A stretch of 64,000 bases of DNA from a virus: the IMG/VR virus record IMGVR_UViG_3300033144_005375, positions 1 through 64,000 of that record, one strand, 5' to 3'. Below the pieces are notes generated by a model. The model searched no databases and was not told where the DNA came from. It worked only from the letters and a program-made list of their open reading frames with translations. The first letter of the stretch is position 1. Every line of letters begins with the position of its first letter. The position numbers were made by a program, and so were the translations under genes. This document shows, piece after piece, positions 1 through 64,000 of this stretch.

Positions 1-37
1 AAGTCCCAACGAAAGGACGCTTCTCGATGTTAGACAT
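1..37 (-). CDS. N-terminal fragment of the next tail/baseplate gene (runs off the window edge)
   Basis: ATG at 37 just after the stop of the 483-aa ORF, reading MSNIEKRPFVGT; continues the operon. Confidence 0.45.
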   Translation of the reverse strand, partial: MSNIEKRPFVGT

Positions 38-39
38 GG

Positions 40-1491
40 CTAGAGGTTTCCTCCTCTTGAGGTCCGCCCCGGCGCCAAGAAAACGTTCGGGGCGACTTCC
101 TCCCCCTGAGACGGGTTTCGTCTCGATTGGAACGGATTACACTGAGGGTCCAAGATGCACGTCGCAGAAGCGCCCCCAACACCGTCCGGAATCGTCTGGG
201 TGTAAGTGGCGTTCGCGCCTTGTCCAATGATCGACTCGAACTCCGCGTTGACCCGAGTCTGGAACTCCTCACTGGGAGAGGGGGTCGGGGATTTCCACTT
301 CTGGATCTCACCCGCCTGCGCACGGTCAAACATGAACGAAACGACAAAATCGAAACTGAACTCGACACCGCCTTGCTGCTTGTCTTCGGTGTACTGGTAC
401 GAGAAGTTCTCGAAGTTGCCGACGTAGACCCACTGGTCATACGTGATCTCGATGCTACCGATGAACAGGTGTGCTTCGGACGGCCCGCCCCCAGCGCCAC
501 CGCCGTCGTAGATGTAGCCGTTGTTGCGATAGAACGCGAACAGGCTCATCAGGTTCTGCCACGCGATGGAGTCCCACTTCGACGCGTACTGATAGCCGCT
601 AGGCTCGTCAGTAGCCGTCGGCTGGAGACCATCATTTGTTCGCTGAACTTCCCCGGCCCCTCCGACAGCACCGACCACGAAACCACCGGATTTCCCGGTC
701 ACGTTGAGACGCACCTGCTCTTCGCCCCAGCTCTGGAAAATGTAGTTGAACCGGTTGCGATCCGTGTAAATCTGCTTCTTACCGTACGTGATCGTGAGCT
801 GCTCGGGATTGATCAACAGGGTGAGCGGGGGAGCGGCCAGCATCTTGTTGAGCTGAACGAGCACATCACGGGCTTGGGCCAGGTCCGAAAACGCGGGCTG
901 ATTCGCCGAACTGCCCTCGATCTTGTCGGGGTTGAACTTCTCACCGTTGCCCGCAATCAGGTCGTCCGGTCGTGAAACCCCGGACCCTTGTGTGTCGCTG
1001 CTCGGGGAGAAACTCCGGGCATCGAACGAAGCTTGAGCCTTCAACTGTCGGCTGAAATTGTTGTTCGCCGCCTGCGCGGTCTCGATGATGTTGATGTTCT
1101 GGTTGGGCGCGGGACGACCACCGAGAAGGGCATTTCGAGCATCTTCAACCTCTTGCGCTGTGGCCAACGGCGGGGTCTCTGCGAACCGTTGCTCGACCAC
1201 CGCGAGCTGGTTCAGGGCGTCGTCAAAAACCTTCCGAAGATGCGGGTCGAAGGGCCCTTTCGTCACCGCGGCCCCCTGTCCCAACAGGGCATTCACAAGC
1301 GTCGCTGGAGGGCGCACCCGAAACGTGAAAGGAGACCCAAGGTTGGGGTCTCGAAGTTTCTGGTTCGTCCCATCGACACCCGCAGACTGCGACCCACGAT
1401 TTTGAGGTCTGAAATGGGGCCCATACCGCAGCCCCCGATAGTTCGAGAGCGGCTGGATGCCGGGGTAGTCTTCTTCGGTAAGGTCCGCCAT
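40..1491 (-). CDS. putative baseplate/tail tube initiator-like protein (483 aa)
   Basis: C-terminal LLINPEQLTITY...QSWGEE...Y.GNFENFSY...FSFDF domain, paralogous to the 285-aa neighbour; lies downstream of the tape measure gene. Confidence 0.6.
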   Translation of the reverse strand: MADLTEEDYPGIQPLSNYRGLRYGPHFRPQNRGSQSAGVDGTNQKLRDPNLGSPFTFRVRPPATLVNALLGQGAAVTKGPFDPHLRKVFDDALNQLAVVEQRFAETPPLATAQEVEDARNALLGGRPAPNQNINIIETAQAANNNFSRQLKAQASFDARSFSPSSDTQGSGVSRPDDLIAGNGEKFNPDKIEGSSANQPAFSDLAQARDVLVQLNKMLAAPPLTLLINPEQLTITYGKKQIYTDRNRFNYIFQSWGEEQVRLNVTGKSGGFVVGAVGGAGEVQRTNDGLQPTATDEPSGYQYASKWDSIAWQNLMSLFAFYRNNGYIYDGGGAGGGPSEAHLFIGSIEITYDQWVYVGNFENFSYQYTEDKQQGGVEFSFDFVVSFMFDRAQAGEIQKWKSPTPSPSEEFQTRVNAEFESIIGQGANATYTQTIPDGVGGASATCILDPQCNPFQSRRNPSQGEEVAPNVFLAPGRTSRGGNL

Positions 1492-1497
1492 GTCAGA

Positions 1498-2355
1498 TCA
1501 CACTCCCGCGAAAGGGTCCAAAAGCCTGGACGCGTCTGGGACACGAGCGGCAGCAAGTTGTTGTTGCTGGAACACGCGCTCGGCACTCATAAACGGATCG
1601 ACGATAGGGTCGCGAACAAGGACCAATGCAGGGTTCAAAACCCCAGTAGCAAGACCGGCCGCAGCGGCCAGATCCTCCGCACTCGTCTGAGAAATCGCTT
1701 GTGCATCAAACAACGTCGTTGGTGCTCGATCGAAACGGTCGTTGCGGGTGGCGATGTCCGAACTACGCCAACGCAGGATTTCCTCGTCGATGATGAAGCG
1801 TCCGCTCAGCTCGAACATGTAGGGCTTTTGGGCGGATTCGGTGACGGTGAACTGCCCATCGAACCATCCGATGTGCACGCCACCGTCGAAAGTCATTTTG
1901 ACCTTGCCCTGCACTACGATGTTACCCAGCGAGTCGTAGATGGCCCCGTTGTTGTGGAACAGCGACAACAGGTCGAGGTACTTGTCGTAAGCGATCGTCT
2001 GGCGTCTTCCCTGAGTTCCTGAACCTCCTGTGATGTTCGACAACCCCGAGTAAAGGCGCATGAAGCCTCCCGTCGCTGCGGTGAACGAAATGTCCTCGGC
2101 CGCGTCCCCCCAGTGGAACTCAACGAAGCCACCTCGAGTCTGGGTGCGCTCCGTCTGTTTCGCGTACGAGAACTGCATCGAGCGCGGGTTAACGTGCATC
2201 ACGAGCTTCAACCCTTCCGGCAACAAACTCGTCTGCCGATCCGACGCTTTCACCACATCGAAAATCACGGGACGGTGCCCTCGACGAAGGTTGCCGTAGT
2301 CGGGATCGTCCCCCAACTCCATGAGGGGCTGGAAAATCGGAGTCTGTTCAGGCAT
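1498..2355 (-). CDS. putative baseplate/tail tube initiator-like protein (285 aa)
   Basis: VNPRSMQFSY...EFHWGD...GWFDGQFTVTESAQKPYMFELS pattern typical of tube-initiator-like proteins; directly follows the tape measure gene. Confidence 0.6.
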   Translation of the reverse strand: MPEQTPIFQPLMELGDDPDYGNLRRGHRPVIFDVVKASDRQTSLLPEGLKLVMHVNPRSMQFSYAKQTERTQTRGGFVEFHWGDAAEDISFTAATGGFMRLYSGLSNITGGSGTQGRRQTIAYDKYLDLLSLFHNNGAIYDSLGNIVVQGKVKMTFDGGVHIGWFDGQFTVTESAQKPYMFELSGRFIIDEEILRWRSSDIATRNDRFDRAPTTLFDAQAISQTSAEDLAAAAGLATGVLNPALVLVRDPIVDPFMSAERVFQQQQLAAARVPDASRLLDPFAGV

Positions 2356-5300
2356 GACCGAGCACCTTCATCACGCGCATGACTTCGGTGTAGACCTTGT
2401 TCAGATCGCCGCCGTAGATGTTCACGTTCACAACGCCTCCGGCTCCTCCGGCTCCTCCGGCTCCTCCGGCTCCCCCCATCCCGAAGGCGCCCCCAGGCTT
2501 GAACCCCATAATGGTGTCGTTTGGATCCGTGATAATCGGCGCCATCCCAGGACGGAGCAGGAAGTCTCCTGCGTGCCCAGCCCCATCCAGAGTTTCTTCC
2601 GTTCCTTCGGCAGCCTTTGCAGTAGCTTGGGTGTTGCGGTTGATCTCATTCAGGTCCGCCCACATCCCATCGATCAGGGTTTCGAGCTCGCTCTCGTTGG
2701 CCAGCTTAGCGACCTCACGGTTAATGGCTTGCTCGATGACTGGGAATGCCTCTTCCCAGTTCAGGCCACCTTCCTTCGCCGACAGGGCAGCGCGTTCGGC
2801 CGCTTTGCCGATCCCCAGAGACTGATAACCCCCTATGCCGGCAGCTTGAGCGGCGTTGAATCCCACTTGGTGGGCGGTCTCTCCAAAGGCACCAGCATCC
2901 GCAGCGTCTTCATAGTTGTCAGCAAGAGTTGGCCAGAAGTTGTCCATCTCCTCCTTCATTTTGAGGTTCATCTCTCGGGCAGCGTTTTCATCCAGGGTGT
3001 TAACCGAAAGGTCGTACCCCTGGTCCCCCAGCGTTTTTTGGAGTTCCTGCAAGACCTCGGTCTGCGTCATCCCTTCCGTGTCCATGTTCGCCAGAGTCTG
3101 TTTGGCGATGTCATTCACCTCCTGCATCCCCCTAAGCGTTGCGTCGGTCTCTGAGAGGAGCTTGATCTTGGCCTCAAAGTTGGCCTTCATGAGAGGATCG
3201 TCCGTCTCCTCCATCGCCGCCCGAATCCCCTCCATGAACTTCGCGTTCTTATCCAGGTGCTTCTGGATGTCCTGGCCCTCCACGAGCATCCGGTTCTGTG
3301 CCCCGACACGAGCCTGCACTCCGGGGTCCTCCTTAAAGAACGGATTCGATCGCAAAAAATCCATCCAAAAGCCGTAGACGGTGTTGTAGATCTTCTCGAG
3401 CCATTTGAGCATGTTGGCCTCCATCACGTTGGCCAACTTCTCGGTGGAGTGGGCAATCTGTCGCGCGAGCTTGATGTCTTCTGAAACAGCCTCCTCCTCA
3501 GCTTTTTTGTAGCGATCGTTCTGCGCAAGCATCAGGCCAACCTCATCCTGAATTTTGGCGCCCGTCTCAACCTCCCCAGTGGCCAAGTCCGCGGTAGCAC
3601 CAACGATCTCACCCGTCGCCGTTACCGTCGCTCCGTAGAGCTCCGCCATCGACATCTGCTCTGCCTTGGACAGCTTGCGACCGTCCTCCTTCACCTCTTT
3701 TTGGATGCGCGTCAGAGCATTCATATCCGCCGCAGTGCCGCGAGAGGCGTCCACCAACGCCTCGAAGGCTTTGCCCGTCTTCCCGGTAATCTGCTCTGCC
3801 GCAGCTCGTTGGGCGGGCCCTTTGCCTGCAAACTCATGAAGCATCTCGCCACCGAACACTTTGCTTTGCGTCTGCACAGCCAAAGTCCCCGCAGGCCCCA
3901 GGTCGCTCATCGCGTTCACCATGGCACCGAGATCCCCGTTTCCGGCTTTCGCGGTTTCGACAAGGTTATCGAGACGTTGGATCAATTCCGGCGGGTAGCC
4001 CCCGGCTTTGAAATTCGCGAGCATGGCAGTCCGTCCCTCTTCGGTCGCCCCAGCAAGTTTCGCGACAAGATCCTCCCCGCTTGTAGCGCTCCCCTCGTAC
4101 CCGGATTTTTTGAGATCCTTAAAAATCGAATCCGCGTTTGCCAGAGCCTGGTCTGCGAAGACCCTCTGCATCTCGTCCTGACCTGTCGTGAAAATCGTTT
4201 TAAGACGGTCACTGGTCGAGGCTTCGGTGAACGCATTCGTAAGTGACTTGAACAGCTCGGCTCCAGCCGTCTCGCCCAAGATGTTGCCCAAGAACTTGAG
4301 TGTCTTGGCAGCCTCTTCGACTCGCACCGCGTAGGCCCCCATCCCAGAAGTCGCCTCCATGATGGTGCCGACAAAACGCTTCATCGAGAACCCAGACAGG
4401 ACCGCTTCCTGGCGCACTGCGGACAGTCCCTCGTACACGCGCTCGAGGTCTTGCCCGAAGTCGTTGGCCCACCGACTTTGCAGCGTGCCCATCTCAGCGA
4501 TGCTCATCCCCATCAGCTTTGAGTACGCCACCACGTTCTCGGCAGCGTCCCCGTAGTTTTCAAGGTGCTTTGCTCCGCGCGAGATTTCGTCTTTCACCTT
4601 TTCGAATCCGCGACCGAACTCGTTCAAGGCACCGACCGCAGCGAACATGTCGTCCGCCTTAACACGGAAACCACCAGCCGCACTCGCGGCTTCCAGGATG
4701 TCCCCGCGCATCTGTTTCAACTCAGCCCTGAATTTGTCACCGGCCTCCCAAGCCCGACCACCGATCCCCATGTCCGAAACGGTGCCCGTCTTGAGGATGG
4801 AGTTGTTCATCTCAACGATGCGGTCGTTGAGATCCATGAACAGCTTGATCAACATGAGGACCGCACCCGCAACGGCAGCGAGGGTCGCCACGGTTGCTCC
4901 GATGCCTGCCATCATCGCGCCCCTCCCGGCCATTTTACTGGCCGCCCCTGCACTGTCCCCTTCCTTGCCCTCCCCGGCATCTATTCGATCTCGCATGCGC
5001 TGAGCACTCTCCTGCCTGGCTCGGCCTGCTTCCTGAACGCGCCCTCCCATCTGACGCCCGATGTTGAGGTACCCCGAAGGGTCCTTCATGTGCATCGCTT
5101 GGCTGATGCCGCTGAAAGTGTCCTTGAGATCGTCCCCTTGTTTGGCCCACGTTCGAGCCGACCGCTCTTGCATCGACTCCCAGGCATCCCCTTGGGCCTT
5201 GATCTCACGCTCCATCCGACGAGTGCGCTTGTCCAGCAACTTGTCGAGTTTGGCCGCCGCTTCGTAGTTGCCCGCTGCCAGCTCCTTGGTGAATTTGGAG

Positions 5301-5530
5301 TAGACGCTGGTGATGTTCGTCTTGAGGAAGTCCCTGATGGCCGCGCCACCTTGACCTGAGCGAGTTGCGTGCGTGAACCCTGCAACGACGGCACGAGCAA
5401 AGTCATTTTTGACCTGGTCGTTCCATTTGTCGGTTACCTCATTCAGCGCGCCGCCAATCGCATTGCTGAGCTCGCGAACACTCCGGTTGTTGAGCTGGAT
5501 ATCAATTCCAAGTTTGATGTCATCAGCCAT
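2348..5530 (-). CDS. tail tape measure protein (1060 aa)
   Basis: long Ala/Gly-rich helical protein with a hydrophobic segment (GATVATLAAVAGAVLMLIKLF); canonical position after tube and chaperones. Confidence 0.75.
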   Translation of the reverse strand: MADDIKLGIDIQLNNRSVRELSNAIGGALNEVTDKWNDQVKNDFARAVVAGFTHATRSGQGGAAIRDFLKTNITSVYSKFTKELAAGNYEAAAKLDKLLDKRTRRMEREIKAQGDAWESMQERSARTWAKQGDDLKDTFSGISQAMHMKDPSGYLNIGRQMGGRVQEAGRARQESAQRMRDRIDAGEGKEGDSAGAASKMAGRGAMMAGIGATVATLAAVAGAVLMLIKLFMDLNDRIVEMNNSILKTGTVSDMGIGGRAWEAGDKFRAELKQMRGDILEAASAAGGFRVKADDMFAAVGALNEFGRGFEKVKDEISRGAKHLENYGDAAENVVAYSKLMGMSIAEMGTLQSRWANDFGQDLERVYEGLSAVRQEAVLSGFSMKRFVGTIMEATSGMGAYAVRVEEAAKTLKFLGNILGETAGAELFKSLTNAFTEASTSDRLKTIFTTGQDEMQRVFADQALANADSIFKDLKKSGYEGSATSGEDLVAKLAGATEEGRTAMLANFKAGGYPPELIQRLDNLVETAKAGNGDLGAMVNAMSDLGPAGTLAVQTQSKVFGGEMLHEFAGKGPAQRAAAEQITGKTGKAFEALVDASRGTAADMNALTRIQKEVKEDGRKLSKAEQMSMAELYGATVTATGEIVGATADLATGEVETGAKIQDEVGLMLAQNDRYKKAEEEAVSEDIKLARQIAHSTEKLANVMEANMLKWLEKIYNTVYGFWMDFLRSNPFFKEDPGVQARVGAQNRMLVEGQDIQKHLDKNAKFMEGIRAAMEETDDPLMKANFEAKIKLLSETDATLRGMQEVNDIAKQTLANMDTEGMTQTEVLQELQKTLGDQGYDLSVNTLDENAAREMNLKMKEEMDNFWPTLADNYEDAADAGAFGETAHQVGFNAAQAAGIGGYQSLGIGKAAERAALSAKEGGLNWEEAFPVIEQAINREVAKLANESELETLIDGMWADLNEINRNTQATAKAAEGTEETLDGAGHAGDFLLRPGMAPIITDPNDTIMGFKPGGAFGMGGAGGAGGAGGAGGVVNVNIYGGDLNKVYTEVMRVMKVLGHA
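2437..2472. repeat. 9-bp tandem repeat x4 encoding a Gly-Ala-Gly linker
   Basis: cctccggct repeated in the 3' part of the tape measure gene. Confidence 0.85.
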
Positions 5531-5532
5531 GG

Positions 5533-6789
5533 CTAGCTACCCCCCTTCCCGTCGTCGTCGTGAAAATGGGCGGTAGGTCGCCGAGCGGCAATTTTCTCTT
5601 GTAGTGTTTTCCCCTCTTCTGAATCCTCGTCTGGGCGAAGCATCATGTTCACCATGTCGGGGTCCACGGGCTCCGTGGACATGATGCGACCTTCGTCGTC
5701 CACGATCAGGTTCCCGACCTCGGGATTCTTCGCGATGTACTTGTCGTAGGCGCTGTTGTGACCGCTGTCCTGGATGACCTGGGAAGTTCCCGGCATCCGG
5801 GCCTGCACACGATCCAGGAAGGCTTGCCCGGCTTGCCCAGCGATCGGCACAAGTTGGGTTCCGACGATCCCCTCTTCTTCCATCGCGGCGCTGAGAGCCT
5901 TGCGTTGCGCTGCCTGCTTGAGATCGCGTTGTTGGTGGTCGTGCTTGATCCGTGCCTTGGCGCCGTCAACGACGCTGTCGTGGTCGTCCTTGATCCCCTC
6001 CACCCAACGACGCATGACTTCCTGGAGCTCCTCTTCGGTCTCCGCCATGTGCACGTCTTGCCAAGGACCTCGACGACCCTGCCGCTGCTCATCGGAGGAA
6101 AGTTTCGCAATGACTCCCGTGGCTTCGTAAAAAATGCGGTCTTGGATTTGCTGACGATGACGAGACTCGTCACCCTTGGCCTTCTGATCCTGGGACTGCA
6201 GCTTCTTCACCCCCTTGGGGGCGTGCGGACTTGCCTGGAACTTGGCCAACGACCAGAGGTAGTCGTTGTGGTCTCGCTGATCTTGAATATCGTTGAAGTA
6301 CGACCAAATTCGACGAACCGGGTTGGCGCCCACCTGCCGACCGTAAAAATACGAGTCGAGTTTGGCCCCTCCTTGCGACTTCCACATCAATCGAGATTCG
6401 TCTTCGTACATGAACGCCTCGACGACATGAGCCGCCTCTGATACGCGTTTCATCAAAGCACTAACGAGCATCTCGAAATCCTCGAGGATGCTCATCGGCA
6501 TCGTCATGCACATCTCGAAAATCCGGTACGAAACCTCATCCTCCCCGAGAAGGATCTGACCATCCACCATCCAAATCGCAGAACTCACCAGCCACGCCTT
6601 CCACTCCCTCGCCTCAGCACCCCACGTTCGTGTACGCAGAACGAACCAATCGTCGTCGCCCAAAGAGCGCAAGACGAATCGCGAACCGTTAACCGATACG
6701 TGATGGACGAGGAAGCCCGGAGTCACGAGCGCACGCACGTCGTTGTAGACGACGGATCGCTGCTCCGGTGTGGTCGTGACTAGTGGCAC
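5533..6789 (-). CDS. putative tail assembly chaperone 2 (418 aa)
   Basis: lies between chaperone 1 and the tape measure gene; GTG start with AAGGGG upstream. Confidence 0.55.
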   Translation of the reverse strand: MPLVTTTPEQRSVVYNDVRALVTPGFLVHHVSVNGSRFVLRSLGDDDWFVLRTRTWGAEAREWKAWLVSSAIWMVDGQILLGEDEVSYRIFEMCMTMPMSILEDFEMLVSALMKRVSEAAHVVEAFMYEDESRLMWKSQGGAKLDSYFYGRQVGANPVRRIWSYFNDIQDQRDHNDYLWSLAKFQASPHAPKGVKKLQSQDQKAKGDESRHRQQIQDRIFYEATGVIAKLSSDEQRQGRRGPWQDVHMAETEEELQEVMRRWVEGIKDDHDSVVDGAKARIKHDHQQRDLKQAAQRKALSAAMEEEGIVGTQLVPIAGQAGQAFLDRVQARMPGTSQVIQDSGHNSAYDKYIAKNPEVGNLIVDDEGRIMSTEPVDPDMVNMMLRPDEDSEEGKTLQEKIAARRPTAHFHDDDGKGGS

Positions 6790-6792
6790 CCG

Positions 6793-8148
6793 CTAGGACC
6801 CCTTGGGGCGATAGTTCGGGTTACGTGCCCCAGAGGTGGGGTTCATCTTCACAGGCCCCGCTGCGGGTTGCCCGTGCTGGCGTGCATCCTCCGGCCGCTC
6901 CAACGTCTGAGTCGGCATCTTGTAGACAGGCTTTCCATGAAGCTGGGCCGGCTGTCCTCCTCCAGCAGCTTGGGGCTGTGCACGTTGTGGACGGCCAGGT
7001 CGCACTGCGCCGCCCCGAGTATCCGGAACCGCATTTTGGAGGTTGGCAGCTTGACGCAAACTGCCTACAGCACCCCCAGGCGAAGGCCCGGACAAATCCA
7101 CAGCCTTGGGACGGTTGGCTTCACGCTGCCCTTCTGCGACCTGGGCGGCGATCTCCTGCTCCGAGGGGATCCCAGCCTCACGACGCAGCCGTTCCTGCTC
7201 CTCCTGAGCCCGCTGTCGAGCGACGTGCTGTTGATGCAACATCGCCTGCCGACGAGCCTCGATCTCCATCGCCTGACCAGGATCCGACGGGTCAAAGAAC
7301 GAGTCGCCCTCGTTCGGAAGCATGATGCCGGCCTCATCGTGGTACTGGGGTGCCCGCTGCTCCTGGGGGTTCTCAGGAGCCGTTTGCTGAGGCTCCCGCT
7401 CCCGAGGCGCGGCGGCTTGTGGAATCGAAGAGGAGCGCCCCTGTGGGTTCTGAGGAGCCTGTGGGTTCTGAGGAGCCTGTGGGTTCTGAGGAGCCTGCGC
7501 CTGTGGCTGCGGGGGCTGCGGAGGAGCGGCCTGCTGTGGAGGCTGCTGCTGCTGCTGCTGCTGCTGCTGTGGCGGCTGCTGCTGCGGCACTGGACCTCCA
7601 GCAACTTTGCCGTCCCGCTTGGTCCTGGCACTACGGAGGTCCTTGAGTCGCGCCTCGACCCGATCGATCTCCGCATCGAAGTCCACAGCGTCGTACTTCA
7701 CCACCTTGGCGGCATGAATTTCAGCCAGGTCCACAAGGTCGCCGTACCGCTGCGACACTTCGCTGAGCATGTGCTGCCCCCACTCTTTCACGAGGCCGGT
7801 GATCGCTTCCCACTTGGGGAGCGAAATAGGGTTGCCGGCGTTGTCCCGCTCCTCGGTCTCGATGAACTCAACTTTGCGTAACTCAAGATCCCCGATACGC
7901 ATGATCGAGAACCCAAGCGTGGCTTGGCGCATCCGGTTCATGAGATCCATGTACGCCCCCTGATCTGGGGTCTCTGTTGGACCGACTGTTTCCAACGCGA
8001 CTTGCGCGTACTTCTGAACCTCGGCCTCTTCTTCAGGACGAAGGATACGAAGCGTAATTTTCTGACCATCCACCTCGAACGTAAGTTCGTGCTGGCGGAC
8101 GTTTTCGACTCGATTGATGGCGGCTTCTAGAGCCTTGAGATTGACCAT
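6793..8148 (-). CDS. putative tail assembly chaperone 1 with Gln/Pro-rich C-terminus
   Basis: follows the tube gene; N-terminal FEVDGQKITLRILRPEEE chaperone-like segment; ATG at 8148 with GGAGA SD. Confidence 0.6.
   Translation of the reverse strand: MVNLKALEAAINRVENVRQHELTFEVDGQKITLRILRPEEEAEVQKYAQVALETVGPTETPDQGAYMDLMNRMRQATLGFSIMRIGDLELRKVEFIETEERDNAGNPISLPKWEAITGLVKEWGQHMLSEVSQRYGDLVDLAEIHAAKVVKYDAVDFDAEIDRVEARLKDLRSARTKRDGKVAGGPVPQQQPPQQQQQQQQQPPQQAAPPQPPQPQAQAPQNPQAPQNPQAPQNPQGRSSSIPQAAAPREREPQQTAPENPQEQRAPQYHDEAGIMLPNEGDSFFDPSDPGQAMEIEARRQAMLHQQHVARQRAQEEQERLRREAGIPSEQEIAAQVAEGQREANRPKAVDLSGPSPGGAVGSLRQAANLQNAVPDTRGGAVRPGRPQRAQPQAAGGGQPAQLHGKPVYKMPTQTLERPEDARQHGQPAAGPVKMNPTSGARNPNYRPKGS
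7440..7575. repeat. 18-bp tandem repeat x3 (PQAPQN) and CAG/poly-Gln tract
   Basis: cctgtgggttctgaggag three times, followed by a (ctg)n run. Confidence 0.85.
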
Positions 8149-8231
8149 GACTGTCTCCACTGGTGTGGAGCATGTCGGTGGGTCGGGGTCACAGCGCAAA
8201 CTTGATATGTGTGTTCGATCCCATTTTCATC

Positions 8232-8259
8232 TTCATTTGACCGTCCCCGAAGGGAGGAA
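8232..8259 (-). promoter_or_regulatory. bulged UUCG hairpin leader element, copy 1
   Basis: mRNA sense UUCC-UCCC-UUCG-GGGA-C-GG-UCAAAUGAA. Confidence 0.65.
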
Positions 8260-8349
8260 GGGGGAACAGCTCGAAAGGTCCGTTCGTGCCCATCTTTTTC
8301 ACATTTAGTCTGCGTCAGAGACGCGTTCCACCGATTGCTCGGGTTGCAC

Positions 8350-8376
8350 AAAAACCACTCCCCTTGCGAGGGGTGG
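8350..8376 (-). terminator. rho-independent terminator downstream of the tail tube gene
   Basis: minus strand CCACCCCT-CGCA-AGGGGAGTGG followed by TTTTT. Confidence 0.7.
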
Positions 8377-8426
8377 CACTCAGGGTGGGTGGGAAATTCA
8401 TCCTCACCCTACCCAGGAAAACTCAC

Positions 8427-9218
8427 CTAGGAAGTGATGAAGTCAGAACCGCCACGGCCAGAGCCATTGTTGAAGCGCACAGAGCCAAGCTGGTTGATCG
8501 ACGGATCGTTGCCTGTCGCCAGGAATTCGCCGTACTCGGAGGAGAAATCGTGCACGTCAGAGATCGTCACATCGCCGGTCTCCATCAGCATGCCCGTGTC
8601 GCGGCTCAGGTTCGTCAGAGACCAGGAGTTGAACCAGCAGGTCTCGTAGAGCGTGATGATCGCCGTGTGGCTACGTGCGTCTCCAGGGACGCCCTGGGGG
8701 TCGTTGGTGACCGTGGGGTATTTGATCGACTTGACGCCACCGTCAAAAGTGCCGCCGCCGCCGTTGAAGCCCTCACCCGGTTGACCCGTGAGGTCCAGAT
8801 CAGCCACCGTCGAAAACACGAGCTGCTGCTCGATGTCGAAGGGCCAACGGTGATGTCGAAGGGATCGAACCGGTCCACTCGCACCACCAGCGTAACCAGT
8901 GGCCTGCCACAGGTTCGAGAGGTAGAGGAGCGCGCGCTCGAACCCGGCCGTCATGGCCTCGGTCACGGACGGTACGAGCTCGGCGATCATGTCGCCGAAG
9001 CCAATTCCACGAAGAGTGTCGATCGTACGAGTCTCGTTCGGCGTGAACGAACTCAGAACGCCCATCTGGAACAGGAGTTTGGCGTCGGTGCCGTACGCGG
9101 GGGTCAGAAGGCGGACCTTCTGAGAAACGGCAGTACGCGTCTGGGGCGACGTGCCGAAATCGTAGATGTAACTGGAACCCTGGACGCCATTGGCAGGCGC
9201 ATTGTCTGTATTGGCCAT
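8427..9218 (-). CDS. tail tube protein
   Basis: follows the sheath gene; LRGIGFGD.IAELVP, FERALLY, WPFDIEQ and YETCWFNSWS motifs typical of tube proteins; ATG at 9218 with AAGGAAAG SD. Confidence 0.8.
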   Translation of the reverse strand: MANTDNAPANGVQGSSYIYDFGTSPQTRTAVSQKVRLLTPAYGTDAKLLFQMGVLSSFTPNETRTIDTLRGIGFGDMIAELVPSVTEAMTAGFERALLYLSNLWQATGYAGGASGPVRSLRHHRWPFDIEQQLVFSTVADLDLTGQPGEGFNGGGGTFDGGVKSIKYPTVTNDPQGVPGDARSHTAIITLYETCWFNSWSLTNLSRDTGMLMETGDVTISDVHDFSSEYGEFLATGNDPSINQLGSVRFNNGSGRGGSDFITS

Positions 9219-9311
9219 GTGCTTTCCTTTCGGTAAAACGGCTGGCCCCAACTCGGGGATCCAGAACCGCGCAAAATGGGACTAATTTGGTCCCTCTACT
9301 AATTGCGCTGG

Positions 9312-9328
9312 CTATAGGGAGACAAACG
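9312..9328 (-). promoter_or_regulatory. putative late promoter motif
   Basis: CGTT-TGTCTC-CCTATAG upstream of the tube gene; member of a 13-copy motif family. Confidence 0.6.
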
Positions 9329-9397
9329 AAGCCAATCACAAGCGCGCAATGCGCGGACCCTACCGAAAGGAATTCGTGAAAAAGAGACCTCGCAACT

Positions 9398-11995
9398 TCA
9401 CCGACGAAACACCAAAAGAGGGTCTGCCCGAAGAGCTTTCGATCTCAACCTACGCACAGGCATGTACACAGGTGGTTGGATCGAAAACCCAATCGCCGCG
9501 GCAAGCCTTACGGCCTCATCCGCCAAAACAAGGCCATCCAAAGGCTTGGCTGGAAGATTCAAAACCAAATGCCCCCCTGAACGCAACCGTGAAAAAGCCG
9601 TCTTGATTAGAGGCGCCAGAAAAGCGCCCACCCAGTCGTTAATGTTCGAGTAAGAGAGCGCTTTTTTTGAACTCTCTCCATACACCTCCAAATCGAAATA
9701 CGGAGGGGACGTAAACACCAAATCCAAAGGCACCTTTGGGTCAAAAGTCTCCGCGCGGGCATGCACCAATTTGCACTTCTCTGAACAACTCAGTGCTTCC
9801 GCCAGCGCACGGTTGCCTTCGATAGTAGCAGGCTCCACATCCGTTCCGATGTAAAGGCCCATACCCGAGGCCATCACACCAAAAAGACGACCCCCGTATC
9901 CGGCACACGGGTCCCACATCACGCCTCCAGGAACGCCATAACGATCACATACGAACTTGGTGACCCCAGGACGGAACACGGAAGGAGTACGGCAAAGCAT
10001 CATCAGAGCCTTCAAAACCCTTGGACCGGTTGTTGGGTGCCCCGCATTGAGCTGAACCTTGATTGCAGATTTCAGCTTGGTATCGTCTTGCCAAGCTTCT
10101 CGTAGGCTAAGCGCTCCCCGGTACCGGGCATCCGCACGGTTCGGGAAAAACGAAGCACACACCGTAGTTCCGCGATACGTGTACGGTCGAACAAACCCCT
10201 CGGGGTCTACGTGCATCGTCTGTGAGCTTAACTTGGTGAATTCCGCTTTGGTTTTTTTGGAAGGCTCAAGCTTAGGGAACCCCTCCTCCCTCAATCGTTG
10301 AAACACGTGGTCAATGTCCTGCGCGCGTAACTCCGGGTTTTTGTTGGCCCACAAAGAAGCGTCTCCCCCAAAAAGCTTTTTCCAGAAACGCACGTCATGA
10401 ACAGGGTCCTGATATCGGACCACCTTGACCTCGTAACCTAACTTCCGAGCTCGGGCAATTTTGAACCGGTCAAGTTCTTGAAGACGCTCAAACTCCTCAT
10501 GGGTTTTATGCCAAGACTCGATGAAGTAGAAGTGCTGTTCCCCATGGGCCTCAAGAATGAGAGACTTCGCAGAAAAATACCCATCAAAATGAAATAGGCG
10601 CCCGGTCATCTCATTGAAAATTCGAGGGTCTGTCCACTCCGACTCATACTGGGTTCCTAGGGCCGAGGCAGCGTTATCCAAAACTAATTTCTGCCAACCC
10701 AACCTACTACGTGTTTTCAGACCTAGGTCCGCACAGTTACGGCGAATTTGCCACTGCGCACAATTCAATGCCTTAGCGGCTGCCGCTGCGATCACGCGTC
10801 CCTCTTTATCCCGAAAAGGGCGAAGCTGGAGTTCCGTCAATACCAGCTTGTTTGCAGGGATAAACCTTTGTCCTGCTCGCAAAGCTGTAAAAGGCGCTTC
10901 TGGGTGTTCTTTGCAGTAGCGCTCAAAATCATGGGCAGATCGTAGATGCGAAGTCAAGTTCTCAGCACGGTGCCCACACTCTCGACAAGACACATAGTCA
11001 GCAGGCTCCTTTTTCCCTTTCCACAAGATGAGTTCGTCTTCTGCTTTGCAGTCATCACAACGCAAGTCATGAAGGGACCCCGCAAATAAAGAGACCTCAA
11101 GCTGCTGACCACAAGTTGGACAGTTCACCTCTTTCTGCGCTCCTTTCCAAAAGTCATTTTTCGCACGGCCCTCTAAGGAGGCGCTTAACCGCTTCTGTTC
11201 GACACGTTCAATGCGCCAGCAAGCCCCAGGCCATTTGCGAACATAAGAAGAAGGGGTCATGTCGTGGGCAGTTTCAAGATGTTTCCACAAGTTCTTCGCA
11301 CGATGCCCACACTCTCGACAAGACACGTGATCCGTACCAAGGTCTCCCAGCTTCTCTTCTGCTCTCTCACTCCTCCATGCTTGATGTTCTTCATCTTGAG
11401 CAGAGTGGAGATGGGCGGTTAGCCCTCGAGAACCAACGCACATCAAACCACAAATAGGACACGCGGTATCCGCTCCCCGACGCTTTTGATCACAAGGAGC
11501 ACAGAAGAAGTGGTGACGTTTGGCCGCGGAAATCGCAGACACCTCCAAGTCAGTGCCGCAAGTCTCACAAGGAACCTCGACCTTTCGGACTTGATGTTTC
11601 TGTCCTTTATGCTTCTTAGCGTTTTCAGCCGACCGGATTTTTTGTAACCGGGATCCTCGTGCCCGCACGTTTTGGTCCCCGTGTTCCGCTCCCCACCATT
11701 CTCGAATTTTCGCATAGTGCACCCCTAGCCGAAGCGCCACTTTCTTCATGGGTTCTTCCGTCGAAAACGCACTCAACGCCTTAGCTCGAACTTTAGGATC
11801 TGCTGCGTTCCCCGTCTTGGATTTAGCTAATCCACGGAGACGATTTGCGCGCTCTCGAACGCTGTCTTTCCCAAACACCTCTTTCCATGTTCGAGTAACC
11901 CGATCACGACCAACACCGATGTGCTTGGCCGCTACAGCCACAGCATCATCGGTGTTGAACGCGTCAAGAATCTTTTGACGAAGCTCCGGGGACAC
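9398..11995 (-). CDS. zinc-finger / PD-(D/E)xK-like nuclease / amino-methyltransferase fusion (homing-endonuclease-like insert, 865 aa)
   Basis: repeated CxxC and C2H2 fingers; FDGY...LILEAHGEQH nuclease-like motif; DPCAGYGGRL SAM-binding motif; TSPPY catalytic motif; AT-richer than flanks; separates sheath from tube. Confidence 0.75.
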   Translation of the reverse strand: MSPELRQKILDAFNTDDAVAVAAKHIGVGRDRVTRTWKEVFGKDSVRERANRLRGLAKSKTGNAADPKVRAKALSAFSTEEPMKKVALRLGVHYAKIREWWGAEHGDQNVRARGSRLQKIRSAENAKKHKGQKHQVRKVEVPCETCGTDLEVSAISAAKRHHFFCAPCDQKRRGADTACPICGLMCVGSRGLTAHLHSAQDEEHQAWRSERAEEKLGDLGTDHVSCRECGHRAKNLWKHLETAHDMTPSSYVRKWPGACWRIERVEQKRLSASLEGRAKNDFWKGAQKEVNCPTCGQQLEVSLFAGSLHDLRCDDCKAEDELILWKGKKEPADYVSCRECGHRAENLTSHLRSAHDFERYCKEHPEAPFTALRAGQRFIPANKLVLTELQLRPFRDKEGRVIAAAAAKALNCAQWQIRRNCADLGLKTRSRLGWQKLVLDNAASALGTQYESEWTDPRIFNEMTGRLFHFDGYFSAKSLILEAHGEQHFYFIESWHKTHEEFERLQELDRFKIARARKLGYEVKVVRYQDPVHDVRFWKKLFGGDASLWANKNPELRAQDIDHVFQRLREEGFPKLEPSKKTKAEFTKLSSQTMHVDPEGFVRPYTYRGTTVCASFFPNRADARYRGALSLREAWQDDTKLKSAIKVQLNAGHPTTGPRVLKALMMLCRTPSVFRPGVTKFVCDRYGVPGGVMWDPCAGYGGRLFGVMASGMGLYIGTDVEPATIEGNRALAEALSCSEKCKLVHARAETFDPKVPLDLVFTSPPYFDLEVYGESSKKALSYSNINDWVGAFLAPLIKTAFSRLRSGGHLVLNLPAKPLDGLVLADEAVRLAAAIGFSIQPPVYMPVRRLRSKALRADPLLVFRR

Positions 11996-11996
11996 C

Positions 11997-12027
11997 CACG
12001 GGTCCTACCCTATCAGTAGGACCCGTG
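11997..12027. repeat. perfect 12-bp inverted repeat abutting the start of the nuclease-methyltransferase gene
   Basis: cacgggtcctac-cctatca-gtaggacccgtg. Confidence 0.85.
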
Positions 12028-12041
12028 CAACCTCTGGTCGC

Positions 12042-15000
12042 CTAGGCGCCCAGATTACTGCGAAGATTGAAAGTTATAACGATGTATAAAAGGGGAAATA
12101 CAGGCTGGTAGAATGCTTCCACCTCGACGATGGTGGGATCGTTGGTCGTACGAGCCTGGATCCCGGTGAACGCCGTGATGATTTCCTGGTTCTTGAGCGC
12201 CTTCATCGTTGTCGAAAGCTGACCCTCGATTTGGGACAGAACGCCCGGCAGGAACTTGATGCCAACGAAGCGATCGAGGTCCCGTCGAGACGCACGCTGC
12301 ACCTCGTCCGCGATGGTGATCACGGTCGGCAGCTTCGTCAGAATGTTCGACGGGTCCGTGGTGAGGCCCTGACGGACCCGAATCACGGTGCCCCGCTGGT
12401 CAAGGATGGTGACACCCTGGACAGCGATCTGGTTCTGTTCCACCGCATCCAACGTGCGTGCCAGAGCATCGAACCCAACAATGCGTGCCCGTGTCCACGG
12501 GGTTGCCACATCGATGTTCGGGCTCGCCCGGTTGGCAGCCATGGCCGCAGCCAGGAACGTGCCGTCCACCAGGAACTGCTTGTCGTTGCCGAGAGCATCC
12601 TGGATCGTGAGCGTCACGATATCCGGGTACACCAGCCGGATGCGGGTGTTCTGGATCTGCTGCGCAATCCCACCAACGTCCGTCGGCTGAGTGCCCGACG
12701 AGACTCCGATGATGCCCGTACGCTCGGCCCGGAAGCGAATACTGGACTGAACGTCGCAGTGGTTCGACAGGGCAAAGAACAGGTCGATGTCATCACCCTT
12801 GAGCGGGGTGATGGTATCGAGCACCGAACCGCCAGGCAGCGGCCCACGAAGGTCGTTGAGCGCATCGATGTACGAAGCGGTGCTTGCCTGGTTGCTACCA
12901 GGAATCTTGGGCACCTGATTGATGGCGATGACCACCGCGCCGTTCAAGAACGCCAGGAACGCTGCCAGAGAAACCGGGTTGTCCGGGTTGATCTGACCGT
13001 AGTTCCGCTCCACCACCCGTTGGCTGGTGAAAAGCAGCGTCTGGAAATCAGCTTCCGTCTTGGAGTAGTTGTAGGTGATGAAGTACGAATCACCCACCGC
13101 CGGCTCCTGACCGCCACGATCGAAGGTCTCGATGATGGCCGTGTCGCCCGTCGGGATCGTGGACCCCTCAGTGTTGGCCACGGTGACCTCCACGCCGGGG
13201 ATCGAGTTGATCGGCACGTTGGCATCCGTCGTCACCAGTTTGCGCACCTCGAAAGTGAAGTAAGCGCCTGCACCCGTCGGGTAATCAGCCCCACCATCAC
13301 GCTCGAGGATGGTGAAAATCAGACCGGTAACCACATCGCGGTAGCTCTGACCGAGGACGCCGTCCTGACCCACGCCGTTGTTGAGGCAGGAGGTGTTGGC
13401 CGAACCGGACCCGTCGATGGGATCCGAGCTTGTGACGTAGAACCCCTGGAAGCCCGTCTCACCGGACGCGCCTGCACCCGCTTGTTCGAGCAACCCGGTG
13501 CCCGTACGGAGCCATGAGTCCGAAGTGGCGTCCAAGAACACGATGTTCGAGGAGGCGCCCAGACCGACGATGTTGTTGGCCTGTGACTCGATGAACAGGA
13601 ACTCCGCGTTGCTCGAGTCCACCACCTTGGCGGCCAGAGCCTGATCCGCGAACCAGGTCGCGTCGGGGCTCTGGTAGTCGAGGAGGACACCGTTGATGCT
13701 CGAGCTGTGGTGCATCATCAGAGCCGATGCCACCTTCTCGACCTCTACGGTCTCCCGATTCGCCGTGGCGTCCTCGGAGAACCCGAGAGAATCGTTAGCG
13801 TTTCCGCCATCGATCGTGACCGCCGAAGTGGTGTCCACCACCTGCGACACGAGACGGAAGCCTGCACCCTCGGGCGCGATGGCCGAAGCTGCCAGACCCG
13901 AACCGACGATGGCGGTCTGGATCTGCTCCATGATCGTGTTGGGAACCCCGATGGGCCCGAGCGGAACCGTTGCCGAGCCCGCAGCAGGAATCGCGGCACC
14001 GAATGCGTCCGTGAACACCACGGTGATGGGAGTCCCATCGATGTTGAACTTGAACACGTTGTTCTGTGGGTTCAACCCGTTGGCGCCGTAGAACTGAACC
14101 TGCGGCTGACCATCACGGTCATCCGTGTACGTTCCCGAAGGCACCTGACCGTCCGCGAAGCCAGTCTCGCCAACAAGTGACGCCGGCTGCAGGACCGCTC
14201 CGATACCCGCCTGACCAAAGGCCAGAGAAGTCAGACCCGTCTCGGTCTGTGCGTTCGTACCCTGGACGATCAAGTTGGTCTGAGCCACCTGACTCTCGGG
14301 CCGCATGGAACCGGTTCCGGGAGTGATGCGGTTGCGCAGGATGATACGGTCGTAAATCAGACGACCGCTGGTACCCGATACCGAGAACCGACGAGCCACA
14401 TCACCATCGGTGATCTTCGTCTGCTCCTGACTCGGAAGCGCATCCGTGGAGATCCCCGCGAGAACCGCGAAATCCGCTCCCAAACTGGCAGCATCGAGGA
14501 ACTCGAAGATACCGCCGCCGAGACCGGAACCACCCGTGAGGGTAGCTGCGGAGACCGGGAGACGGACCCCATCGCTGGAGATCAGCGTGATGAAGTTCCC
14601 CTGGGGCCCAGGATCGGCCGCGGTGATGTCCACCGTGGACGAAGTGCCCGAGCTGTTGTCCGCCGTGACCAGAACATCGAGCCCGTTGAGGGGATCGGTG
14701 ATCGCCGTCACGATGGTTGTACCCACACCCACGTCGGTCAAACCGCCGCCGAACGTCGCACCCGAAAGCGGGAGACGGACGGGATTGGAGCTGGCCATCG
14801 TGATGCCGTTGCCCAGAACACCAGGCACGTCAGCCCAGATGGTCACGATGGTGGAGGTCCCACCTGCGTTGTTCGCCGAGATGTCGGCTGCCAACCCGTT
14901 GCCCAAATCGTTGACCGCCGCAGCGATCGAACTGGCCACCGAGAAGTCTGTGCCCACACCACCCGCGAGGGTGAGGCCAGCCATGATCAGACGGATCGAG

Positions 15001-18000
15001 GTCGAACTCGTCGTATCGATGATGTTGCCGGAGTTCCCTGGCGTCACCGCGGTCATCGTCACCACGTTGATCGCTGCCAGCGCAGTCACGGTGACGACGA
15101 TGCCGTTACCAGCATCGTTGATCGCAGCCGCGACGGAGAGCGCCACGGTCGTGTTGTCTCCGATACCACCCAACAGGGTGGCCGCGGAAAGTGCGATGCG
15201 AACACCACCGGTGGACTCTGCCATCGTGATGCCGTTGCCCACCGTACCTGGTGTGAACGCATCGATATCGACCGTAGCCGAGGTGCCACCCGTGTTATCA
15301 GCGAGGACACCACCGAGACCGTTGGCGGCATCCAAGATCGCCGCCACCAAACTCGTGGCTGCGGAGATGTCGTCGCCCACACCACCGGTGAAGGACGCGC
15401 CCGAAAGGACGAACCGACCCGCTGCCGTGGTGCTCAGGGTGAGCAAATTGCCGGCCGCTCCGGGAATGACCGCCGTGAGATTCACGGTGTTGCCAACCGC
15501 AACTGCGGTGGTAATCGTGTCGAAGGCATTGGCAACATCGTTGATGGCAGCCGTGGCGTCCGTTGCCGCAGTGAGATCGTCACCGATACCACCCGCCAAT
15601 GTTGCGGCACCCCAGGTGATTCGAGCCGGCGCGGTCGAAACCGTGCTGATCGAGTCGCCTGCAAGCCCAGGCGTAAGGGCCTGAATATCAACTGTGGCCG
15701 AAGCACCGGCCGTGTTGTGTGCCTGAACGAGACCCGTGAGTCCGTTGAGGACATCCGAGATCGCGGCCACGATGGCCGTGGCCGTGGTGATCTCGGTTCC
15801 CACGCCAGCGATCGTGGCTCCGAAACCACCAGCGGTGGTCACGGTTCCGTCAGAGCTCATGTTGGTGATGACGTTGGCAAACGCGCCCGGAACCGTCCAG
15901 GTCAACGTCACATCCGAAGGACCGGGGCCCACCGCGGCGCTCATGAACGTCGCGAAGGCATTGGCCGGATCGTTGATTGCCGAAGCAATCTCAGCCGCGA
16001 TGGCTGCCGTGGTACCGAGCGTCTCGTCGTAGTCATTCGCACCAGAGATACGAGGACCGCCCGCCGGAGTCAGCGGGAATGGCCCACCGTTGGCCGCACC
16101 GGTGTCGATGGTGACGGTTGCGCTCGAGGGAGCTGCCGTCACGACCAAGGTGTCAGTAGCCTGAGTACCAGCGTCGAAGTTGAGACCACCAGGAGTGGTC
16201 ACATCGTCAGCCGTGAGTGCGATGCCTCCGATGGTGATCGTGTCACCGTAGAGGACACCCGTGCTGGGAGCCAACGAATCAGCCACGACGACCATGGCAC
16301 CGAGCGAACGCGTACCCGCATCGAAATCATCCGAACCGGGGGTACGAGCACCTTCGACCGGAGTCAGCGGTGCGCCATCGATGGTCACCGTGTCCGCCGG
16401 AGTTACCGGGAACGGAGCGATGGTTTCGGGACGAACACCCATCGTCATGAAGTCGGCGAGGGCCGATGTACCGACGTTGAAATCGAGACCGCCTGGGGTC
16501 AGCACGTTGCTGGCCGTCAGGATGACGGGACCACCGCCCACTGCGGAGGTATCGACGGTGATCGTGTCACCGTACTCGACCGAAGCCAGGGTAGCGGTGC
16601 CAGTGGCTCGCGTTCCTTCGTCGAAATTGAAACCACCAGGAGTCTGAGCTCCCAGTGCGGTCAAAGTGACGCCGTCCACCACGATGGTGTCGCCCGGAAC
16701 CGGACCAACCACCGTGAGGCTGCCCGTTGCAGCGGTGCCCTCGTTGAAGTTCAAACCACCAGGGGTCTGAGCGCCAGCCGCGGTCAGGACCACAGGTCCG
16801 CCACCAACAGCAGTCGTGTCGATGGTGATCGTGTCACCCGACTGGACACCCGTCGCAATGACGGTGCCTCGAGCCTGTCCGGTGTCGTAGTTCAGGCCAC
16901 CCGGAGTGACGCCCAGCGAACCGGTGAGCGTGATGCCGCCGATCGCAATGGTGTCGTTCAGGAGGGACCCGACGTTCGTGACGGTGCCCGTGGCGAACGT
17001 ACCGAGGTCGGTGTCTGCACCTTGGAAGGTGAAGCGAATGCCACCATCAGCGTTTGCCGTGGCAGTCACATCGATGCCGTCGTACGCAGCCGGGAGGGCC
17101 GCGATGGCGGTGTCGATGGCGGTGTCAATGGCAGCCGCCAAGAAGTTCGGCGAAACATACGTTCCCGGTGCGATGGTCGCCGTGACAGGACCGGTCGAAC
17201 CGTTCGTGATGCCCGTGTAGTTGAACACGAGCTGGTCGTACTCGCCGGCCGTGATGATCGTGGTTCCAAGGAACCGAGTCACACCATCGTAGTAGGCTTC
17301 GTTGCCGGTGAGTTTCGCCTCGGCGTTGATCGCCTCGACGTACGCATCCGCATCGACACCCGTTTGACCAGGCACGTTGACCGTGACGACGACGTTGTCC
17401 ACCGTGAACGACACGTTGTCGTTGATCCCGGCCAGGATGTCGTACGTGGTCTTGCCCGAATCGTCGGTGTACTCGATCTCATTGCTCAAAAGAGACGCGT
17501 TGAAACCGAGACCGGAGATGCCGTGTGGGGCCGACAGATCGATACCTGCCGTGCCACCCGCCAGCAAAGTGCTGTCGATGGTGAACCGAGCCCGATCGGA
17601 CTCGCTTTCCACGAAAGCGTAGGGGCCGGAGCCGGCCACCGTGAACTTGGCGATCGTGGCGTCCTTATCCGCGAACTGAACGGTGACGGTCTCCTCGACC
17701 GGACCATCCGTCGAGCCCTCGAAGTGGACATCAGGGGTGATCTCGGAGCCCGAGGGGAACTGGATCGTGACGCCAGTGAGCGCCGGTCCCTTGGAACCGA
17801 ACTTCGGCGTGTAGATCGGATTCCCGTTGCTGTCGAACAGGAAGTAGGACCCAATACCGGAAGGACCGCTGACCTGGACTTCGACCGTGTACTCCTGATC
17901 GACCAGGATGTTGTACCAGAAGGTCGCGAAGACCTCAGCACCCACGGGCACCGAGTTCTCGAGGGTGATCTCGACCCCGTTCACCTCAGTGACGTTGACT

Positions 18001-19508
18001 TGACCACGCTGGAGAGCGTCTTGGATCCCGAAGCCCCAGTACGCCTTGACGAGATTGGGGTTGTTCGTGGGAAGGTCCCGACGATTGTTGCTGATCGACA
18101 GGAAAGTTTCGGTGCCAAGCGGTGTGTCACGACCGTTACCCGTGGTGGGCTGAGCCGGCAACGTGAACTTCGTGCGATCTTCGATGGGCGGCGTGACCGA
18201 ATCGTCGATGACGACATCAGTGGAGGCCAAGAACCAACGGTTGTCGATGAGCAGACCACTGATCTGCGTGGCACCGAAAGGAGGAGCTCCCGTGCTCGTG
18301 ATTCCCGAAGAAATCAGGAAAGCGGTTCCCCAGACGACGAGGTCGTCCTTGAGGATGAAATCCGCGCCTTCGATGAAATCGTTGTTGAGCGGAACGATGC
18401 CGCACCGGATGACTTCCGTGACGTTGATGTTCGCCAGGTAGTCGAAGGTGTCCTGCCAGGTGTTGAAGTAGTACTCGATCGTGACGCTGGCACCGACCTC
18501 GGGTGCGAACGGAAGAGTCACGGCCCGGTTTTGACCATCAACCTCGGTCGGGATGACCTGGATGCCATCCACCCGAACCGTCACTTTTGACGTATCGGTG
18601 GTGGTGATGCCGCCATTGGTGCCATCGACGATGGGACCGTTGAACGTGAAGTAGGTCTGGTTGCGGTTGGTGTCTTGACCCTGCGTGAAGCCCAAGATGA
18701 CGTTGGAAGAGCCGTCACCCATGAGCAGATCGCGGTCTGCAACGAGTCGAACAGCCGTGAGGCCGAAGTTGTTGGTGTACTCCGAGGCCACCAAGGAGGT
18801 GCCCGTAGCAGCACCATTGATCAGCGAGACAATGGTGGCAGCGGTGACAGAGCCCGTGGGGAAGACGGTTGTGACGATCTGCTGAGTAGCCAGCGTCGAG
18901 TCAAAGTCCACGGTGACACTGAACTGGTTGGTCTCCGAGGTGAACTCGTACTGGTTGCCGATCGCACCATCGAGGATGGCGCTGATCTGAGTCGTCTGGT
19001 TCGACAGGTCATCAGTGACCAGCGTGTCCGTGCGCTTGAAGAAGTACGTGATCCGCACATCGTCCCCAAAATTGGGGGCGGTGCTGATCTCGATGACTCC
19101 AACGTCTGCGCGGGCCACGCTCAGGACCACGTCGGCCTGACCGTTGATCGTGACGAAGATCGAGCTTGGGTCTGTGGCGATGATGCCGGCGCCGTCCCCG
19201 TTGGTGATCGGGAAGTTGCGCACCTGGATGCGACGACGCTCACCGTTGAAGTCACCAAGGAGGACCTCACCCGTGTCGGTGATCTGAACGACCGAACGGC
19301 CGGTCTCGTCTTCTTGTGGGACCTGCTGGTCTACCGAGCTCGATGAGCCACGGATGATCTCGAGGTCTTGCTGTTGGAGAAGCTCATTGCCCGTCCCGAT
19401 GAGTACCGGAATGCGTACACCAGCCAGCACCGCAGAGACAGGGCTCTGGAATAGCGTTCTCGTGTAAATTCCTGGTGGCGAATAAATGTTGCCCGGAAAA
19501 TCTGCCAT
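12042..19508 (-). CDS. contractile tail sheath protein with very large insertions (2488 aa)
   Basis: N-terminal YSPPGIYTR...VLIGTG; C-terminal core with QGVTIL, VRQGLTT and VEVEAFYQPVFPLLYIVITFNL; upstream of the tube gene. Confidence 0.9.
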   Translation of the reverse strand: MADFPGNIYSPPGIYTRTLFQSPVSAVLAGVRIPVLIGTGNELLQQQDLEIIRGSSSSVDQQVPQEDETGRSVVQITDTGEVLLGDFNGERRRIQVRNFPITNGDGAGIIATDPSSIFVTINGQADVVLSVARADVGVIEISTAPNFGDDVRITYFFKRTDTLVTDDLSNQTTQISAILDGAIGNQYEFTSETNQFSVTVDFDSTLATQQIVTTVFPTGSVTAATIVSLINGAATGTSLVASEYTNNFGLTAVRLVADRDLLMGDGSSNVILGFTQGQDTNRNQTYFTFNGPIVDGTNGGITTTDTSKVTVRVDGIQVIPTEVDGQNRAVTLPFAPEVGASVTIEYYFNTWQDTFDYLANINVTEVIRCGIVPLNNDFIEGADFILKDDLVVWGTAFLISSGITSTGAPPFGATQISGLLIDNRWFLASTDVVIDDSVTPPIEDRTKFTLPAQPTTGNGRDTPLGTETFLSISNNRRDLPTNNPNLVKAYWGFGIQDALQRGQVNVTEVNGVEITLENSVPVGAEVFATFWYNILVDQEYTVEVQVSGPSGIGSYFLFDSNGNPIYTPKFGSKGPALTGVTIQFPSGSEITPDVHFEGSTDGPVEETVTVQFADKDATIAKFTVAGSGPYAFVESESDRARFTIDSTLLAGGTAGIDLSAPHGISGLGFNASLLSNEIEYTDDSGKTTYDILAGINDNVSFTVDNVVVTVNVPGQTGVDADAYVEAINAEAKLTGNEAYYDGVTRFLGTTIITAGEYDQLVFNYTGITNGSTGPVTATIAPGTYVSPNFLAAAIDTAIDTAIAALPAAYDGIDVTATANADGGIRFTFQGADTDLGTFATGTVTNVGSLLNDTIAIGGITLTGSLGVTPGGLNYDTGQARGTVIATGVQSGDTITIDTTAVGGGPVVLTAAGAQTPGGLNFNEGTAATGSLTVVGPVPGDTIVVDGVTLTALGAQTPGGFNFDEGTRATGTATLASVEYGDTITVDTSAVGGGPVILTASNVLTPGGLDFNVGTSALADFMTMGVRPETIAPFPVTPADTVTIDGAPLTPVEGARTPGSDDFDAGTRSLGAMVVVADSLAPSTGVLYGDTITIGGIALTADDVTTPGGLNFDAGTQATDTLVVTAAPSSATVTIDTGAANGGPFPLTPAGGPRISGANDYDETLGTTAAIAAEIASAINDPANAFATFMSAAVGPGPSDVTLTWTVPGAFANVITNMSSDGTVTTAGGFGATIAGVGTEITTATAIVAAISDVLNGLTGLVQAHNTAGASATVDIQALTPGLAGDSISTVSTAPARITWGAATLAGGIGDDLTAATDATAAINDVANAFDTITTAVAVGNTVNLTAVIPGAAGNLLTLSTTAAGRFVLSGASFTGGVGDDISAATSLVAAILDAANGLGGVLADNTGGTSATVDIDAFTPGTVGNGITMAESTGGVRIALSAATLLGGIGDNTTVALSVAAAINDAGNGIVVTVTALAAINVVTMTAVTPGNSGNIIDTTSSTSIRLIMAGLTLAGGVGTDFSVASSIAAAVNDLGNGLAADISANNAGGTSTIVTIWADVPGVLGNGITMASSNPVRLPLSGATFGGGLTDVGVGTTIVTAITDPLNGLDVLVTADNSSGTSSTVDITAADPGPQGNFITLISSDGVRLPVSAATLTGGSGLGGGIFEFLDAASLGADFAVLAGISTDALPSQEQTKITDGDVARRFSVSGTSGRLIYDRIILRNRITPGTGSMRPESQVAQTNLIVQGTNAQTETGLTSLAFGQAGIGAVLQPASLVGETGFADGQVPSGTYTDDRDGQPQVQFYGANGLNPQNNVFKFNIDGTPITVVFTDAFGAAIPAAGSATVPLGPIGVPNTIMEQIQTAIVGSGLAASAIAPEGAGFRLVSQVVDTTSAVTIDGGNANDSLGFSEDATANRETVEVEKVASALMMHHSSSINGVLLDYQSPDATWFADQALAAKVVDSSNAEFLFIESQANNIVGLGASSNIVFLDATSDSWLRTGTGLLEQAGAGASGETGFQGFYVTSSDPIDGSGSANTSCLNNGVGQDGVLGQSYRDVVTGLIFTILERDGGADYPTGAGAYFTFEVRKLVTTDANVPINSIPGVEVTVANTEGSTIPTGDTAIIETFDRGGQEPAVGDSYFITYNYSKTEADFQTLLFTSQRVVERNYGQINPDNPVSLAAFLAFLNGAVVIAINQVPKIPGSNQASTASYIDALNDLRGPLPGGSVLDTITPLKGDDIDLFFALSNHCDVQSSIRFRAERTGIIGVSSGTQPTDVGGIAQQIQNTRIRLVYPDIVTLTIQDALGNDKQFLVDGTFLAAAMAANRASPNIDVATPWTRARIVGFDALARTLDAVEQNQIAVQGVTILDQRGTVIRVRQGLTTDPSNILTKLPTVITIADEVQRASRRDLDRFVGIKFLPGVLSQIEGQLSTTMKALKNQEIITAFTGIQARTTNDPTIVEVEAFYQPVFPLLYIVITFNLRSNLGA
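14525..16998 (-). repeat. seven N-half repeats followed by seven C-half repeats (nested domain array) within the sheath
   Basis: 7 x [A.GT.T...GDT.TI.G..LT....TPGG.NF..G], then 7 x [..A..I.AAIND..NG...V.ITA..PG..GN.I......GG]. Confidence 0.8.
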
Positions 19509-19637
19509 GATGGAGTTACCTCTTCGGTCTTAGGGCGCACGAGTCCAGTGGAGCTCAAAGCCCTGGTTGCAGTCGCTGGTTGCGCTAGAAAAGCGCTGAG
19601 GTTCACATTTGAATCGCGTCCACGTTCGTCTATCGAT

Positions 19638-19747
19638 TTCAATTTGGCCGTCTCCCGAAGGAGAGGAATTCTGCTTGGTGCTCCGAGGAGCTGCGTTTCA
19701 ATTGGGTCTGTGGATCTAGTTCAATCTGGGTCCTCCCGAAGGAGGCC
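19638..19747 (-). promoter_or_regulatory. two bulged UUCG hairpin leader elements (copies 2 and 3) in the sheath 5' leader
   Basis: UUCC-UCUCC-UUCG-GGAGA-C-GG-CCAAAUUGAA (19638-19668) and GG-CCUCC-UUCG-GGAGG-A-CC-CAGAUUGAA (19720-19747). Confidence 0.65.
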
Positions 19748-19766
19748 GGGTGTAGCGACAGCTCCC

Positions 19767-20249
19767 TTAAGAAGCAGCCTCGTCTGGAAGCTCAACGGCA
19801 CCGGCGGACCGGCCGCCCTCTCGCTTCCACTCTTGAATTCGTTGCATCGCCTCTTGGTTCTTGAGGCGCGCTTTCTTCGCGCCGATGCGCTCCTGCTCCG
19901 TCATGACGAAGTACTCGCCACCATCGAGGCGGCTCAGGTTGTCGCCAGTCGTTTCGTTGGCGGTAATCACGCGACGCTTGTAGTCGGATCGTTTTTGGAA
20001 CTCGAGCAGGTTGGCCTTGGCGCTTCGGCCGATCACCACATCCACGTCATGATCGACGGAGGTCGCTCCCGTGTTCTGGGGACCTGGGGCACCAGGCCGA
20101 TGCGCGAACGTGAAACTCGGAGCCGAAACTGCTCGGGACGCACTTTCACCGCACCTCTTGCAAGGAAGCGTTTCCTTGGCAGCCGTCTTGGACTGCATCG
20201 ATCCGAACTGCAAACCACAGTCGGAACAGTGGTACTTGAAAATAGGCAA
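19767..20249 (-). CDS. FmdB-family zinc ribbon protein
   Basis: MPIFKYHCSDCG...CKRCG. Confidence 0.75.
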   Translation of the reverse strand: MPIFKYHCSDCGLQFGSMQSKTAAKETLPCKRCGESASRAVSAPSFTFAHRPGAPGPQNTGATSVDHDVDVVIGRSAKANLLEFQKRSDYKRRVITANETTGDNLSRLDGGEYFVMTEQERIGAKKARLKNQEAMQRIQEWKREGGRSAGAVELPDEAAS

Positions 20250-20279
20250 CGCGCGCGGGCTCCGTCTATATGTGCGCCT

Positions 20280-20296
20280 CTATAGGCCCACTATCG
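20280..20296 (-). promoter_or_regulatory. putative late promoter motif
   Basis: CGAT-AGTGGG-CCTATAG upstream of the FmdB-sheath unit. Confidence 0.6.
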
Positions 20297-21527
20297 AAGC
20301 ATCGGCCCTGTGTTCTTCTTGCCAGAGAACCCAGGCTTGCCTCCGTACCAGGGATCGGAGGTCTGACTCAGACCCAAGTCGGCCATCAGTTTGATGTTGT
20401 CCTGGATCTGAGCGATCTGCTCGTCCGTCAGGCCACCAATCTGCTCGATGAAGGGAGGCGTGAGAGGAGCTTGGCTCGGCCCCGTAAGATCGAGAGGAGC
20501 TCCTCCGCTCGGTTCGACACCACGGATACAGATCCCGAGCGGTACGTGAATACTCCAGTCGGTCTGGAGCTGGAGACTGAAACTGGCGTTGTAATACCAG
20601 TCGTCCGCATTGTCGTCGTAAACCTCTTCCGTCTCCCCACCCATGCTGATCGACAAAATCTCGATCCCGGCCGTCGAAAGTCGAGGACGAGCTTTCACGT
20701 TGAGCCAAAGGGTCCCGAGCGATCACGTCCACGTCCATCGTCAAATCCCAGCGACCCCCGTACTCCATCGCGGAAATCGACCGTTTGCGTTGAACCACGA
20801 CCGCAAGACGGTCTCCCGCCGTGACCCGACGACCAAACGCCAAGATCGCACCCGGGATGGGCTCCGTCAGAGCTCGTTCCTCCATCACCGCCCATGGACC
20901 TGTGGTCTCACCAGGCACCTTGTAGTCGGCTGAAATGAAATCCTCCTCCGACACGAGATCGTCGAGAAGGGTGATCTCTCCAGTCTCGGCATCGACGTTG
21001 TAGTTCACCCCTTCGTACAACTGGATGTTTCCGGGCATCCGGTACAACCGAAGCGTCCCGGCCAGGAAACCTCCGTTTTCGAGTTGGTACTGCGTGTCGT
21101 TGATCTTGAGCGGGGTTTCGTCCACGACCTCAAGCAACGGGTCAAGGTAAAACGCCTTGTCCGTGGGGTTCCCGTTCGCATCACAGAAATCCACGTAGTA
21201 GATCCCCGGAGCCGTCGGGAAAATCCCTCCGTTGTTCTGGATCGCGACGCTGTTCTCCTTGACCCACTCGATGGAAAGACCAGGCTTCCCTTCGACGTTG
21301 GCCAAATAGATGTAGCTATCGACGTGCCCTTGGAAGTTGTCCGCAGCGAGCTGCACCTGGTTGCCGGAACTGTTCTTGAGAACGATGCCGTACTGCGGGC
21401 GCTCGCGGAACGAGTACTTGCCTTCGATGTGATCGACGATGTCCTGGTACCGAGGGTGGTACGACCAGTAGTTACGAAGTTCTTCGATGAAAACGCGATG
21501 AATTTGTTGGGTGAGGAAATAGTACAC
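20291..21527 (-). pseudogene. putative tail completion/terminator protein, frameshifted near 20695 (real lesion or assembly error)
   Basis: first frame is protein-like up to DVIARDPLAQRE, then low quality; second frame continues KARPRLSTAGIEILSISMGGETEEVYDD; position between neck and sheath genes. Confidence 0.6.
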
Positions 21528-21571
21528 AGCTCAAAGCCCCCTATAAATTGGGGAGTCCATAGAAGGCTTTG

Positions 21572-21588
21572 GCATAGGACGAAAACCG
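21572..21588 (-). promoter_or_regulatory. putative late promoter motif
   Basis: CGGT-TTTCGT-CCTATGC. Confidence 0.6.
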
Positions 21589-21595
21589 TTTCGCC

Positions 21596-22499
21596 CTACT
21601 CGTCGTCCTCGACGTACTCCTGCATGGCCTGCACCAGGAGCCCTCGAGCCACGGCATCCAACGGCTCTTTCGCCGCCCGGACTTCGCTGATCTCGATGGG
21701 GAACTTTTTACGTTTCTCCTTGAAGACCTCAGTGAAGAATTCGAGGAACCCTCCAGCTTTGCTGGTGCCACCCGACACGACGATGGGGATCGGCTTGGGC
21801 AACGAGAACTTGCCTTGGATCTTCTTGAACTCACTCGCCACGTTGTCGATGGAGTACTCAATCAAGTTCTTGTAGTACATGGCCATCGCCTCCTGCTCAC
21901 GCCCCTCGGGACGCATGAGGTTGAGCCCTTTCTCCTTGAGCGTGCACATGCGAGCCTGAGTTGAGTTCACCGACTTCGCAGCACCCCGCGCACTCGGAGT
22001 AGATGATCGCCAACGCCTCGTTGCTCGGGTACGCCTTGTAGCCGCACTCAGTCACGATGCGTTCGAGCACACCACGGTGGTAGACCACGTCGCGATCTGG
22101 GTCATCGACAGGGGCTGCCGGCACCGAGATGTAGCAGACTTCTTTCTCGCTCTTCGGCGTCCCAAGGACGTGCTTGACGAGGATGCCCAGGATCTCGAGC
22201 GCGTCGATCTCCCCGGCCGCGATGAGACCGGACTGGAGAGGGCGCCGCACTTCTCGGCTGAACATGTTCGCCATGTCGTAGGCGGCATCCCCAACGATGA
22301 CGAGACCGTCATCCGTCTGGACATAGTTGACCCCGCTGAGTTTGAGCATCTTGCGGTGCTCAGCAGGAAGATCGAGGAAAGCATCACGAATACGGTTCGT
22401 GATGACGCCCTCTTTGGTGCGTCGGGCGGCCACGATGTTCATCGTGCCCATATCGAGCCCAACTCCCAGGACCAGCTTTTCACTATCGGTTTCGCTCAT
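21596..22499 (-). pseudogene. actin-like ATPase (MreB/MamK/ParM superfamily), split by a frameshifting internal deletion near 21987
   Basis: phosphate-1 GLDMGTMN, RRPLQSG, connect-1 NEALA, adenosine IVVSGGTS and connect-2 AVARG are present; the phosphate-2 segment is missing at the frame change. Confidence 0.8.
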
Positions 22500-23224
22500 G
22501 ACTTCTCCTCGTTCACATTCTTTTTACCGCGCCGTTTGCTTCGCAGTGCACGGAGAGCTGCATCAGCGTCGTCGAGGTCGCCCGCGCCTTCGCTGGTTTT
22601 CTGTTTCACGTCGATCTTGGCCTTGGTGTCCTTGGACACGATGGTCTTCGGAATGAAGACCGGTTCTGCGGGCCCAGAGGACCTGCGTGCGCCAGGAGCG
22701 GCCCCGGTGCCTCCACTGGGCATCCCCACGCGCCGTAGGACGTTCTCCATGGCCGCCTCAAGCTGAGCGGGGTCCACAGGGGCCGGCGCCGCTAGGGCCT
22801 CCTGGGGCGCCGGTGGGACCATCTGAGCAGCCATCTTCCCCATCTCGGCTGCGATGGCGGATTGAAGTCCTGGCAGGAGATCTCCCAATAGCTCGGCCTT
22901 GAGCTTTTCGGTATCCACCTCCTGGACCACCGTCTTCTCAATCACCGTTTCAGTGTGCTTTTCAACCACCGTGTTGGTCAGTGGAGGGTTGTTCTGTGGA
23001 CGGCTGTGAGCCACGAACGGAGGAGCGGGACGCCTGGGGTTTTGAGTACCCCGACGGGGCTTGCGACTTACGCGGACATTCCCCTTTCCTTGCTCCTTGC
23101 GAAGATCAACCGAAGCTCGAGCCGAGGCTTCGGACACCCAGCGCTGTTCGCCACGCCGCAAACCGACGATCCCCAGATCGGGGATGTCGCAGGGGTGGCA
23201 ACAGATAATCTGGGCTTCGATCAT
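22496..23224 (-). CDS. hypothetical protein translationally coupled to the actin-like gene (candidate adaptor)
   Basis: ATGA overlaps at both ends; Pro/Ala-rich middle and a C-terminal helix (DLDDADAALRALR). Confidence 0.6.
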   Translation of the reverse strand: MIEAQIICCHPCDIPDLGIVGLRRGEQRWVSEASARASVDLRKEQGKGNVRVSRKPRRGTQNPRRPAPPFVAHSRPQNNPPLTNTVVEKHTETVIEKTVVQEVDTEKLKAELLGDLLPGLQSAIAAEMGKMAAQMVPPAPQEALAAPAPVDPAQLEAAMENVLRRVGMPSGGTGAAPGARRSSGPAEPVFIPKTIVSKDTKAKIDVKQKTSEGAGDLDDADAALRALRSKRRGKKNVNEEKS

Positions 23225-23799
23225 GCAATGGGGGTTTTCGTGAGAACCTTCTTGACCTGCTTGGCGAGCATCTTTTTCATCCGGCGTCGGGCCTTTTCGT
23301 ACCCACGCCGCACGAACGTGTTTTTCTGGAAACCGGGGTGAATCCACGGTGCTTGGTCTTGGCCTGGGGCCATGCGGTATCCTATGTTACCGGAGTTGAC
23401 CACCATGACTCGCTTCCATGCCGGACGGCGTACACCTTTCATTTCAAAGGGTCTACGCCCCTTACCGTCAGAAATGGCACCTGCCACACTGTTGGCAGGA
23501 TCGATCTTCGCTTCGTGTTTTGAGTTGAGGTACGTGTCCCAGTCCGAATAGATCTCGACCACGGTGCCTTTGATCTTGTATTTGAACGAATCGAAAAACC
23601 TAACCGAACGTGGAATTCCTTCCGGACTCCCAACCGGAGTCGGCTTGTTCCCCTGTTTCGCAAAATCCTTAGCCGCCTCGTAGACGATGCTCTCCACGAG
23701 CAGTTTGCCAATCTCGTTCAGGAACGCATCGTCGATAAAATCGTCCGACTCAAGATTCGCCCAAGTTTTGCCCGCAGTTTTCTTGATCCGAAATTCCAT
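23221..23799 (-). CDS. putative neck/tail completion protein (HK97 gp10-like)
   Basis: C-terminal WIHPG..NTFVRRG motif; located in the head-tail module. Confidence 0.55.
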   Translation of the reverse strand: MEFRIKKTAGKTWANLESDDFIDDAFLNEIGKLLVESIVYEAAKDFAKQGNKPTPVGSPEGIPRSVRFFDSFKYKIKGTVVEIYSDWDTYLNSKHEAKIDPANSVAGAISDGKGRRPFEMKGVRRPAWKRVMVVNSGNIGYRMAPGQDQAPWIHPGFQKNTFVRRGYEKARRRMKKMLAKQVKKVLTKTPIA

Positions 23800-23802
23800 C
23801 AG

Positions 23803-23997
23803 CTACTCCACGTTGAAAGTCAGGGTGATAAATTCTGCGGCTGTTGGGGCTTTGCCCGTCACATCAGCTCGCAGCACCCCATCCTCCAGGCGGAGATCGC
23901 CTTCAACATCTGTGAAACCGTACTCTCGCATCAGCGACATCTCGTCCCACATGTAGTCGGCTGTCGCCGACACGATCTTCTCGTCTCGCTCGTCCAT
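23803..23997 (-). CDS. hypothetical protein (64 aa)
   Basis: fills the operon gap; protein-like composition. Confidence 0.5.
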   Translation of the reverse strand: MDERDEKIVSATADYMWDEMSLMREYGFTDVEGDLRLEDGVLRADVTGKAPTAAEFITLTFNVE

Positions 23998-24012
23998 GGC
24001 TATTACACAACC

Positions 24013-25459
24013 TCAATAGGTTATGTTTTCGTATACTGGGGTGCGGCCTCTTTGCTCGCGCTCGTTGGGGACGTTGTCCTTCTCGGTTTGCATCGGGGTC
24101 TGCTGGTACTGCGCGCCAACAGGGTACGGACCCTCGGGCGGGTACTCGGTTTCCCAACCGCCGCCTTGCACAACGGCAGGGCGTCCACGACATTCCGGCC
24201 AGCAGAGCTCCGTCGTGTCGAACAACGGGATGGTGTACCTGATGTCGTTCTCATCGAAGTACTTCATCTGGAAGTGCTGCTGCATCGCATTGCCGCGGTT
24301 GGACGGCTTGCGAACAGGGCCAATCGAGTAACGCTCGTTGGTCTGCTTCACGATGAAATCACGCATGGAGAGCATCGGGCTTGGACCGGTCCACACGTCC
24401 TGTGTGTGCTCCACATAGCGCCCAGTGGGACCTTGCTTCACAGCTCGCTCTGCATCATCAGGCGCGACGATGAGATCGTAAGGACCTTCGTAGCCGCCCA
24501 CGAACCCGGTGCCGAAGCATACCTTGCAGCGGGAATCCGGCTGCTGCATGAACTCGAGCGTTTTCGGATCTCGGCGACAGAAGCACCGTTCGCCGCTCGT
24601 CTTTTTCACGAAGATCTTGACGCGCTCGCCACCCTGCTCGAGAATCCAGTTGTTGCGGCGCATGGCCTCACGCCAGATGTAGTCGATACGCTCGACCGTC
24701 CGGTGCGTGATCGGCTCAGTGAAATCGAGAGGGGTCTCGCGGAACCCGGTAGGAGACGCAGGGTCCTGGGCCACCGTCGTGACTCGGTACCAGACTTTCT
24801 TGTCCAGGTCGGTCCTGACCGCGTTCCGGTTGTAGCGGTAACTGATCGACACCGCACTTTCAGGGCCCGTCGGAAGCGTGGGCTCGATCCAGCGTTCCGT
24901 GGCGAAGTTGTAGCCACGCACGTTGATGAGAGTGATCTCCCCGGTGGGGCCGAACACCGCATGGACGGGCACGATCTTGTTGTCGATGACGAGTTGCACG
25001 TCCATCGGGCTGTTGGCCGCGACGGCTTGACCCGAGTTTTTCACGATCGGCAACTTCGACCTCAGAGTCCACGAACGCGTTGTCCGTGAAATCCCGGTAG
25101 AAGGTGCCACCTACAGGAGCGATGTTGAGGCGCTCGTAGGGGCCTCGTTCCGAGGTGTTACTGCGATAGATGTTGACGCCAAGAACGATGAACTTGCTGT
25201 TCTTGGCCAGAACGGCGGGATTGTCCCAACGAATGTCGAGCGTCCCCGTAAACAGCGGGCTGACGACCTCAGCGTTGATCGGTGGGGCCGGACATTCGTT
25301 CGGCCCCACCTCCCAGCCGGGGCAGCCAGGACCGAAAGGCCCTAGCGGCGGATCGACGCATGGCGGCACCAACGGAGGATCTGGCGTAGCACATGAAACC
25401 GGCTCCAGCGGATTCGCTTTTGCAGCCCATGGTTCAGATCCCTTGTTGATGCACGTCAT
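24013..25459 (-). pseudogene. putative neck/head-closure protein, frameshifted near 25065 (real lesion or assembly error)
   Basis: 199-aa ORF with FnIII-like IRWD...GVNIYRS..GPYERLN continues in another frame into GERVKIFVKK..GERC.C...CKVCFGTGFVGGY, a motif typical of phage neck proteins. Confidence 0.6.
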
Positions 25460-25472
25460 AGTTACCTACTCA

Positions 25473-25895
25473 TCATGAAGACGCGGGAGCGCCTCCTTGA
25501 GTCTGACCCGCCTGGGGCGGGTTGACCAGTCGAACGGTTCCGTCTTGCAACGCAACCCATTGGGTTCCACCTTCCAAACCGAAACGCTTGGAGATGGCGT
25601 TGATGTGTCCTTGACCCTGCTCGTCGAGTTCGTCAAGTTTCGCGATGACGCGCATCTTGAGAACCTCGTGCTCACCGACCTTGGCGAGGAGCTGTTGGGA
25701 CTGCTGCTTGATCGACATCAGCGCCTGTTGCTCTTCGGGGGTCAGCTTGCCCAGAACTCCGGGCATCTGGGCTTGCGCCTCAGCCGCCGGGGTTTCAGGA
25801 GTCTCCGCAGCCGCTGCCTCGGGAGCAGGGGTCTGGGGGGCGGGATCGGTGTTGGAAGTGGTGTCTTGTTCTGTTTCCATTTGAGTCTCCGGCAC
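25473..25895 (-). CDS. hypothetical coiled-coil protein (140 aa)
   Basis: ORF with GGG-TAGAGT 6 nt upstream of the GTG start. Confidence 0.6.
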   Translation of the reverse strand: MPETQMETEQDTTSNTDPAPQTPAPEAAAAETPETPAAEAQAQMPGVLGKLTPEEQQALMSIKQQSQQLLAKVGEHEVLKMRVIAKLDELDEQGQGHINAISKRFGLEGGTQWVALQDGTVRLVNPPQAGQTQGGAPASS

Positions 25896-25904
25896 GTTCG
25901 TACT

Positions 25905-26144
25905 CTACCCACGCCCCATAACTTTGGCGGCTTCGTCTTCGAGCAGGATCCGACGATGGGCCCGAAGATCCGACAAGAAACTGTCGAAGTGGGTGCCCAC
26001 CCGGTCGCCCAGGGTGAGGGTCCGAGCGTGTTTGACTACACTGGGGAATTTCTCGAAAGACCAGAACACGTTGCCGTCCTGGTCGGTGTACTGGTACATG
26101 CGGAGCCCCTTCGTCGAGGATCCTTCTTTCGTGGAATCCGTCAT
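25905..26144 (-). CDS. hypothetical protein (79 aa)
   Basis: ATGA overlap with the upstream gene. Confidence 0.55.
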   Translation of the reverse strand: MTDSTKEGSSTKGLRMYQYTDQDGNVFWSFEKFPSVVKHARTLTLGDRVGTHFDSFLSDLRAHRRILLEDEAAKVMGRG

Positions 26145-26749
26145 GGTCTTCCACCCTTCTTGGCCTGCGCTTCTTCTCTCTTTTCGTCTTGAAGCTGTTC
26201 GATCATCTCGTCGAGGTCGTCCTCGGTTTTGTCCATCTGGGCGATCTGCTGTTCGATCAAGTCATACGCAGCGTCCGCAACCTGCTCGGGCTTGTGCGCC
26301 TTCTGGGCTTTGGCCATAGCAGCCAAAGACCGCTCGTCAAGGATCTTGGACACCTTTCGCTTGTCGAGGCACTTGCCTTCAAAACGCATGGAACCGAGGT
26401 AACAACCGTCTTTCTGCTTCCTCTTTTTTTTCTTCTTTGACGCAGTTGGGAGCGGCTCTTCACCAGTAGTCGTTGCCTCTACGGAGCCACCATCGTCGTC
26501 AGCAGCCTCGGGGAACCCAAAAAGCTCTTCGCCAGACTCCCCACCGGAAGACATACCGGCAAGCCCTGCTCCAGCCTCATCCTCGTACGCGTCTTCCGGC
26601 TTGTCACCGTCGTCCGATGAAGCCACCACAGCCGCTGCAGTCGGCGAGTCTCTCTCATCGACCTTCGTGCTCTGCGACGAAAGGCAGGAAATCAAGAGCA
26701 GCAAAAAGCTACTGCCCACGACGGTCGCGTAGTAGCTTTTTGATCTCAT
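26141..26749 (-). CDS. putative lipoprotein with C-terminal coiled coil
   Basis: MRSKSYY...FLLLLISC lipobox-like signal; overlaps the upstream membrane gene. Confidence 0.5.
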   Translation of the reverse strand: MRSKSYYATVVGSSFLLLLISCLSSQSTKVDERDSPTAAAVVASSDDGDKPEDAYEDEAGAGLAGMSSGGESGEELFGFPEAADDDGGSVEATTTGEEPLPTASKKKKKRKQKDGCYLGSMRFEGKCLDKRKVSKILDERSLAAMAKAQKAHKPEQVADAAYDLIEQQIAQMDKTEDDLDEMIEQLQDEKREEAQAKKGGRP

Positions 26750-27014
26750 CAATCTTCTCAACCACGTTGTCGAGCTTGCCCTCGAGTCGTACGAGCGCAA
26801 GCGAGTTGTTCTGGACGGAGTCCGTCACATCGGAGAGTTTCATGAAATCCTCCTGGAGTTCCGTGATGCGCTCGTCCTGGATCGCGTTGTTCACCTCCAG
26901 CGTGCCGCCCCAGATGATCAATGGAATGACAAGTGCCGACAGCACCTTCAAGATGATGTCGAGAAACTTCGCTGCGCCGTCTTTTGACGAACTGGAACTA
27001 GAAGAGGAAGGCAT
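26709..27014 (-). CDS. small single-TM coiled-coil membrane protein (holin- or i-spanin-like)
   Basis: IILKVLSALVIPLIIWGG transmembrane segment followed by heptads. Confidence 0.5.
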   Translation of the reverse strand: MPSSSSSSSSKDGAAKFLDIILKVLSALVIPLIIWGGTLEVNNAIQDERITELQEDFMKLSDVTDSVQNNSLALVRLEGKLDNVVEKIDEIKKLLRDRRGQ

Positions 27015-27043
27015 GGAGAACCCGTGCTCTGGTAAAGGGGACC

Positions 27044-27060
27044 CTATAGGGCCTCTACCG
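27044..27060 (-). promoter_or_regulatory. putative late promoter motif
   Basis: CGGT-AGAGGC-CCTATAG. Confidence 0.65.
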
Positions 27061-27444
27061 AGCCTTTAGAATGCTAGCCATCAGGTAGCGCGCAGTGACG
27101 CGTGCCACCTTGTTGAGCTCAAGTTCGTCTCCGTCCGTCTTGACCCAGCCTGACTCCTTGAGCGCGTCCACCGCCTGGCGGAAGAACTCGGGGCCTTCGT
27201 TGTGGAAAGGGTAATGGCGGCTGATGTCGCTGCTCATGGTCTCGAGGTTCACCGTGCCTTGGGCAGGGAGATTCTCGAGATACCGTAGAACGATACTCTG
27301 CGCTTGCTTCATCGAGTCCCCGCCGAAATCGTTGCGGAGATCGGTCCACTCGACGCGACGAGGCTCGAGATCGCCTCTAAGAAATTGCCAGGTTTGTGGT
27401 TCACGAAGTGGCATGGTTGGTCTCCAGTCTGAGGGCCCACTCAA
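27055..27444 (-). CDS. hypothetical protein, winged-helix-like, with RVxxRYL tail
   Basis: FRQAVDALKESGWV-like helix; C-terminal VARVTARYL; start may be the ATG at 27414. Confidence 0.5.
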   Translation of the reverse strand: MSGPSDWRPTMPLREPQTWQFLRGDLEPRRVEWTDLRNDFGGDSMKQAQSIVLRYLENLPAQGTVNLETMSSDISRHYPFHNEGPEFFRQAVDALKESGWVKTDGDELELNKVARVTARYLMASILKAR

Positions 27445-27451
27445 GGGGTTG

Positions 27452-27468
27452 TGATAGGGGTTTCACCG
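27452..27468 (-). promoter_or_regulatory. putative late promoter motif
   Basis: CGGT-GAAACC-CCTATCA. Confidence 0.65.
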
Positions 27469-27488
27469 GCACAGCTCAATACGTGAAA

Positions 27489-27722
27489 TTAGAGGTTTCC
27501 CTCAGCGTGTTTGTAGACGGCATCATGACGTTTGCAGGCCGCATCCAGTTCATCCTTGGCGCCCACATCTGGACCACCATGACCGGGACCGCAATGGTTC
27601 CCGTACCATTGGAAATCAAATCCTTTGGGGACAGCTTCGGTGTAGTCGCACACAAACACACGGACGCTGAACACCACAGCAACTCCGAACGTGGCCCAAA
27701 AAAGCGTCTTGCGACTCCACAC
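27489..27722 (-). CDS. small phospholipase A2-like protein with N-terminal hydrophobic anchor
   Basis: YGNHCGPG calcium loop and DELDAACKRHDAVY catalytic HD motif. Confidence 0.7.
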   Translation of the reverse strand: MWSRKTLFWATFGVAVVFSVRVFVCDYTEAVPKGFDFQWYGNHCGPGHGGPDVGAKDELDAACKRHDAVYKHAEGNL

Positions 27723-27795
27723 AAGTTTTTCGCTGTTGAAGCCAACTCTTCATCTGACTCCCGCCGCTCCTCGGCTCCTTTTTGACTGATTTTAG

Positions 27796-28434
27796 TCATC
27801 CTTTTGAAAAAATGCTGAAAGACGCGTAGCGAATCTCGGCAGAGGTTGCGGCGGTAACCATCTCCCCCTCGACAAAATATCGCTGAAGATCGAGGACTGG
27901 ATCGGTGTTTGAAATCATCGTGAACGGCACCCAAACGCCCGCAGTGTCGGGCTGCACGAAGTCTGCCGAAAGCGGCACGGTCGGATTGCCGGGCTCGTCG
28001 TCGCCCATCATAAGGCGCAGATTGCAATCGCCGCCCGCTACCTTGATCTCCCCCGTAACGCTACCCACTGCATCCGCCGGATCGTCGAACCAAGTCAAAA
28101 GTCTACTGCGCAAACCGTCCAGGACGACGGTTGTTGTTGTCGTGAGCGTCGCCTCGGTAACAAAGCGAGAAGCCTGAAAAACGAAGGTCAACGGCTTATC
28201 GACTTCGACGAGAACCGGGTCGGGCACCGCGTCTCGGTCGACGTGCCATTGCTTATGGTTAGCCGCGTCAACGTAAGCGGTCCAGGCCGTATCGATCCCA
28301 GCGTAGCCCGTCACGGGCACAGCATGCTCGTTCTCAAATTGTGTCACCGCAGTGGCCACGTCTGCGCGCTTTCGAAATTCCTCTACCCGCACGGTACCTC
28401 CCGCGCCTGCGTCGTTATAGATTGCGACCCACAT
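27796..28434 (-). CDS. putative fibre-associated protein
   Basis: TGATG overlap with the upstream gene; beta-rich; in the fibre cluster. Confidence 0.5.
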   Translation of the reverse strand: MWVAIYNDAGAGGTVRVEEFRKRADVATAVTQFENEHAVPVTGYAGIDTAWTAYVDAANHKQWHVDRDAVPDPVLVEVDKPLTFVFQASRFVTEATLTTTTTVVLDGLRSRLLTWFDDPADAVGSVTGEIKVAGGDCNLRLMMGDDEPGNPTVPLSADFVQPDTAGVWVPFTMISNTDPVLDLQRYFVEGEMVTAATSAEIRYASFSIFSKG

Positions 28435-29099
28435 CACGAAGGCTCCATGATGAAGTACATTGTGCATTCTCCCGGTTTATCATCATCGTCGTATTCAATT
28501 TCCACGTAATCCCCCGCCACCACACTCACACTGATCGTTTCCACGCCGCCAAAGTTTGCGTTGATGTTGGCGAGCACGACGGTCGCTTCCACGGACCCGT
28601 TGATGTGGACCTTCATTTGGGTCGTACTGGTCGCCTCCTTCGTTTTGTAGACTAACTTAGTCAGCGTCCCGGTGAGCCCGATCGGCTGGCGGGTTTTCGG
28701 CTTTGTGGAATCATCAGCATCGCTTGATTTCCCATTAGCGACTAGAAATTTGGTTGTACTGTCACTTTTGGCTCCAAAGGGACAGCACGCAATGCGGTCA
28801 GTTCCTCCTCCTCCTCCGTTAGCTATCGACGCAGCATCCTCGGGGCTCGGGATGTTTGCAAAAACGTAATCCGTGTCAAACACAAGGATCTCGCCGGTCT
28901 GTGAGCTGGTCAATTCGACGACGACCTCATTGCGCGGGTCACCGATAGATGGCGCGACCGTATTTATGAGGTCGTTCCGCGCGGCGTTTCCAATTCGCAC
29001 GATGATCCCGACCTGCATGCGCCCAAGGTTGTGGGTCACCGTGATGCTACTGACCCCAGAAAAGGTCTGCGAAAACAAAGGATAGAACTGGCCTGCCAT
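28434..29099 (-). CDS. putative fibre/decoration protein (221 aa)
   Basis: ITVTHNLG motif and beta-sandwich-like C-terminus (ISVSVVAGDYVEIEY). Confidence 0.55.
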   Translation of the reverse strand: MAGQFYPLFSQTFSGVSSITVTHNLGRMQVGIIVRIGNAARNDLINTVAPSIGDPRNEVVVELTSSQTGEILVFDTDYVFANIPSPEDAASIANGGGGGTDRIACCPFGAKSDSTTKFLVANGKSSDADDSTKPKTRQPIGLTGTLTKLVYKTKEATSTTQMKVHINGSVEATVVLANINANFGGVETISVSVVAGDYVEIEYDDDDKPGECTMYFIMEPS

Positions 29100-31655
29100 T
29101 TATAGAGTCCCTCCGTCGCTGAAGGCGACGCCTTCAAGGATCATCGTCCACATCGTTAGATCCTGATTCGGCGTTCCGTCCGAATCTAGCTCGAACCGAA
29201 TCATCACCAGATCGCCGCCGTAATATCCATTAATGTCAAAAGAGCCAAAAACCATTGAAAGAGCAAAATTGCTGGTCGTGGTCGTTCCCGTTAGCGCTGT
29301 CGGGCCAATGGCCTGACCCGCATTTGCGGTCAGCGTGTCGGTGTTGGCGAGCACCCGAGGAATGGGCACGAGTCCGCCTGACGGGTCGGCAACACCTACC
29401 CCTTGCACTTCCACCGGGAGCACAGAAACAGTCCCGGTTGGCGCGGTGGTCACGGGCTGCGAACCCGTAACCGAATACACCGGGGTTATTTTCAAAGGGA
29501 ACGCGGTGCAGAGACCCTCGGGGAGAACCAACTGAGTATATATGGCGTCCCCTGAGCTGTTCATCCGGCTGTTTGGCGCATTCTGCGTCCACCCTGTCGG
29601 CAACCCTCCGCTGCCAACAATGATGTTTCCTGATTGGACGCCGCCGCTCTCACCGAAGACGTTTCCTCCGATGATCAGCGTTTTTCGCCAAAGGGCCAAA
29701 CCTAACGCACGACGACGACCCAATTTGTTGAGTTGGACGTGGCTCGGAGAAAGCCAAACCGTCTCGAAAGTCGGAAGCGTGGTGACCGTGCCGGTGATCC
29801 TCCACCGGACCCAATAGGACGGGCCGATCACAGTGCCAGCCCCGTCCACCGTGGCGAGCCCCCACGTCGTCTCCGTGTCTATTCCGTACTGGAGAAACTC
29901 GCTAGACGCTGCGCGCAGGAATACGTCGCTCGAATAGCGGTAGGTCTCGACCTCTGACGATGCCTGTACACCCACGCCTACCCACGCCGCGCCGTCCCAT
30001 ATCTCGATGGCGTATGTGCCATCGACGCCTGCCGCCACTTGAGCGACCTTGGCGCCCCAGTGTTTCAAGGCTGCGCCGGCCGTTGTCTCGCGCGACGAAG
30101 CGAAGTAGATCGCGTTACCAACTCCGACCCCTTGGAATGTCAGCGTCGAACCCGATCGGCTCTGCGCCGCTGCCGTCTCGTCGGTCTGCGATCCGCCGGT
30201 CACAACTGACCCGACCATCGTCTCGCTGCCGTCCGTCGATATGACTTTTATCCCGTCAGAATAGGACGATCCTTCTCCGACCAGCAGGGCCGACCCGAGT
30301 TCGGGGAATCCCGTCACTAGGTCCGCACCGACAACGCGAGACTCAGCGTCCCGCGTGGACGTGAGCGTCTGGTGGAAAGTGGCGTTTAGCTGCATTGTCC
30401 CGATGGCGGCGGACGGAAAACTAAACAGCGGCTGCACCGTCGTGCCGCTCACCGTAATCGACGTACCTACCCCGGTGAGCGCGGGGTCGACCAGCAGACT
30501 TACGACCGTCGGGTCGATTTTTCCGCCGATCACCGTGACGGCTACGCCGTCCGAGGCAATATGGGCTCCTACGGGAATCCCGAACCAGTTCGGGCTGTAG
30601 ATGATGCAGGTCGATGTTCCTGCTACGTGGATGCAATCACCCACGTTGGAGTTGCCGACGTTATGCGCCTGGCCTTGAAATCGTCCAGTGCCCTCCGTCA
30701 ACGTGACGTTAGCGATCGTGCCCGCCGACTGTGGAACGTGGACATCATCAAGGGCAAGCACTGCCGCGCTCACGCGTAACAGATTCGTCATGCCTCCAAG
30801 CGAGCACCTTATGTTTCCACCTACGACCTTGCCCGTCCCCGTCTTGACGAGGCCATCGCCTGAGCCCGTCGCCCCGTCGCCTCGAAAATCTAGGTTATAC
30901 ACAGTGCCGGTGCCGGCGCTGTGGGCAACGCCTGCCACTGATGCCGTGGTCGGCACCGTGACGGCGAATCCTTGCATGTAGCTGCCATCCAATAGCGTGA
31001 TCACGTGCGAGACCGCAGCGGCATCGCCTAGGGTGGTGACGAGGAAACTACCCTCGCCGATTAGTGACACCCCCACGGGTACTGTGAGGCCGGATTCGGC
31101 ATAGGTCCCAGGCCGCACCATCACCACGTCCCCGGATGTGGATGCCGTGAGAGCTGCGCCGATCGTCAGCCACGGCAGATCGAATCGATCTGATGTGGCC
31201 GTGCCATCGTTGCCAGCCTTGTCGACCCAATTGATCGACGTGGTAGTGATTGCAGGCGGTGGGCCTGCGGGCACCCAAACGGCTGCGCCATTGGTCGCAT
31301 CCACACAGATGTAGGCCGAATCGTTTGTGGTGTCGATCCACATCGACTTTACGCGGTAGCCGGCGTCCGCATCGTCATTGACGGTAGGGGCTGCCGCCGC
31401 CGAATCATTGTCGAGCACGCGGTCATACCCGATGTAAGCCTTGGACTGCTCCTCCGTAAGCACTACGGCGTCCACGGTGAGGGTGATGTCTCCCGCGTCG
31501 ATAAAAGCGTTGAGTTCGGGGTCGTTCACCACGTCATCAACAAGCACGCTGTCCGTTGCCAGAATGCTGCCGCTGGCGGGCACGTCGATCCCAAGCTGTA
31601 CGAGTGGGATGAGCGACGCCGTGGCGTTATCTAGTTGAATAGCTGGGTTCGACAT
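29100..31655 (-). CDS. putative tailspike/fibre with beta-helix-like domain (851 aa)
   Basis: APTVNDD..AGY.V.SMW.D module; WVDKAGND...PWLTIGAAL....GDVVMVRPGTY beta-helix cap. Confidence 0.6.
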   Translation of the reverse strand: MSNPAIQLDNATASLIPLVQLGIDVPASGSILATDSVLVDDVVNDPELNAFIDAGDITLTVDAVVLTEEQSKAYIGYDRVLDNDSAAAAPTVNDDADAGYRVKSMWIDTTNDSAYICVDATNGAAVWVPAGPPPAITTTSINWVDKAGNDGTATSDRFDLPWLTIGAALTASTSGDVVMVRPGTYAESGLTVPVGVSLIGEGSFLVTTLGDAAAVSHVITLLDGSYMQGFAVTVPTTASVAGVAHSAGTGTVYNLDFRGDGATGSGDGLVKTGTGKVVGGNIRCSLGGMTNLLRVSAAVLALDDVHVPQSAGTIANVTLTEGTGRFQGQAHNVGNSNVGDCIHVAGTSTCIIYSPNWFGIPVGAHIASDGVAVTVIGGKIDPTVVSLLVDPALTGVGTSITVSGTTVQPLFSFPSAAIGTMQLNATFHQTLTSTRDAESRVVGADLVTGFPELGSALLVGEGSSYSDGIKVISTDGSETMVGSVVTGGSQTDETAAAQSRSGSTLTFQGVGVGNAIYFASSRETTAGAALKHWGAKVAQVAAGVDGTYAIEIWDGAAWVGVGVQASSEVETYRYSSDVFLRAASSEFLQYGIDTETTWGLATVDGAGTVIGPSYWVRWRITGTVTTLPTFETVWLSPSHVQLNKLGRRRALGLALWRKTLIIGGNVFGESGGVQSGNIIVGSGGLPTGWTQNAPNSRMNSSGDAIYTQLVLPEGLCTAFPLKITPVYSVTGSQPVTTAPTGTVSVLPVEVQGVGVADPSGGLVPIPRVLANTDTLTANAGQAIGPTALTGTTTTSNFALSMVFGSFDINGYYGGDLVMIRFELDSDGTPNQDLTMWTMILEGVAFSDGGTL

Positions 31656-31656
31656 A

Positions 31657-32646
31657 TCACGCCCTCCATTTCACACGGGTCCAGACAATCCCGTTGCTCA
31701 ATTGGTTTACTCCGTCATTACGCATCCCCAAAACACCACCCTGACTGAAATCGTCGTTGAGCGTCGTGTCCTGACCAGAGACGGCGGTTGAGGCCACCGA
31801 TGAAATCGTGATGCCGTCTTCAGTTACAGCAAAACTGGCGGCATCCGTGTCCGAACGCGTGTACGCAAGGCTCACCACCGTCCCGTCAAACATAGCCGTG
31901 TATCCACGCGTAGAAGACATACGGAGAGTCCCGACCTGAAAGTAAGACCCGCTGTTGAGACCCCCTTGATCAGAAGCATTGAGAATGCAGGTTTCGACGC
32001 TCAACCATTTTGAGCGGCTGCCGTCGTAACGCATTTCCATTTCAAGGACCGTATTGTAGTAACGGTCTCCTTCCGCCGGGGCTGGAGCTGTTGGATCAGT
32101 TGCAGAATCCGCGTAATGCTTGGGACCGTTGACTTGAACAATGCCGCTGTCCCCTGTCCCGAAACCCGAACCAGGATTGATGACAACATCCCCACCATCG
32201 TTGTTACCGGCAGTGGCATTACCAGCCGTAATGGGGAGGTCACCCCCAGCTCCGGCTCCGTTATCTTCCCCAACGATGGAATCTCCACTGGAAATCTCCG
32301 CGTCCGTCCCCCCAGTTGAATTTCCAATGGCGAGAACAGCGGACCAAGCAGGCGTGGTGCCAGAACTGGTGAGCAACTGGGACCACCCAGTGGTCGTCCC
32401 ATCCGTATTGACCCACGTTTGACCTGTAGACGCCAACGTCCGTTGGTAGATGTCTCCTTCGTTGCCAGCCAGGAGAGCGACGTTAGGATCTGCGGTCCCC
32501 CTCTTGATATTGTCCGCTGTGAGAACACCGCCGGACTGAAGGGTGAGATCGACCGAAATGAACAAGTCATCGGACGACACGTCGATGGTGCGGTTAAGCC
32601 CCAACGTGTCGTCATTGATGACGAGGTTATCGATCTGGTTCGCCAT
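31657..32646 (-). CDS. putative fibre protein (329 aa)
   Basis: GTADPN...GDIYQR and TDPTAP..EGDRYYNT...YDG..W fibre-type modules. Confidence 0.6.
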   Translation of the reverse strand: MANQIDNLVINDDTLGLNRTIDVSSDDLFISVDLTLQSGGVLTADNIKRGTADPNVALLAGNEGDIYQRTLASTGQTWVNTDGTTTGWSQLLTSSGTTPAWSAVLAIGNSTGGTDAEISSGDSIVGEDNGAGAGGDLPITAGNATAGNNDGGDVVINPGSGFGTGDSGIVQVNGPKHYADSATDPTAPAPAEGDRYYNTVLEMEMRYDGSRSKWLSVETCILNASDQGGLNSGSYFQVGTLRMSSTRGYTAMFDGTVVSLAYTRSDTDAASFAVTEDGITISSVASTAVSGQDTTLNDDFSQGGVLGMRNDGVNQLSNGIVWTRVKWRA

Positions 32647-32652
32647 TCAGAC

Positions 32653-32868
32653 TCACTTCACCTTGCTTGTTCCTGCAACTTCGACAGCTTTAACTGTCAC
32701 TCCCCAACCCACATCCTTCTGATCCCCACCAAGGTGTTGACCCACCAACGCCCCCAGCCGACGCCGCGAGTAGCGGGCCAACATCCCTGTGATGTTGGCC
32801 TTCTCTTTGGCGGTGAGTTCCGCCTTATCCGGCTCGACTTCAAACTCGACTGTGAGTGTTACTTTCAT
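32653..32868 (-). CDS. hypothetical protein (71 aa)
   Basis: GGAG SD; fills the operon gap. Confidence 0.5.
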   Translation of the reverse strand: MKVTLTVEFEVEPDKAELTAKEKANITGMLARYSRRRLGALVGQHLGGDQKDVGWGVTVKAVEVAGTSKVK

Positions 32869-32879
32869 GGTTCAAACTC

Positions 32880-35762
32880 CTATGGGCGGACAGCAATGAA
32901 CTGTGGCTGGAACAGGACCAGCGGAGAGGTGTCAGCCCCGTCCGCACCCTGGAGGATGCCCAGGAGGTAGATGACGTTGCCGGACCCCGTGGGGGCCGTC
33001 AGCGTGGCTTCTCCGGCCGTAGCGCTGACGAAGACAGGACTTCCATTGCTGGCAGCAGCCGGTGCCGCGGCGAAAGACATCGCCACCAGAGAGCCTGCTA
33101 CGGTGAAGACTTTGACCGGAGTGGTGTCGGCGGCTGTGAAAGCAACGATGCCGACAGCCAGGCCATCCAGGGTCGTACCCGTATTAGAATCCGCCAAAAT
33201 GGCATCACCTGTGGTGGCTTCGATGGTCACAATGTCTCCCACCGTAAGGGCCTCACCTGCGGTAAGGGTGAGTCCGGCACCACTTGCCACGATGTCAACG
33301 AACTGACCCATATCAACGGACGGAGAGGCCGCCGTTGAGTCAAACGTCATGTACGTGTTCGCACCATCGTCGATCACCATTGCCGTTGAGTTGGCAGCTT
33401 CAAATGTGACCGTGATGTCGTCAGCCGAATTGATGTCAATCGTGCCCGACGTGGTGGTTTCCAGGGTCAGGCTGGCAGCAGCAACCGAGAAGTTCGATGC
33501 GGCACCAGCGTCGAGAGAGATGGCCTCCGTGCCAGATACATCGAAATCACCTTCAGCAGCCGAAGTGGTGATCGTGTTTCCAGCCACATACGCCTCTTGC
33601 AAGGTCTCAGTCGTATCCCCTGTTGCAATCTGCTCCCAAGTTGAGCCGTCATCTCCCGCACCGTTGGCATCCACCTGAATGTACGCACGACCACCAGTTG
33701 CAGCAGTCGTTCCGTCGTTGAAGAAGAACACCGAACCAGCAGTTGCTGTGTGACTCGGCACCGTAGACCCGGCATAGAGGTCAGAGTTACCTCCACCCCC
33801 ACTGCCCGTCAGGCCCAGCATGATCTCATCGGCATCGAATGCCCCGGTGATGTCCACGCTTCCGTGAACACCGGTCGTGAAACCATCGCCGGGCGCCAGG
33901 GTGATGCTCGCACCATCCGCAGTGCCAGCCGTCGAGCTACCTGCGGTAATGGTGATGTCGTTACCCGAGGCATCAGCCAGGTCAGCGGTATCCACCGTGA
34001 CGGTCGTGCCGGCGTTGATGTCTACGGTCGTGGCCGCTGTGACATCTACCTCGGCTGCCGAAGACAGAAGCAAATCACCACTTGTTGCGGTGGAGACCGT
34101 CAGGTTGCCGCTTGTGGCTGTGACATTGGATACCCCAGTACCGTCAATGCTGAAAGCGCCCGTCGACAACATGTCGAACGTGCCCGTCACGTCGATGTCC
34201 ATACCCGCACCAGCGTTCATGTCCACCAGAGCGACACCATCAAGGAGAAGCGTTCCACTGGTTGTGGTGCTCAGGGTCAGGGAAGCCGCATCAACCGTGA
34301 AATTGGAGGCGCTAGAAGCATCAAGGCTGATTGCCTCAGTACCAGAAACATCCAGAGAACCATTTACAGCATCCGTGACGATGGTATTGCCCGCCACGTA
34401 GGAGAGCTGAAGCGAATTGCCAGCACCCGTGCCTACAACGGTCCAAGCCGTCGCAGCGGCACCGGTCTTGATGTACATTTCACCGGAAGTGCCGGCGTTT
34501 GCAACATCGCGGTGATAGATCGATCCGACAACGGCTGCGACGCCTGCGGCGGCCGTTGGGTCAACCCCACCAACGAAAACGCTGTAACTGTCTCCGCCCG
34601 TGCCGGAGTTCGTGTAAGTAGCAAACGCCGTCACCTGATCCACGGTGGAGTCAAACGTGAAAGCGCCTGTGCCCGCATCGAAGTTCACCGAAGTAGCGCC
34701 TGTGACGTTACCCATCGTGATGGTTCGTGCTGCGGCCCCAGTGCCGATGTCGATAGCAAAAGCGTCAGCATCGTTTCCGATGCTCAAAGCTCCAGCCGAA
34801 GAGTTGATCTCAACTCCGTCGATGCCATCAATCAGGGCGCTGCCTGATGTGGTCGTCGAAAGCGTTAAATCCCCGGCGTCTACGGTGACGTTTGATGCTG
34901 CCGTACCGTCGATGGAGAACCCATTGGTCCCCGTCATCTGAACATCAAAAATCGTGCTATCGAAATCGAACGGGGAATCGAGATCGATCCCACCCGAAGT
35001 CGTGATGACGAAAGTTTCGGTGCCGGCAAAAGTGACGTTGCCTTCACCCGCCGAGGTGGTGATGGTGTTGCCTTGGATATAGGCTTCCTGAAGGTCCACC
35101 ACCCCCTGCATCGTGATGGTCGTGTACGTGAGGCCCGTGGTCGTGGCCCCTGTGTACGACTCCCAATCTCCACTGGAGTTGCCACGCAAGACGTTGACGT
35201 TGACGAGTGTGATCCCGCCCGCGACCGTCGTGTCCGTCACAAAATCGTTCGTGAACCAATCCTGTGTATTGGCGAAAGTTCCCAGACCGCGAATCGTGAG
35301 GACATTGGCGGCATGGCTCTCGACCTCAAAAAGACCATCGTTGGAGGGGTTATCCGCCCCATCCACCTGGATGATGTCACCCGCCGAGAAAGTCGCACCA
35401 CCCGTCGTACTCACCGTTGCATTCGCAGCGCCCGCACGCGCAACGAAACCAGTAGCCGCCACCGTGTCGGTCGTCGCGGTCGGCAGCACGTTGACGACAA
35501 AACCGCCAGTTTGCGCCACAGCAACGGTGTAGTCCGCATTCAGGTACAGATGGTTGTCTCTGATGTTGACTGCTTCGGAGTGGACCGTGAAAGTCGTACC
35601 GTTGACGGTCAAATTCCCGGCGATGACCACACTCGCCCCGGACACCCACGCCCAGTCATTGCTGGTTTCGATGATGTCAGGTGTTCCTCCCGTCTCAGGA
35701 GTCCGAGACAGACCTGTCGTAAGATCTAAAAGGAGAAGGTTATCGGTTTGTGTGCCAGCCAT
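32880..35762 (-). CDS. putative head/tail fibre protein with internal repeats (960 aa)
   Basis: Thr/Gly/Ala-rich; three LQ..Y..GNTI.T repeats; C-terminal TAGEALT.GD.V domain shared with the 562-aa neighbour. Confidence 0.6.
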   Translation of the reverse strand: MAGTQTDNLLLLDLTTGLSRTPETGGTPDIIETSNDWAWVSGASVVIAGNLTVNGTTFTVHSEAVNIRDNHLYLNADYTVAVAQTGGFVVNVLPTATTDTVAATGFVARAGAANATVSTTGGATFSAGDIIQVDGADNPSNDGLFEVESHAANVLTIRGLGTFANTQDWFTNDFVTDTTVAGGITLVNVNVLRGNSSGDWESYTGATTTGLTYTTITMQGVVDLQEAYIQGNTITTSAGEGNVTFAGTETFVITTSGGIDLDSPFDFDSTIFDVQMTGTNGFSIDGTAASNVTVDAGDLTLSTTTSGSALIDGIDGVEINSSAGALSIGNDADAFAIDIGTGAAARTITMGNVTGATSVNFDAGTGAFTFDSTVDQVTAFATYTNSGTGGDSYSVFVGGVDPTAAAGVAAVVGSIYHRDVANAGTSGEMYIKTGAAATAWTVVGTGAGNSLQLSYVAGNTIVTDAVNGSLDVSGTEAISLDASSASNFTVDAASLTLSTTTSGTLLLDGVALVDMNAGAGMDIDVTGTFDMLSTGAFSIDGTGVSNVTATSGNLTVSTATSGDLLLSSAAEVDVTAATTVDINAGTTVTVDTADLADASGNDITITAGSSTAGTADGASITLAPGDGFTTGVHGSVDITGAFDADEIMLGLTGSGGGGNSDLYAGSTVPSHTATAGSVFFFNDGTTAATGGRAYIQVDANGAGDDGSTWEQIATGDTTETLQEAYVAGNTITTSAAEGDFDVSGTEAISLDAGAASNFSVAAASLTLETTTSGTIDINSADDITVTFEAANSTAMVIDDGANTYMTFDSTAASPSVDMGQFVDIVASGAGLTLTAGEALTVGDIVTIEATTGDAILADSNTGTTLDGLAVGIVAFTAADTTPVKVFTVAGSLVAMSFAAAPAAASNGSPVFVSATAGEATLTAPTGSGNVIYLLGILQGADGADTSPLVLFQPQFIAVRP

Positions 35763-35774
35763 GGTCTTGTTCCT

Positions 35775-37463
35775 TTATCGGCGTTGCGCGATGAACTGAG
35801 GACGGAACACGACGGTTGGAGTCGTCGTGGCTCCGTCGGCACCTTGCAAGGTGCCGATGGTGAAAATCGTATTGCCCGAAGTGGTGGGCGGGGTGGGGGT
35901 TGCGAATCCTGAAATTGCTGAGATAAAAACGAGGCTTCCGTTCAACGCTCCTGCGGGAGCGGCGCTGAATCTCACAACCGGGCAAGTGCCTGATTTGGTG
36001 ACAACCTCTACAGAGGCACCTAGAAGAACGGTCTCGTTTGCGACGCCAATCACCTCCCAATTAGCCCCGGCAATAGAGGAATCCGCGCGGATGGCATCTC
36101 CTGCGGCGTCGAGAGCCACCAGATCCCCTATTGTGAGGGCTTCTCCGGCAGTAAAGGTCTTGACCTCCAGATTGCCGAGCGCGTTATCGAGGCCCGCCAG
36201 GTGCGCCGTCAGTTCTTCAACACTCGTGACTTCCGGGGGAGTGGTGTCTCGCGTGTAATTCGTCGGGATATACGTGATGTCGAGGATGTCCCCGTCAATC
36301 TCGTCCGTTCCATTGTGAACATGTGTGGGGGCATGAGGCGCAGGGATCGGATTGCCGAAACTCAGGATCCCAAAACTGTCCGTGATGATGGCTTGCCCCG
36401 CGGTGCCGTCCGCATTCGGCCAAGTCAGCCCATCAATGATCACATTGTCACCAACGCCGGCTCCTGGATCGAGCACCAGATCGGTAACACCGATGATGCT
36501 GTCCCCAGTGGACACGCTAATGTTAGTGCCTCCTGTGACGTTCCCTAGTATGAGCGTCTGAGCCAGAGTCTCTCCGCCACCACCACCACCAGGGATGGTG
36601 ATGTCCACGGCACCAGCACCCGCCGTGCTTGCGGTGACTCCAGCGCCAATGAAATCGAACGACGTGACCGCAGCATCGACAAGGACACCTTCGTCGAACA
36701 CCGCAACCGAACCGCCCCCACCACCTCCAGCGTTGGGGAAGAACTGGCCGCCGATGTAACCGAAGACGTTGGTCCCGAAACCCCCAACATCCCCTGTCGA
36801 GTTGAACTGGGAAACGACCCGACCTTCGGTGAGGCACAGATTGATCCCCGTGAGCGTAACCAAAGGGAGAGGAGCTCCCGTTGGGAGGGGAACTTCAATG
36901 AGGTAAGAGCCCGGATCAGCACCACTCAAACCGTCCCCTGGAATGGCTGCCGAGATGACGTACTCGCCGTCGAACTCCCGATACGCAGCCGGCACCCCTG
37001 GGGCCGAGAACCCAGTGATGGTGACGGGCTCGCCGACCATGAACCCGATCGAGTCAAGGAGGGTGGGGATCACGTTGTCGGGAATGACGAACCGAAGCGT
37101 CTCCGCCCCTCGTTCGACATTGAGAACCGCAGGCCGGAGGGCTTGCCCCGTTCCTGCTGGGCCGCCACAATTCCCTTTGTCACGAAACTGGAGGATGATC
37201 TCCGTCGTGATCAGCCCCTGCTTTGTGAAAATGCAGATGTCCCCTTCGTGCCAGGACACGAAAGTGCGCGTGGACATGGGGATGTCCACCGGTGGCAACG
37301 TCGTACCGGCGCCAAACGGAATTGGAACCGCTCGAGTACGATTCTTCTGAATCGTGATCTCGTCGAGATCGTAAAGAGTCACCGACGCCGGATTAGGGCG
37401 CCCGTCGGCGTAGACCCCTGTGTGGGTACACCGGACGATCAGAACGGCGACAATGTTGCTCAT
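35775..37463 (-). CDS. putative fibre/decoration protein (562 aa)
   Basis: V.V.DEG...FDFIGAGVTA and HAPTH..GTDEI fibre motifs; C-terminal domain ending PQFIAQRR. Confidence 0.6.
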   Translation of the reverse strand: MSNIVAVLIVRCTHTGVYADGRPNPASVTLYDLDEITIQKNRTRAVPIPFGAGTTLPPVDIPMSTRTFVSWHEGDICIFTKQGLITTEIILQFRDKGNCGGPAGTGQALRPAVLNVERGAETLRFVIPDNVIPTLLDSIGFMVGEPVTITGFSAPGVPAAYREFDGEYVISAAIPGDGLSGADPGSYLIEVPLPTGAPLPLVTLTGINLCLTEGRVVSQFNSTGDVGGFGTNVFGYIGGQFFPNAGGGGGGSVAVFDEGVLVDAAVTSFDFIGAGVTASTAGAGAVDITIPGGGGGGETLAQTLILGNVTGGTNISVSTGDSIIGVTDLVLDPGAGVGDNVIIDGLTWPNADGTAGQAIITDSFGILSFGNPIPAPHAPTHVHNGTDEIDGDILDITYIPTNYTRDTTPPEVTSVEELTAHLAGLDNALGNLEVKTFTAGEALTIGDLVALDAAGDAIRADSSIAGANWEVIGVANETVLLGASVEVVTKSGTCPVVRFSAAPAGALNGSLVFISAISGFATPTPPTTSGNTIFTIGTLQGADGATTTPTVVFRPQFIAQRR

Positions 37464-37508
37464 GAGAGGGTCCGAAGGCGGGATACACGAATCCCTACCT
37501 ACGCCCTG

Positions 37509-37525
37509 CTATCGAGCGAAAACCG
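37509..37525 (-). promoter_or_regulatory. putative late promoter motif
   Basis: CGGT-TTTCGC-TCGATAG upstream of the fibre cluster. Confidence 0.65.
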
Positions 37526-37566
37526 AGCAAAACGGCCCTTGCGGGCCAGGCGCATTCTAGAGCGAC

Positions 37567-39249
37567 TTACGTCAAGAATTCAGCCAACCGTGTTTTCACG
37601 TTCCCAGGAACGGTCTTGACCTCGGATTCCCAGATCACCAGGCACTCGAGCCCAACCTCAGCGTACGCCTCGATGAGTTCTTGCTCGTGCTCCTCGGGCC
37701 ACATATCGGTGAACTTTTCACTATGCCAGTAGTCCCCGTTGACTTCCACTACCTTGCGGAGATCGCGAAAAGGGTGATCAGGGACCGGTCCGCGCAGCAC
37801 AAAATCAGGGTTCTTGTGTCGCCCTAGCCGCGGGAGCCATCGCCAAAACCTCCGATCTCCCGTGTACATGAGCCGAGGTTCGAGCTCTTGGACTAAGCGT
37901 TCCGGAACGTTTGGGCCTCGTTGATTGGCCTGGGCATGCAACATCAGTCGAGCGTATTCCCGATCCTGCATCGGGTGCGTCATCCCGTAACGCTCAACCA
38001 GGTCCTCAACCGTCTCGGCGTCCTCGTCGTACGTGGGGAATTCGTGGCCTACTTTGGAAAAGCACTCCCGCAGGATCTTCTCCTTCACCCGCGGCCATGC
38101 AAACGGGTTGTCGTCTCCCCGAAGAACCGGACGCTTGCCTACCAACGCTTCTTGAATCTGGACATAGAGCCGAGATCCCCGCGAGAAGATCTCGGGATCT
38201 CCATATCGTTCAGTGTTTGTCCGACCAGTCTTCCCTCGTGTTTCTTTGTCTTGCTGGGGGTTCTCAACTCCCCACCGGTCCAACATCGTACGCATTCGAC
38301 GAAACCGCGCCACGGCACCAAAATCACGCACCATCCACGCGATACATATCTGCCGGTGACGCTTCATCTGCGTGAGACTTGTACTCTCGTGGCCGCACAG
38401 GCACAGCTCAGGGACCTCTGTGTTAGGCCACCCCTCACAAATCGCCTTGTGGCGACTCGTGACCTTCGTGAAAGCCTCGTCGCAGTGAGGGCAAATCTCG
38501 TAACTCCCAGAAGCAATCAGGGCTTCTCGATGACGCCGCTCACGCTCGCCACGTTTCCGCGACAACTCCAGAAACCATGCAGGAGCCCGTAAGAAAGACC
38601 GCGCCCCGTGGCGCTCCAAGGTGGTCTGCTCGGTACGTGCCCGAATCTCAGGTACCTGCTGGGGATTCTCGGCGCCGTGCCGCTCCTTCATGGTGCGCCG
38701 GATCTTGGTTTTGATCGGTTCAGAGGCGAAGACGTTCTCGGCCCCGTACCGCTCGAGGTTCGTCTTGGCTCGGCGCCGCTTCACCGCCTTCGCCTGAAGA
38801 TGGTGATCGACGCCGTACTTCTTCTGCGCGGCCTGACGGGTCTTCTCTTTAACCTCGTCACTTTGACCGACGTTATCGACGCCGTACTTCTTCTGCGTCG
38901 TCTTCTTACGCTTGGCGCCTGACGACCGAGCAACGACAGGAGCCCTGGGGAACTGAGCTTCGTACTCTTTCCGTTTCATGCCCTCGTGGGCCCGTTTGAG
39001 ATGATCACTCAGACGTTTCACACGAATTTGTGTGCCCTCAGCCGCACAGAGAAGGCACCCGACGTAGTCCTCGTTCTCGACCTTCTCAGAAGCCCACAGG
39101 CCGCGCTGAAAGTGCCTGTCGAAGTTGAACTCCGACGGAGACACCCCAATCACCTCGTCCCATTTGGAGCAGCCGTTCGTGTGCTTCGGGATAGCCTTGG
39201 AAGACGAAAGGACTTTCTGACAAGCGGGGCAGCACACTACCGAAAGCAA
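37567..39249 (-). CDS. putative homing endonuclease (zinc fingers, (K/R)YG.EN repeats, Vsr/PD-(D/E)xK-like C-terminus, 560 aa)
   Basis: KYGVDN/RYGAEN/RHGAEN/RWGVEN repeats; NPDF...VVEVNGDYWH...LVIWESE. Confidence 0.7.
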   Translation of the reverse strand: MLSVVCCPACQKVLSSSKAIPKHTNGCSKWDEVIGVSPSEFNFDRHFQRGLWASEKVENEDYVGCLLCAAEGTQIRVKRLSDHLKRAHEGMKRKEYEAQFPRAPVVARSSGAKRKKTTQKKYGVDNVGQSDEVKEKTRQAAQKKYGVDHHLQAKAVKRRRAKTNLERYGAENVFASEPIKTKIRRTMKERHGAENPQQVPEIRARTEQTTLERHGARSFLRAPAWFLELSRKRGERERRHREALIASGSYEICPHCDEAFTKVTSRHKAICEGWPNTEVPELCLCGHESTSLTQMKRHRQICIAWMVRDFGAVARFRRMRTMLDRWGVENPQQDKETRGKTGRTNTERYGDPEIFSRGSRLYVQIQEALVGKRPVLRGDDNPFAWPRVKEKILRECFSKVGHEFPTYDEDAETVEDLVERYGMTHPMQDREYARLMLHAQANQRGPNVPERLVQELEPRLMYTGDRRFWRWLPRLGRHKNPDFVLRGPVPDHPFRDLRKVVEVNGDYWHSEKFTDMWPEEHEQELIEAYAEVGLECLVIWESEVKTVPGNVKTRLAEFLT

Positions 39250-39287
39250 ATCTAGCTTGCTTCTAAGTTGTTGAAATCATTGAGTTT

Positions 39288-40196
39288 TTACACAAACGAG
39301 CGGGGCGATAAAATTCCCCGGCCGACCTGGGGACCGAAGGCAGATCGCACACCGAAGCCAAACTTCGGCTGCTGCAACCCACGAATGAATTTCACGGTAC
39401 GCGCCTTGGCCTCTGTGGCCTTGTCGAGCTGCCCCTCAGCGTTCTGCTTCAAACTCTCGTACTTGCTAGACTTCTCGATGCTGAGGCTGATCCCGCCAAT
39501 GCTGTAGTCAAACTCGTCGTGCACCCAATTGATGCTGAGCGCGAACAGGGCATGGACGGCAGCACCCCACAGGATGAACGTGCGCCACACCGGCTTGCGG
39601 GCGCACAGATCGTTCAGGGTGCGGATACCCTCCGTCTCCGGCGGCATCGCGTTGAACCAGTCCAGGGCCATCTCGAGGTAGCACAGAAGCTCGTGGTCCT
39701 CCCAGACGTACCCGAAAACCCGGTTGTACTTCTTGATGACCCCCTCCTGCGTAGGAGGGCGGAAATGGTAGTTCCGGTCGGGGTTATTGTCCCGAAGCAT
39801 GATCCGGAGTTTTTCGATCAAATCCTTCTCGCACTTCGACAAAAGTCGCTGCCCCAAGGTGCTGGTCGCAGGGTCGATGACCCCAAACTCCTGCACGACC
39901 TCTTGGACCTCATCCATCAAGGACTTGCGGAACGACCAACGGATTCGGTAGTCGCCCGCAGTGACCCCAGGAGGCACCATGATGGCCGCGTAGTACTCGC
40001 CCACCGCAGGGTTCTGAGGAGCCCTCTCGGCCGGTCCTACGAGCACCTCGATGCCTGGTGGGCCCTGGCTCTGATCCACGTAGTACAGCGCGTAGTTGAT
40101 TTCGGCCGCGTTGCAAGGGACGCCGAGTTCGTCCACCAGGAAGATCTTGAGATCGTTCCTACCGAGTTCTTGCCCAACAGTGAAGCATACGGCCAC
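39288..40196 (-). CDS. putative head-tail adaptor/neck protein (302 aa)
   Basis: LEMALDWFNAMPP...EFDYSIGGISLSI.KSSKY pattern typical of adaptor proteins. Confidence 0.6.
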   Translation of the reverse strand: MAVCFTVGQELGRNDLKIFLVDELGVPCNAAEINYALYYVDQSQGPPGIEVLVGPAERAPQNPAVGEYYAAIMVPPGVTAGDYRIRWSFRKSLMDEVQEVVQEFGVIDPATSTLGQRLLSKCEKDLIEKLRIMLRDNNPDRNYHFRPPTQEGVIKKYNRVFGYVWEDHELLCYLEMALDWFNAMPPETEGIRTLNDLCARKPVWRTFILWGAAVHALFALSINWVHDEFDYSIGGISLSIEKSSKYESLKQNAEGQLDKATEAKARTVKFIRGLQQPKFGFGVRSAFGPQVGRGILSPRSFV

Positions 40197-40199
40197 GGC

Positions 40200-40715
40200 C
40201 TACAACCTTATGTCGCCGAGCTCGAAAGTGTCGGCCACCGAGATCGGCAATTCTTCGCCACTCGAGGTGTCTTTCACTTCAATTTCGACCCCTTTCCCGG
40301 TTTCGGTTTTCACGTTGACTTCGGATTCGACCTCGATCTTGACCTTCATCTCGTGAGGTGCGGCCGGAGGGCCGTCGTCGAGGAGGTTCTTGCTCTTGGT
40401 CACCCACTCGTCCATGACGTGCAGGAGGTCGTCCAGGAACTGCTCGTCCGATTGGTCGATCGATTTGTACTGAATGAGCCGCGTGTAGATCTCGGTCTTC
40501 CCTTTGAAGGCCGCCTCGATCCCTTCTTTGGTGGTCTTCCCGAGGTCGTCGATCACACCCACGCTTGTCACAGCCGCATCAAGCTGGGGGAGAACTTCTT
40601 GCTCGATCGCCTTGCGCGCCAAAGGTGACACGGCCAGAAGCGCCGTCTTCTCCCGTTCGGAGGCGACGTGCTGCTGGACCGAATCGTCCCCTTGGATGAA
40701 CTGCTCAAGGCGCAT
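40200..40715 (-). CDS. hypothetical protein (171 aa)
   Basis: ORF within the operon. Confidence 0.6.
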   Translation of the reverse strand: MRLEQFIQGDDSVQQHVASEREKTALLAVSPLARKAIEQEVLPQLDAAVTSVGVIDDLGKTTKEGIEAAFKGKTEIYTRLIQYKSIDQSDEQFLDDLLHVMDEWVTKSKNLLDDGPPAAPHEMKVKIEVESEVNVKTETGKGVEIEVKDTSSGEELPISVADTFELGDIRL

Positions 40716-40721
40716 TGAAAA

Positions 40722-40970
40722 TCACTTGTCCTCGTGAGTCAGGGCCTTCATGACCTTGATCTCGTCAGCGTACGTGAGAGCCGAGACCTTGCTGGTGCGG
40801 TTGTAATACTGATCCCGAAGGTCACGCATGGACGCGCTGTCCGCTTCCCCAAAAAGGAAGTAGACACGTCCCCCATCTCGTTGCGTGCCAGTCAGTTTCA
40901 CTCCTGCGACCTTGAGGTATGCGCCGTAATACAGGTCCGAAGTCCTGTAGCCGGTCTTTTCGTCTGTCAT
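40722..40970 (-). CDS. DUF5659-like small protein
   Basis: YRTSDLYYGAYL...GRVYFLF...YYN...V.ALTY. Confidence 0.6.
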   Translation of the reverse strand: MTDEKTGYRTSDLYYGAYLKVAGVKLTGTQRDGGRVYFLFGEADSASMRDLRDQYYNRTSKVSALTYADEIKVMKALTHEDK

Positions 40971-40995
40971 TTTCCATCTCCGTTCGTATGTTTGG

Positions 40996-41023
40996 TTATT
41001 TGACCGTCCCAGAAAGGGAGGAA
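40996..41023 (-). promoter_or_regulatory. bulged hairpin leader element, copy 4
   Basis: UUCC-UCCC-UUUCU-GGGA-C-GG-UCAAAUAA. Confidence 0.6.
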
Positions 41024-41042
41024 GACGTAGGCCGATGACGAC

Positions 41043-41735
41043 CTACGGGAAGACCGTGCCGGTTTCGTCGTAGACCCCGACAGCCGACCCCGTGGTGGGG
41101 ACGCCGAGCACGTTGTCGTACGTGAAATTCGCGGACTTGAGCAGCGAGATATTGCCGTTCAAGTTCGAGACCTTGAACCGACCAATGTCGTAGAGCGGCG
41201 TGTAGGTGCCTTGCACGAAAGCGCCAGCGCCTCCGTCAAAATCACCAGCGCCGTCAGAGATCGCCGCACCCGCCGGAATCACGTACTGATTGCCCGCCAA
41301 GACGCTCAAAAGCTCGCTCAGAACACCCGTCGAGCCTCCACCGGTCAAAGAGGTGCCGCCCACAACAGCCGCCAGGACGACATTCACAGCCGCGAGATCC
41401 AGAATGGTGCCCGCCTGTGCGATCACCACGAGCGCCGCCGCAGCAGTGTCAGCTTCGGTACCGCTGAACACGGCAGAAGTCGCAACACCAGTCGTGTCGA
41501 TGTTGCCAATCAGATAGGCCGCGACACCTGTCAGATCGACGGCCGCAACGAGCGGAGGACCGGCCGTAACACCAGCCGCGATCAAAGGCTGCGGGATGTT
41601 GTGGATGTACCCCGTCTGGCCAGGACCAGGCGTGTAGATCTGGTTCCGGCTCGAGGTGTTCGGCCAAAGGTCGACCACCTGGAGAGTCCCAGAGGGAATG
41701 TCAGTCCGACGCATGATGAGAAACATTTGGGCCAT
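41043..41735 (-). CDS. virion-like paralog D (230 aa)
   Basis: IMRRTDIP.G.LQ..DL.PN.S.RN...GQTGY family N-terminus. Confidence 0.7.
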   Translation of the reverse strand: MAQMFLIMRRTDIPSGTLQVVDLWPNTSSRNQIYTPGPGQTGYIHNIPQPLIAAGVTAGPPLVAAVDLTGVAAYLIGNIDTTGVATSAVFSGTEADTAAAALVVIAQAGTILDLAAVNVVLAAVVGGTSLTGGGSTGVLSELLSVLAGNQYVIPAGAAISDGAGDFDGGAGAFVQGTYTPLYDIGRFKVSNLNGNISLLKSANFTYDNVLGVPTTGSAVGVYDETGTVFP

Positions 41736-41755
41736 TGTCTTGTCTCCTTGGGTTT

Positions 41756-42805
41756 TTACGGGGTGAAAAAGGTTCCGTCGTCGTTGTAAACGACTACAGC
41801 TTCGCCATTGGGGTTTCCGGCTACACCCCCGTAGACGAAACCATTGTCAGTGAACCCGAGAAGTTCACCTTGTGCGAAAGAAAGAGGGAGCCCGTCATTG
41901 AGGAACAGAGCTCGTAGGGTGCCAACGATGAAACCAGGACCCCCTGCCGTGCCGACCGGAGGTTGCACATCGAAAGTCGTGCCATCCGAATCGATCTGGG
42001 TGTTGTTGGGGACGAAGTACTGACGCCCCGCAAGGATGTCGAGAACGTCATCGAGCTGCACTGCCGTGATGGCACCCGTAGTCAACGCACCATTGATCGC
42101 ACCCAAAGTGAGAACACCAGCCGCTGAAGTCAGGTCACCAAAAGCGAGAAGCCCCAACACGTCCGACGCATTGGCGTTGGCCTCCACTGCCGTGAGGGAG
42201 TCCGCATCCGCACCACCAGCCATCGGCGTGGAAGTCAGGCTCGCGCTTGTCTGTGCAATCGCAATACTGTTGCCGGCGGTCCCCACAACGTTCGCCGTGA
42301 TAGTCACAACGCCCGCAACAGGAACTGCCGTAACGAGCCCCGTCACGGTGCCTGGAGGCGTGCCGTTCAGAGGATCGTTGATGGCTGCAGCGATCTCCGT
42401 CGCAATAGCTGCGACGGAGCCACCGGAAGTGTCCCAGTCATTCGACCCCGGCGTACGTGGAACCGCAGCTCCAGTGTAAAGCTGACCATCCACCGTGAAC
42501 GTGTCACCGGGCATCGCAGGGAACGCAATGGCGGTGATGTCACCAACCGCCGCCGCACCGCCCCCATCGTTGACGTTCGTGGCGAACCACCCCGCCAACC
42601 CACGCGCCTCCCGACGCATGATAATGGGTGTGCCGCCGCCTCCCGGCTGCATCACGACGACCGGGTCGTTCTGAACTGGGTCCACGTACTTCGTCTGGCC
42701 TACTGGCTCGAGCGTCAGGTTCCGCAACGAAGTGTTCGGGTCCATATCCAGAATCTGGAGAACCCCAGCCGGAACATCGCTCCGTTTCATGATGATGTAC
42801 GGCAT
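41756..42805 (-). CDS. virion-like paralog C with inserted sheath-type domain (349 aa)
   Basis: same family N- and C-termini; insert GDTFTVDG...RTPGSNDWD...IAAAIND...GTAGNSI. Confidence 0.7.
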   Translation of the reverse strand: MPYIIMKRSDVPAGVLQILDMDPNTSLRNLTLEPVGQTKYVDPVQNDPVVVMQPGGGGTPIIMRREARGLAGWFATNVNDGGGAAAVGDITAIAFPAMPGDTFTVDGQLYTGAAVPRTPGSNDWDTSGGSVAAIATEIAAAINDPLNGTPPGTVTGLVTAVPVAGVVTITANVVGTAGNSIAIAQTSASLTSTPMAGGADADSLTAVEANANASDVLGLLAFGDLTSAAGVLTLGAINGALTTGAITAVQLDDVLDILAGRQYFVPNNTQIDSDGTTFDVQPPVGTAGGPGFIVGTLRALFLNDGLPLSFAQGELLGFTDNGFVYGGVAGNPNGEAVVVYNDDGTFFTP

Positions 42806-43252
42806 TGTCAGGGCTCCTTACGGCGTGAAGATGGTTCCGTCGTCGTTGTAAACAGCCACCGCTTCCCCGTTGGGGGTCCCTGCGACGCCTCCGTAAACGA
42901 ACCCGCTGTCGAGGAAACCCTCGAGCTCCCCAACGGCGACCGACAGAGTCAGGCCATCGTTCAGGAACAGCACTCGGTTGGTCGCATCGATGAACCGAGG
43001 CCCCTCGGGCGTACCCACTGCGGGAGCGATCTCGTAGACACCAGCATCTTCGACCAGCGTATCCGCAGGAACGAAATACCGACGCCCAGCCAGGATGTCG
43101 AGGATATCCGTGAGTTGCCCGGCGACGATGGCACCAGCCGTCAGTGCACCATTGATCGCACCCAAAGTGAGAACACCAGCCGCTGAAGTCAGGTCACCAA
43201 AAGCGAGAAGCCCCAACACGTCCGACGCATTGGCGTTGGCCTCCACTGCCGT
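42087..43252. repeat. exact 107-bp direct repeat shared by paralogs C and B (42087-42193 and 43146-43252)
   Basis: identical nucleotide string gcaccattgatcgc...ccactgccgt. Confidence 0.9.
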
Positions 43253-43864
43253 CATGCCGCCTGCGTTGACACCACCCGAGAGAGCGGCACCAGACACCGT
43301 GAGGTTGGCACCCGTCTCGGCCAGCGTGATGCCGTTGCCTGCCGCACCGTCTTGAACTGCGGTGAGATCACAGGCTCCAGAACCACCGAACACCGCCGTC
43401 ACGTAAAGAGACAGACCGACAGGGATGTTATTGATAACACCGGTGAGGTTGGCAGCAGTTGCGTCCTCGGTACTTCCGATCTGCACCTCGAAAATCGAAG
43501 CTGGTGCATCCCGAAACGTGAGAGTCACATTCGGGCCACCCACAGTAGAAGTTCCGACGGTGGCAGTGTCGCCGTCGATCGCATTGCCAGCCCCTACCGT
43601 GATGTCACCACTGGCCGCAGTGCCGGCTACGTCAGGGACATTGGTGAAAAACCAGGCAGCAAGTCCTTGAACATCACGGAACACGGTGCGCTCCATCCCT
43701 GTCGGGATATACGCGACGACCGTTTCGTTGACGACAGGATTGACGTACTTGGTCTGGCCTGGAACGTCCAAGGTCAGGTTCCGGAGGGACGTATTGGGGT
43801 CCAGGTCGAGGACTTGGAGAGTGGCTCCCGGGATGTCACTCCGCTTCATGATGATGTACGGCAT
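42818..43864 (-). CDS. virion-like paralog B with inserted sheath-type domain (348 aa)
   Basis: same family; insert GDTATVGTSTVGGPNVTLT...TAANL..VIN...GAAGNGIT. Confidence 0.7.
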   Translation of the reverse strand: MPYIIMKRSDIPGATLQVLDLDPNTSLRNLTLDVPGQTKYVNPVVNETVVAYIPTGMERTVFRDVQGLAAWFFTNVPDVAGTAASGDITVGAGNAIDGDTATVGTSTVGGPNVTLTFRDAPASIFEVQIGSTEDATAANLTGVINNIPVGLSLYVTAVFGGSGACDLTAVQDGAAGNGITLAETGANLTVSGAALSGGVNAGGMTAVEANANASDVLGLLAFGDLTSAAGVLTLGAINGALTAGAIVAGQLTDILDILAGRRYFVPADTLVEDAGVYEIAPAVGTPEGPRFIDATNRVLFLNDGLTLSVAVGELEGFLDSGFVYGGVAGTPNGEAVAVYNDDGTIFTP

Positions 43865-43873
43865 CGTGTCTCC

Positions 43874-44539
43874 TTAGAGGACCGCACCATTGTCTGCGAG
43901 GATGGTGAGGGCCGGCCCGATCACTCCGTTATATTCGAAGTCCGCGCGTTTGTAGTTGAACAGGTCCCCCGCGCCGTTGGACACGTTGAAAGCACCTGTC
44001 GCCAGGATGTTCTTGACGCCGGGCAGCGTCGCGAAGAAACCGTTCCGAACGGGGTTGAACACGTTGCCACCATCTTCAACCGTGCTGCCAGCCGGAAGTT
44101 GATACTTCGCTCCGGAAAGGATCGACAGCACTTCCGTCAAAACACCCGTCGAAGGACCGGCCGTGAAATCGGTACCGGCGGTGGCGCCTGCAGCAATGAG
44201 TGCAGCATTCACGTCCGCCACCGTGATCGAAAGGCCGCCTTCCGCGCGACCGATGACCGCAACCGCCGCATCGTTGGCGTCCGTAGCAGTGATCGCCGTG
44301 CCCGACGAATCCTCGGTGTTATCGATAAAATAGGCCCCGAGACCGCACGAGTCGCGCAGAGTCAGGATCGGGCCTGCGCCCGTCGTGAGCACTGCGACCT
44401 CGGTCGGAATGTCGCGGACATACCCGCTCTGACCTGGAGGATCGAGCGTGTAGTTCCGCTGGGAGTCGTTTGGCTTAAGGTCATCGACCTGAAGCACCCC
44501 ATTCGGGATGTCGGTCCGGCGCATGATGATGTATGGCAT
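43874..44539 (-). CDS. virion-like paralog A (221 aa)
   Basis: MPYIIMRRTDIPNGVLQVDDLKPNDSQRN. Confidence 0.7.
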   Translation of the reverse strand: MPYIIMRRTDIPNGVLQVDDLKPNDSQRNYTLDPPGQSGYVRDIPTEVAVLTTGAGPILTLRDSCGLGAYFIDNTEDSSGTAITATDANDAAVAVIGRAEGGLSITVADVNAALIAAGATAGTDFTAGPSTGVLTEVLSILSGAKYQLPAGSTVEDGGNVFNPVRNGFFATLPGVKNILATGAFNVSNGAGDLFNYKRADFEYNGVIGPALTILADNGAVL

Positions 44540-44589
44540 CGTGAAAATTCCTCCGGTACCCGGGTTGGGGGTCTCTCTATTGGAGAGGG

Positions 44590-44606
44590 CTATAGACAGA
44601 TAACCG
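44590..44606 (-). promoter_or_regulatory. putative late promoter motif
   Basis: CGGT-TATCTG-TCTATAG upstream of the paralog quartet. Confidence 0.65.
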
Positions 44607-44617
44607 ATAGAGCGCTG

Positions 44618-45403
44618 CTAGCGCAGACCGGTCACGGTTGAGATCAGAAGCGAGAAATTGGGATTTCCGCCCGTAGAGCACAGGACGAGGTCGTCCTTCA
44701 TGCCCGAAGCATGGGAAATACTGGTTGCCGGGTCGATCTGGATCAGAGGCTGATCTTCGGCAACGGCGAAATACAGCGGGAGGGCCGCATCGTGATTCGT
44801 GATGACGATGGCATCGGCAAAAGCTGGGACACCGAACACCATGGCCCCTTGAGGAGCCGGGAGACCAGGTACAGCGGTGCCCAAGCTCGGAGCTGTCCCA
44901 TACAGCGAAAGCGCTGGGCGTGGCACGCTCTGGAAATCGGGATCCCGCATGATGAGGATCTTCGACTGGTTCGTCCCGCTCGCCGTTCCTGGGAAAACGC
45001 CACCAGGGTAGCCAGCAGGAACGCTGCCTGCCGCTGCCGCCGAAGCCACCGTGGAAACCTGAGTCCGAACGAACCAGAGGTTGTTGTCGGGTGGGACTTC
45101 CGGACTCAAACCGAAGAATTCATTCGGGTCGAACGTCGCTCGAGTCTGACCACGCGTGATGTCACCGGAGATTGCCGTTCCCTTTTGCCGGATCTCCTTG
45201 CTGATGAAGGTGCGGTCCCGAAGCACCTCGAACAGTGCAGTCGTACCCACACCACCAACACCGTTGAAAGCTCCGTAGGCGTTGTCCAACGTGTTGGCTA
45301 CGCGAATTCGGTAGCCAAGGATGTCTTCATTGTTGATGAACTGGATCAGAGCGAACTGCTTCGCACGATCCAGAATGTTGGGAATAGGGATGCCGCTGCT
45401 CAT
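44618..45403 (-). CDS. hypothetical virion-like protein (261 aa)
   Basis: beta-rich ORF coupled to the FmdB-like gene. Confidence 0.55.
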   Translation of the reverse strand: MSSGIPIPNILDRAKQFALIQFINNEDILGYRIRVANTLDNAYGAFNGVGGVGTTALFEVLRDRTFISKEIRQKGTAISGDITRGQTRATFDPNEFFGLSPEVPPDNNLWFVRTQVSTVASAAAAGSVPAGYPGGVFPGTASGTNQSKILIMRDPDFQSVPRPALSLYGTAPSLGTAVPGLPAPQGAMVFGVPAFADAIVITNHDAALPLYFAVAEDQPLIQIDPATSISHASGMKDDLVLCSTGGNPNFSLLISTVTGLR

Positions 45404-45792
45404 GCCGAACTAGCCTTGTCTTTCCGAGCCAGCCGCTCGTAGCCGCTCGAGTCTTTGCCTTTGGACTTCGCGAGCTTGGCAGCATCGCTCCAAGAATCGG
45501 TACGCTCACCACCCACGTTGGGAGCCAGCTTCGGGATCGCCCCGTCCATCTTCAGCTCATGTTGCTTGGCACCGGCACGTTTGCGGTTCGCAGCCATCTG
45601 ACCCGCGACCCGACCATTCTTGGTGCCCCACGAATCCCCTTTGAAAATGGTGCCAGGGAAACGATGGCCCAAAATCCGCTTCGACATCGTCTCGCACTCG
45701 GGACAAGGCTGAGGATCTTGGTAAAACTTCAAAGGAACGAGTTCGTCGAACTCGATCTCACAGGCTTCGCATTCGTAGGTGTAAGTCGGCAT
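45400..45792 (-). CDS. FmdB-family zinc ribbon protein
   Basis: MPTYTYECEACE...CPECE...FKGDSW; ATG at 45792. Confidence 0.75.
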   Translation of the reverse strand: MPTYTYECEACEIEFDELVPLKFYQDPQPCPECETMSKRILGHRFPGTIFKGDSWGTKNGRVAGQMAANRKRAGAKQHELKMDGAIPKLAPNVGGERTDSWSDAAKLAKSKGKDSSGYERLARKDKASSA

Positions 45793-45793
45793 C

Positions 45794-47575
45794 TCAGGAT
45801 TCCTTTCCTTCAAAATACCGACGAAGCACACGACGACTGATCTGTCGTTCCAAATGCCGTTGCGCCACGCGCGCTGCGATTCGTGCTTCCACAGGTTCGA
45901 TCTCAATTTGGTAAGAGCTATCGACGAAAAACCGCGAACCCAGCTTCCGGAGCGGGCTCTTCTTGGGTCGCACGAAAAAGTCCTGGGATTTATCCAGCAC
46001 CGCGTAGGCGTGCTTGCAGACCGGTCTCCAACGCGCAGGGTCTCGAATCTTGGGGTAGGCGGCCGTCCCCTGGAGTTTCCCCTTCTGGTAGTCGCTTTTG
46101 GTTCCCCAGTGCTCAGGGCCCCACCAACGCCAGAAGGGGCAACTACATGAAATTCGCAGATTGAGTTTCGGGAAATTAGTCGCGTTGCCCCGTTTGAACG
46201 CCTGGACCTTCACCGTGTGGTCCCCAGACTTCCATGTCCAGATCCAGTTCTTGGTGTCGATACGGCTCAGCTTGGGGATCCGCTTCTTCGCCCGCTGTTT
46301 GATCTTCTTGTCGCACCGCTTGAGGATGTCGCCGACCGTGAAAGCCTTCCGTTCGAGCCCGAACTTGCCACGCTCACCAACACCGAAGTGCGGGTGCGTG
46401 AGCTGGTGGATGAACTGCGCCGTGGCCTGCTTCACCTGGAAGTTGTTGTTGCGCTCGTAGCGATCCTGGCGACCGTCAGGAATGGCCTGGGTGTTGTTGA
46501 CCATGTCCGTGTACCAGGACATCGGCAGGACCTTCCCTGAACCATCCGTCGGGTTCGAGGTCGAAACATCCGGGTAATCAAGACCTCCGGACGCTGGCGG
46601 CTCGAGCTGCCACTGGAGACCCTTCTGCTCTTTCCCTGGTAGATCAGGAGCCCGCAACGACTCGCCCTGCTGCACGGCCTTGTCCTTGCGCGGGGTGCCG
46701 ATGTCACGGCTCTGGCCTTTCCCGAAGTTCTGGTCGAGTTGTCCAGGGGGCACCGTCTTCTTGGTGTGCGTGTTCCAGTTGGAGGGCCAGTTGGCCGCGT
46801 CCAGCTCGATCCCCAGCATCTCCATCACTTCGCCCAGGAGCTCCATCCCGGCCTGCCTCTGTCCCTCCTCGATACGCCACTCCTTGGTCTTCTGGGCCGG
46901 CGTACGCGGATCGATGCCTCGACGCGTGTACCGCGTCGGGTACTCACGCCGGTACTTCCGCTCGAGCTTCTCCTTCGGGAGCCGTTTCCCCCGAGTTTGG
47001 TACTCTACCCTCTCCTCGCGCTTCTTCTTGGGGTTGCGCGCGTACCAACGCTTGGAACGCAAACGTCCTACGTTGCCCTGGTTCTTCTGACGCTCATCCG
47101 GGAAAATCCCCCCGGTCGTAAGCTGATCGTCGATCGGGTCCTCTTCGTAGATGTCGTCTACGGGTCCAAGCTCGAAGGAATCCTCGCCGGGATCCTCCGA
47201 CATACCGAGCGTCTCGTTCCGACGCGTTGGCATGTTGTAGTCGAACTTGGTCGGGTGCCCGTACTCCTCACCAGGAACGGACAGGGTTCGGTCCGGAACC
47301 TTGCGAGGCTTGTTGTAAGTGGTCGGACCGATCCGCTTCTCTCGCTTCTTGTCGTGGTTGGACGGAAGCGGGAGGGCGCGTTGTTTCTCGTGAGACTGTG
47401 GGAGTTCGACGGGCCACGTCGAATCCAAATTCGACTGGCCTTGATCGATCGAACCGTTGTCGAACTGAGCAGGGAAAATCCCATCATGGGAGTCCTGATC
47501 GACAACGGTTTGGTAGCCAGGAGTATCCTGCCACCGAGGGCGATACGCCTTCTTCTTGATGCCAAAGTCGGGCAC
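45794..47575 (-). CDS. hypothetical protein with C-terminal SWIM-like zinc finger (593 aa)
   Basis: ISCSCPFW...CKH; RVxxR(H/Y) tails. Confidence 0.6.
   Translation of the reverse strand: MPDFGIKKKAYRPRWQDTPGYQTVVDQDSHDGIFPAQFDNGSIDQGQSNLDSTWPVELPQSHEKQRALPLPSNHDKKREKRIGPTTYNKPRKVPDRTLSVPGEEYGHPTKFDYNMPTRRNETLGMSEDPGEDSFELGPVDDIYEEDPIDDQLTTGGIFPDERQKNQGNVGRLRSKRWYARNPKKKREERVEYQTRGKRLPKEKLERKYRREYPTRYTRRGIDPRTPAQKTKEWRIEEGQRQAGMELLGEVMEMLGIELDAANWPSNWNTHTKKTVPPGQLDQNFGKGQSRDIGTPRKDKAVQQGESLRAPDLPGKEQKGLQWQLEPPASGGLDYPDVSTSNPTDGSGKVLPMSWYTDMVNNTQAIPDGRQDRYERNNNFQVKQATAQFIHQLTHPHFGVGERGKFGLERKAFTVGDILKRCDKKIKQRAKKRIPKLSRIDTKNWIWTWKSGDHTVKVQAFKRGNATNFPKLNLRISCSCPFWRWWGPEHWGTKSDYQKGKLQGTAAYPKIRDPARWRPVCKHAYAVLDKSQDFFVRPKKSPLRKLGSRFFVDSSYQIEIEPVEARIAARVAQRHLERQISRRVLRRYFEGKES
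45918..45934 (-). promoter_or_regulatory. putative late promoter motif (intragenic, upstream of the FmdB-like gene)
   Basis: CGGT-TTTTCG-TCGATAG. Confidence 0.55.
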
Positions 47576-47578
47576 GGG

Positions 47579-47995
47579 CTACCCCTCTCCGAGGTGCCGT
47601 CGCGCAACTTGACGCGCCATGTGTCGCTCCAACACCCGCTGCGTAGTTTGTCGAAGCATGGGAGCCGAAAAGGAACTCGTGCCTTCCACCGTCTCATCGA
47701 CACGGTTACGTCGGGTGATCGGGAGACGCTCACGAAGATGGTCCTTGCCCATCAAAGAGAGCGCGTAATTGATCTCGTCGAGCTGCTCCTCAAGGATCTC
47801 GAGCCGCTTCGGAAAGTTCACGATGATGTCCCCGGCAACCTGATAGAGATGCTCTTTTTCTGGGGAACTCTCGACGAGCTTGAGCACTTTCGACAAAAGT
47901 TGGTGCAACCGGTGGGCTTCCACCCGTGCGGCACTTACGCCTCCAGTGATCAGGGCCCAGCCGGCCTGGCTTCCTGCGCTTCGTGAAATCGACAT
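47579..47995 (-). CDS. hypothetical helical protein (138 aa)
   Basis: ORF after the promoter-like motif at 48017-48033; tail QRVLERHMARQVARRHL. Confidence 0.6.
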   Translation of the reverse strand: MSISRSAGSQAGWALITGGVSAARVEAHRLHQLLSKVLKLVESSPEKEHLYQVAGDIIVNFPKRLEILEEQLDEINYALSLMGKDHLRERLPITRRNRVDETVEGTSSFSAPMLRQTTQRVLERHMARQVARRHLGEG

Positions 47996-48042
47996 GGCGC
48001 CTTCACAAGGGGCGCCTCATTGGCCGAAAACCGAAACCCAAC

Positions 48043-49662
48043 CTAATTGTCGTCTTTTTTGGCCTCAGCCCGCTTTTTGAGGGCCGCTGCCATGGCCTTC
48101 TTGATGTCCTCACGGGCCAAGTTCGTCTCCACGGCCAGAATCCCCTTGAGATACTGAGGATCCTTCGTCAGATACTTCAAAGCAGCAGCGACGCGCACCT
48201 TGACCGGCCGATCCTTGTCCCAGTTGAAATCGGGGATCAGCATCTTCACAGCCTCGTAGGCCGGATCGTGTTCCGGACGCCGATGGACCTCCGGCACAGG
48301 ACTGCTCACAGCGTCTGGGAGCACATCTTGAAGCGTCTCCCCACTCTGGGCCTCCTGCACGTCCCCAGTGGCCACGACCGTCACTGGGGCTCCCTGGGAC
48401 ACGTTCCCAACGACCACCCCATCCTCTTCGTACTTCTCGACCCGAAGGCGCTTGCCACCGGCGGCACGCTCGATCGCAGTGCTCGAGGTGTTCGCATCGC
48501 TGGCCACGAAACTCTGCTTGGCTGGCGAAAGGATCCGACTCACGGCAACCCCACCGTCGATGGTGACAGGAGGCGCAGCACTGGCTGTCTTCCGAGTACC
48601 GACCTGCGCGCCATCGCCCATCATGATCGACTCTCGGTTCCCCGAGGTGACCTTGGCCGACTCGTCCAACCGAATCGGGGCGCCCGCGGTATTGGACAAT
48701 TTGATCCGAGAAACTTCACGTTGCTCGTCCACGACAATCGCACCGCTGATGCCGGGGCGCTTGGGGGCGCGTGCCTTTTGGGGGACCGCAGGACTCACAC
48801 GCATGGCGATCTCCTCCTCACGCTCGATGATGGTGCGCTTCTGGTCACCAACGTTTCCGACGACGGTGCCTTCGGTCTCCGTCGTGTCCTGCACGATAGG
48901 CATCGTCAGACGCTCATCCTGCATGTCCACGGGAAGGCGACGAGCGCTCGTAGGTTTGGCAACGGCCTTGCGCTTCGCGACCTTCTTGGACTTCCTCTTC
49001 AGAGGGGGCGCCGGATCGTCTTCCGCCCAGTTGAGGAGCGCGATGATGTCGGAATCGACCTCGGCCCTCATCTCGGCCTGTCGCTCTTCCTCTTCGGTGT
49101 CGTCCTCTTCCTCGGGCTCCGTCTCGAAGAGAATCATCTCCTCTTCGATCTCGCTGAAGATCTCGTCAAGCTCTTCGTCACCGGTGCTCTCGACGTAGTA
49201 CTCCTCGCCATCCGCCACGGCTTCACGAGCTTCCGGACTTTCGAGTGGCACCCGTCGCGTCGCCTCGAGATTGGTAGCTTCACGCGCAGCCTTGCGATCT
49301 GCGATCGAACCCACCATGCGCTCGTCGTCTTGCTCGAGAGTGATCGTGGTGCGAACCACCCGCTCATCACCACGCGTCTCGGTTGGACGCACCTTGATGC
49401 CGGCAGCCTTGGGACGAACACTCATCACCTGCTTGCCGACTGGCACAAGCCAGTTCGAGTTGAGGATCGCAGTACGAAGCTGCGGCACATCAGGGAACTC
49501 CCGGCCATCCTTGAGGATGACGGTGGACCCGTCGTACTTGAGTTCTTCACCGAGCGCTGGCGTGTAGCCACCTCCGCTGGTGTTGATGAATCCGAGGGAC
49601 AGTCCCTCGACTCTCACTTCGTAGGTCCGGAATTCGTTTACTTGAAAGTCGATTGCAGGCAT
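48043..49662 (-). CDS. hypothetical protein (539 aa)
   Basis: long ORF with GGGGAG SD and an acidic central region. Confidence 0.65.
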   Translation of the reverse strand: MPAIDFQVNEFRTYEVRVEGLSLGFINTSGGGYTPALGEELKYDGSTVILKDGREFPDVPQLRTAILNSNWLVPVGKQVMSVRPKAAGIKVRPTETRGDERVVRTTITLEQDDERMVGSIADRKAAREATNLEATRRVPLESPEAREAVADGEEYYVESTGDEELDEIFSEIEEEMILFETEPEEEDDTEEEERQAEMRAEVDSDIIALLNWAEDDPAPPLKRKSKKVAKRKAVAKPTSARRLPVDMQDERLTMPIVQDTTETEGTVVGNVGDQKRTIIEREEEIAMRVSPAVPQKARAPKRPGISGAIVVDEQREVSRIKLSNTAGAPIRLDESAKVTSGNRESIMMGDGAQVGTRKTASAAPPVTIDGGVAVSRILSPAKQSFVASDANTSSTAIERAAGGKRLRVEKYEEDGVVVGNVSQGAPVTVVATGDVQEAQSGETLQDVLPDAVSSPVPEVHRRPEHDPAYEAVKMLIPDFNWDKDRPVKVRVAAALKYLTKDPQYLKGILAVETNLAREDIKKAMAAALKKRAEAKKDDN

Positions 49663-49728
49663 GGATGCGCTCCCCTGGGTTGGTGAAAACCGACCAGGAT
49701 TACGTTACCCACCTAGATCGCAAGCGGA

Positions 49729-50025
49729 TCAATGAACTGTTTCCCCGTTTTTCCGCACCAAAACGGCTTTCGGGGGCTCTTCGGGGTCCTGGGCTGGAAA
49801 TTCCTCCATTGCGCAGCTCAGGGTCTTCCGAATGTTGGGCAAAAATTCCCGCCGAACTCGGACTCGAGAGACCACTGTGGCTTCCTGGAGGTCCGCCGAG
49901 TAGATCATGAAATCCAAGAAACAGTCGTCGCCGATCTCTTTGACAACGCGAAACGCATTTGCGTACTGCCCGAACTTCACGTCCTCCTGGACGTTGACCT
50001 TCGTGATGCGTTGAGACTCAGCCAT
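49729..50025 (-). CDS. DUF3467-like protein
   Basis: GQYANAFRV...FLDF...VVSRVRV. Confidence 0.55.
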   Translation of the reverse strand: MAESQRITKVNVQEDVKFGQYANAFRVVKEIGDDCFLDFMIYSADLQEATVVSRVRVRREFLPNIRKTLSCAMEEFPAQDPEEPPKAVLVRKNGETVH

Positions 50026-50059
50026 GCGTAAGACCTTCAAGAACTACTGTACCCGTGGG

Positions 50060-50383
50060 TCAGATATCCACCTCACCAGGTTCGAAGCCCATCTCGAGCA
50101 ACGAGGTGCGGTAACGGCGGGGGATCTGAAAAATGAAAACAAGACTACCATCGCAAAAATGAGTACCGACCGGGAAGGATGCGCTGGGGCATTCTTCAAA
50201 AAGAATAGCTAGATCATCGAACCGCTCTGCCACCCGCTGCATCGCAACCGCAACGTGCGACATCCCGACCGGCACGTCTTCGTGTTCCTGCAAGGTTTCA
50301 CTCACGTTCGGGAACCGAACGTGGCAGGTAATCTTCTCATCCGGGGACGGGAAGCGGAGCACTTGGGCTTCCGATGCCATCAC
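50060..50383 (-). CDS. hypothetical protein (107 aa)
   Basis: downstream of the promoter-like motif at 50398-50414. Confidence 0.5.
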   Translation of the reverse strand: MMASEAQVLRFPSPDEKITCHVRFPNVSETLQEHEDVPVGMSHVAVAMQRVAERFDDLAILFEECPSASFPVGTHFCDGSLVFIFQIPRRYRTSLLEMGFEPGEVDI

Positions 50384-50397
50384 TGTCTTAGAGGTGG

Positions 50398-50976
50398 TTA
50401 TAGGGTTACAACCGTCGCTTCCCGGAGGAATTCATGGATCTCCTCCGAATTCCTGAACCACTCGGCCTCTAAACGCAGGTGGGAAAAACGCGCGTGTAAG
50501 GCGGCTTCCCGATCCATCGTGCCGGGAACCGTTCCCAACAACGTCAACTTGTGCGCGTTCGCAGTTTGAAGTTCCCCAATGCGTCTTTCGATGTCCTGTG
50601 TCCAACCAATCTTGATCGGCCCACCCATACCGGCCTCGACGAAATACACGAGACCATCTCGATCTTTGAGCGCGATGTACTCTGGCTGGTAGCGGATCGT
50701 TGTGACCCTCACTCGACCATGCACTTCGAATGACTGCCACAGTCCCGTCGAAAGTACGCTGTAGAGCGGCTCTTCCGTGACCGGGCCGTATGCGTACGTG
50801 ACGCCGGAGTTCGTCTTCGTTTCGTCCAGACGAACAAAGTCGGTTCGAAGCACACGCGATGATGCGTGCGTGTCCATCACACAAACGTGATGCGTCGGAA
50901 CGAACTCAGCGCTCACAAGGATGTCGGAGTAACACTCCTCCACATCCGTCCGCGTGTAGATCGGTGGTCGGGCCAC
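50398..50976 (-). CDS. GIY-YIG / T5orf172-domain protein
   Basis: VYFV...IKIGWT..IERR..LQT.N...E..LH..F..LR...EWF. Confidence 0.75.
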   Translation of the reverse strand: MARPPIYTRTDVEECYSDILVSAEFVPTHHVCVMDTHASSRVLRTDFVRLDETKTNSGVTYAYGPVTEEPLYSVLSTGLWQSFEVHGRVRVTTIRYQPEYIALKDRDGLVYFVEAGMGGPIKIGWTQDIERRIGELQTANAHKLTLLGTVPGTMDREAALHARFSHLRLEAEWFRNSEEIHEFLREATVVTL

Positions 50977-51009
50977 CCTTCTCTCTACCCACTAGTTGTT
51001 TGATAGGCC

Positions 51010-51654
51010 CTACGGACCTGGACTATCGAGCATCCAAATCTCGATGGCCTTCTCGATCGCGTACTCCTTGGGCATCGCACCCAGTTCGTAGCCCTCGTAA
51101 AGACTCTCGGCGCGCGGGCGCATGTGCCCACGGATCGCTTCTTCGGATGCCCCGAAAAGACGCTTCACCCGGTAGCTCTCTCGGTACGCCTGGACCTCAA
51201 GCGCCCAACGACCTTCGGCGACGACGTACATGAGGCCCATCTTGAGCGGCGTGTGGGCGTCGTACTCACGGACGTGCACGATCTCATGCCACAGGATCTC
51301 GGCCTGCGTGGCCTCCGCCATCTCGTCCCAGTGCTTGGCGACGTAGATCTTGCTGGGGAAGGTCGTCGTGAACTTCTCCCACTGCTCGATCCCCTCGGCC
51401 TTCGGGAGAATGCGGATGCCGTTGTCCTCGATCTCCTGCATGGCGAGCAGCCACGCTTCGTGTGAGTCCGAAGGGATGACCCCTTCTTCCGCCATCTCCG
51501 ATGTACGGTTGGCCAGCTCTTCGTAAAAAGGAGTCGAAGGGACGCCATTTTCGTCATAAGCCGGTGGGCCGACGATGTCGATGGACAGTCCGTGGGGACA
51601 CCCTGTTGCGAAAAGAGTCAGTCCGAGTGTGAGCGACGTGAGTACGGTTCTCAT
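51010..51654 (-). CDS. lipoprotein with HEXXH metallopeptidase-like motif
   Basis: LTLFATGC lipobox; HEIVH...EVQAY; GGAGG SD before the ATG at 51654. Confidence 0.65.
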   Translation of the reverse strand: MRTVLTSLTLGLTLFATGCPHGLSIDIVGPPAYDENGVPSTPFYEELANRTSEMAEEGVIPSDSHEAWLLAMQEIEDNGIRILPKAEGIEQWEKFTTTFPSKIYVAKHWDEMAEATQAEILWHEIVHVREYDAHTPLKMGLMYVVAEGRWALEVQAYRESYRVKRLFGASEEAIRGHMRPRAESLYEGYELGAMPKEYAIEKAIEIWMLDSPGP

Positions 51655-51737
51655 GATGCCTCCATCGAAGGGGCTCCTATAGAGAGAACAGCGCTTAGGG
51701 TCAAAGACAGCCATGGTCTCAGGGTGTGCCGGATGCC

Positions 51738-53903
51738 CTACACACGCAAAAACCAGCCCGTGTGTTTCTCGAAAGTGGGAACGAGCGCGTCCTTAGCGAC
51801 TTTGTACTGACCCACGACATGCAACGCCCCGGATGCGTCCTTGGCCATGAACAGAATCTCGCATTGTCCCGGCTCATCTTCCATCATGGAAATCCCGCAT
51901 TGGGTTCCCTTAGATGCCGTCCGGTTCGGCCAGCTAAACAGCAGCTCATTTTTGTAGAGTTTGAGGTCGCGAGCTCCAAGCATGCTTTCGAGCTTCCGAC
52001 GACCACCCAAGGCTTCCAGAATTTCGTGGGCCTTCTTGTCACTGCCCCTTTTGAGACGGTCGATCAGTTTGCTGATCTCGGTCTCGGACATCTTCTCCAG
52101 GGAACTCTTGGACGGCGACTTCCGGCCAGCTTGTTCGAGCAAACTGTGGGCATACGAAACCTGCTTCGAGGAAGCAACCGTCTTCTCTCCCTGCATTTTC
52201 TCAATGAGCGAGGAAATCTCAGCCTTGGTCTTTTTGGCCAATTCGGATTTCGTATGGTTTTTGCCCTTCTCCTCCGAGAGATCGAGGGCGAACTGGACCT
52301 GAGCCGCAGTCGCATTGTCGATCTTTTCTTCGGCTTCGGCCGCGAGCTTGGAGTGAACGAGCTTGAGTTTGAGGACCGGAAAACCGAGCCCACTACCAGA
52401 CTCCCACACCAACGGCATTCCCTGACCACGATCAGCCAGCATCTCTTGCTCAGGATTGACGCCCTGCAAAAGAACTCCCGGAATGTCAGGGTCGAAATCA
52501 GAATCCACGAGACGTGTCGCGACCTGTTGGGGGTGAAGCTCGTTGGGCGAGTAGAGGATCTCGATCAGGTCGCCTGCACGGAGGTTCCGCAGCATCTGGT
52601 GCTGGGAGAACTCGTCCATGGCGAAGTCCCGGATGTTGATGTTGATGTTCCCCTCCTTGACGACCTCGCCCAGCAGGGCCTGCCGGAAGCTCGAATCTTT
52701 TTTGGCAAGATCGATGATGGCACGGGTGGCGTTTTTGGTTGTCATGGCTTTATCCTTTTTGCTGCGCTTCTTGGGGAGGCTGTCCCAGATCTTATTCAGG
52801 ATCTGCATCTCAGTCTTGTCGAGCTGTGGCGCACGCTCGACTTTTTCAGAACCCTTGTTCTTGCCTCGGCTCTTCTCCGAAGCGTTGTGGAGAAACTGAC
52901 CGACCGTCTTCCCATCAGCCTTGGCTTTTCGATCAACGTATTTCTGGAGAACCTGGTCCCTACCGACGGGGAGCTCAAGTTCGATCTCAGAACCTTGTTC
53001 GAACCAGTACTTGCGCCCTTCCGGGAAAGACATCAATTCACTGATGCGGAAAGGGTCCCCAGGCTCTGAAAAAGAACTCGTGTCCTCAAGCTCTTCGATG
53101 AGCCACTTCGGCATCTGACTCACGTCGTTCTCTGGGATATCCCCGTCAAACCCGAGCAGAGGCCAGACGTAGTAGCCCACGTAGTCACCGTCAAAGCTCC
53201 CGGCTCCTACCGTCTTGATGTAGCTATCCGGGGCTACTTCTTTCATGCTGGCCACCTGGGTCGCCAACATCCGCGTCCCCATCCCTTTGGGCGCACCACT
53301 ATCAAGCTCCAGGTGCTTATTCTGGATACTGCCGAGACGACCGTTGAGGAAAAACATCTCCCGGTCCATCTCCACAATATCGTCGCCCTCTGCGGTGACC
53401 ATCACAGCAGACCGGTTACCCCTCTTCAAGGTCATGAGTTTCACCGCCTTGAGACCTGGGACGCCGCCGCCTCCGGCCAGATCGAGAGCCAACTGCTCGG
53501 GGGTCATGCCGGCCTTTTTTGCGGCCTCCCCCAAGATGCTGTGAAGCTCCTGTTTGATCTCGTCAGAGTCTTCCCCAAAGGAGCCGTACTCCACCTCGAC
53601 GCCCTTGTACCGGTCAGGGTCCTTGTTGGGCGTGAGAGTCGTAGCCTGGAGGGCCTCTTCCGGGATCTGCCGTTGGGGCTTCTTCGGCTCTTCCTGGGGA
53701 CGCTGACGACTACGCCTCCAGTACTCGTGGATGCGCTGTTGCTCTTCATCCGGCAAAGTTGCGAACGCGACCTCCACCTTCCGACCGTCAGGATTCGGGT
53801 TCCGGAACTTGCGCCCGCGCATCGCCTCCAGAAACTCCGGAGCGTACTTCGCCCTCCGGACCATCCCCGGGGGTCGAGAGAACAGATCGAGCACAGCAAC
53901 CAT
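51738..53903 (-). CDS. multidomain GNAT-like paralog 3 (721 aa)
   Basis: LDLFSRPP; KFRNP...F.TLP..EQ; PKGMGTRMLATQV...GYYVWPLLGF; two AT..Q..(F/Y)A..L repeats. Confidence 0.7.
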   Translation of the reverse strand: MVAVLDLFSRPPGMVRRAKYAPEFLEAMRGRKFRNPNPDGRKVEVAFATLPDEEQQRIHEYWRRSRQRPQEEPKKPQRQIPEEALQATTLTPNKDPDRYKGVEVEYGSFGEDSDEIKQELHSILGEAAKKAGMTPEQLALDLAGGGGVPGLKAVKLMTLKRGNRSAVMVTAEGDDIVEMDREMFFLNGRLGSIQNKHLELDSGAPKGMGTRMLATQVASMKEVAPDSYIKTVGAGSFDGDYVGYYVWPLLGFDGDIPENDVSQMPKWLIEELEDTSSFSEPGDPFRISELMSFPEGRKYWFEQGSEIELELPVGRDQVLQKYVDRKAKADGKTVGQFLHNASEKSRGKNKGSEKVERAPQLDKTEMQILNKIWDSLPKKRSKKDKAMTTKNATRAIIDLAKKDSSFRQALLGEVVKEGNININIRDFAMDEFSQHQMLRNLRAGDLIEILYSPNELHPQQVATRLVDSDFDPDIPGVLLQGVNPEQEMLADRGQGMPLVWESGSGLGFPVLKLKLVHSKLAAEAEEKIDNATAAQVQFALDLSEEKGKNHTKSELAKKTKAEISSLIEKMQGEKTVASSKQVSYAHSLLEQAGRKSPSKSSLEKMSETEISKLIDRLKRGSDKKAHEILEALGGRRKLESMLGARDLKLYKNELLFSWPNRTASKGTQCGISMMEDEPGQCEILFMAKDASGALHVVGQYKVAKDALVPTFEKHTGWFLRV

Positions 53904-53908
53904 CTGGT

Positions 53909-56900
53909 CTAGGAGTCTTCCTTGCTCAGCTCGGTGAGCAACAGCTTACGGAACGCATCGTTGCCTGTAGCGAGATCCACGAGATTCCGCGCGGCCTCCT
54001 TCTTGTGCTTCTTCTTCTTTTTGTTTTTCTTACGAGTTTCGGCACCCATCGCGTCCCAGATGCGGTTAGAAATCTCCTCTTCCTCGGGACCGAAGGTCGG
54101 AGGCTCCTCGACACCCTTCTTCTTGGACTTGCCCTTGGACTTATCCTCGTTCTTGGCCGCCGCGCGGTTCAAGAACTGGTCCACACCGACATCCGCCTTC
54201 TTCTTGGCCACTTCCTGAACGTATTTCGTCAGGTACCCGAGATTCCGAGAACCCTCACTCAAATCGAATTTCATGTTGTCCTCCCCCCTCCCGTGATCTT
54301 TCCACCAGTCTCGAGCTTCTTGACCGGCCTCCATGACATCGATATAGGTCAGACCGCGTGAGCCGGCAGAGTGGACCTCACGAATCGAATCCTTGATGCT
54401 GTCAGGCATGCGGTTAAACTGGTCACTCGGGAAAGATTTGTTATAGCCGAACCGCGGCCACACGTAGTACCCGTTGAACTGACCGTCTCGCCAAGGGCCA
54501 TTGCCGGCCGGCTGAGTCGAAAGGTACTTGAATCCCATCTCCCGAGCGGCAGCGACTTGAGTGGCAAATGCCTTGAGGCCCATCTGTTTGGGGGCCGAAG
54601 GCTCCAGCTTAAAAATGCTGTTGTAAATAGAGGACGGCTTGCCGCCCTCGAACTTGACCACCCGGCTCATCGTTTCGATGTGGGTCCCCCGAGTTCTCAC
54701 AGTGAGCTCTTGGTTCCCACTGTAACCCTCCACAGAGATGCTGACGTGGGTCACCGAATTCGCGAGACCACCCGCGCCAACCAAATCGGCGATCACATGC
54801 TTCGGATCTCTACCCGCAGCTTTGGGGCCCAAAAGATCCCTCAAAGTCTCTTCGGTTGCGCCATACAAAGTAAAACTAACGTCGTCGTAACGAGCCGCCT
54901 GCTGGTTGGTAGTCAGTTCGCCATGACCCGGCTCGGCAAAACCACCAGGAGGGGCCACGAGCGGAGGCAAAAGGGCCTCTGGAAGATTGCCCTTGGTGAG
55001 GTAAGCCCACTGTTTGAGGTCCGCCTTGCTGAGCTCCTCAGAGTCTCCCTCATTTTCTCCCGTGTTAGCGTTAATGGGCTGGAGTTTCATCGAGTCTGAA
55101 CCGATCGACTCGACCCGAACCCACTTGGGGGTCCGGTGGTGCATCGCACGAACCACTTGACCTTGCCGCACGTCCGAAAAGGTCTTGACGCGGTCACCCG
55201 TTTCCGCCTGCTGCGGAGTCACGGCGATCTTGTAGTCACCGTCGAGATCCGCTTTTCGGACCTTCGTGGGACGACCAACTCCTCGACCGTCATGGACATC
55301 CTGGATGTGGATCGCGGTGGGCGTCCGATGAACCACTCGATAGGTCTTGTCGCCCTTGGTCACATAGCTCCCAGGGCCCACGTCCGCAGGTGACGTGATG
55401 ACGTGGCCCGGACCGATCATCCGCGTGTACGGACCGCGTTGCTCGAAAAGGGTTTTGTTGAGGTCACTCGGAGCCGCCCTCTGGTGCCCCTGGGCATCCA
55501 TGACACGGGAAACAACCTGTCCATTCGGTTTGATCGCCACCACCTCACGGTGCTGGTTCTGGTCACGCAAATAGTTGTTCGAGAAAATGTCCCCAATACG
55601 AAGCTGACGCGGTTCCGTGATCGTGTCTCCCACGGGGATGTGGGGGAGTTCCCGCTGCCGTTCTCGTTCTCGGTCCCGCCGTTCTTGTCGCTCTCGTTCT
55701 TCTTGTTGTATGCGTTCTTGACGTTGCTCGCGTTCCCGCTGGTCTCGCGCGGCAGCTCCTGTGGCCGGGTCCGCCACACGCTCGTACTGCCCACGCCCGC
55801 TGAAATCCCCTTCCCGAGTGATCCAGGCACGAGGTGTCGTCCGAGGGTCCCGAAGAGTCGCCCCTGTCTCAGCACTGACCTGCTGGGTCTTCATGTCGCC
55901 GTTCGGCAGCACCTCGAGGATCTTGCGCAGGCGCCCCAGACGGGTCAGCTCATCATTCTGGATGAAATCGCCAGCACGGAGCTGCTTGGTGTCATCGACT
56001 TTGGTGCCGATCTCGACACGCGGTCCCTCATCGGCATGCTTGACAACCTTGTGGTCTTGGATGGAAGTGAATGGAAGGTTGTAGGAGCCATCAATCAGGT
56101 TTCCGTTGTCGTCCACCTTCTGGACCTTAATCACCCGGCCTTCGTGGAGCAGCTCAAGAATCTTGCGACGAGGTTGACCGTCGTTCGCCTGAAGGAGGTC
56201 CCCCACGCGAACCCGGCTAGGCCGTACAGCCTTCTCGCCGATCTGAGCGCGAGGTCCGTCACCGACAGGTGAGTACTCCCTGAACGATGACTCGTTCATC
56301 GTCCGGGCACGTTCGCTCCAGGACCCGTTCTCTTTTTTCCACTGGTAAATAATCTCCCCGTTTGACGCGTCAACACGGGAGATTCGGATTTCGTTGCCAT
56401 CCGAGTTCCGAAGGATGGTGCCAGTCATCATGGCGTCATACGCACTGATACCCTCCGACGGTTGCTGCTGTTCGGGAGCTTCTTGCTTCTTGTACTGCAT
56501 GTTGCGGAAACTGGCTGGGCTCATGGTCCGCGCCCGAGCACTCCAGTTCCCGTCCTCTGTCTTCCAATAGTAACGAATTCGTCCCTCACCATCGATGTTC
56601 CGGAACTTCATCTCGTGGTTGTTCCGGCCCCGAAGGATGGTGCCCATCTCCAACTCATCTGCGTTTTGGAGAACCCCTCCAGACTGCTGCCCTTGCTGCT
56701 GTTTCCAGGCTGCGAATTCACGAGCGATTTCTTGCCGGAAGTTCTCGTAGTTCATCCCAGTGTTGAACCGGACACGAGGCTCTCGGCTGTTACGCCGACG
56801 ACGACGCTGAACTGGATCGGGATGCTCAACAAGCTCACGACCACCCTCATGTTTCTCATCGAGAAACTGTTGCCACAGCTCCTCTCCCTCGAAACCCTCA

Positions 56901-57331
56901 CGGTCACGTCGAGGCCGACGAGCACGTCCCCGTCCTGGGGGAGTCGGGGCCGGCGTTGGGGTTGGGGCGGGCTGAACTGAAGGTCTTTGAGGGGATTCTG
57001 GGGGCGGACTGAACAGGTCGCGACCGCCTGCGGGTGCCTCGGGCGCAGGTGTCGGAGCCGGGGTCGGAGCCGGTGTCGTCGCACCTGGTTCGGGAGGCCG
57101 AGTGAACAGGTCCAGGACCGGTGCCGCCGCAGGGGCAGCAGGAGCTTCGGCAGCCGGCTCCGGGGCAGCAGGAGCCGCTGGTGACGGCGTAGAGGCACCT
57201 GGTTCGGGAGGCCGAGTGAACAAATCGAGCGCTCCGGAAGAGCCGCCAGCGGGGGCCGCTGGAGCGGGCGCAGAACCACCCTGATCGTCATCCCCCGGAG
57301 GAGGTTGAAACAAATTGAAACTAGCGGCCAT
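53909..57331 (-). CDS. multidomain GNAT-like paralog 2 with SH3/Tudor-like repeats (1140 aa)
   Basis: LDLFTRPP repeats; several .GD.L/I beta-barrel-like repeats; PKQMGLKAFATQV...GYYVWPRFGY. Confidence 0.7.
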   Translation of the reverse strand: MAASFNLFQPPPGDDDQGGSAPAPAAPAGGSSGALDLFTRPPEPGASTPSPAAPAAPEPAAEAPAAPAAAPVLDLFTRPPEPGATTPAPTPAPTPAPEAPAGGRDLFSPPPESPQRPSVQPAPTPTPAPTPPGRGRARRPRRDREGFEGEELWQQFLDEKHEGGRELVEHPDPVQRRRRRNSREPRVRFNTGMNYENFRQEIAREFAAWKQQQGQQSGGVLQNADELEMGTILRGRNNHEMKFRNIDGEGRIRYYWKTEDGNWSARARTMSPASFRNMQYKKQEAPEQQQPSEGISAYDAMMTGTILRNSDGNEIRISRVDASNGEIIYQWKKENGSWSERARTMNESSFREYSPVGDGPRAQIGEKAVRPSRVRVGDLLQANDGQPRRKILELLHEGRVIKVQKVDDNGNLIDGSYNLPFTSIQDHKVVKHADEGPRVEIGTKVDDTKQLRAGDFIQNDELTRLGRLRKILEVLPNGDMKTQQVSAETGATLRDPRTTPRAWITREGDFSGRGQYERVADPATGAAARDQREREQRQERIQQEERERQERRDRERERQRELPHIPVGDTITEPRQLRIGDIFSNNYLRDQNQHREVVAIKPNGQVVSRVMDAQGHQRAAPSDLNKTLFEQRGPYTRMIGPGHVITSPADVGPGSYVTKGDKTYRVVHRTPTAIHIQDVHDGRGVGRPTKVRKADLDGDYKIAVTPQQAETGDRVKTFSDVRQGQVVRAMHHRTPKWVRVESIGSDSMKLQPINANTGENEGDSEELSKADLKQWAYLTKGNLPEALLPPLVAPPGGFAEPGHGELTTNQQAARYDDVSFTLYGATEETLRDLLGPKAAGRDPKHVIADLVGAGGLANSVTHVSISVEGYSGNQELTVRTRGTHIETMSRVVKFEGGKPSSIYNSIFKLEPSAPKQMGLKAFATQVAAAREMGFKYLSTQPAGNGPWRDGQFNGYYVWPRFGYNKSFPSDQFNRMPDSIKDSIREVHSAGSRGLTYIDVMEAGQEARDWWKDHGRGEDNMKFDLSEGSRNLGYLTKYVQEVAKKKADVGVDQFLNRAAAKNEDKSKGKSKKKGVEEPPTFGPEEEEISNRIWDAMGAETRKKNKKKKKHKKEAARNLVDLATGNDAFRKLLLTELSKEDS

Positions 57332-60152
57332 CGATCATTTCCTTCCGCATCTGCTTCCAGACATTGTCCAGAATCTTCTCGTCTTCATCGTCGAGTTCAG
57401 GGGCCTCTTCGACCTCGGCACCCGACTCGCCATCGTCTTTTTCTTGGGCAGCCAAGAACAGGGCCACCCGGCTCAGGCTCGCGGCACGCTGGAGATATTC
57501 ATCCGCACCAATGCCAGCAGCCTCGGCCTTTTCACGAGCGTACTTGGTCAGAGCCTCCACGCTCAGTGAATCCTCTCCCAACGGGAAAGTCATACCGCGA
57601 CCCGTTCCCCATCGGCGCCACCAATCTCGGACAGGTTTGCCCGCAGCCATGACGTGGACAAACTCCAGTCCGATAGGCATCGCACCCTCCTGCTGATCCG
57701 CCTTTTGAGGGTAAACCTCGAGAACCTTAGCCCTCAACTCTTCCGGCATCGCATTCCAAGAACCACTGGGGTAGTTGGCGTTGTATCCAAGAGCGGGCCA
57801 CGCGTAGTAACCCTTGTAGGTCCGGTCGTAAAAACTACCAGCAGCCGAGGTCGAAAGCTGCTCGAACCCAAGCTCTCGAGCCATCGCCACTTGGGTCGCC
57901 AACATCTTCGTACCGATGCCTCGGCCTTTTCGTCCTTTCACCTTGAAATGAGCATTGCTGATATTAGTCGGTTTCCCGTTGGCATCGAAATTAATGTGGC
58001 GCGTCATCACGCTGACCCCAGGACCCCTCCCCTGGACCGTAATGCTCGAACCGTATGCAGTAATCGTGAGGCTCCGCAAAGAGTTAGCGATACCTCCAGC
58101 TCCGGCCAGATCCGCGGCGACCTCAAGAGGGTCCCGATCACCGAGCTTGTCCCCGAGCAACGTTCGGATCTTAGCCTTCGTCCCCGAAGTCGCGTTGATC
58201 TCCACATCTGCGTAACGATCAGGCTGGAAATTCGGAGTGAGATCTCCTTGACCCTTCTCGGCAAAGGACATCTCCCCACCATCAGGACCAGTGATTTTCT
58301 TGGGAGGGGGTTGGAGTTTCCTGGGAAGCACGTTGATGCGCCGGACGTGGGCCCAATCCGAAAGCTCCGCACCCGTGAACTCTTCGGGCTCCCCGATGTC
58401 GCGACCCGTCCGCGAGTTGACACGCTGGATAGTCATCCCCCCTGTGTCACGCGAAACGGAAACGATGCGAGCCCACGTCGGCTTCTTGTCCGAGTAGATC
58501 TTGACGATCTTCCCTTCCCGCACTCGGTGGTCCAGCCGGGAAAGCCGTGTTCCGGGAGGCTTGCGTTTCAGGGGCAGCGAGGGTTGAACGTAGAAGAACT
58601 CTTTGTCCTTAAGGGCCTGAGCTGGGATCTCTTTGGGACGACCGTAACGACGCTCGGACTTCGGGTCGTACTCCTGCGCCATCATCGTGTCGCCATCCAC
58701 CTTGGTGACGTAATACTGCTTGGCGTCGTCACCCTCCCCGACACGCATGATGCCCTTGCGGCGCATCTGTCGAGGTTCTTGAACGCGCTCATCTTTGATA
58801 GGCGCCAGACCCGACTCGAGCAATCGCTTGAACCGTCCGGTAATTTCTTCGGGCTTGAGGCGCTCCGCTTGGCGATTTGTGAGTAGCGTATCCGTAATCT
58901 CTTGGGGAGGGCCAAAGTTCCCGTGGTTGTACTCGGTGGCTATCAACTTGTCGCCGACACTGCGCACCATGACATACCGAGATTCGCCATAGCGGGCCTT
59001 GAACCTGAGAACGTCACCTTCCGCCACGTCCTTCGGATCTCGGACCTCCCCAAAAGGACGCTCGCGGTCAGGATCAGGCGTCGGTGCAGGCTCGGGCTCG
59101 GGTGTGGATTCTGGTGCCGCTTCCGGAGCAGGCTTCCGAAGGTACCCTCCGCCACGTTGTTTCTCGATTTCGTCCGGGTAGTACCAAGGGCCGCCGTCAC
59201 CACGAATAGCGCCGTCTCGAATTTCCGTGACCTTGAGGAGCTCCTGGCCTCGGAAACCGTCCTCGTAGAACCCGTCGCCTACCTTGAAACCCGATAGGTC
59301 ATCGACGGTATCGAAACCTTCGGGTATTGCCTTCGAGCGAGGCATCTGTTGCCGTTCGGGCTCGGGTGTCTGCTCCGGTTGTGGCCGCTCCTTGAGCGTG
59401 TACTGGTCACGCACAAAAGTGGAGCGCCGCAACGACTGTCTTCTGTTGCTCCACTCCCCGTTTTGCTTTTTCCAGTGGTACTCCACGCGCCCGTCATCGA
59501 ACACGCGAGTCACCTTGATATCTCGACCCGTTCTCGAACGGAGGATATCTCCGCTTTGGACCTGGTGAGGGTCACGAATCGGACCTCCGCCACCAGGAGC
59601 CTGGCTTTGCTGGCTCTGTCGGAACCTCTGCAGCCACTCCTTCCGAACTCGAGCCTGCTCCGGATCTGGGAGCGAACCGAACTGCACGTCCTGTCGCGTG
59701 TCGGGGTTGCGGAATTTCTTGGGAGGCGCCGAGAACTGGTTGAACGCCGCACGCTCCTCATTGGAAAACTCAGCACCGGGTCCCGCCGGCTCACGAGGTG
59801 CACGAGGCGCTTCGGGCTCGGCTGCGGGACTAGATGGCTCCTCTGGAGGTCGGGTGAACAGGTCAGCGACCGGGGTGGGCTCCGGTGTGGGCTCCGGTGC
59901 CGGTTCCGGTGTGGGCTCGGGCTCCGGGGTGGGTTGAGCTTGAGACGGTTCCTCTGGAGGTCGGGTGAACAGGTCAAGAGGCTCGGGGGCTGCTTCCGGT
60001 TCTGGAGCTGCTTCGGGCTCGGGGGCTGCTTCCGGTTCCGCGTCGGAAGGCGGACGTGTAAACAGGTCCAACCCTCCCGATGGCGCCGAAGGAGGGGGCG
60101 ACGCAGGAGGAGCCTCCGAAGTCGGAGCCGGCTGGAACAGGTTGAACGCCAT
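57321..60152 (-). CDS. multidomain GNAT-like paralog 1 with SH3/Tudor-like repeats (943 aa)
   Basis: DLFTRPP x3; RKGRGIGTKMLATQV (acetyl-CoA motif A)...GYYAWPALGY. Confidence 0.7.
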   Translation of the reverse strand: MAFNLFQPAPTSEAPPASPPPSAPSGGLDLFTRPPSDAEPEAAPEPEAAPEPEAAPEPLDLFTRPPEEPSQAQPTPEPEPTPEPAPEPTPEPTPVADLFTRPPEEPSSPAAEPEAPRAPREPAGPGAEFSNEERAAFNQFSAPPKKFRNPDTRQDVQFGSLPDPEQARVRKEWLQRFRQSQQSQAPGGGGPIRDPHQVQSGDILRSRTGRDIKVTRVFDDGRVEYHWKKQNGEWSNRRQSLRRSTFVRDQYTLKERPQPEQTPEPERQQMPRSKAIPEGFDTVDDLSGFKVGDGFYEDGFRGQELLKVTEIRDGAIRGDGGPWYYPDEIEKQRGGGYLRKPAPEAAPESTPEPEPAPTPDPDRERPFGEVRDPKDVAEGDVLRFKARYGESRYVMVRSVGDKLIATEYNHGNFGPPQEITDTLLTNRQAERLKPEEITGRFKRLLESGLAPIKDERVQEPRQMRRKGIMRVGEGDDAKQYYVTKVDGDTMMAQEYDPKSERRYGRPKEIPAQALKDKEFFYVQPSLPLKRKPPGTRLSRLDHRVREGKIVKIYSDKKPTWARIVSVSRDTGGMTIQRVNSRTGRDIGEPEEFTGAELSDWAHVRRINVLPRKLQPPPKKITGPDGGEMSFAEKGQGDLTPNFQPDRYADVEINATSGTKAKIRTLLGDKLGDRDPLEVAADLAGAGGIANSLRSLTITAYGSSITVQGRGPGVSVMTRHINFDANGKPTNISNAHFKVKGRKGRGIGTKMLATQVAMARELGFEQLSTSAAGSFYDRTYKGYYAWPALGYNANYPSGSWNAMPEELRAKVLEVYPQKADQQEGAMPIGLEFVHVMAAGKPVRDWWRRWGTGRGMTFPLGEDSLSVEALTKYAREKAEAAGIGADEYLQRAASLSRVALFLAAQEKDDGESGAEVEEAPELDDEDEKILDNVWKQMRKEMIDGR

Positions 60153-60430
60153 CAGCCTTTCCTCGTTTCCTTGAGGAGAGCTTCACGAAGTTCTGTATTT
60201 TCACGAGCGAGGTCGAGGATCAAGCCAGCCGACTTTTTACGATTCCGGGCCTCCTCACGACGACGCTTCTGGATGATCTCCCGACGCATCTGGTCCCACA
60301 CCGAATCGAGGATCTTCTCGTCTTCCTCGGTTAGGACGATCTCCTCCACCAGCTTGCGCATCTGTGGCTTCGTCTTGGGGCGCGGTTTTCGGGAGTTGGC
60401 CATTGGATCGGGTCCAGCGAGAGGAAACAC
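60152..60430 (-). CDS. small protein made mostly of the C-terminal motifs of the GNAT-like paralogs (92 aa)
   Basis: EDEKILDSVWDQMRRE and LILDLARENTELREALL. Confidence 0.6.
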   Translation of the reverse strand: MFPLAGPDPMANSRKPRPKTKPQMRKLVEEIVLTEEDEKILDSVWDQMRREIIQKRRREEARNRKKSAGLILDLARENTELREALLKETRKG

Positions 60431-60450
60431 CTCTCCCGTCCATGGAAGAC

Positions 60451-60467
60451 CGATAGCCCGAAAACCA
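60451..60467 (-). promoter_or_regulatory. putative late promoter motif
   Basis: TGGT-TTTCGG-GCTATCG upstream of the GNAT-like array. Confidence 0.55.
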
Positions 60468-60477
60468 CGCCCGACGA

Positions 60478-60675
60478 CTATTGCGCGTCTTGCGTCAACC
60501 AGTTTTCACGATCGAGTATCTCAAGCTCGACCTCTCGGTGCCACTGGCGCTTGAGATCGGCCTTGTACTTGCCCTTGAATCCTCGGGCTACCTTCTTGCC
60601 ACACACCTCCTTGATCCAAACCCATCGGCAGCCCATGGTGGTGCACTGTTCTTTTCTCTTGTTGCTTTGTTGCAT
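60478..60675 (-). CDS. hypothetical protein (65 aa)
   Basis: GGAGG SD upstream. Confidence 0.45.
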   Translation of the reverse strand: MQQSNKRKEQCTTMGCRWVWIKEVCGKKVARGFKGKYKADLKRQWHREVELEILDRENWLTQDAQ

Positions 60676-60802
60676 TGCTGAATCCTCCGGCCCCTGCGTC
60701 GCAGCAGGAAGGCGGAAAGAGGTCGTCGAAGATTCAGCAGCCGCGGTCCTACGGGAGGGCGCGACCCGGGGAAACTACCGGATCCCTGGGTACGATGCAA
60801 GC

Positions 60803-61450
60803 GTGGCCACCATCCTCCCCGGCAAATTCATCTTCCTCGCGCAGCCACACACGGGCTCGAGCGCCATGGTCCTGGCTTTCCAGGACGCTTTTCCCGAAGC
60901 CCTGGACCTGCGCCCTCATCACATGAGTATCTCCGACGTGAGGGGCCTTCCCGGGGCCACCCGGATGCAGCAGATCAGCCGGCAACGCACCCGCGTCTGG
61001 GACCACCGGCCCGCGAAACGAGCATCGATGTCTTCGATCAACGGGAGCGTCGATCCCGACATCGTGCACAAGTACATCACCGGGAAAGAGCATGTTTTCA
61101 CGGTGATCCGAAATCCCTACGACTTCCTGGTGAGCTGTTTCGTGCGTCGGGGACAAGGACAGTCGTTCGAGTCCTTCGTCCGCAGCTACCACGCGTCTCC
61201 CTACATCGAAAACGGGAAACTCTACTACCACGCGCCCAACTGCAACTCAGTCCTGTATTGGGAGAAGATGCCGCTGTGCATCCACCGGATGATGCGCAAG
61301 CTCGATCTACCCGAGTTCGAGATCGGCACCCACAACGTCACCAAAGACAAAGAGCCCTGGCCGAGCTACTTCACGCCCGAGGCTTTCGAGATCGTGAACG
61401 AGCGCTTCGGCAAGGAGTTCTCACCGCACTACAAGATGCGGCACGCCTAG
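60803..61450 (+). CDS. sulfotransferase family 2-like protein
   Basis: KFIFLAQPHTGSS (5'-PSB-like), FTVIRNPYD.LVS (3'-PB-like), H.N.T...W..YFT; the only clear plus-strand gene. Confidence 0.7.
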   Translation: MATILPGKFIFLAQPHTGSSAMVLAFQDAFPEALDLRPHHMSISDVRGLPGATRMQQISRQRTRVWDHRPAKRASMSSINGSVDPDIVHKYITGKEHVFTVIRNPYDFLVSCFVRRGQGQSFESFVRSYHASPYIENGKLYYHAPNCNSVLYWEKMPLCIHRMMRKLDLPEFEIGTHNVTKDKEPWPSYFTPEAFEIVNERFGKEFSPHYKMRHA

Positions 61451-61995
61451 GGAACGACCACGTCTTTGCGTTCGTACGCGAACGCAGAAGGGGGCTCCGA
61501 AGCCATCGCCCTCCGTTGCCAGTCATCAGGCTCAGACGGCTCCATCATGCGCAGGAGGGCTCCTTCGTAGGCGACCGCTCGCGAACGTAGCTCATCTTGT
61601 TGGCCCAACTTGCCGTTGTACGCATCCACAGCCTGGGAGACCACGAAAGTCACAGCCCCCAACTGTCGAGTTGGGTCCTCTGCCGCCATCACGGCCCAGT
61701 TGGGTGGGATCAAAATGACCGACTGCTGAACACCATCCCGGGCAATGACCGCCATGGTCAACGTCGTAACCTCGGCATGGATCGCTGTCAGGCAGTGCTC
61801 GTGTTCGATAACTTTCCAAGCATAAGCGCCCAGGTCGCTCAGGTCCGCGAGCTCAAGGCTACGGAGAGTCTCCACGCAACCGGTGAAAATACGCTCGACT
61901 CGGTGTGCCTGAGCACGCACGCCAGCATCCGGGCTGTCGTCTGCCTGGATGGCCTGGTCCCCGAAGAGATGGGAAATGATGTTCGTTGCATTCAT
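61447..61995 (-). CDS. hypothetical protein
   Basis: ATGA overlap with the kptA stop codon. Confidence 0.55.
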   Translation of the reverse strand: MNATNIISHLFGDQAIQADDSPDAGVRAQAHRVERIFTGCVETLRSLELADLSDLGAYAWKVIEHEHCLTAIHAEVTTLTMAVIARDGVQQSVILIPPNWAVMAAEDPTRQLGAVTFVVSQAVDAYNGKLGQQDELRSRAVAYEGALLRMMEPSEPDDWQRRAMASEPPSAFAYERKDVVVP

Positions 61996-62576
61996 AGATG
62001 TGCTCCGTAACGGGGGTCTTCTGGCCACACGAGGAAATCAGTCGGGACGTGGTCCGTGTACCAAACGTCGTTGGCCGTCAGAAAAAACTGGTGGCCGTCA
62101 TCGTGCATCTTCTTGGCCTCGACCTTGATGATGACGGGCTTGCCCCTGCGCTGCCCCACGTTCACCGCCGTCGCGTAGTCCCCAGACAGGTGGACCGCGT
62201 GCCGGTTCATCTTGAGCAGGCCAGCCGACTTGATCGGTGTGACGAACTTGGTCGGCGTCCCATGGTACAGGGTCTCCGGCGGCTCGGTAGGCTTGTTCCC
62301 GAGATCGACCTGGACGCTGTGTCCCTGTCGAGCCCGGATCTTGGTGCCGTCTTCGCTGTACTCGAACCGCTTCTTGTTGTTGTCTCGAACGACCTCATCC
62401 ACGATCTCGCGGTTGAGACCACGAGCTCGCTTCACCACCTGGCACTCCCGAAGGAGCGTCTTCACATCAGCCCAGCCGTTCTTGTCCAACTCGATCCCGA
62501 TCTTGCCGGGGTTGTGCCGCAGCACGAGGCTCAAGAACTTCGAGTACCCCTTTAATTGATTCTCTCTCGTATCCAT
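61992..62576 (-). CDS. kptA: RNA 2'-phosphotransferase (KptA/Tpt1)
   Basis: SKFLSLVLRH.P, NNKKRF, IRARQGHS, LYHGT, RHAVHLS, N.VWYT..VP. Confidence 0.92.
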   Translation of the reverse strand: MDTRENQLKGYSKFLSLVLRHNPGKIGIELDKNGWADVKTLLRECQVVKRARGLNREIVDEVVRDNNKKRFEYSEDGTKIRARQGHSVQVDLGNKPTEPPETLYHGTPTKFVTPIKSAGLLKMNRHAVHLSGDYATAVNVGQRRGKPVIIKVEAKKMHDDGHQFFLTANDVWYTDHVPTDFLVWPEDPRYGAHL

Positions 62577-62710
62577 GTCTTTCTCTTTTCGGGCTGACTA
62601 TACGCGGATTATGGTCGAGTCAACTCTAATCATGGACAGGAGTGTCTTGATGGTCAGGACGTAGGGAGGGTCGAGCTCCGACAACTCCCAGCGTTATACG
62701 CTTGCGGGAT

Positions 62711-63040
62711 CTACGCGTCGGGTTCCAACGAACACATGAGCGGATGCCCGTGCTCGGTAGCGAAACCGTGGACCACCGAAACCTTCGTTTCGGCGATTTC
62801 ATGGGTGTAGACACCCGCGATGCCGACACCCTGTTTGTGGACCTGCATGGTGATCCTCATGGCCTCGTCCTCGGCCTTCCGAAACACATGCTTGAGCATG
62901 CCAGCGACCCACTCTACAGGAGTGAAATCGTCGTTGTGGATGAGGACCTTGTACATGGGCGGCCTGCGAGTCTTCTGCTCCTCGCGCTCCTTGAGCCCAA
63001 CGCCGCTTTTTCGTTCTTCGTCCCGATCTCGTTCCGACAT
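62711..63040 (-). CDS. clpS: ATP-dependent Clp protease adaptor ClpS
   Basis: PPMYKVLIHNDDFTP.EWV...QVHKQG...EIAETKV...HPL. Confidence 0.92.
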   Translation of the reverse strand: MSERDRDEERKSGVGLKEREEQKTRRPPMYKVLIHNDDFTPVEWVAGMLKHVFRKAEDEAMRITMQVHKQGVGIAGVYTHEIAETKVSVVHGFATEHGHPLMCSLEPDA

Positions 63041-63059
63041 CTCTCTACTTCTACCCGAT

Positions 63060-63076
63060 CGATAGGCTCGTCACCG
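63060..63076 (-). promoter_or_regulatory. putative late promoter motif
   Basis: CGGT-GACGAG-CCTATCG upstream of clpS. Confidence 0.6.
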
Positions 63077-63292
63077 TCACATGCGCCGAGCGATGGAGGC
63101 GTTGGCCCACATGCGGGTCTCCTCCAAACGCTCCATCGCCAGTGCCTGCTCATGAGAATCCGGGCACACCTCGGCGATGAGGTCCGCCAGTTCACGGATC
63201 TTCGTACCGAGCTTCGTGTACCGCTCCTGCTGATCCCCCTTGGGAGGATGGTAAGTGAAACGGATGTCGAGTTCTTCCTTGGTGAGGGCCAT
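63077..63292 (-). CDS. Acb2/Tad1-hairpin-like small protein
   Basis: RFTYHPP..DQ.ERY...CPDS.E..LA..RLEE..MWANASIAR; resembles the Tad1 C-terminal helix SRENACALTHVEEALMW. Confidence 0.6.
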   Translation of the reverse strand: MALTKEELDIRFTYHPPKGDQQERYTKLGTKIRELADLIAEVCPDSHEQALAMERLEETRMWANASIARRM

Positions 63293-63300
63293 GCCCCACC

Positions 63301-63819
63301 CTACCCGAACACGTCAAACGCCGAAGGCTGATTCTCCCCAACGCCTTCCCGAATCTCATGTTCGGAAGCGACGGTGCCGTCCTTGAGGACATGGGCCAGC
63401 TCGATTCCGCGGTCTATGAGATCGGCCCCCACCAGACGGCGCCTGTGGCACCCAATGGGGTCGGCTTCGCTGCACATCAGGGCGACGGCCCCGAGCGCAG
63501 CATTCTTCTCCACGCCGCCCAGGAGCTCCTCGAGCGCTTCCTGGTACTGGGACGACGCCCGGATCTTGTCGTAGTCGATCTTGCCGTTGGTCAGAAGCGC
63601 CTTGTCCTCTGGAACGCCTCCCAGGGAGTGGCCCATCCACACGTAGGGAATCCCGGCTTCCTGGAGGTCTTCGGCGATCACGTACCGGTTGAACTGCGGG
63701 TTGTAGCGACTGAACGGTTTGCTCCGCACGTCCACCACGACGCCGATGCCGTTCTGCTTGAGCCGCTGGATCAGGTTCTCGGTGGGCACGTTGCTGTGCC
63801 CGATCGTGAAAAGTCTCAT
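63301..63819 (-). CDS. DUF488 family protein
   Basis: LFTIGHSN...VVDVRSKP.SR.NPQF...LMCSE.DP..CHR. Confidence 0.85.
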   Translation of the reverse strand: MRLFTIGHSNVPTENLIQRLKQNGIGVVVDVRSKPFSRYNPQFNRYVIAEDLQEAGIPYVWMGHSLGGVPEDKALLTNGKIDYDKIRASSQYQEALEELLGGVEKNAALGAVALMCSEADPIGCHRRRLVGADLIDRGIELAHVLKDGTVASEHEIREGVGENQPSAFDVFG

Positions 63820-64000
63820 CCGTTGAGCAGGTCCATGATGTTGGGGCCCTCGATCACCTTGGGCTTCTCGCGCCACGTCCAGGACTTGCGAGCCTCGAAT
63901 GGCAGCTTCCCGTGTTTCTCTTCGTAGACCGCCAGGAAAGCACGAGTCCCCTTGTTGACGTAGCCGCCGCCAGTGATCTTGCCGAACTCGGGCTCGTACT
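63816..64000 (-). CDS. C-terminal fragment of an RNase HII-like protein
   Basis: translates ...FGKITGGGYVNKGTRAFL...HGKLPFEARKSW..., matching the GSGY...T..FL...G..P...RKSW tail of archaeal-type RNase HII. Confidence 0.6.
   Translation of the reverse strand, partial: YEPEFGKITGGGYVNKGTRAFLAVYEEKHGKLPFEARKSWTWREKPKVIEGPNIMDLLNG

Follow-up and report, generated by a model that had tools for sequence, protein, structure and literature searches.

Results

A tail sheath gene with a long repeat block

We analysed a stretch of 64,000 nucleotides from an uncultured virus (positions 1 to 64,000 of IMG/VR record IMGVR_UViG_3300033144_005375; hereafter the window). One of its open reading frames encodes 2488 amino acids (Table 1), of which aa 2100-2482 matched, in tblastn searches, the annotated 'tail sheath' proteins of Bacillus phage G (gp178; 28.5%, E 3e-25), Phrappuccino (E 4e-19) and Rhodococcus phage Finch, and likewise the sheaths of mycobacteriophages and Gordonia phages. 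The 'tail sheath' of Tunturi_5 aligned over the whole length (31%, E 1e-39), and LR745208.1, from an uncultured 485-kb phage, matched at 46% over 66% of the query. The homolog in Tunturi_5 is located downstream of a 'tail terminator' and upstream of a 'DNA ejection protein'; in the window, the genes adjoining the sheath gene matched no named tail PHROG. Searches with the whole protein retrieved nothing from Pfam at E <= 0.1 but a sub-threshold SCP_3, no PHROG at E <= 0.01 and no PDB sequence at E <= 1, and no solved relative of the repeat block described below was found in the PDB. Judged by these sequence similarities, the virus is a huge phage, still uncultured, and the 2488-aa product is predicted to form its contractile tail sheath.

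Residues 836-1660 (window 14529-17003) comprise a run of seven N-half repeats and then one of seven C-half repeats, as seen in the translation and in MAFFT alignments. The first-pass annotation of this DNA had placed such an arrangement at 14525-16998 with a turn near 16020, and both observations hold, the N7/c1 junction falling at 16022/16023. The pattern G-T-x-T...GDT(I/V)T(I/V)(D/G)G..LT...TPGG(L/F)(N/D)F(D/N)xG is common to all seven N-halves and A..I.AAIND..NG...VTA...V.(I/L)TA..PG..GN.I.L.S....L..SGATL.GG to all seven C-halves, and HMMs built from the 7 + 7 segments recovered seven of each in the sheath protein itself. Pairwise identity is 30-53% among the N-halves and 31-52% among the C-halves; hosts and guests in the nest proposed below are homologous, which would make it a case of self-nesting. 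Long and short variants occur as described earlier (72 aa in c2, c4, c6 and c7; 69 aa in c3 and c5), and an extra loop, 'DT.AVGGGP', is present in N2, N4 and N7. In the DNA itself, tandem repetition at unit length is no longer apparent, so the sheath repeats are old. The block is strongly acidic and free of lysine.

Table 1. Features of the sheath gene, its repeat block and the unit-bearing paralogs, with the predicted partner of each half-repeat
Feature	Residues (aa)	Window position	Strand	Basis
Tail sheath gene	2488 aa	12042..19508	-	single ORF (ORF listing)
Conserved C-terminal sheath core	2100-2482	12063..13211	-	region matching annotated sheaths (tblastn)
Parent (host) domain, N-part	745-835	17004..17276	-	hairpin strand ...RFTFQGADTDLG at end; AF2
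Parent domain, C-part (GIFEFLD...)	1661-1700	14409..14528	-	AF2 and VIA, as N-part
N1, outermost level 1, partner c7	836-877	16878..17003	-	MAFFT/HMM, VIA, covariation
N2, level 2, partner c6	878-924	16737..16877	-	MAFFT, covariation; elimination in model
N3, level 3, partner c5	925-965	16614..16736	-	VIA, covariation
N4, level 4, partner c4	966-1013	16470..16613	-	VIA in both models, covariation
N5, level 5, partner c3	1014-1065	16314..16469	-	VIA, covariation
N6, level 6, partner c2	1066-1114	16167..16313	-	VIA in both models
N7, innermost level 7, contiguous with c1	1115-1162	16023..16166	-	VIA
c1, innermost, partner N7	1163-1234	15807..16022	-	MAFFT, VIA
c2, partner N6	1235-1306	15591..15806	-	MAFFT, VIA
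c3, partner N5	1307-1375	15384..15590	-	MAFFT, covariation, VIA
c4, partner N4	1376-1447	15168..15383	-	MAFFT, covariation, VIA
c5, partner N3	1448-1516	14961..15167	-	MAFFT, covariation, VIA
c6, partner N2	1517-1588	14745..14960	-	MAFFT, covariation; elimination in model
c7, outermost, partner N1	1589-1660	14529..14744	-	MAFFT, covariation, VIA
349-aa paralog, one intact unit (N and C contiguous)		41756..42805	-	sequence; PHROG 165, aa 126-210
348-aa paralog, one intact unit		42818..43864	-	sequence; PHROG 165, aa 62-210, E 0.0002

Predicted structure and pairing of the halves

AlphaFold2 (AF2) was run on aa 745-1700 with 44 aligned orthologs (fairly close to one another; Neff about 28) and, in a second run, on a four-level piece (aa 966-1447). 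The first model has a mean pLDDT of 88.4, with 578 of its 956 residues at >= 90 and values below 50 only beyond model residue 929; its pTM is only 0.47, and the overall shape of the 956-aa piece is therefore uncertain. The second model reached a pLDDT of 94.6 and a pTM of 0.80. To deduce which halves pair, we took the residues at which single-domain structural matches from VIA-align begin and end in the model, and at six of the seven levels these ranges agree, within a few residues, with the expected start of N(i) and end of c(8-i). The contiguous unit N7-c1 was matched by 8kee_A (Z 11.0, rmsd 2.0, 93 aligned, 29% identity, model 370..489), N6-c2 by 9r62_I, 8tsh_E and 2gs8_A (322..564/565) and in the second model by 9ndy_H (103..342, Z 7.2, rmsd 2.4, 80 aligned), N3-c5 by 9ndy_H (183..774, Z 7.7, rmsd 2.4, 79 aligned) and 8e4g_P (181..767, Z 8.1), and N1-c7 by 9gnz_S (91..921, Z 5.9, rmsd 2.9, 96 aligned) as well as 9u4r_AC. 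Several matches have a Z of only 4-5, a level common by chance, among them those to N5-c3 (7nmm_A, 269..634, Z 4.2; 2ia0_B, 268..633, Z 4.0) and to N4-c4 (8erm_B, 222..706, Z 4.6, and 1..482 in the second model, Z 4.5). Altogether, the ranges in the second model were 149..272, 101-103..342-344 and 1..482. Among the matches listed, none spanned level 2, where the pLDDT is about 90, and N2 would pair with c6 in the model by elimination. Matches to the parent domain spanned model 1-6..943-955, so its N-part is predicted to fold together with aa 1661-~1690. A structure prediction had been suggested earlier as a check of the pairing, and the topology returned by AF2 is mirror-paired; the model supports the view that each N(i) and c(8-i) form one discontinuous domain around the next.

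We also ranked all 5040 possible N-to-C pairings by rate covariation in the 44 orthologs. The mirror pairing came first (rank 1/5040, mean r 0.335) and the same-order pairing at rank 4448; the row maximum fell on the mirror partner in 7/7 rows with gaps ignored and in 5/7 with gaps counted, and r was 0.37 for N2-c6 and 0.63 for N3-c5. By MI-APC the mirror pairing ranked 4, 6 and 11 of 5040, with only 4/7 rows peaking at the mirror partner. The identity matrices of the N and C paralogs correlated at r 0.865 under mirror mapping and at -0.09 in the same order, the former a rank of 30/5040, owed for the most part to N7 and c1, each of which is the outlier of its series. Within a level, the N-half and the C-half thus show coupled evolution by rate covariation and MI-APC, and conservation drops from 0.66-0.70 at the base to 0.55 at the tip, with N and C values agreeing level by level. 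The tip is the fastest-evolving part of the block.

These data bear on the possibility that the block consists of two independent tandem arrays, one of beta-rich N-halves and one of alpha/beta C-halves, lacking one-to-one pairing and equal in number by coincidence. AF2 joins each N-half with a specific C-half in one domain at a pLDDT of about 90, of the 5040 pairings rate covariation favours the mirror one, and the two ends of the block must meet, since it is inserted as a whole into a hairpin. This explanation, already disfavoured, we regard as scarcely credible, even though tandem duplication is the simplest DNA-level origin of arrays of like repeats, the N-halves form one contiguous run and the C-halves another, and fewer than seven N-halves were called by HMM in some orthologs (see below).

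Distribution of the unit in sheaths and other proteins

The 44 orthologs are 49-100% identical in the block, and all of them possess seven C-halves and a seven-segment N block. The HMM called seven N-halves in 33/44; the other 11 keep the seven-segment N block at unchanged length, and we attribute the shortfalls to missed divergent N-halves. The same hairpin holds no unit in three sister sheaths (L001, L011, L012), exactly one in another (L010) and seven in the window sheath, and homologs without the block join both parent hairpin strands directly. A count of nesting depth in homologous sheaths, likewise suggested by the first-pass annotation, thus gave seven in the orthologs and 0 or 1 in the sister sheaths; a depth of 2-6 was not encountered among the best 120 of 748 sheath homologs, so that no stepwise history is documented in these sheaths.

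The genes at 41756-43864 do contain the intact unit noted earlier, for N7+c1, the innermost sheath unit, matches window 42227-42478 (E 1.7e-6). Both of these paralogs showed weak matches to PHROG 165 'tail sheath' (E 0.0028 and 0.0002). The words NC, NCNC, NNCC, N3C3, N4C4, N5C5 and NNCNCC recur in other, unrelated proteins of large phage-like contigs, with NNCC, NNNCCC, N4C4 and N5C5 present in proteins of virion type, and 155 of 187 unit-bearing proteins have balanced N/C words when called automatically. Runs of N-halves and the C-runs that follow them are equal in NNCC (33 proteins), NNNCCC (17), N4C4 (NNNNCCCC; 3) and N5C5 (NNNNNCCCCC; 1), which again argues against two unrelated arrays, as do the five 'NCC' cases that were checked by eye, which either hide a divergent N-half missed by the HMM or are truncated at the start. 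Unbalanced HMM words were called in 32 proteins, and we attribute these, too, to divergent N-halves that escaped the search. The unit behaves like a plug-in module into which further copies of itself can be inserted. A recursive nest had been proposed from the start; its mirror-paired topology is supported by four independent lines (AF2, covariation, counts and balanced words), whereas the route by recursive insertion is one that we infer, and two matched tandem duplications, of N-halves and of C-halves, would lead to an identical arrangement.

Discussion

Proposed architecture of the sheath

We propose that the window encodes a sheath with seven self-nested outer domains placed in a hairpin of a parent domain, and assign this explanation a probability of roughly 0.88. 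The 825-residue appendage on one beta-hairpin of the accessory (parent) domain would consist of seven homologous small alpha/beta outer domains, every copy being split at the loop between a three-strand N-half and a helix-plus-strands C-half, with the next copy inside that loop. The chain would run outward through N1..N7, turn at the sole contiguous unit, N7-c1, and return through c1..c7, so that every level would be tied to the next by two strands and adjacent levels would pack in a defined way. Most likely, each sheath subunit bears the stack on its outer face as a rather stiff spike or rib of several domains, directed away from the tube-binding core; its direction and length, and the 'bristled tail' to which such stacks would give rise, we infer.

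Sheath subunits exchange strands in their core, and split halves with long excursions are a classic substrate for domain swapping; the N-halves of one subunit might therefore combine with the C-halves of its neighbour and lock the sheath lattice, and covariation is blind to the difference between intra-chain and inter-chain pairing. However, the AF2 monomer closes the levels and the parent hairpin in one chain with high confidence, and small proteins that are not sheaths (P0121-P0126) show the same N^kC^k words, so we consider such swapping very improbable.

It is somewhat unlikely, yet conceivable, that the nest is real but forms no radial bristle, the seven domains instead making a rod along or around the sheath surface that touches neighbouring subunits, an extra outer layer whose fixed length of seven units fits the tail lattice. 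Depth is fixed at seven in 44/44 orthologs down to 49% identity and close relatives have one unit or none, which suggests that the length of the stack must fit something; moreover, the four-level piece is predicted to be rigid, and accessory sheath domains have already been proposed to brace the tail laterally (PMC9230969). On the other hand, the tip is the least conserved part, as expected of a free exposed end, and intermediate depths may exist beyond the best 120 homologs. For the self-nested stack that we favour, the most likely role would be to adhere weakly to polymers of the cell surface or matrix, or to brace a very large tail laterally, as the literature has suggested for accessory sheath domains.

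Comparison with known systems

The predicted fold of the unit recurs in the outer domains of several sheaths and in flagellin/FliD; its three-strand N-part, its helix and the strands of its C-part superpose on the solved domains. In the cyanophage A-1(L) sheath, the outer domain (PDB 8kee, residues 91-185; Foldseek match to 8kee_C, E 5.5e-5) shares this fold, as do those of PhiTE, Milano, Sf14, Bas63 and Mu (9khy), and in each of these matches one contiguous stretch of about 95-115 residues aligned to one unit. The likeness to a Mu gpL-type outer sheath domain, suspected from the sequence, was recovered (9khy_a, Z 7.9, rmsd 2.7, 95 aligned); the best match to the unit is the A-1(L) sheath (Z 11.0), above Mu. 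Further VIA matches were 9cb9_A (Z 9.4), 4nx9_A (Z 7.4) and 5fhy_B (Z 7.3). The outer domains D2/D3 of flagellin/FliD (4nx9, 5fhy, 5h5w, 9gnz) belong to the same fold class (Z 5.9-7.4, 96-99 aligned), and in some flagellins the matched domain extends over a long chain range (9au6_A 176..592, 6x80_A 172..361) and therefore hosts an insert; however, flagellin nests are shallow and belong to a different filament with a different function.

Among sheaths, the closest parallels are the 'Russian-doll' proteins T4 gp18, phage 812 and diffocin CD1363 (Aksyuk et al. 2009, 2011, cited in PMC6088184), in which, according to PMC6088184, each accessory domain sits within another, the series starting from a conserved N-/C-terminal core and leading outward, and the extra domains point away from the tube. 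For known sheaths, up to four domains are reported in PMC6088184 and 'five and more' in the AF2 surveys of PMC9230969, with differing folds. In contrast, the window sheath would contain one and the same domain sevenfold, inside a further parent domain, in a subunit of 2488 aa. The literature and phage records searched yielded no other sheath with a sevenfold self-nest, in agreement with the first-pass remark that no sheath of such depth was known.

Outside virions, a comparable arrangement is described for SI3 of the cyanobacterial RNA polymerase beta' subunit, where eight hybrid-motif domains form a six-level recursive insertion (PMC13114784); there, six levels serve as an illustrative example of complex nesting in a survey of 2.7 million classified domains. 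As in the window sheath, a small domain is recursively inserted into its own domain class, giving words of the A1-B1-C-B2-A2 type, although SI3 has another fold, is part of another protein, functions in transcription and not in a virion, and has six levels with branch points (PMC13114784). In the window sheath, by comparison, close paralogs would occupy seven levels, none of them branched, in addition to one or more host levels, and few protein domains seen to date would be nested in themselves as deeply.

The sheath gene and its repeat block

The window derives from an IMG/VR virus record of 82,295 bp with a completeness estimate of 16%, and close relatives of its sheath gene are found on contigs reaching 618,736 bp. 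The large ORF on the minus strand is the tail sheath, as judged by its matches to annotated sheaths: its final ~380 residues match the annotated sheath of Bacillus phage G (28.5%, E 3e-25) and also the sheaths of mycobacteriophage, Rhodococcus phage and Gordonia phage, and over its full length it aligns with the protein called 'tail sheath' in Tunturiibacter phage Tunturi_5 and with the product of an unannotated gene in an uncultured phage of 485 kb. Searches of Pfam, PHROGs and PDB sequences with the whole protein returned nothing useful and did not recognise it. Among PHROGs, the ORF immediately downstream of the sheath weakly matches DNA methyltransferase (E 3.5e-6) and HNH endonuclease (E 1.3e-4), and another ORF within the structural region matches homing endonuclease PHROGs (E 2.5e-24).

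HMMs built from the segments of the repeat block recover seven N-halves (N1 to N7) followed by seven C-halves (c1 to c7), the order read by the first-pass annotation, which had also placed the N7/c1 junction near 16020, a few nucleotides from its position in the table, and had noted an intact unit (one N-half plus one C-half) in the genes at 41756-43864, where N and C are indeed contiguous in the 349- and 348-aa paralogs. A DNA tandem-repeat search found that no unit-length tandem repeats survive at the DNA level in the block. The whole sheath has 24 Lys versus 250 acidic residues, and the block alone (825 aa) contains 0 Lys, 12 Arg, 56 Asp, 9 Glu and no Cys, with a net charge of about -53.

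In the block-free sheath homologs L001, L011 and L012 the flanking strands (...RFTF... and ...EF(L/I)...) are linked by a short turn, and the same turn holds exactly one unit in the homolog L010 and seven in the window sheath. The block of 825 residues is therefore inserted in a beta-hairpin of an accessory sheath domain (aa 745-835 and 1661-1700; hereafter the parent domain), which requires its two ends to come together. The L012 sheath, with the usual hairpin free of a unit, carries one unit ~200 residues upstream (residues ~835-935 of the L012 frame) in another accessory region, and the module is therefore able to use more than one sheath site.

Coordinates of the sheath, its half-repeats, neighbouring genes and the structural matches of the AlphaFold2 model (model residue r is protein residue r+744)
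Feature	Window (nt)	Residues	Matched chain	Details
Tail sheath ORF (by similarity)	12042..19508, minus			2488 aa
Repeat block	14529-17003	sheath 836-1660		N7/c1 junction 16022/16023
Seven N-halves		sheath 836-1162		41-52 aa each
Seven C-halves		sheath 1163-1660		69-72 aa each
N7-c1		model 370..489	8kee_A	Z 11.0, rmsd 2.0, 93 aligned, 29% id
N6-c2		model 322..564/565	9r62_I, 8tsh_E, 2gs8_A	Z 3.8-4.9
N5-c3		model 269..634; 268..633	7nmm_A; 2ia0_B	Z 4.2; 4.0
N4-c4		model 222..706	8erm_B	Z 4.6
N3-c5		model 183..774	9ndy_H	Z 7.7, rmsd 2.4, 79 aligned
N3-c5		model 181..767	8e4g_P	Z 8.1
N1-c7		model 91..921	9gnz_S, 9u4r_AC	Z 5.9, 96 aligned (9gnz_S)
Parent domain		model 1-6..943-955	six chains	Z 4.0-6.8
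ORF downstream of sheath	9398-11995, minus			865 aa
ORF in structural region	37567-39249, minus			560 aa
Four tandem paralogs	41043-44539			230, 349, 348, 221 aa; units 0, 1, 1, 0

Mirror pairing of the half-repeats

We predicted the structure of aa 745-1700 with AlphaFold2, using 43 orthologs as alignment rows, and obtained a model with a mean pLDDT of 88.4 and a pTM of 0.47. The topology was taken from structural alignments to solved chains, as the first and last aligned model residue, and not from coordinates. At all levels listed in the table (level 7 being the tip), the matched ranges begin and end within a few residues of where N(i) should start and c(8-i) should end, i.e., single-domain matches of about 80-100 aligned residues are stretched over up to 830 chain residues, and several of the matches supporting the pairing have low Z. 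N2-c6 is the sole level without a listed match; both halves have a pLDDT near 90, and N2 would pair with c6 because neither has another free partner. The first-pass annotation had proposed a seven-level self-nested domain and the pairing of each N-half with its C-half as a check on it; in the predicted structure the mirror ranges appear at levels 1 and 3-7, with level 2 assigned by elimination. A second AlphaFold2 model (aa 966-1447, N4 to c4) reached a pLDDT of 94.6 and a pTM of 0.80, the latter suggesting defined packing between adjacent levels, and reproduced the ranges 149..272, 101-103..342-344 and 1..482. No solved structure was found to match more than one level at once, and Foldseek with this four-level model gave single-domain matches only (best TMq 0.18).

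Evidence independent of the models also favours mirror pairing. For rate covariation, pairwise distances among 44 orthologs were taken for each of the 14 segments, the common trend was removed and N and C residuals were correlated; mirror pairing had a mean r of 0.335, the highest among the 5040 one-to-one pairings, and same-order pairing (N1 with c1, N2 with c2, etc.) ranked 4448-4478. With gaps ignored all rows peak at the mirror partner; with gaps counted 5 of 7 do, and mirror pairing is still first. Column covariation (MI + APC), from a shallow alignment (Neff 28.4), ranks mirror pairing 4, 6 and 11 of 5040, the mirror partner being the peak in four of the seven rows. Under mirror mapping the paralog identity matrix of N correlates with that of C (r 0.865, rank 30 of 5040; same-order r -0.09), an agreement due largely to N7 and c1, both the most divergent. 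These matrices, also inspected for an origin by duplication of a two-level nest, are only loosely periodic. Conservation declines from base to tip (0.66-0.70 at levels 1-2, 0.55 at level 7), and the N and C values parallel one another at each level.

Nesting depth among sheath homologs

A word-indexed search with the block recovered 44 proteins of 2420-2489 aa with block identities of 49-100%. The N and C counts and nesting depth of homologs, to which the first-pass annotation had pointed, agree with its reading: all 44 orthologs have seven C-halves and a seven-segment N block, the HMM calling seven N-halves in 33 and the remaining 11 retaining seven aligned N segments, one or two of them too divergent for the HMM. 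A wider census searched with the N-terminal 800 residues, which gave 748 homologs; among the best 120 of these, 41 sheaths have no unit, about 33 have one and 44 have seven; the sole two-unit case in this set (P0117) carries its units in tandem (NCNC). No sheath with a nested depth of 2-6 occurs among these best 120 of 748, nor in the 79 matches from a search of 1.84 billion representatives.

In a tree of the C-terminal 780 sheath residues, depth-7 and depth-1 forms are interleaved at three places with supports of 0.89-0.99 (sister pairs P0027/P0053, P0036/P0051 and P0025/P0045, depth 7 first), which suggests that the insert was exchanged repeatedly as a cassette at the conserved hairpin rather than gained once in an ancient ancestor. 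As a separate matter, the one-unit sheath P0045 was considered as a collapsed seven-unit form, and the idea was dropped, its unit not being close to any particular level.

The unit in other proteins

A full phmmer scan of the 1.84 billion representatives with the block, together with a search with the protein P0121, yielded 187 other unit-bearing proteins, a sample biased to multi-unit proteins by the way it was obtained. With N and C treated as brackets, automatic calls give balanced words in 155 of the 187: NC (60 proteins), NNCC (33), NNNCCC (17), NCNC (17), NCNCNCNC (11), NNCNCC (6), NNNNCCCC (3), NCNNCCNC (2) and NNNNNCCCCC (1). Nearly all of the 32 unbalanced words have a surplus C, and the five 'NCC' cases that were inspected have a divergent N-half within the gap or immediately upstream, or belong to proteins that begin at the first residue of a unit. 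Such parity across many unrelated contexts is a requirement of nesting, but not of independent repeat arrays. The NNCNCC proteins (P0221, P0248 and four others) are branched, with two tandem units lodged in a single one, and P0182-like proteins read NC-NNCC-NC.

The family of four tandem paralogs in the window has no Pfam or PHROG match outside the unit, and a PDB sequence search with the 349-aa paralog found no match. Their homolog P0200 (786 aa, from a JGI metagenome) shares the N-terminus and carries the five-level nest NNNNNCCCCC at the corresponding place. In P0125 and P0127 an NNCC is inserted in proteins with a SAM-methyltransferase-like motif, and P0209 and P0236 have precomputed methyltransferase Pfam domains (PF13847, PF13489, PF13649, PF08242); the plug-in unit therefore extends beyond virion proteins. 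Four further unit-bearing proteins (P0220, P0237, P0261, P0286) have precomputed pectinesterase (PF01095) or GMC oxidoreductase (PF05199, PF00732) domains.

Discussion

Prediction and covariation together show a chain that climbs through seven N-halves to the tip, where its one uninterrupted unit is formed, and comes back down through seven C-halves; on the way down a domain is closed at each level, and the parent hairpin last. Since the sheath core is built from the two chain ends (PMC9230969), the stack would stand on the outside of the sheath, separated from the core by at least nine levels of insertion. A stiff rod is suggested by the two strands at each joint and the pTM of 0.80, and a free, exposed end by the tip evolving fastest. 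The same paper proposes that accessory sheath domains aid adhesion to the host surface or brace the tail, and the role here is most likely adhesion or spacing by a radial spike; the main alternative is that the stacks pack on the surface as an outer layer instead. That the count is strictly seven argues for a constraint of some kind on length.

Taken together, we consider it slightly more probable than its opposite (about 0.55) that one loop of a small virion-surface domain has become able to take in copies of the domain itself, and that phage structural proteins use this recursion, with a bracket grammar (depths 1, 2, 3, 4, 5 and 7, and branched), to build stiff appendages of set length; the sheath would then carry a homologous self-nest deeper than any described so far (seven levels, at least nine with its hosts), its depth fixed over long divergence because spike length matters to the tail. 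If true, such 'length-by-nesting' would be a modular design principle found in nature and different from that of tandem repeats. The graded series 0, 1, 2, 3, 4, 5, 7 in natural proteins makes it testable how a domain comes to tolerate hosting itself, how recursion arises in DNA, and by which route such chains fold, given that the outermost domain has to wait for synthesis of the complete chain. On the phage side, uncultured phages of about 0.5-0.6 Mb are predicted to have tails that are unusually thick or spiked, and the unit is defined as a plug-in module common to several virion proteins; on the protein-design side, it is a natural scaffold in which nesting depth sets length, with two chain connections per joint.

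The unit is predicted to have the fold of the sheath outer domain known from A-1(L), PhiTE, Milano, Sf14, Bas63 and Mu, the last bearing out, at the level of structural matches to the model, the likeness to Mu gpL suggested by the first-pass annotation; the same fold class occurs in flagellin D2/D3, FliD D2-D3, T7-like nozzle proteins and T4 gp11. Domain insertion is common and deep nesting rare. Sheath domains inserted one in another ('Russian doll') are textbook knowledge (PMC6088184), and AF2 surveys have given jumbo-phage sheaths with 'five and more' domains (PMC9230969). A tblastn search of 50,697 phage records with the block (low-complexity filter on) gave no match at E <= 1e-3, and the literature search, whose scope ended before the supplements of PMC9230969 (these list modelled sheaths and could hold a case), returned no report of self-nesting in sheath or flagellin domains, nor of this unit. 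A parallel is the SI3 region of cyanobacterial RNA polymerase, in which one domain class is recursively nested over six levels and which a survey from 2026, covering 2.7 million classified domains, gives as its illustrative example of complex nesting (PMC13114784). The polymerase has six levels of a different fold, whereas the window sheath has seven levels of close paralogs.
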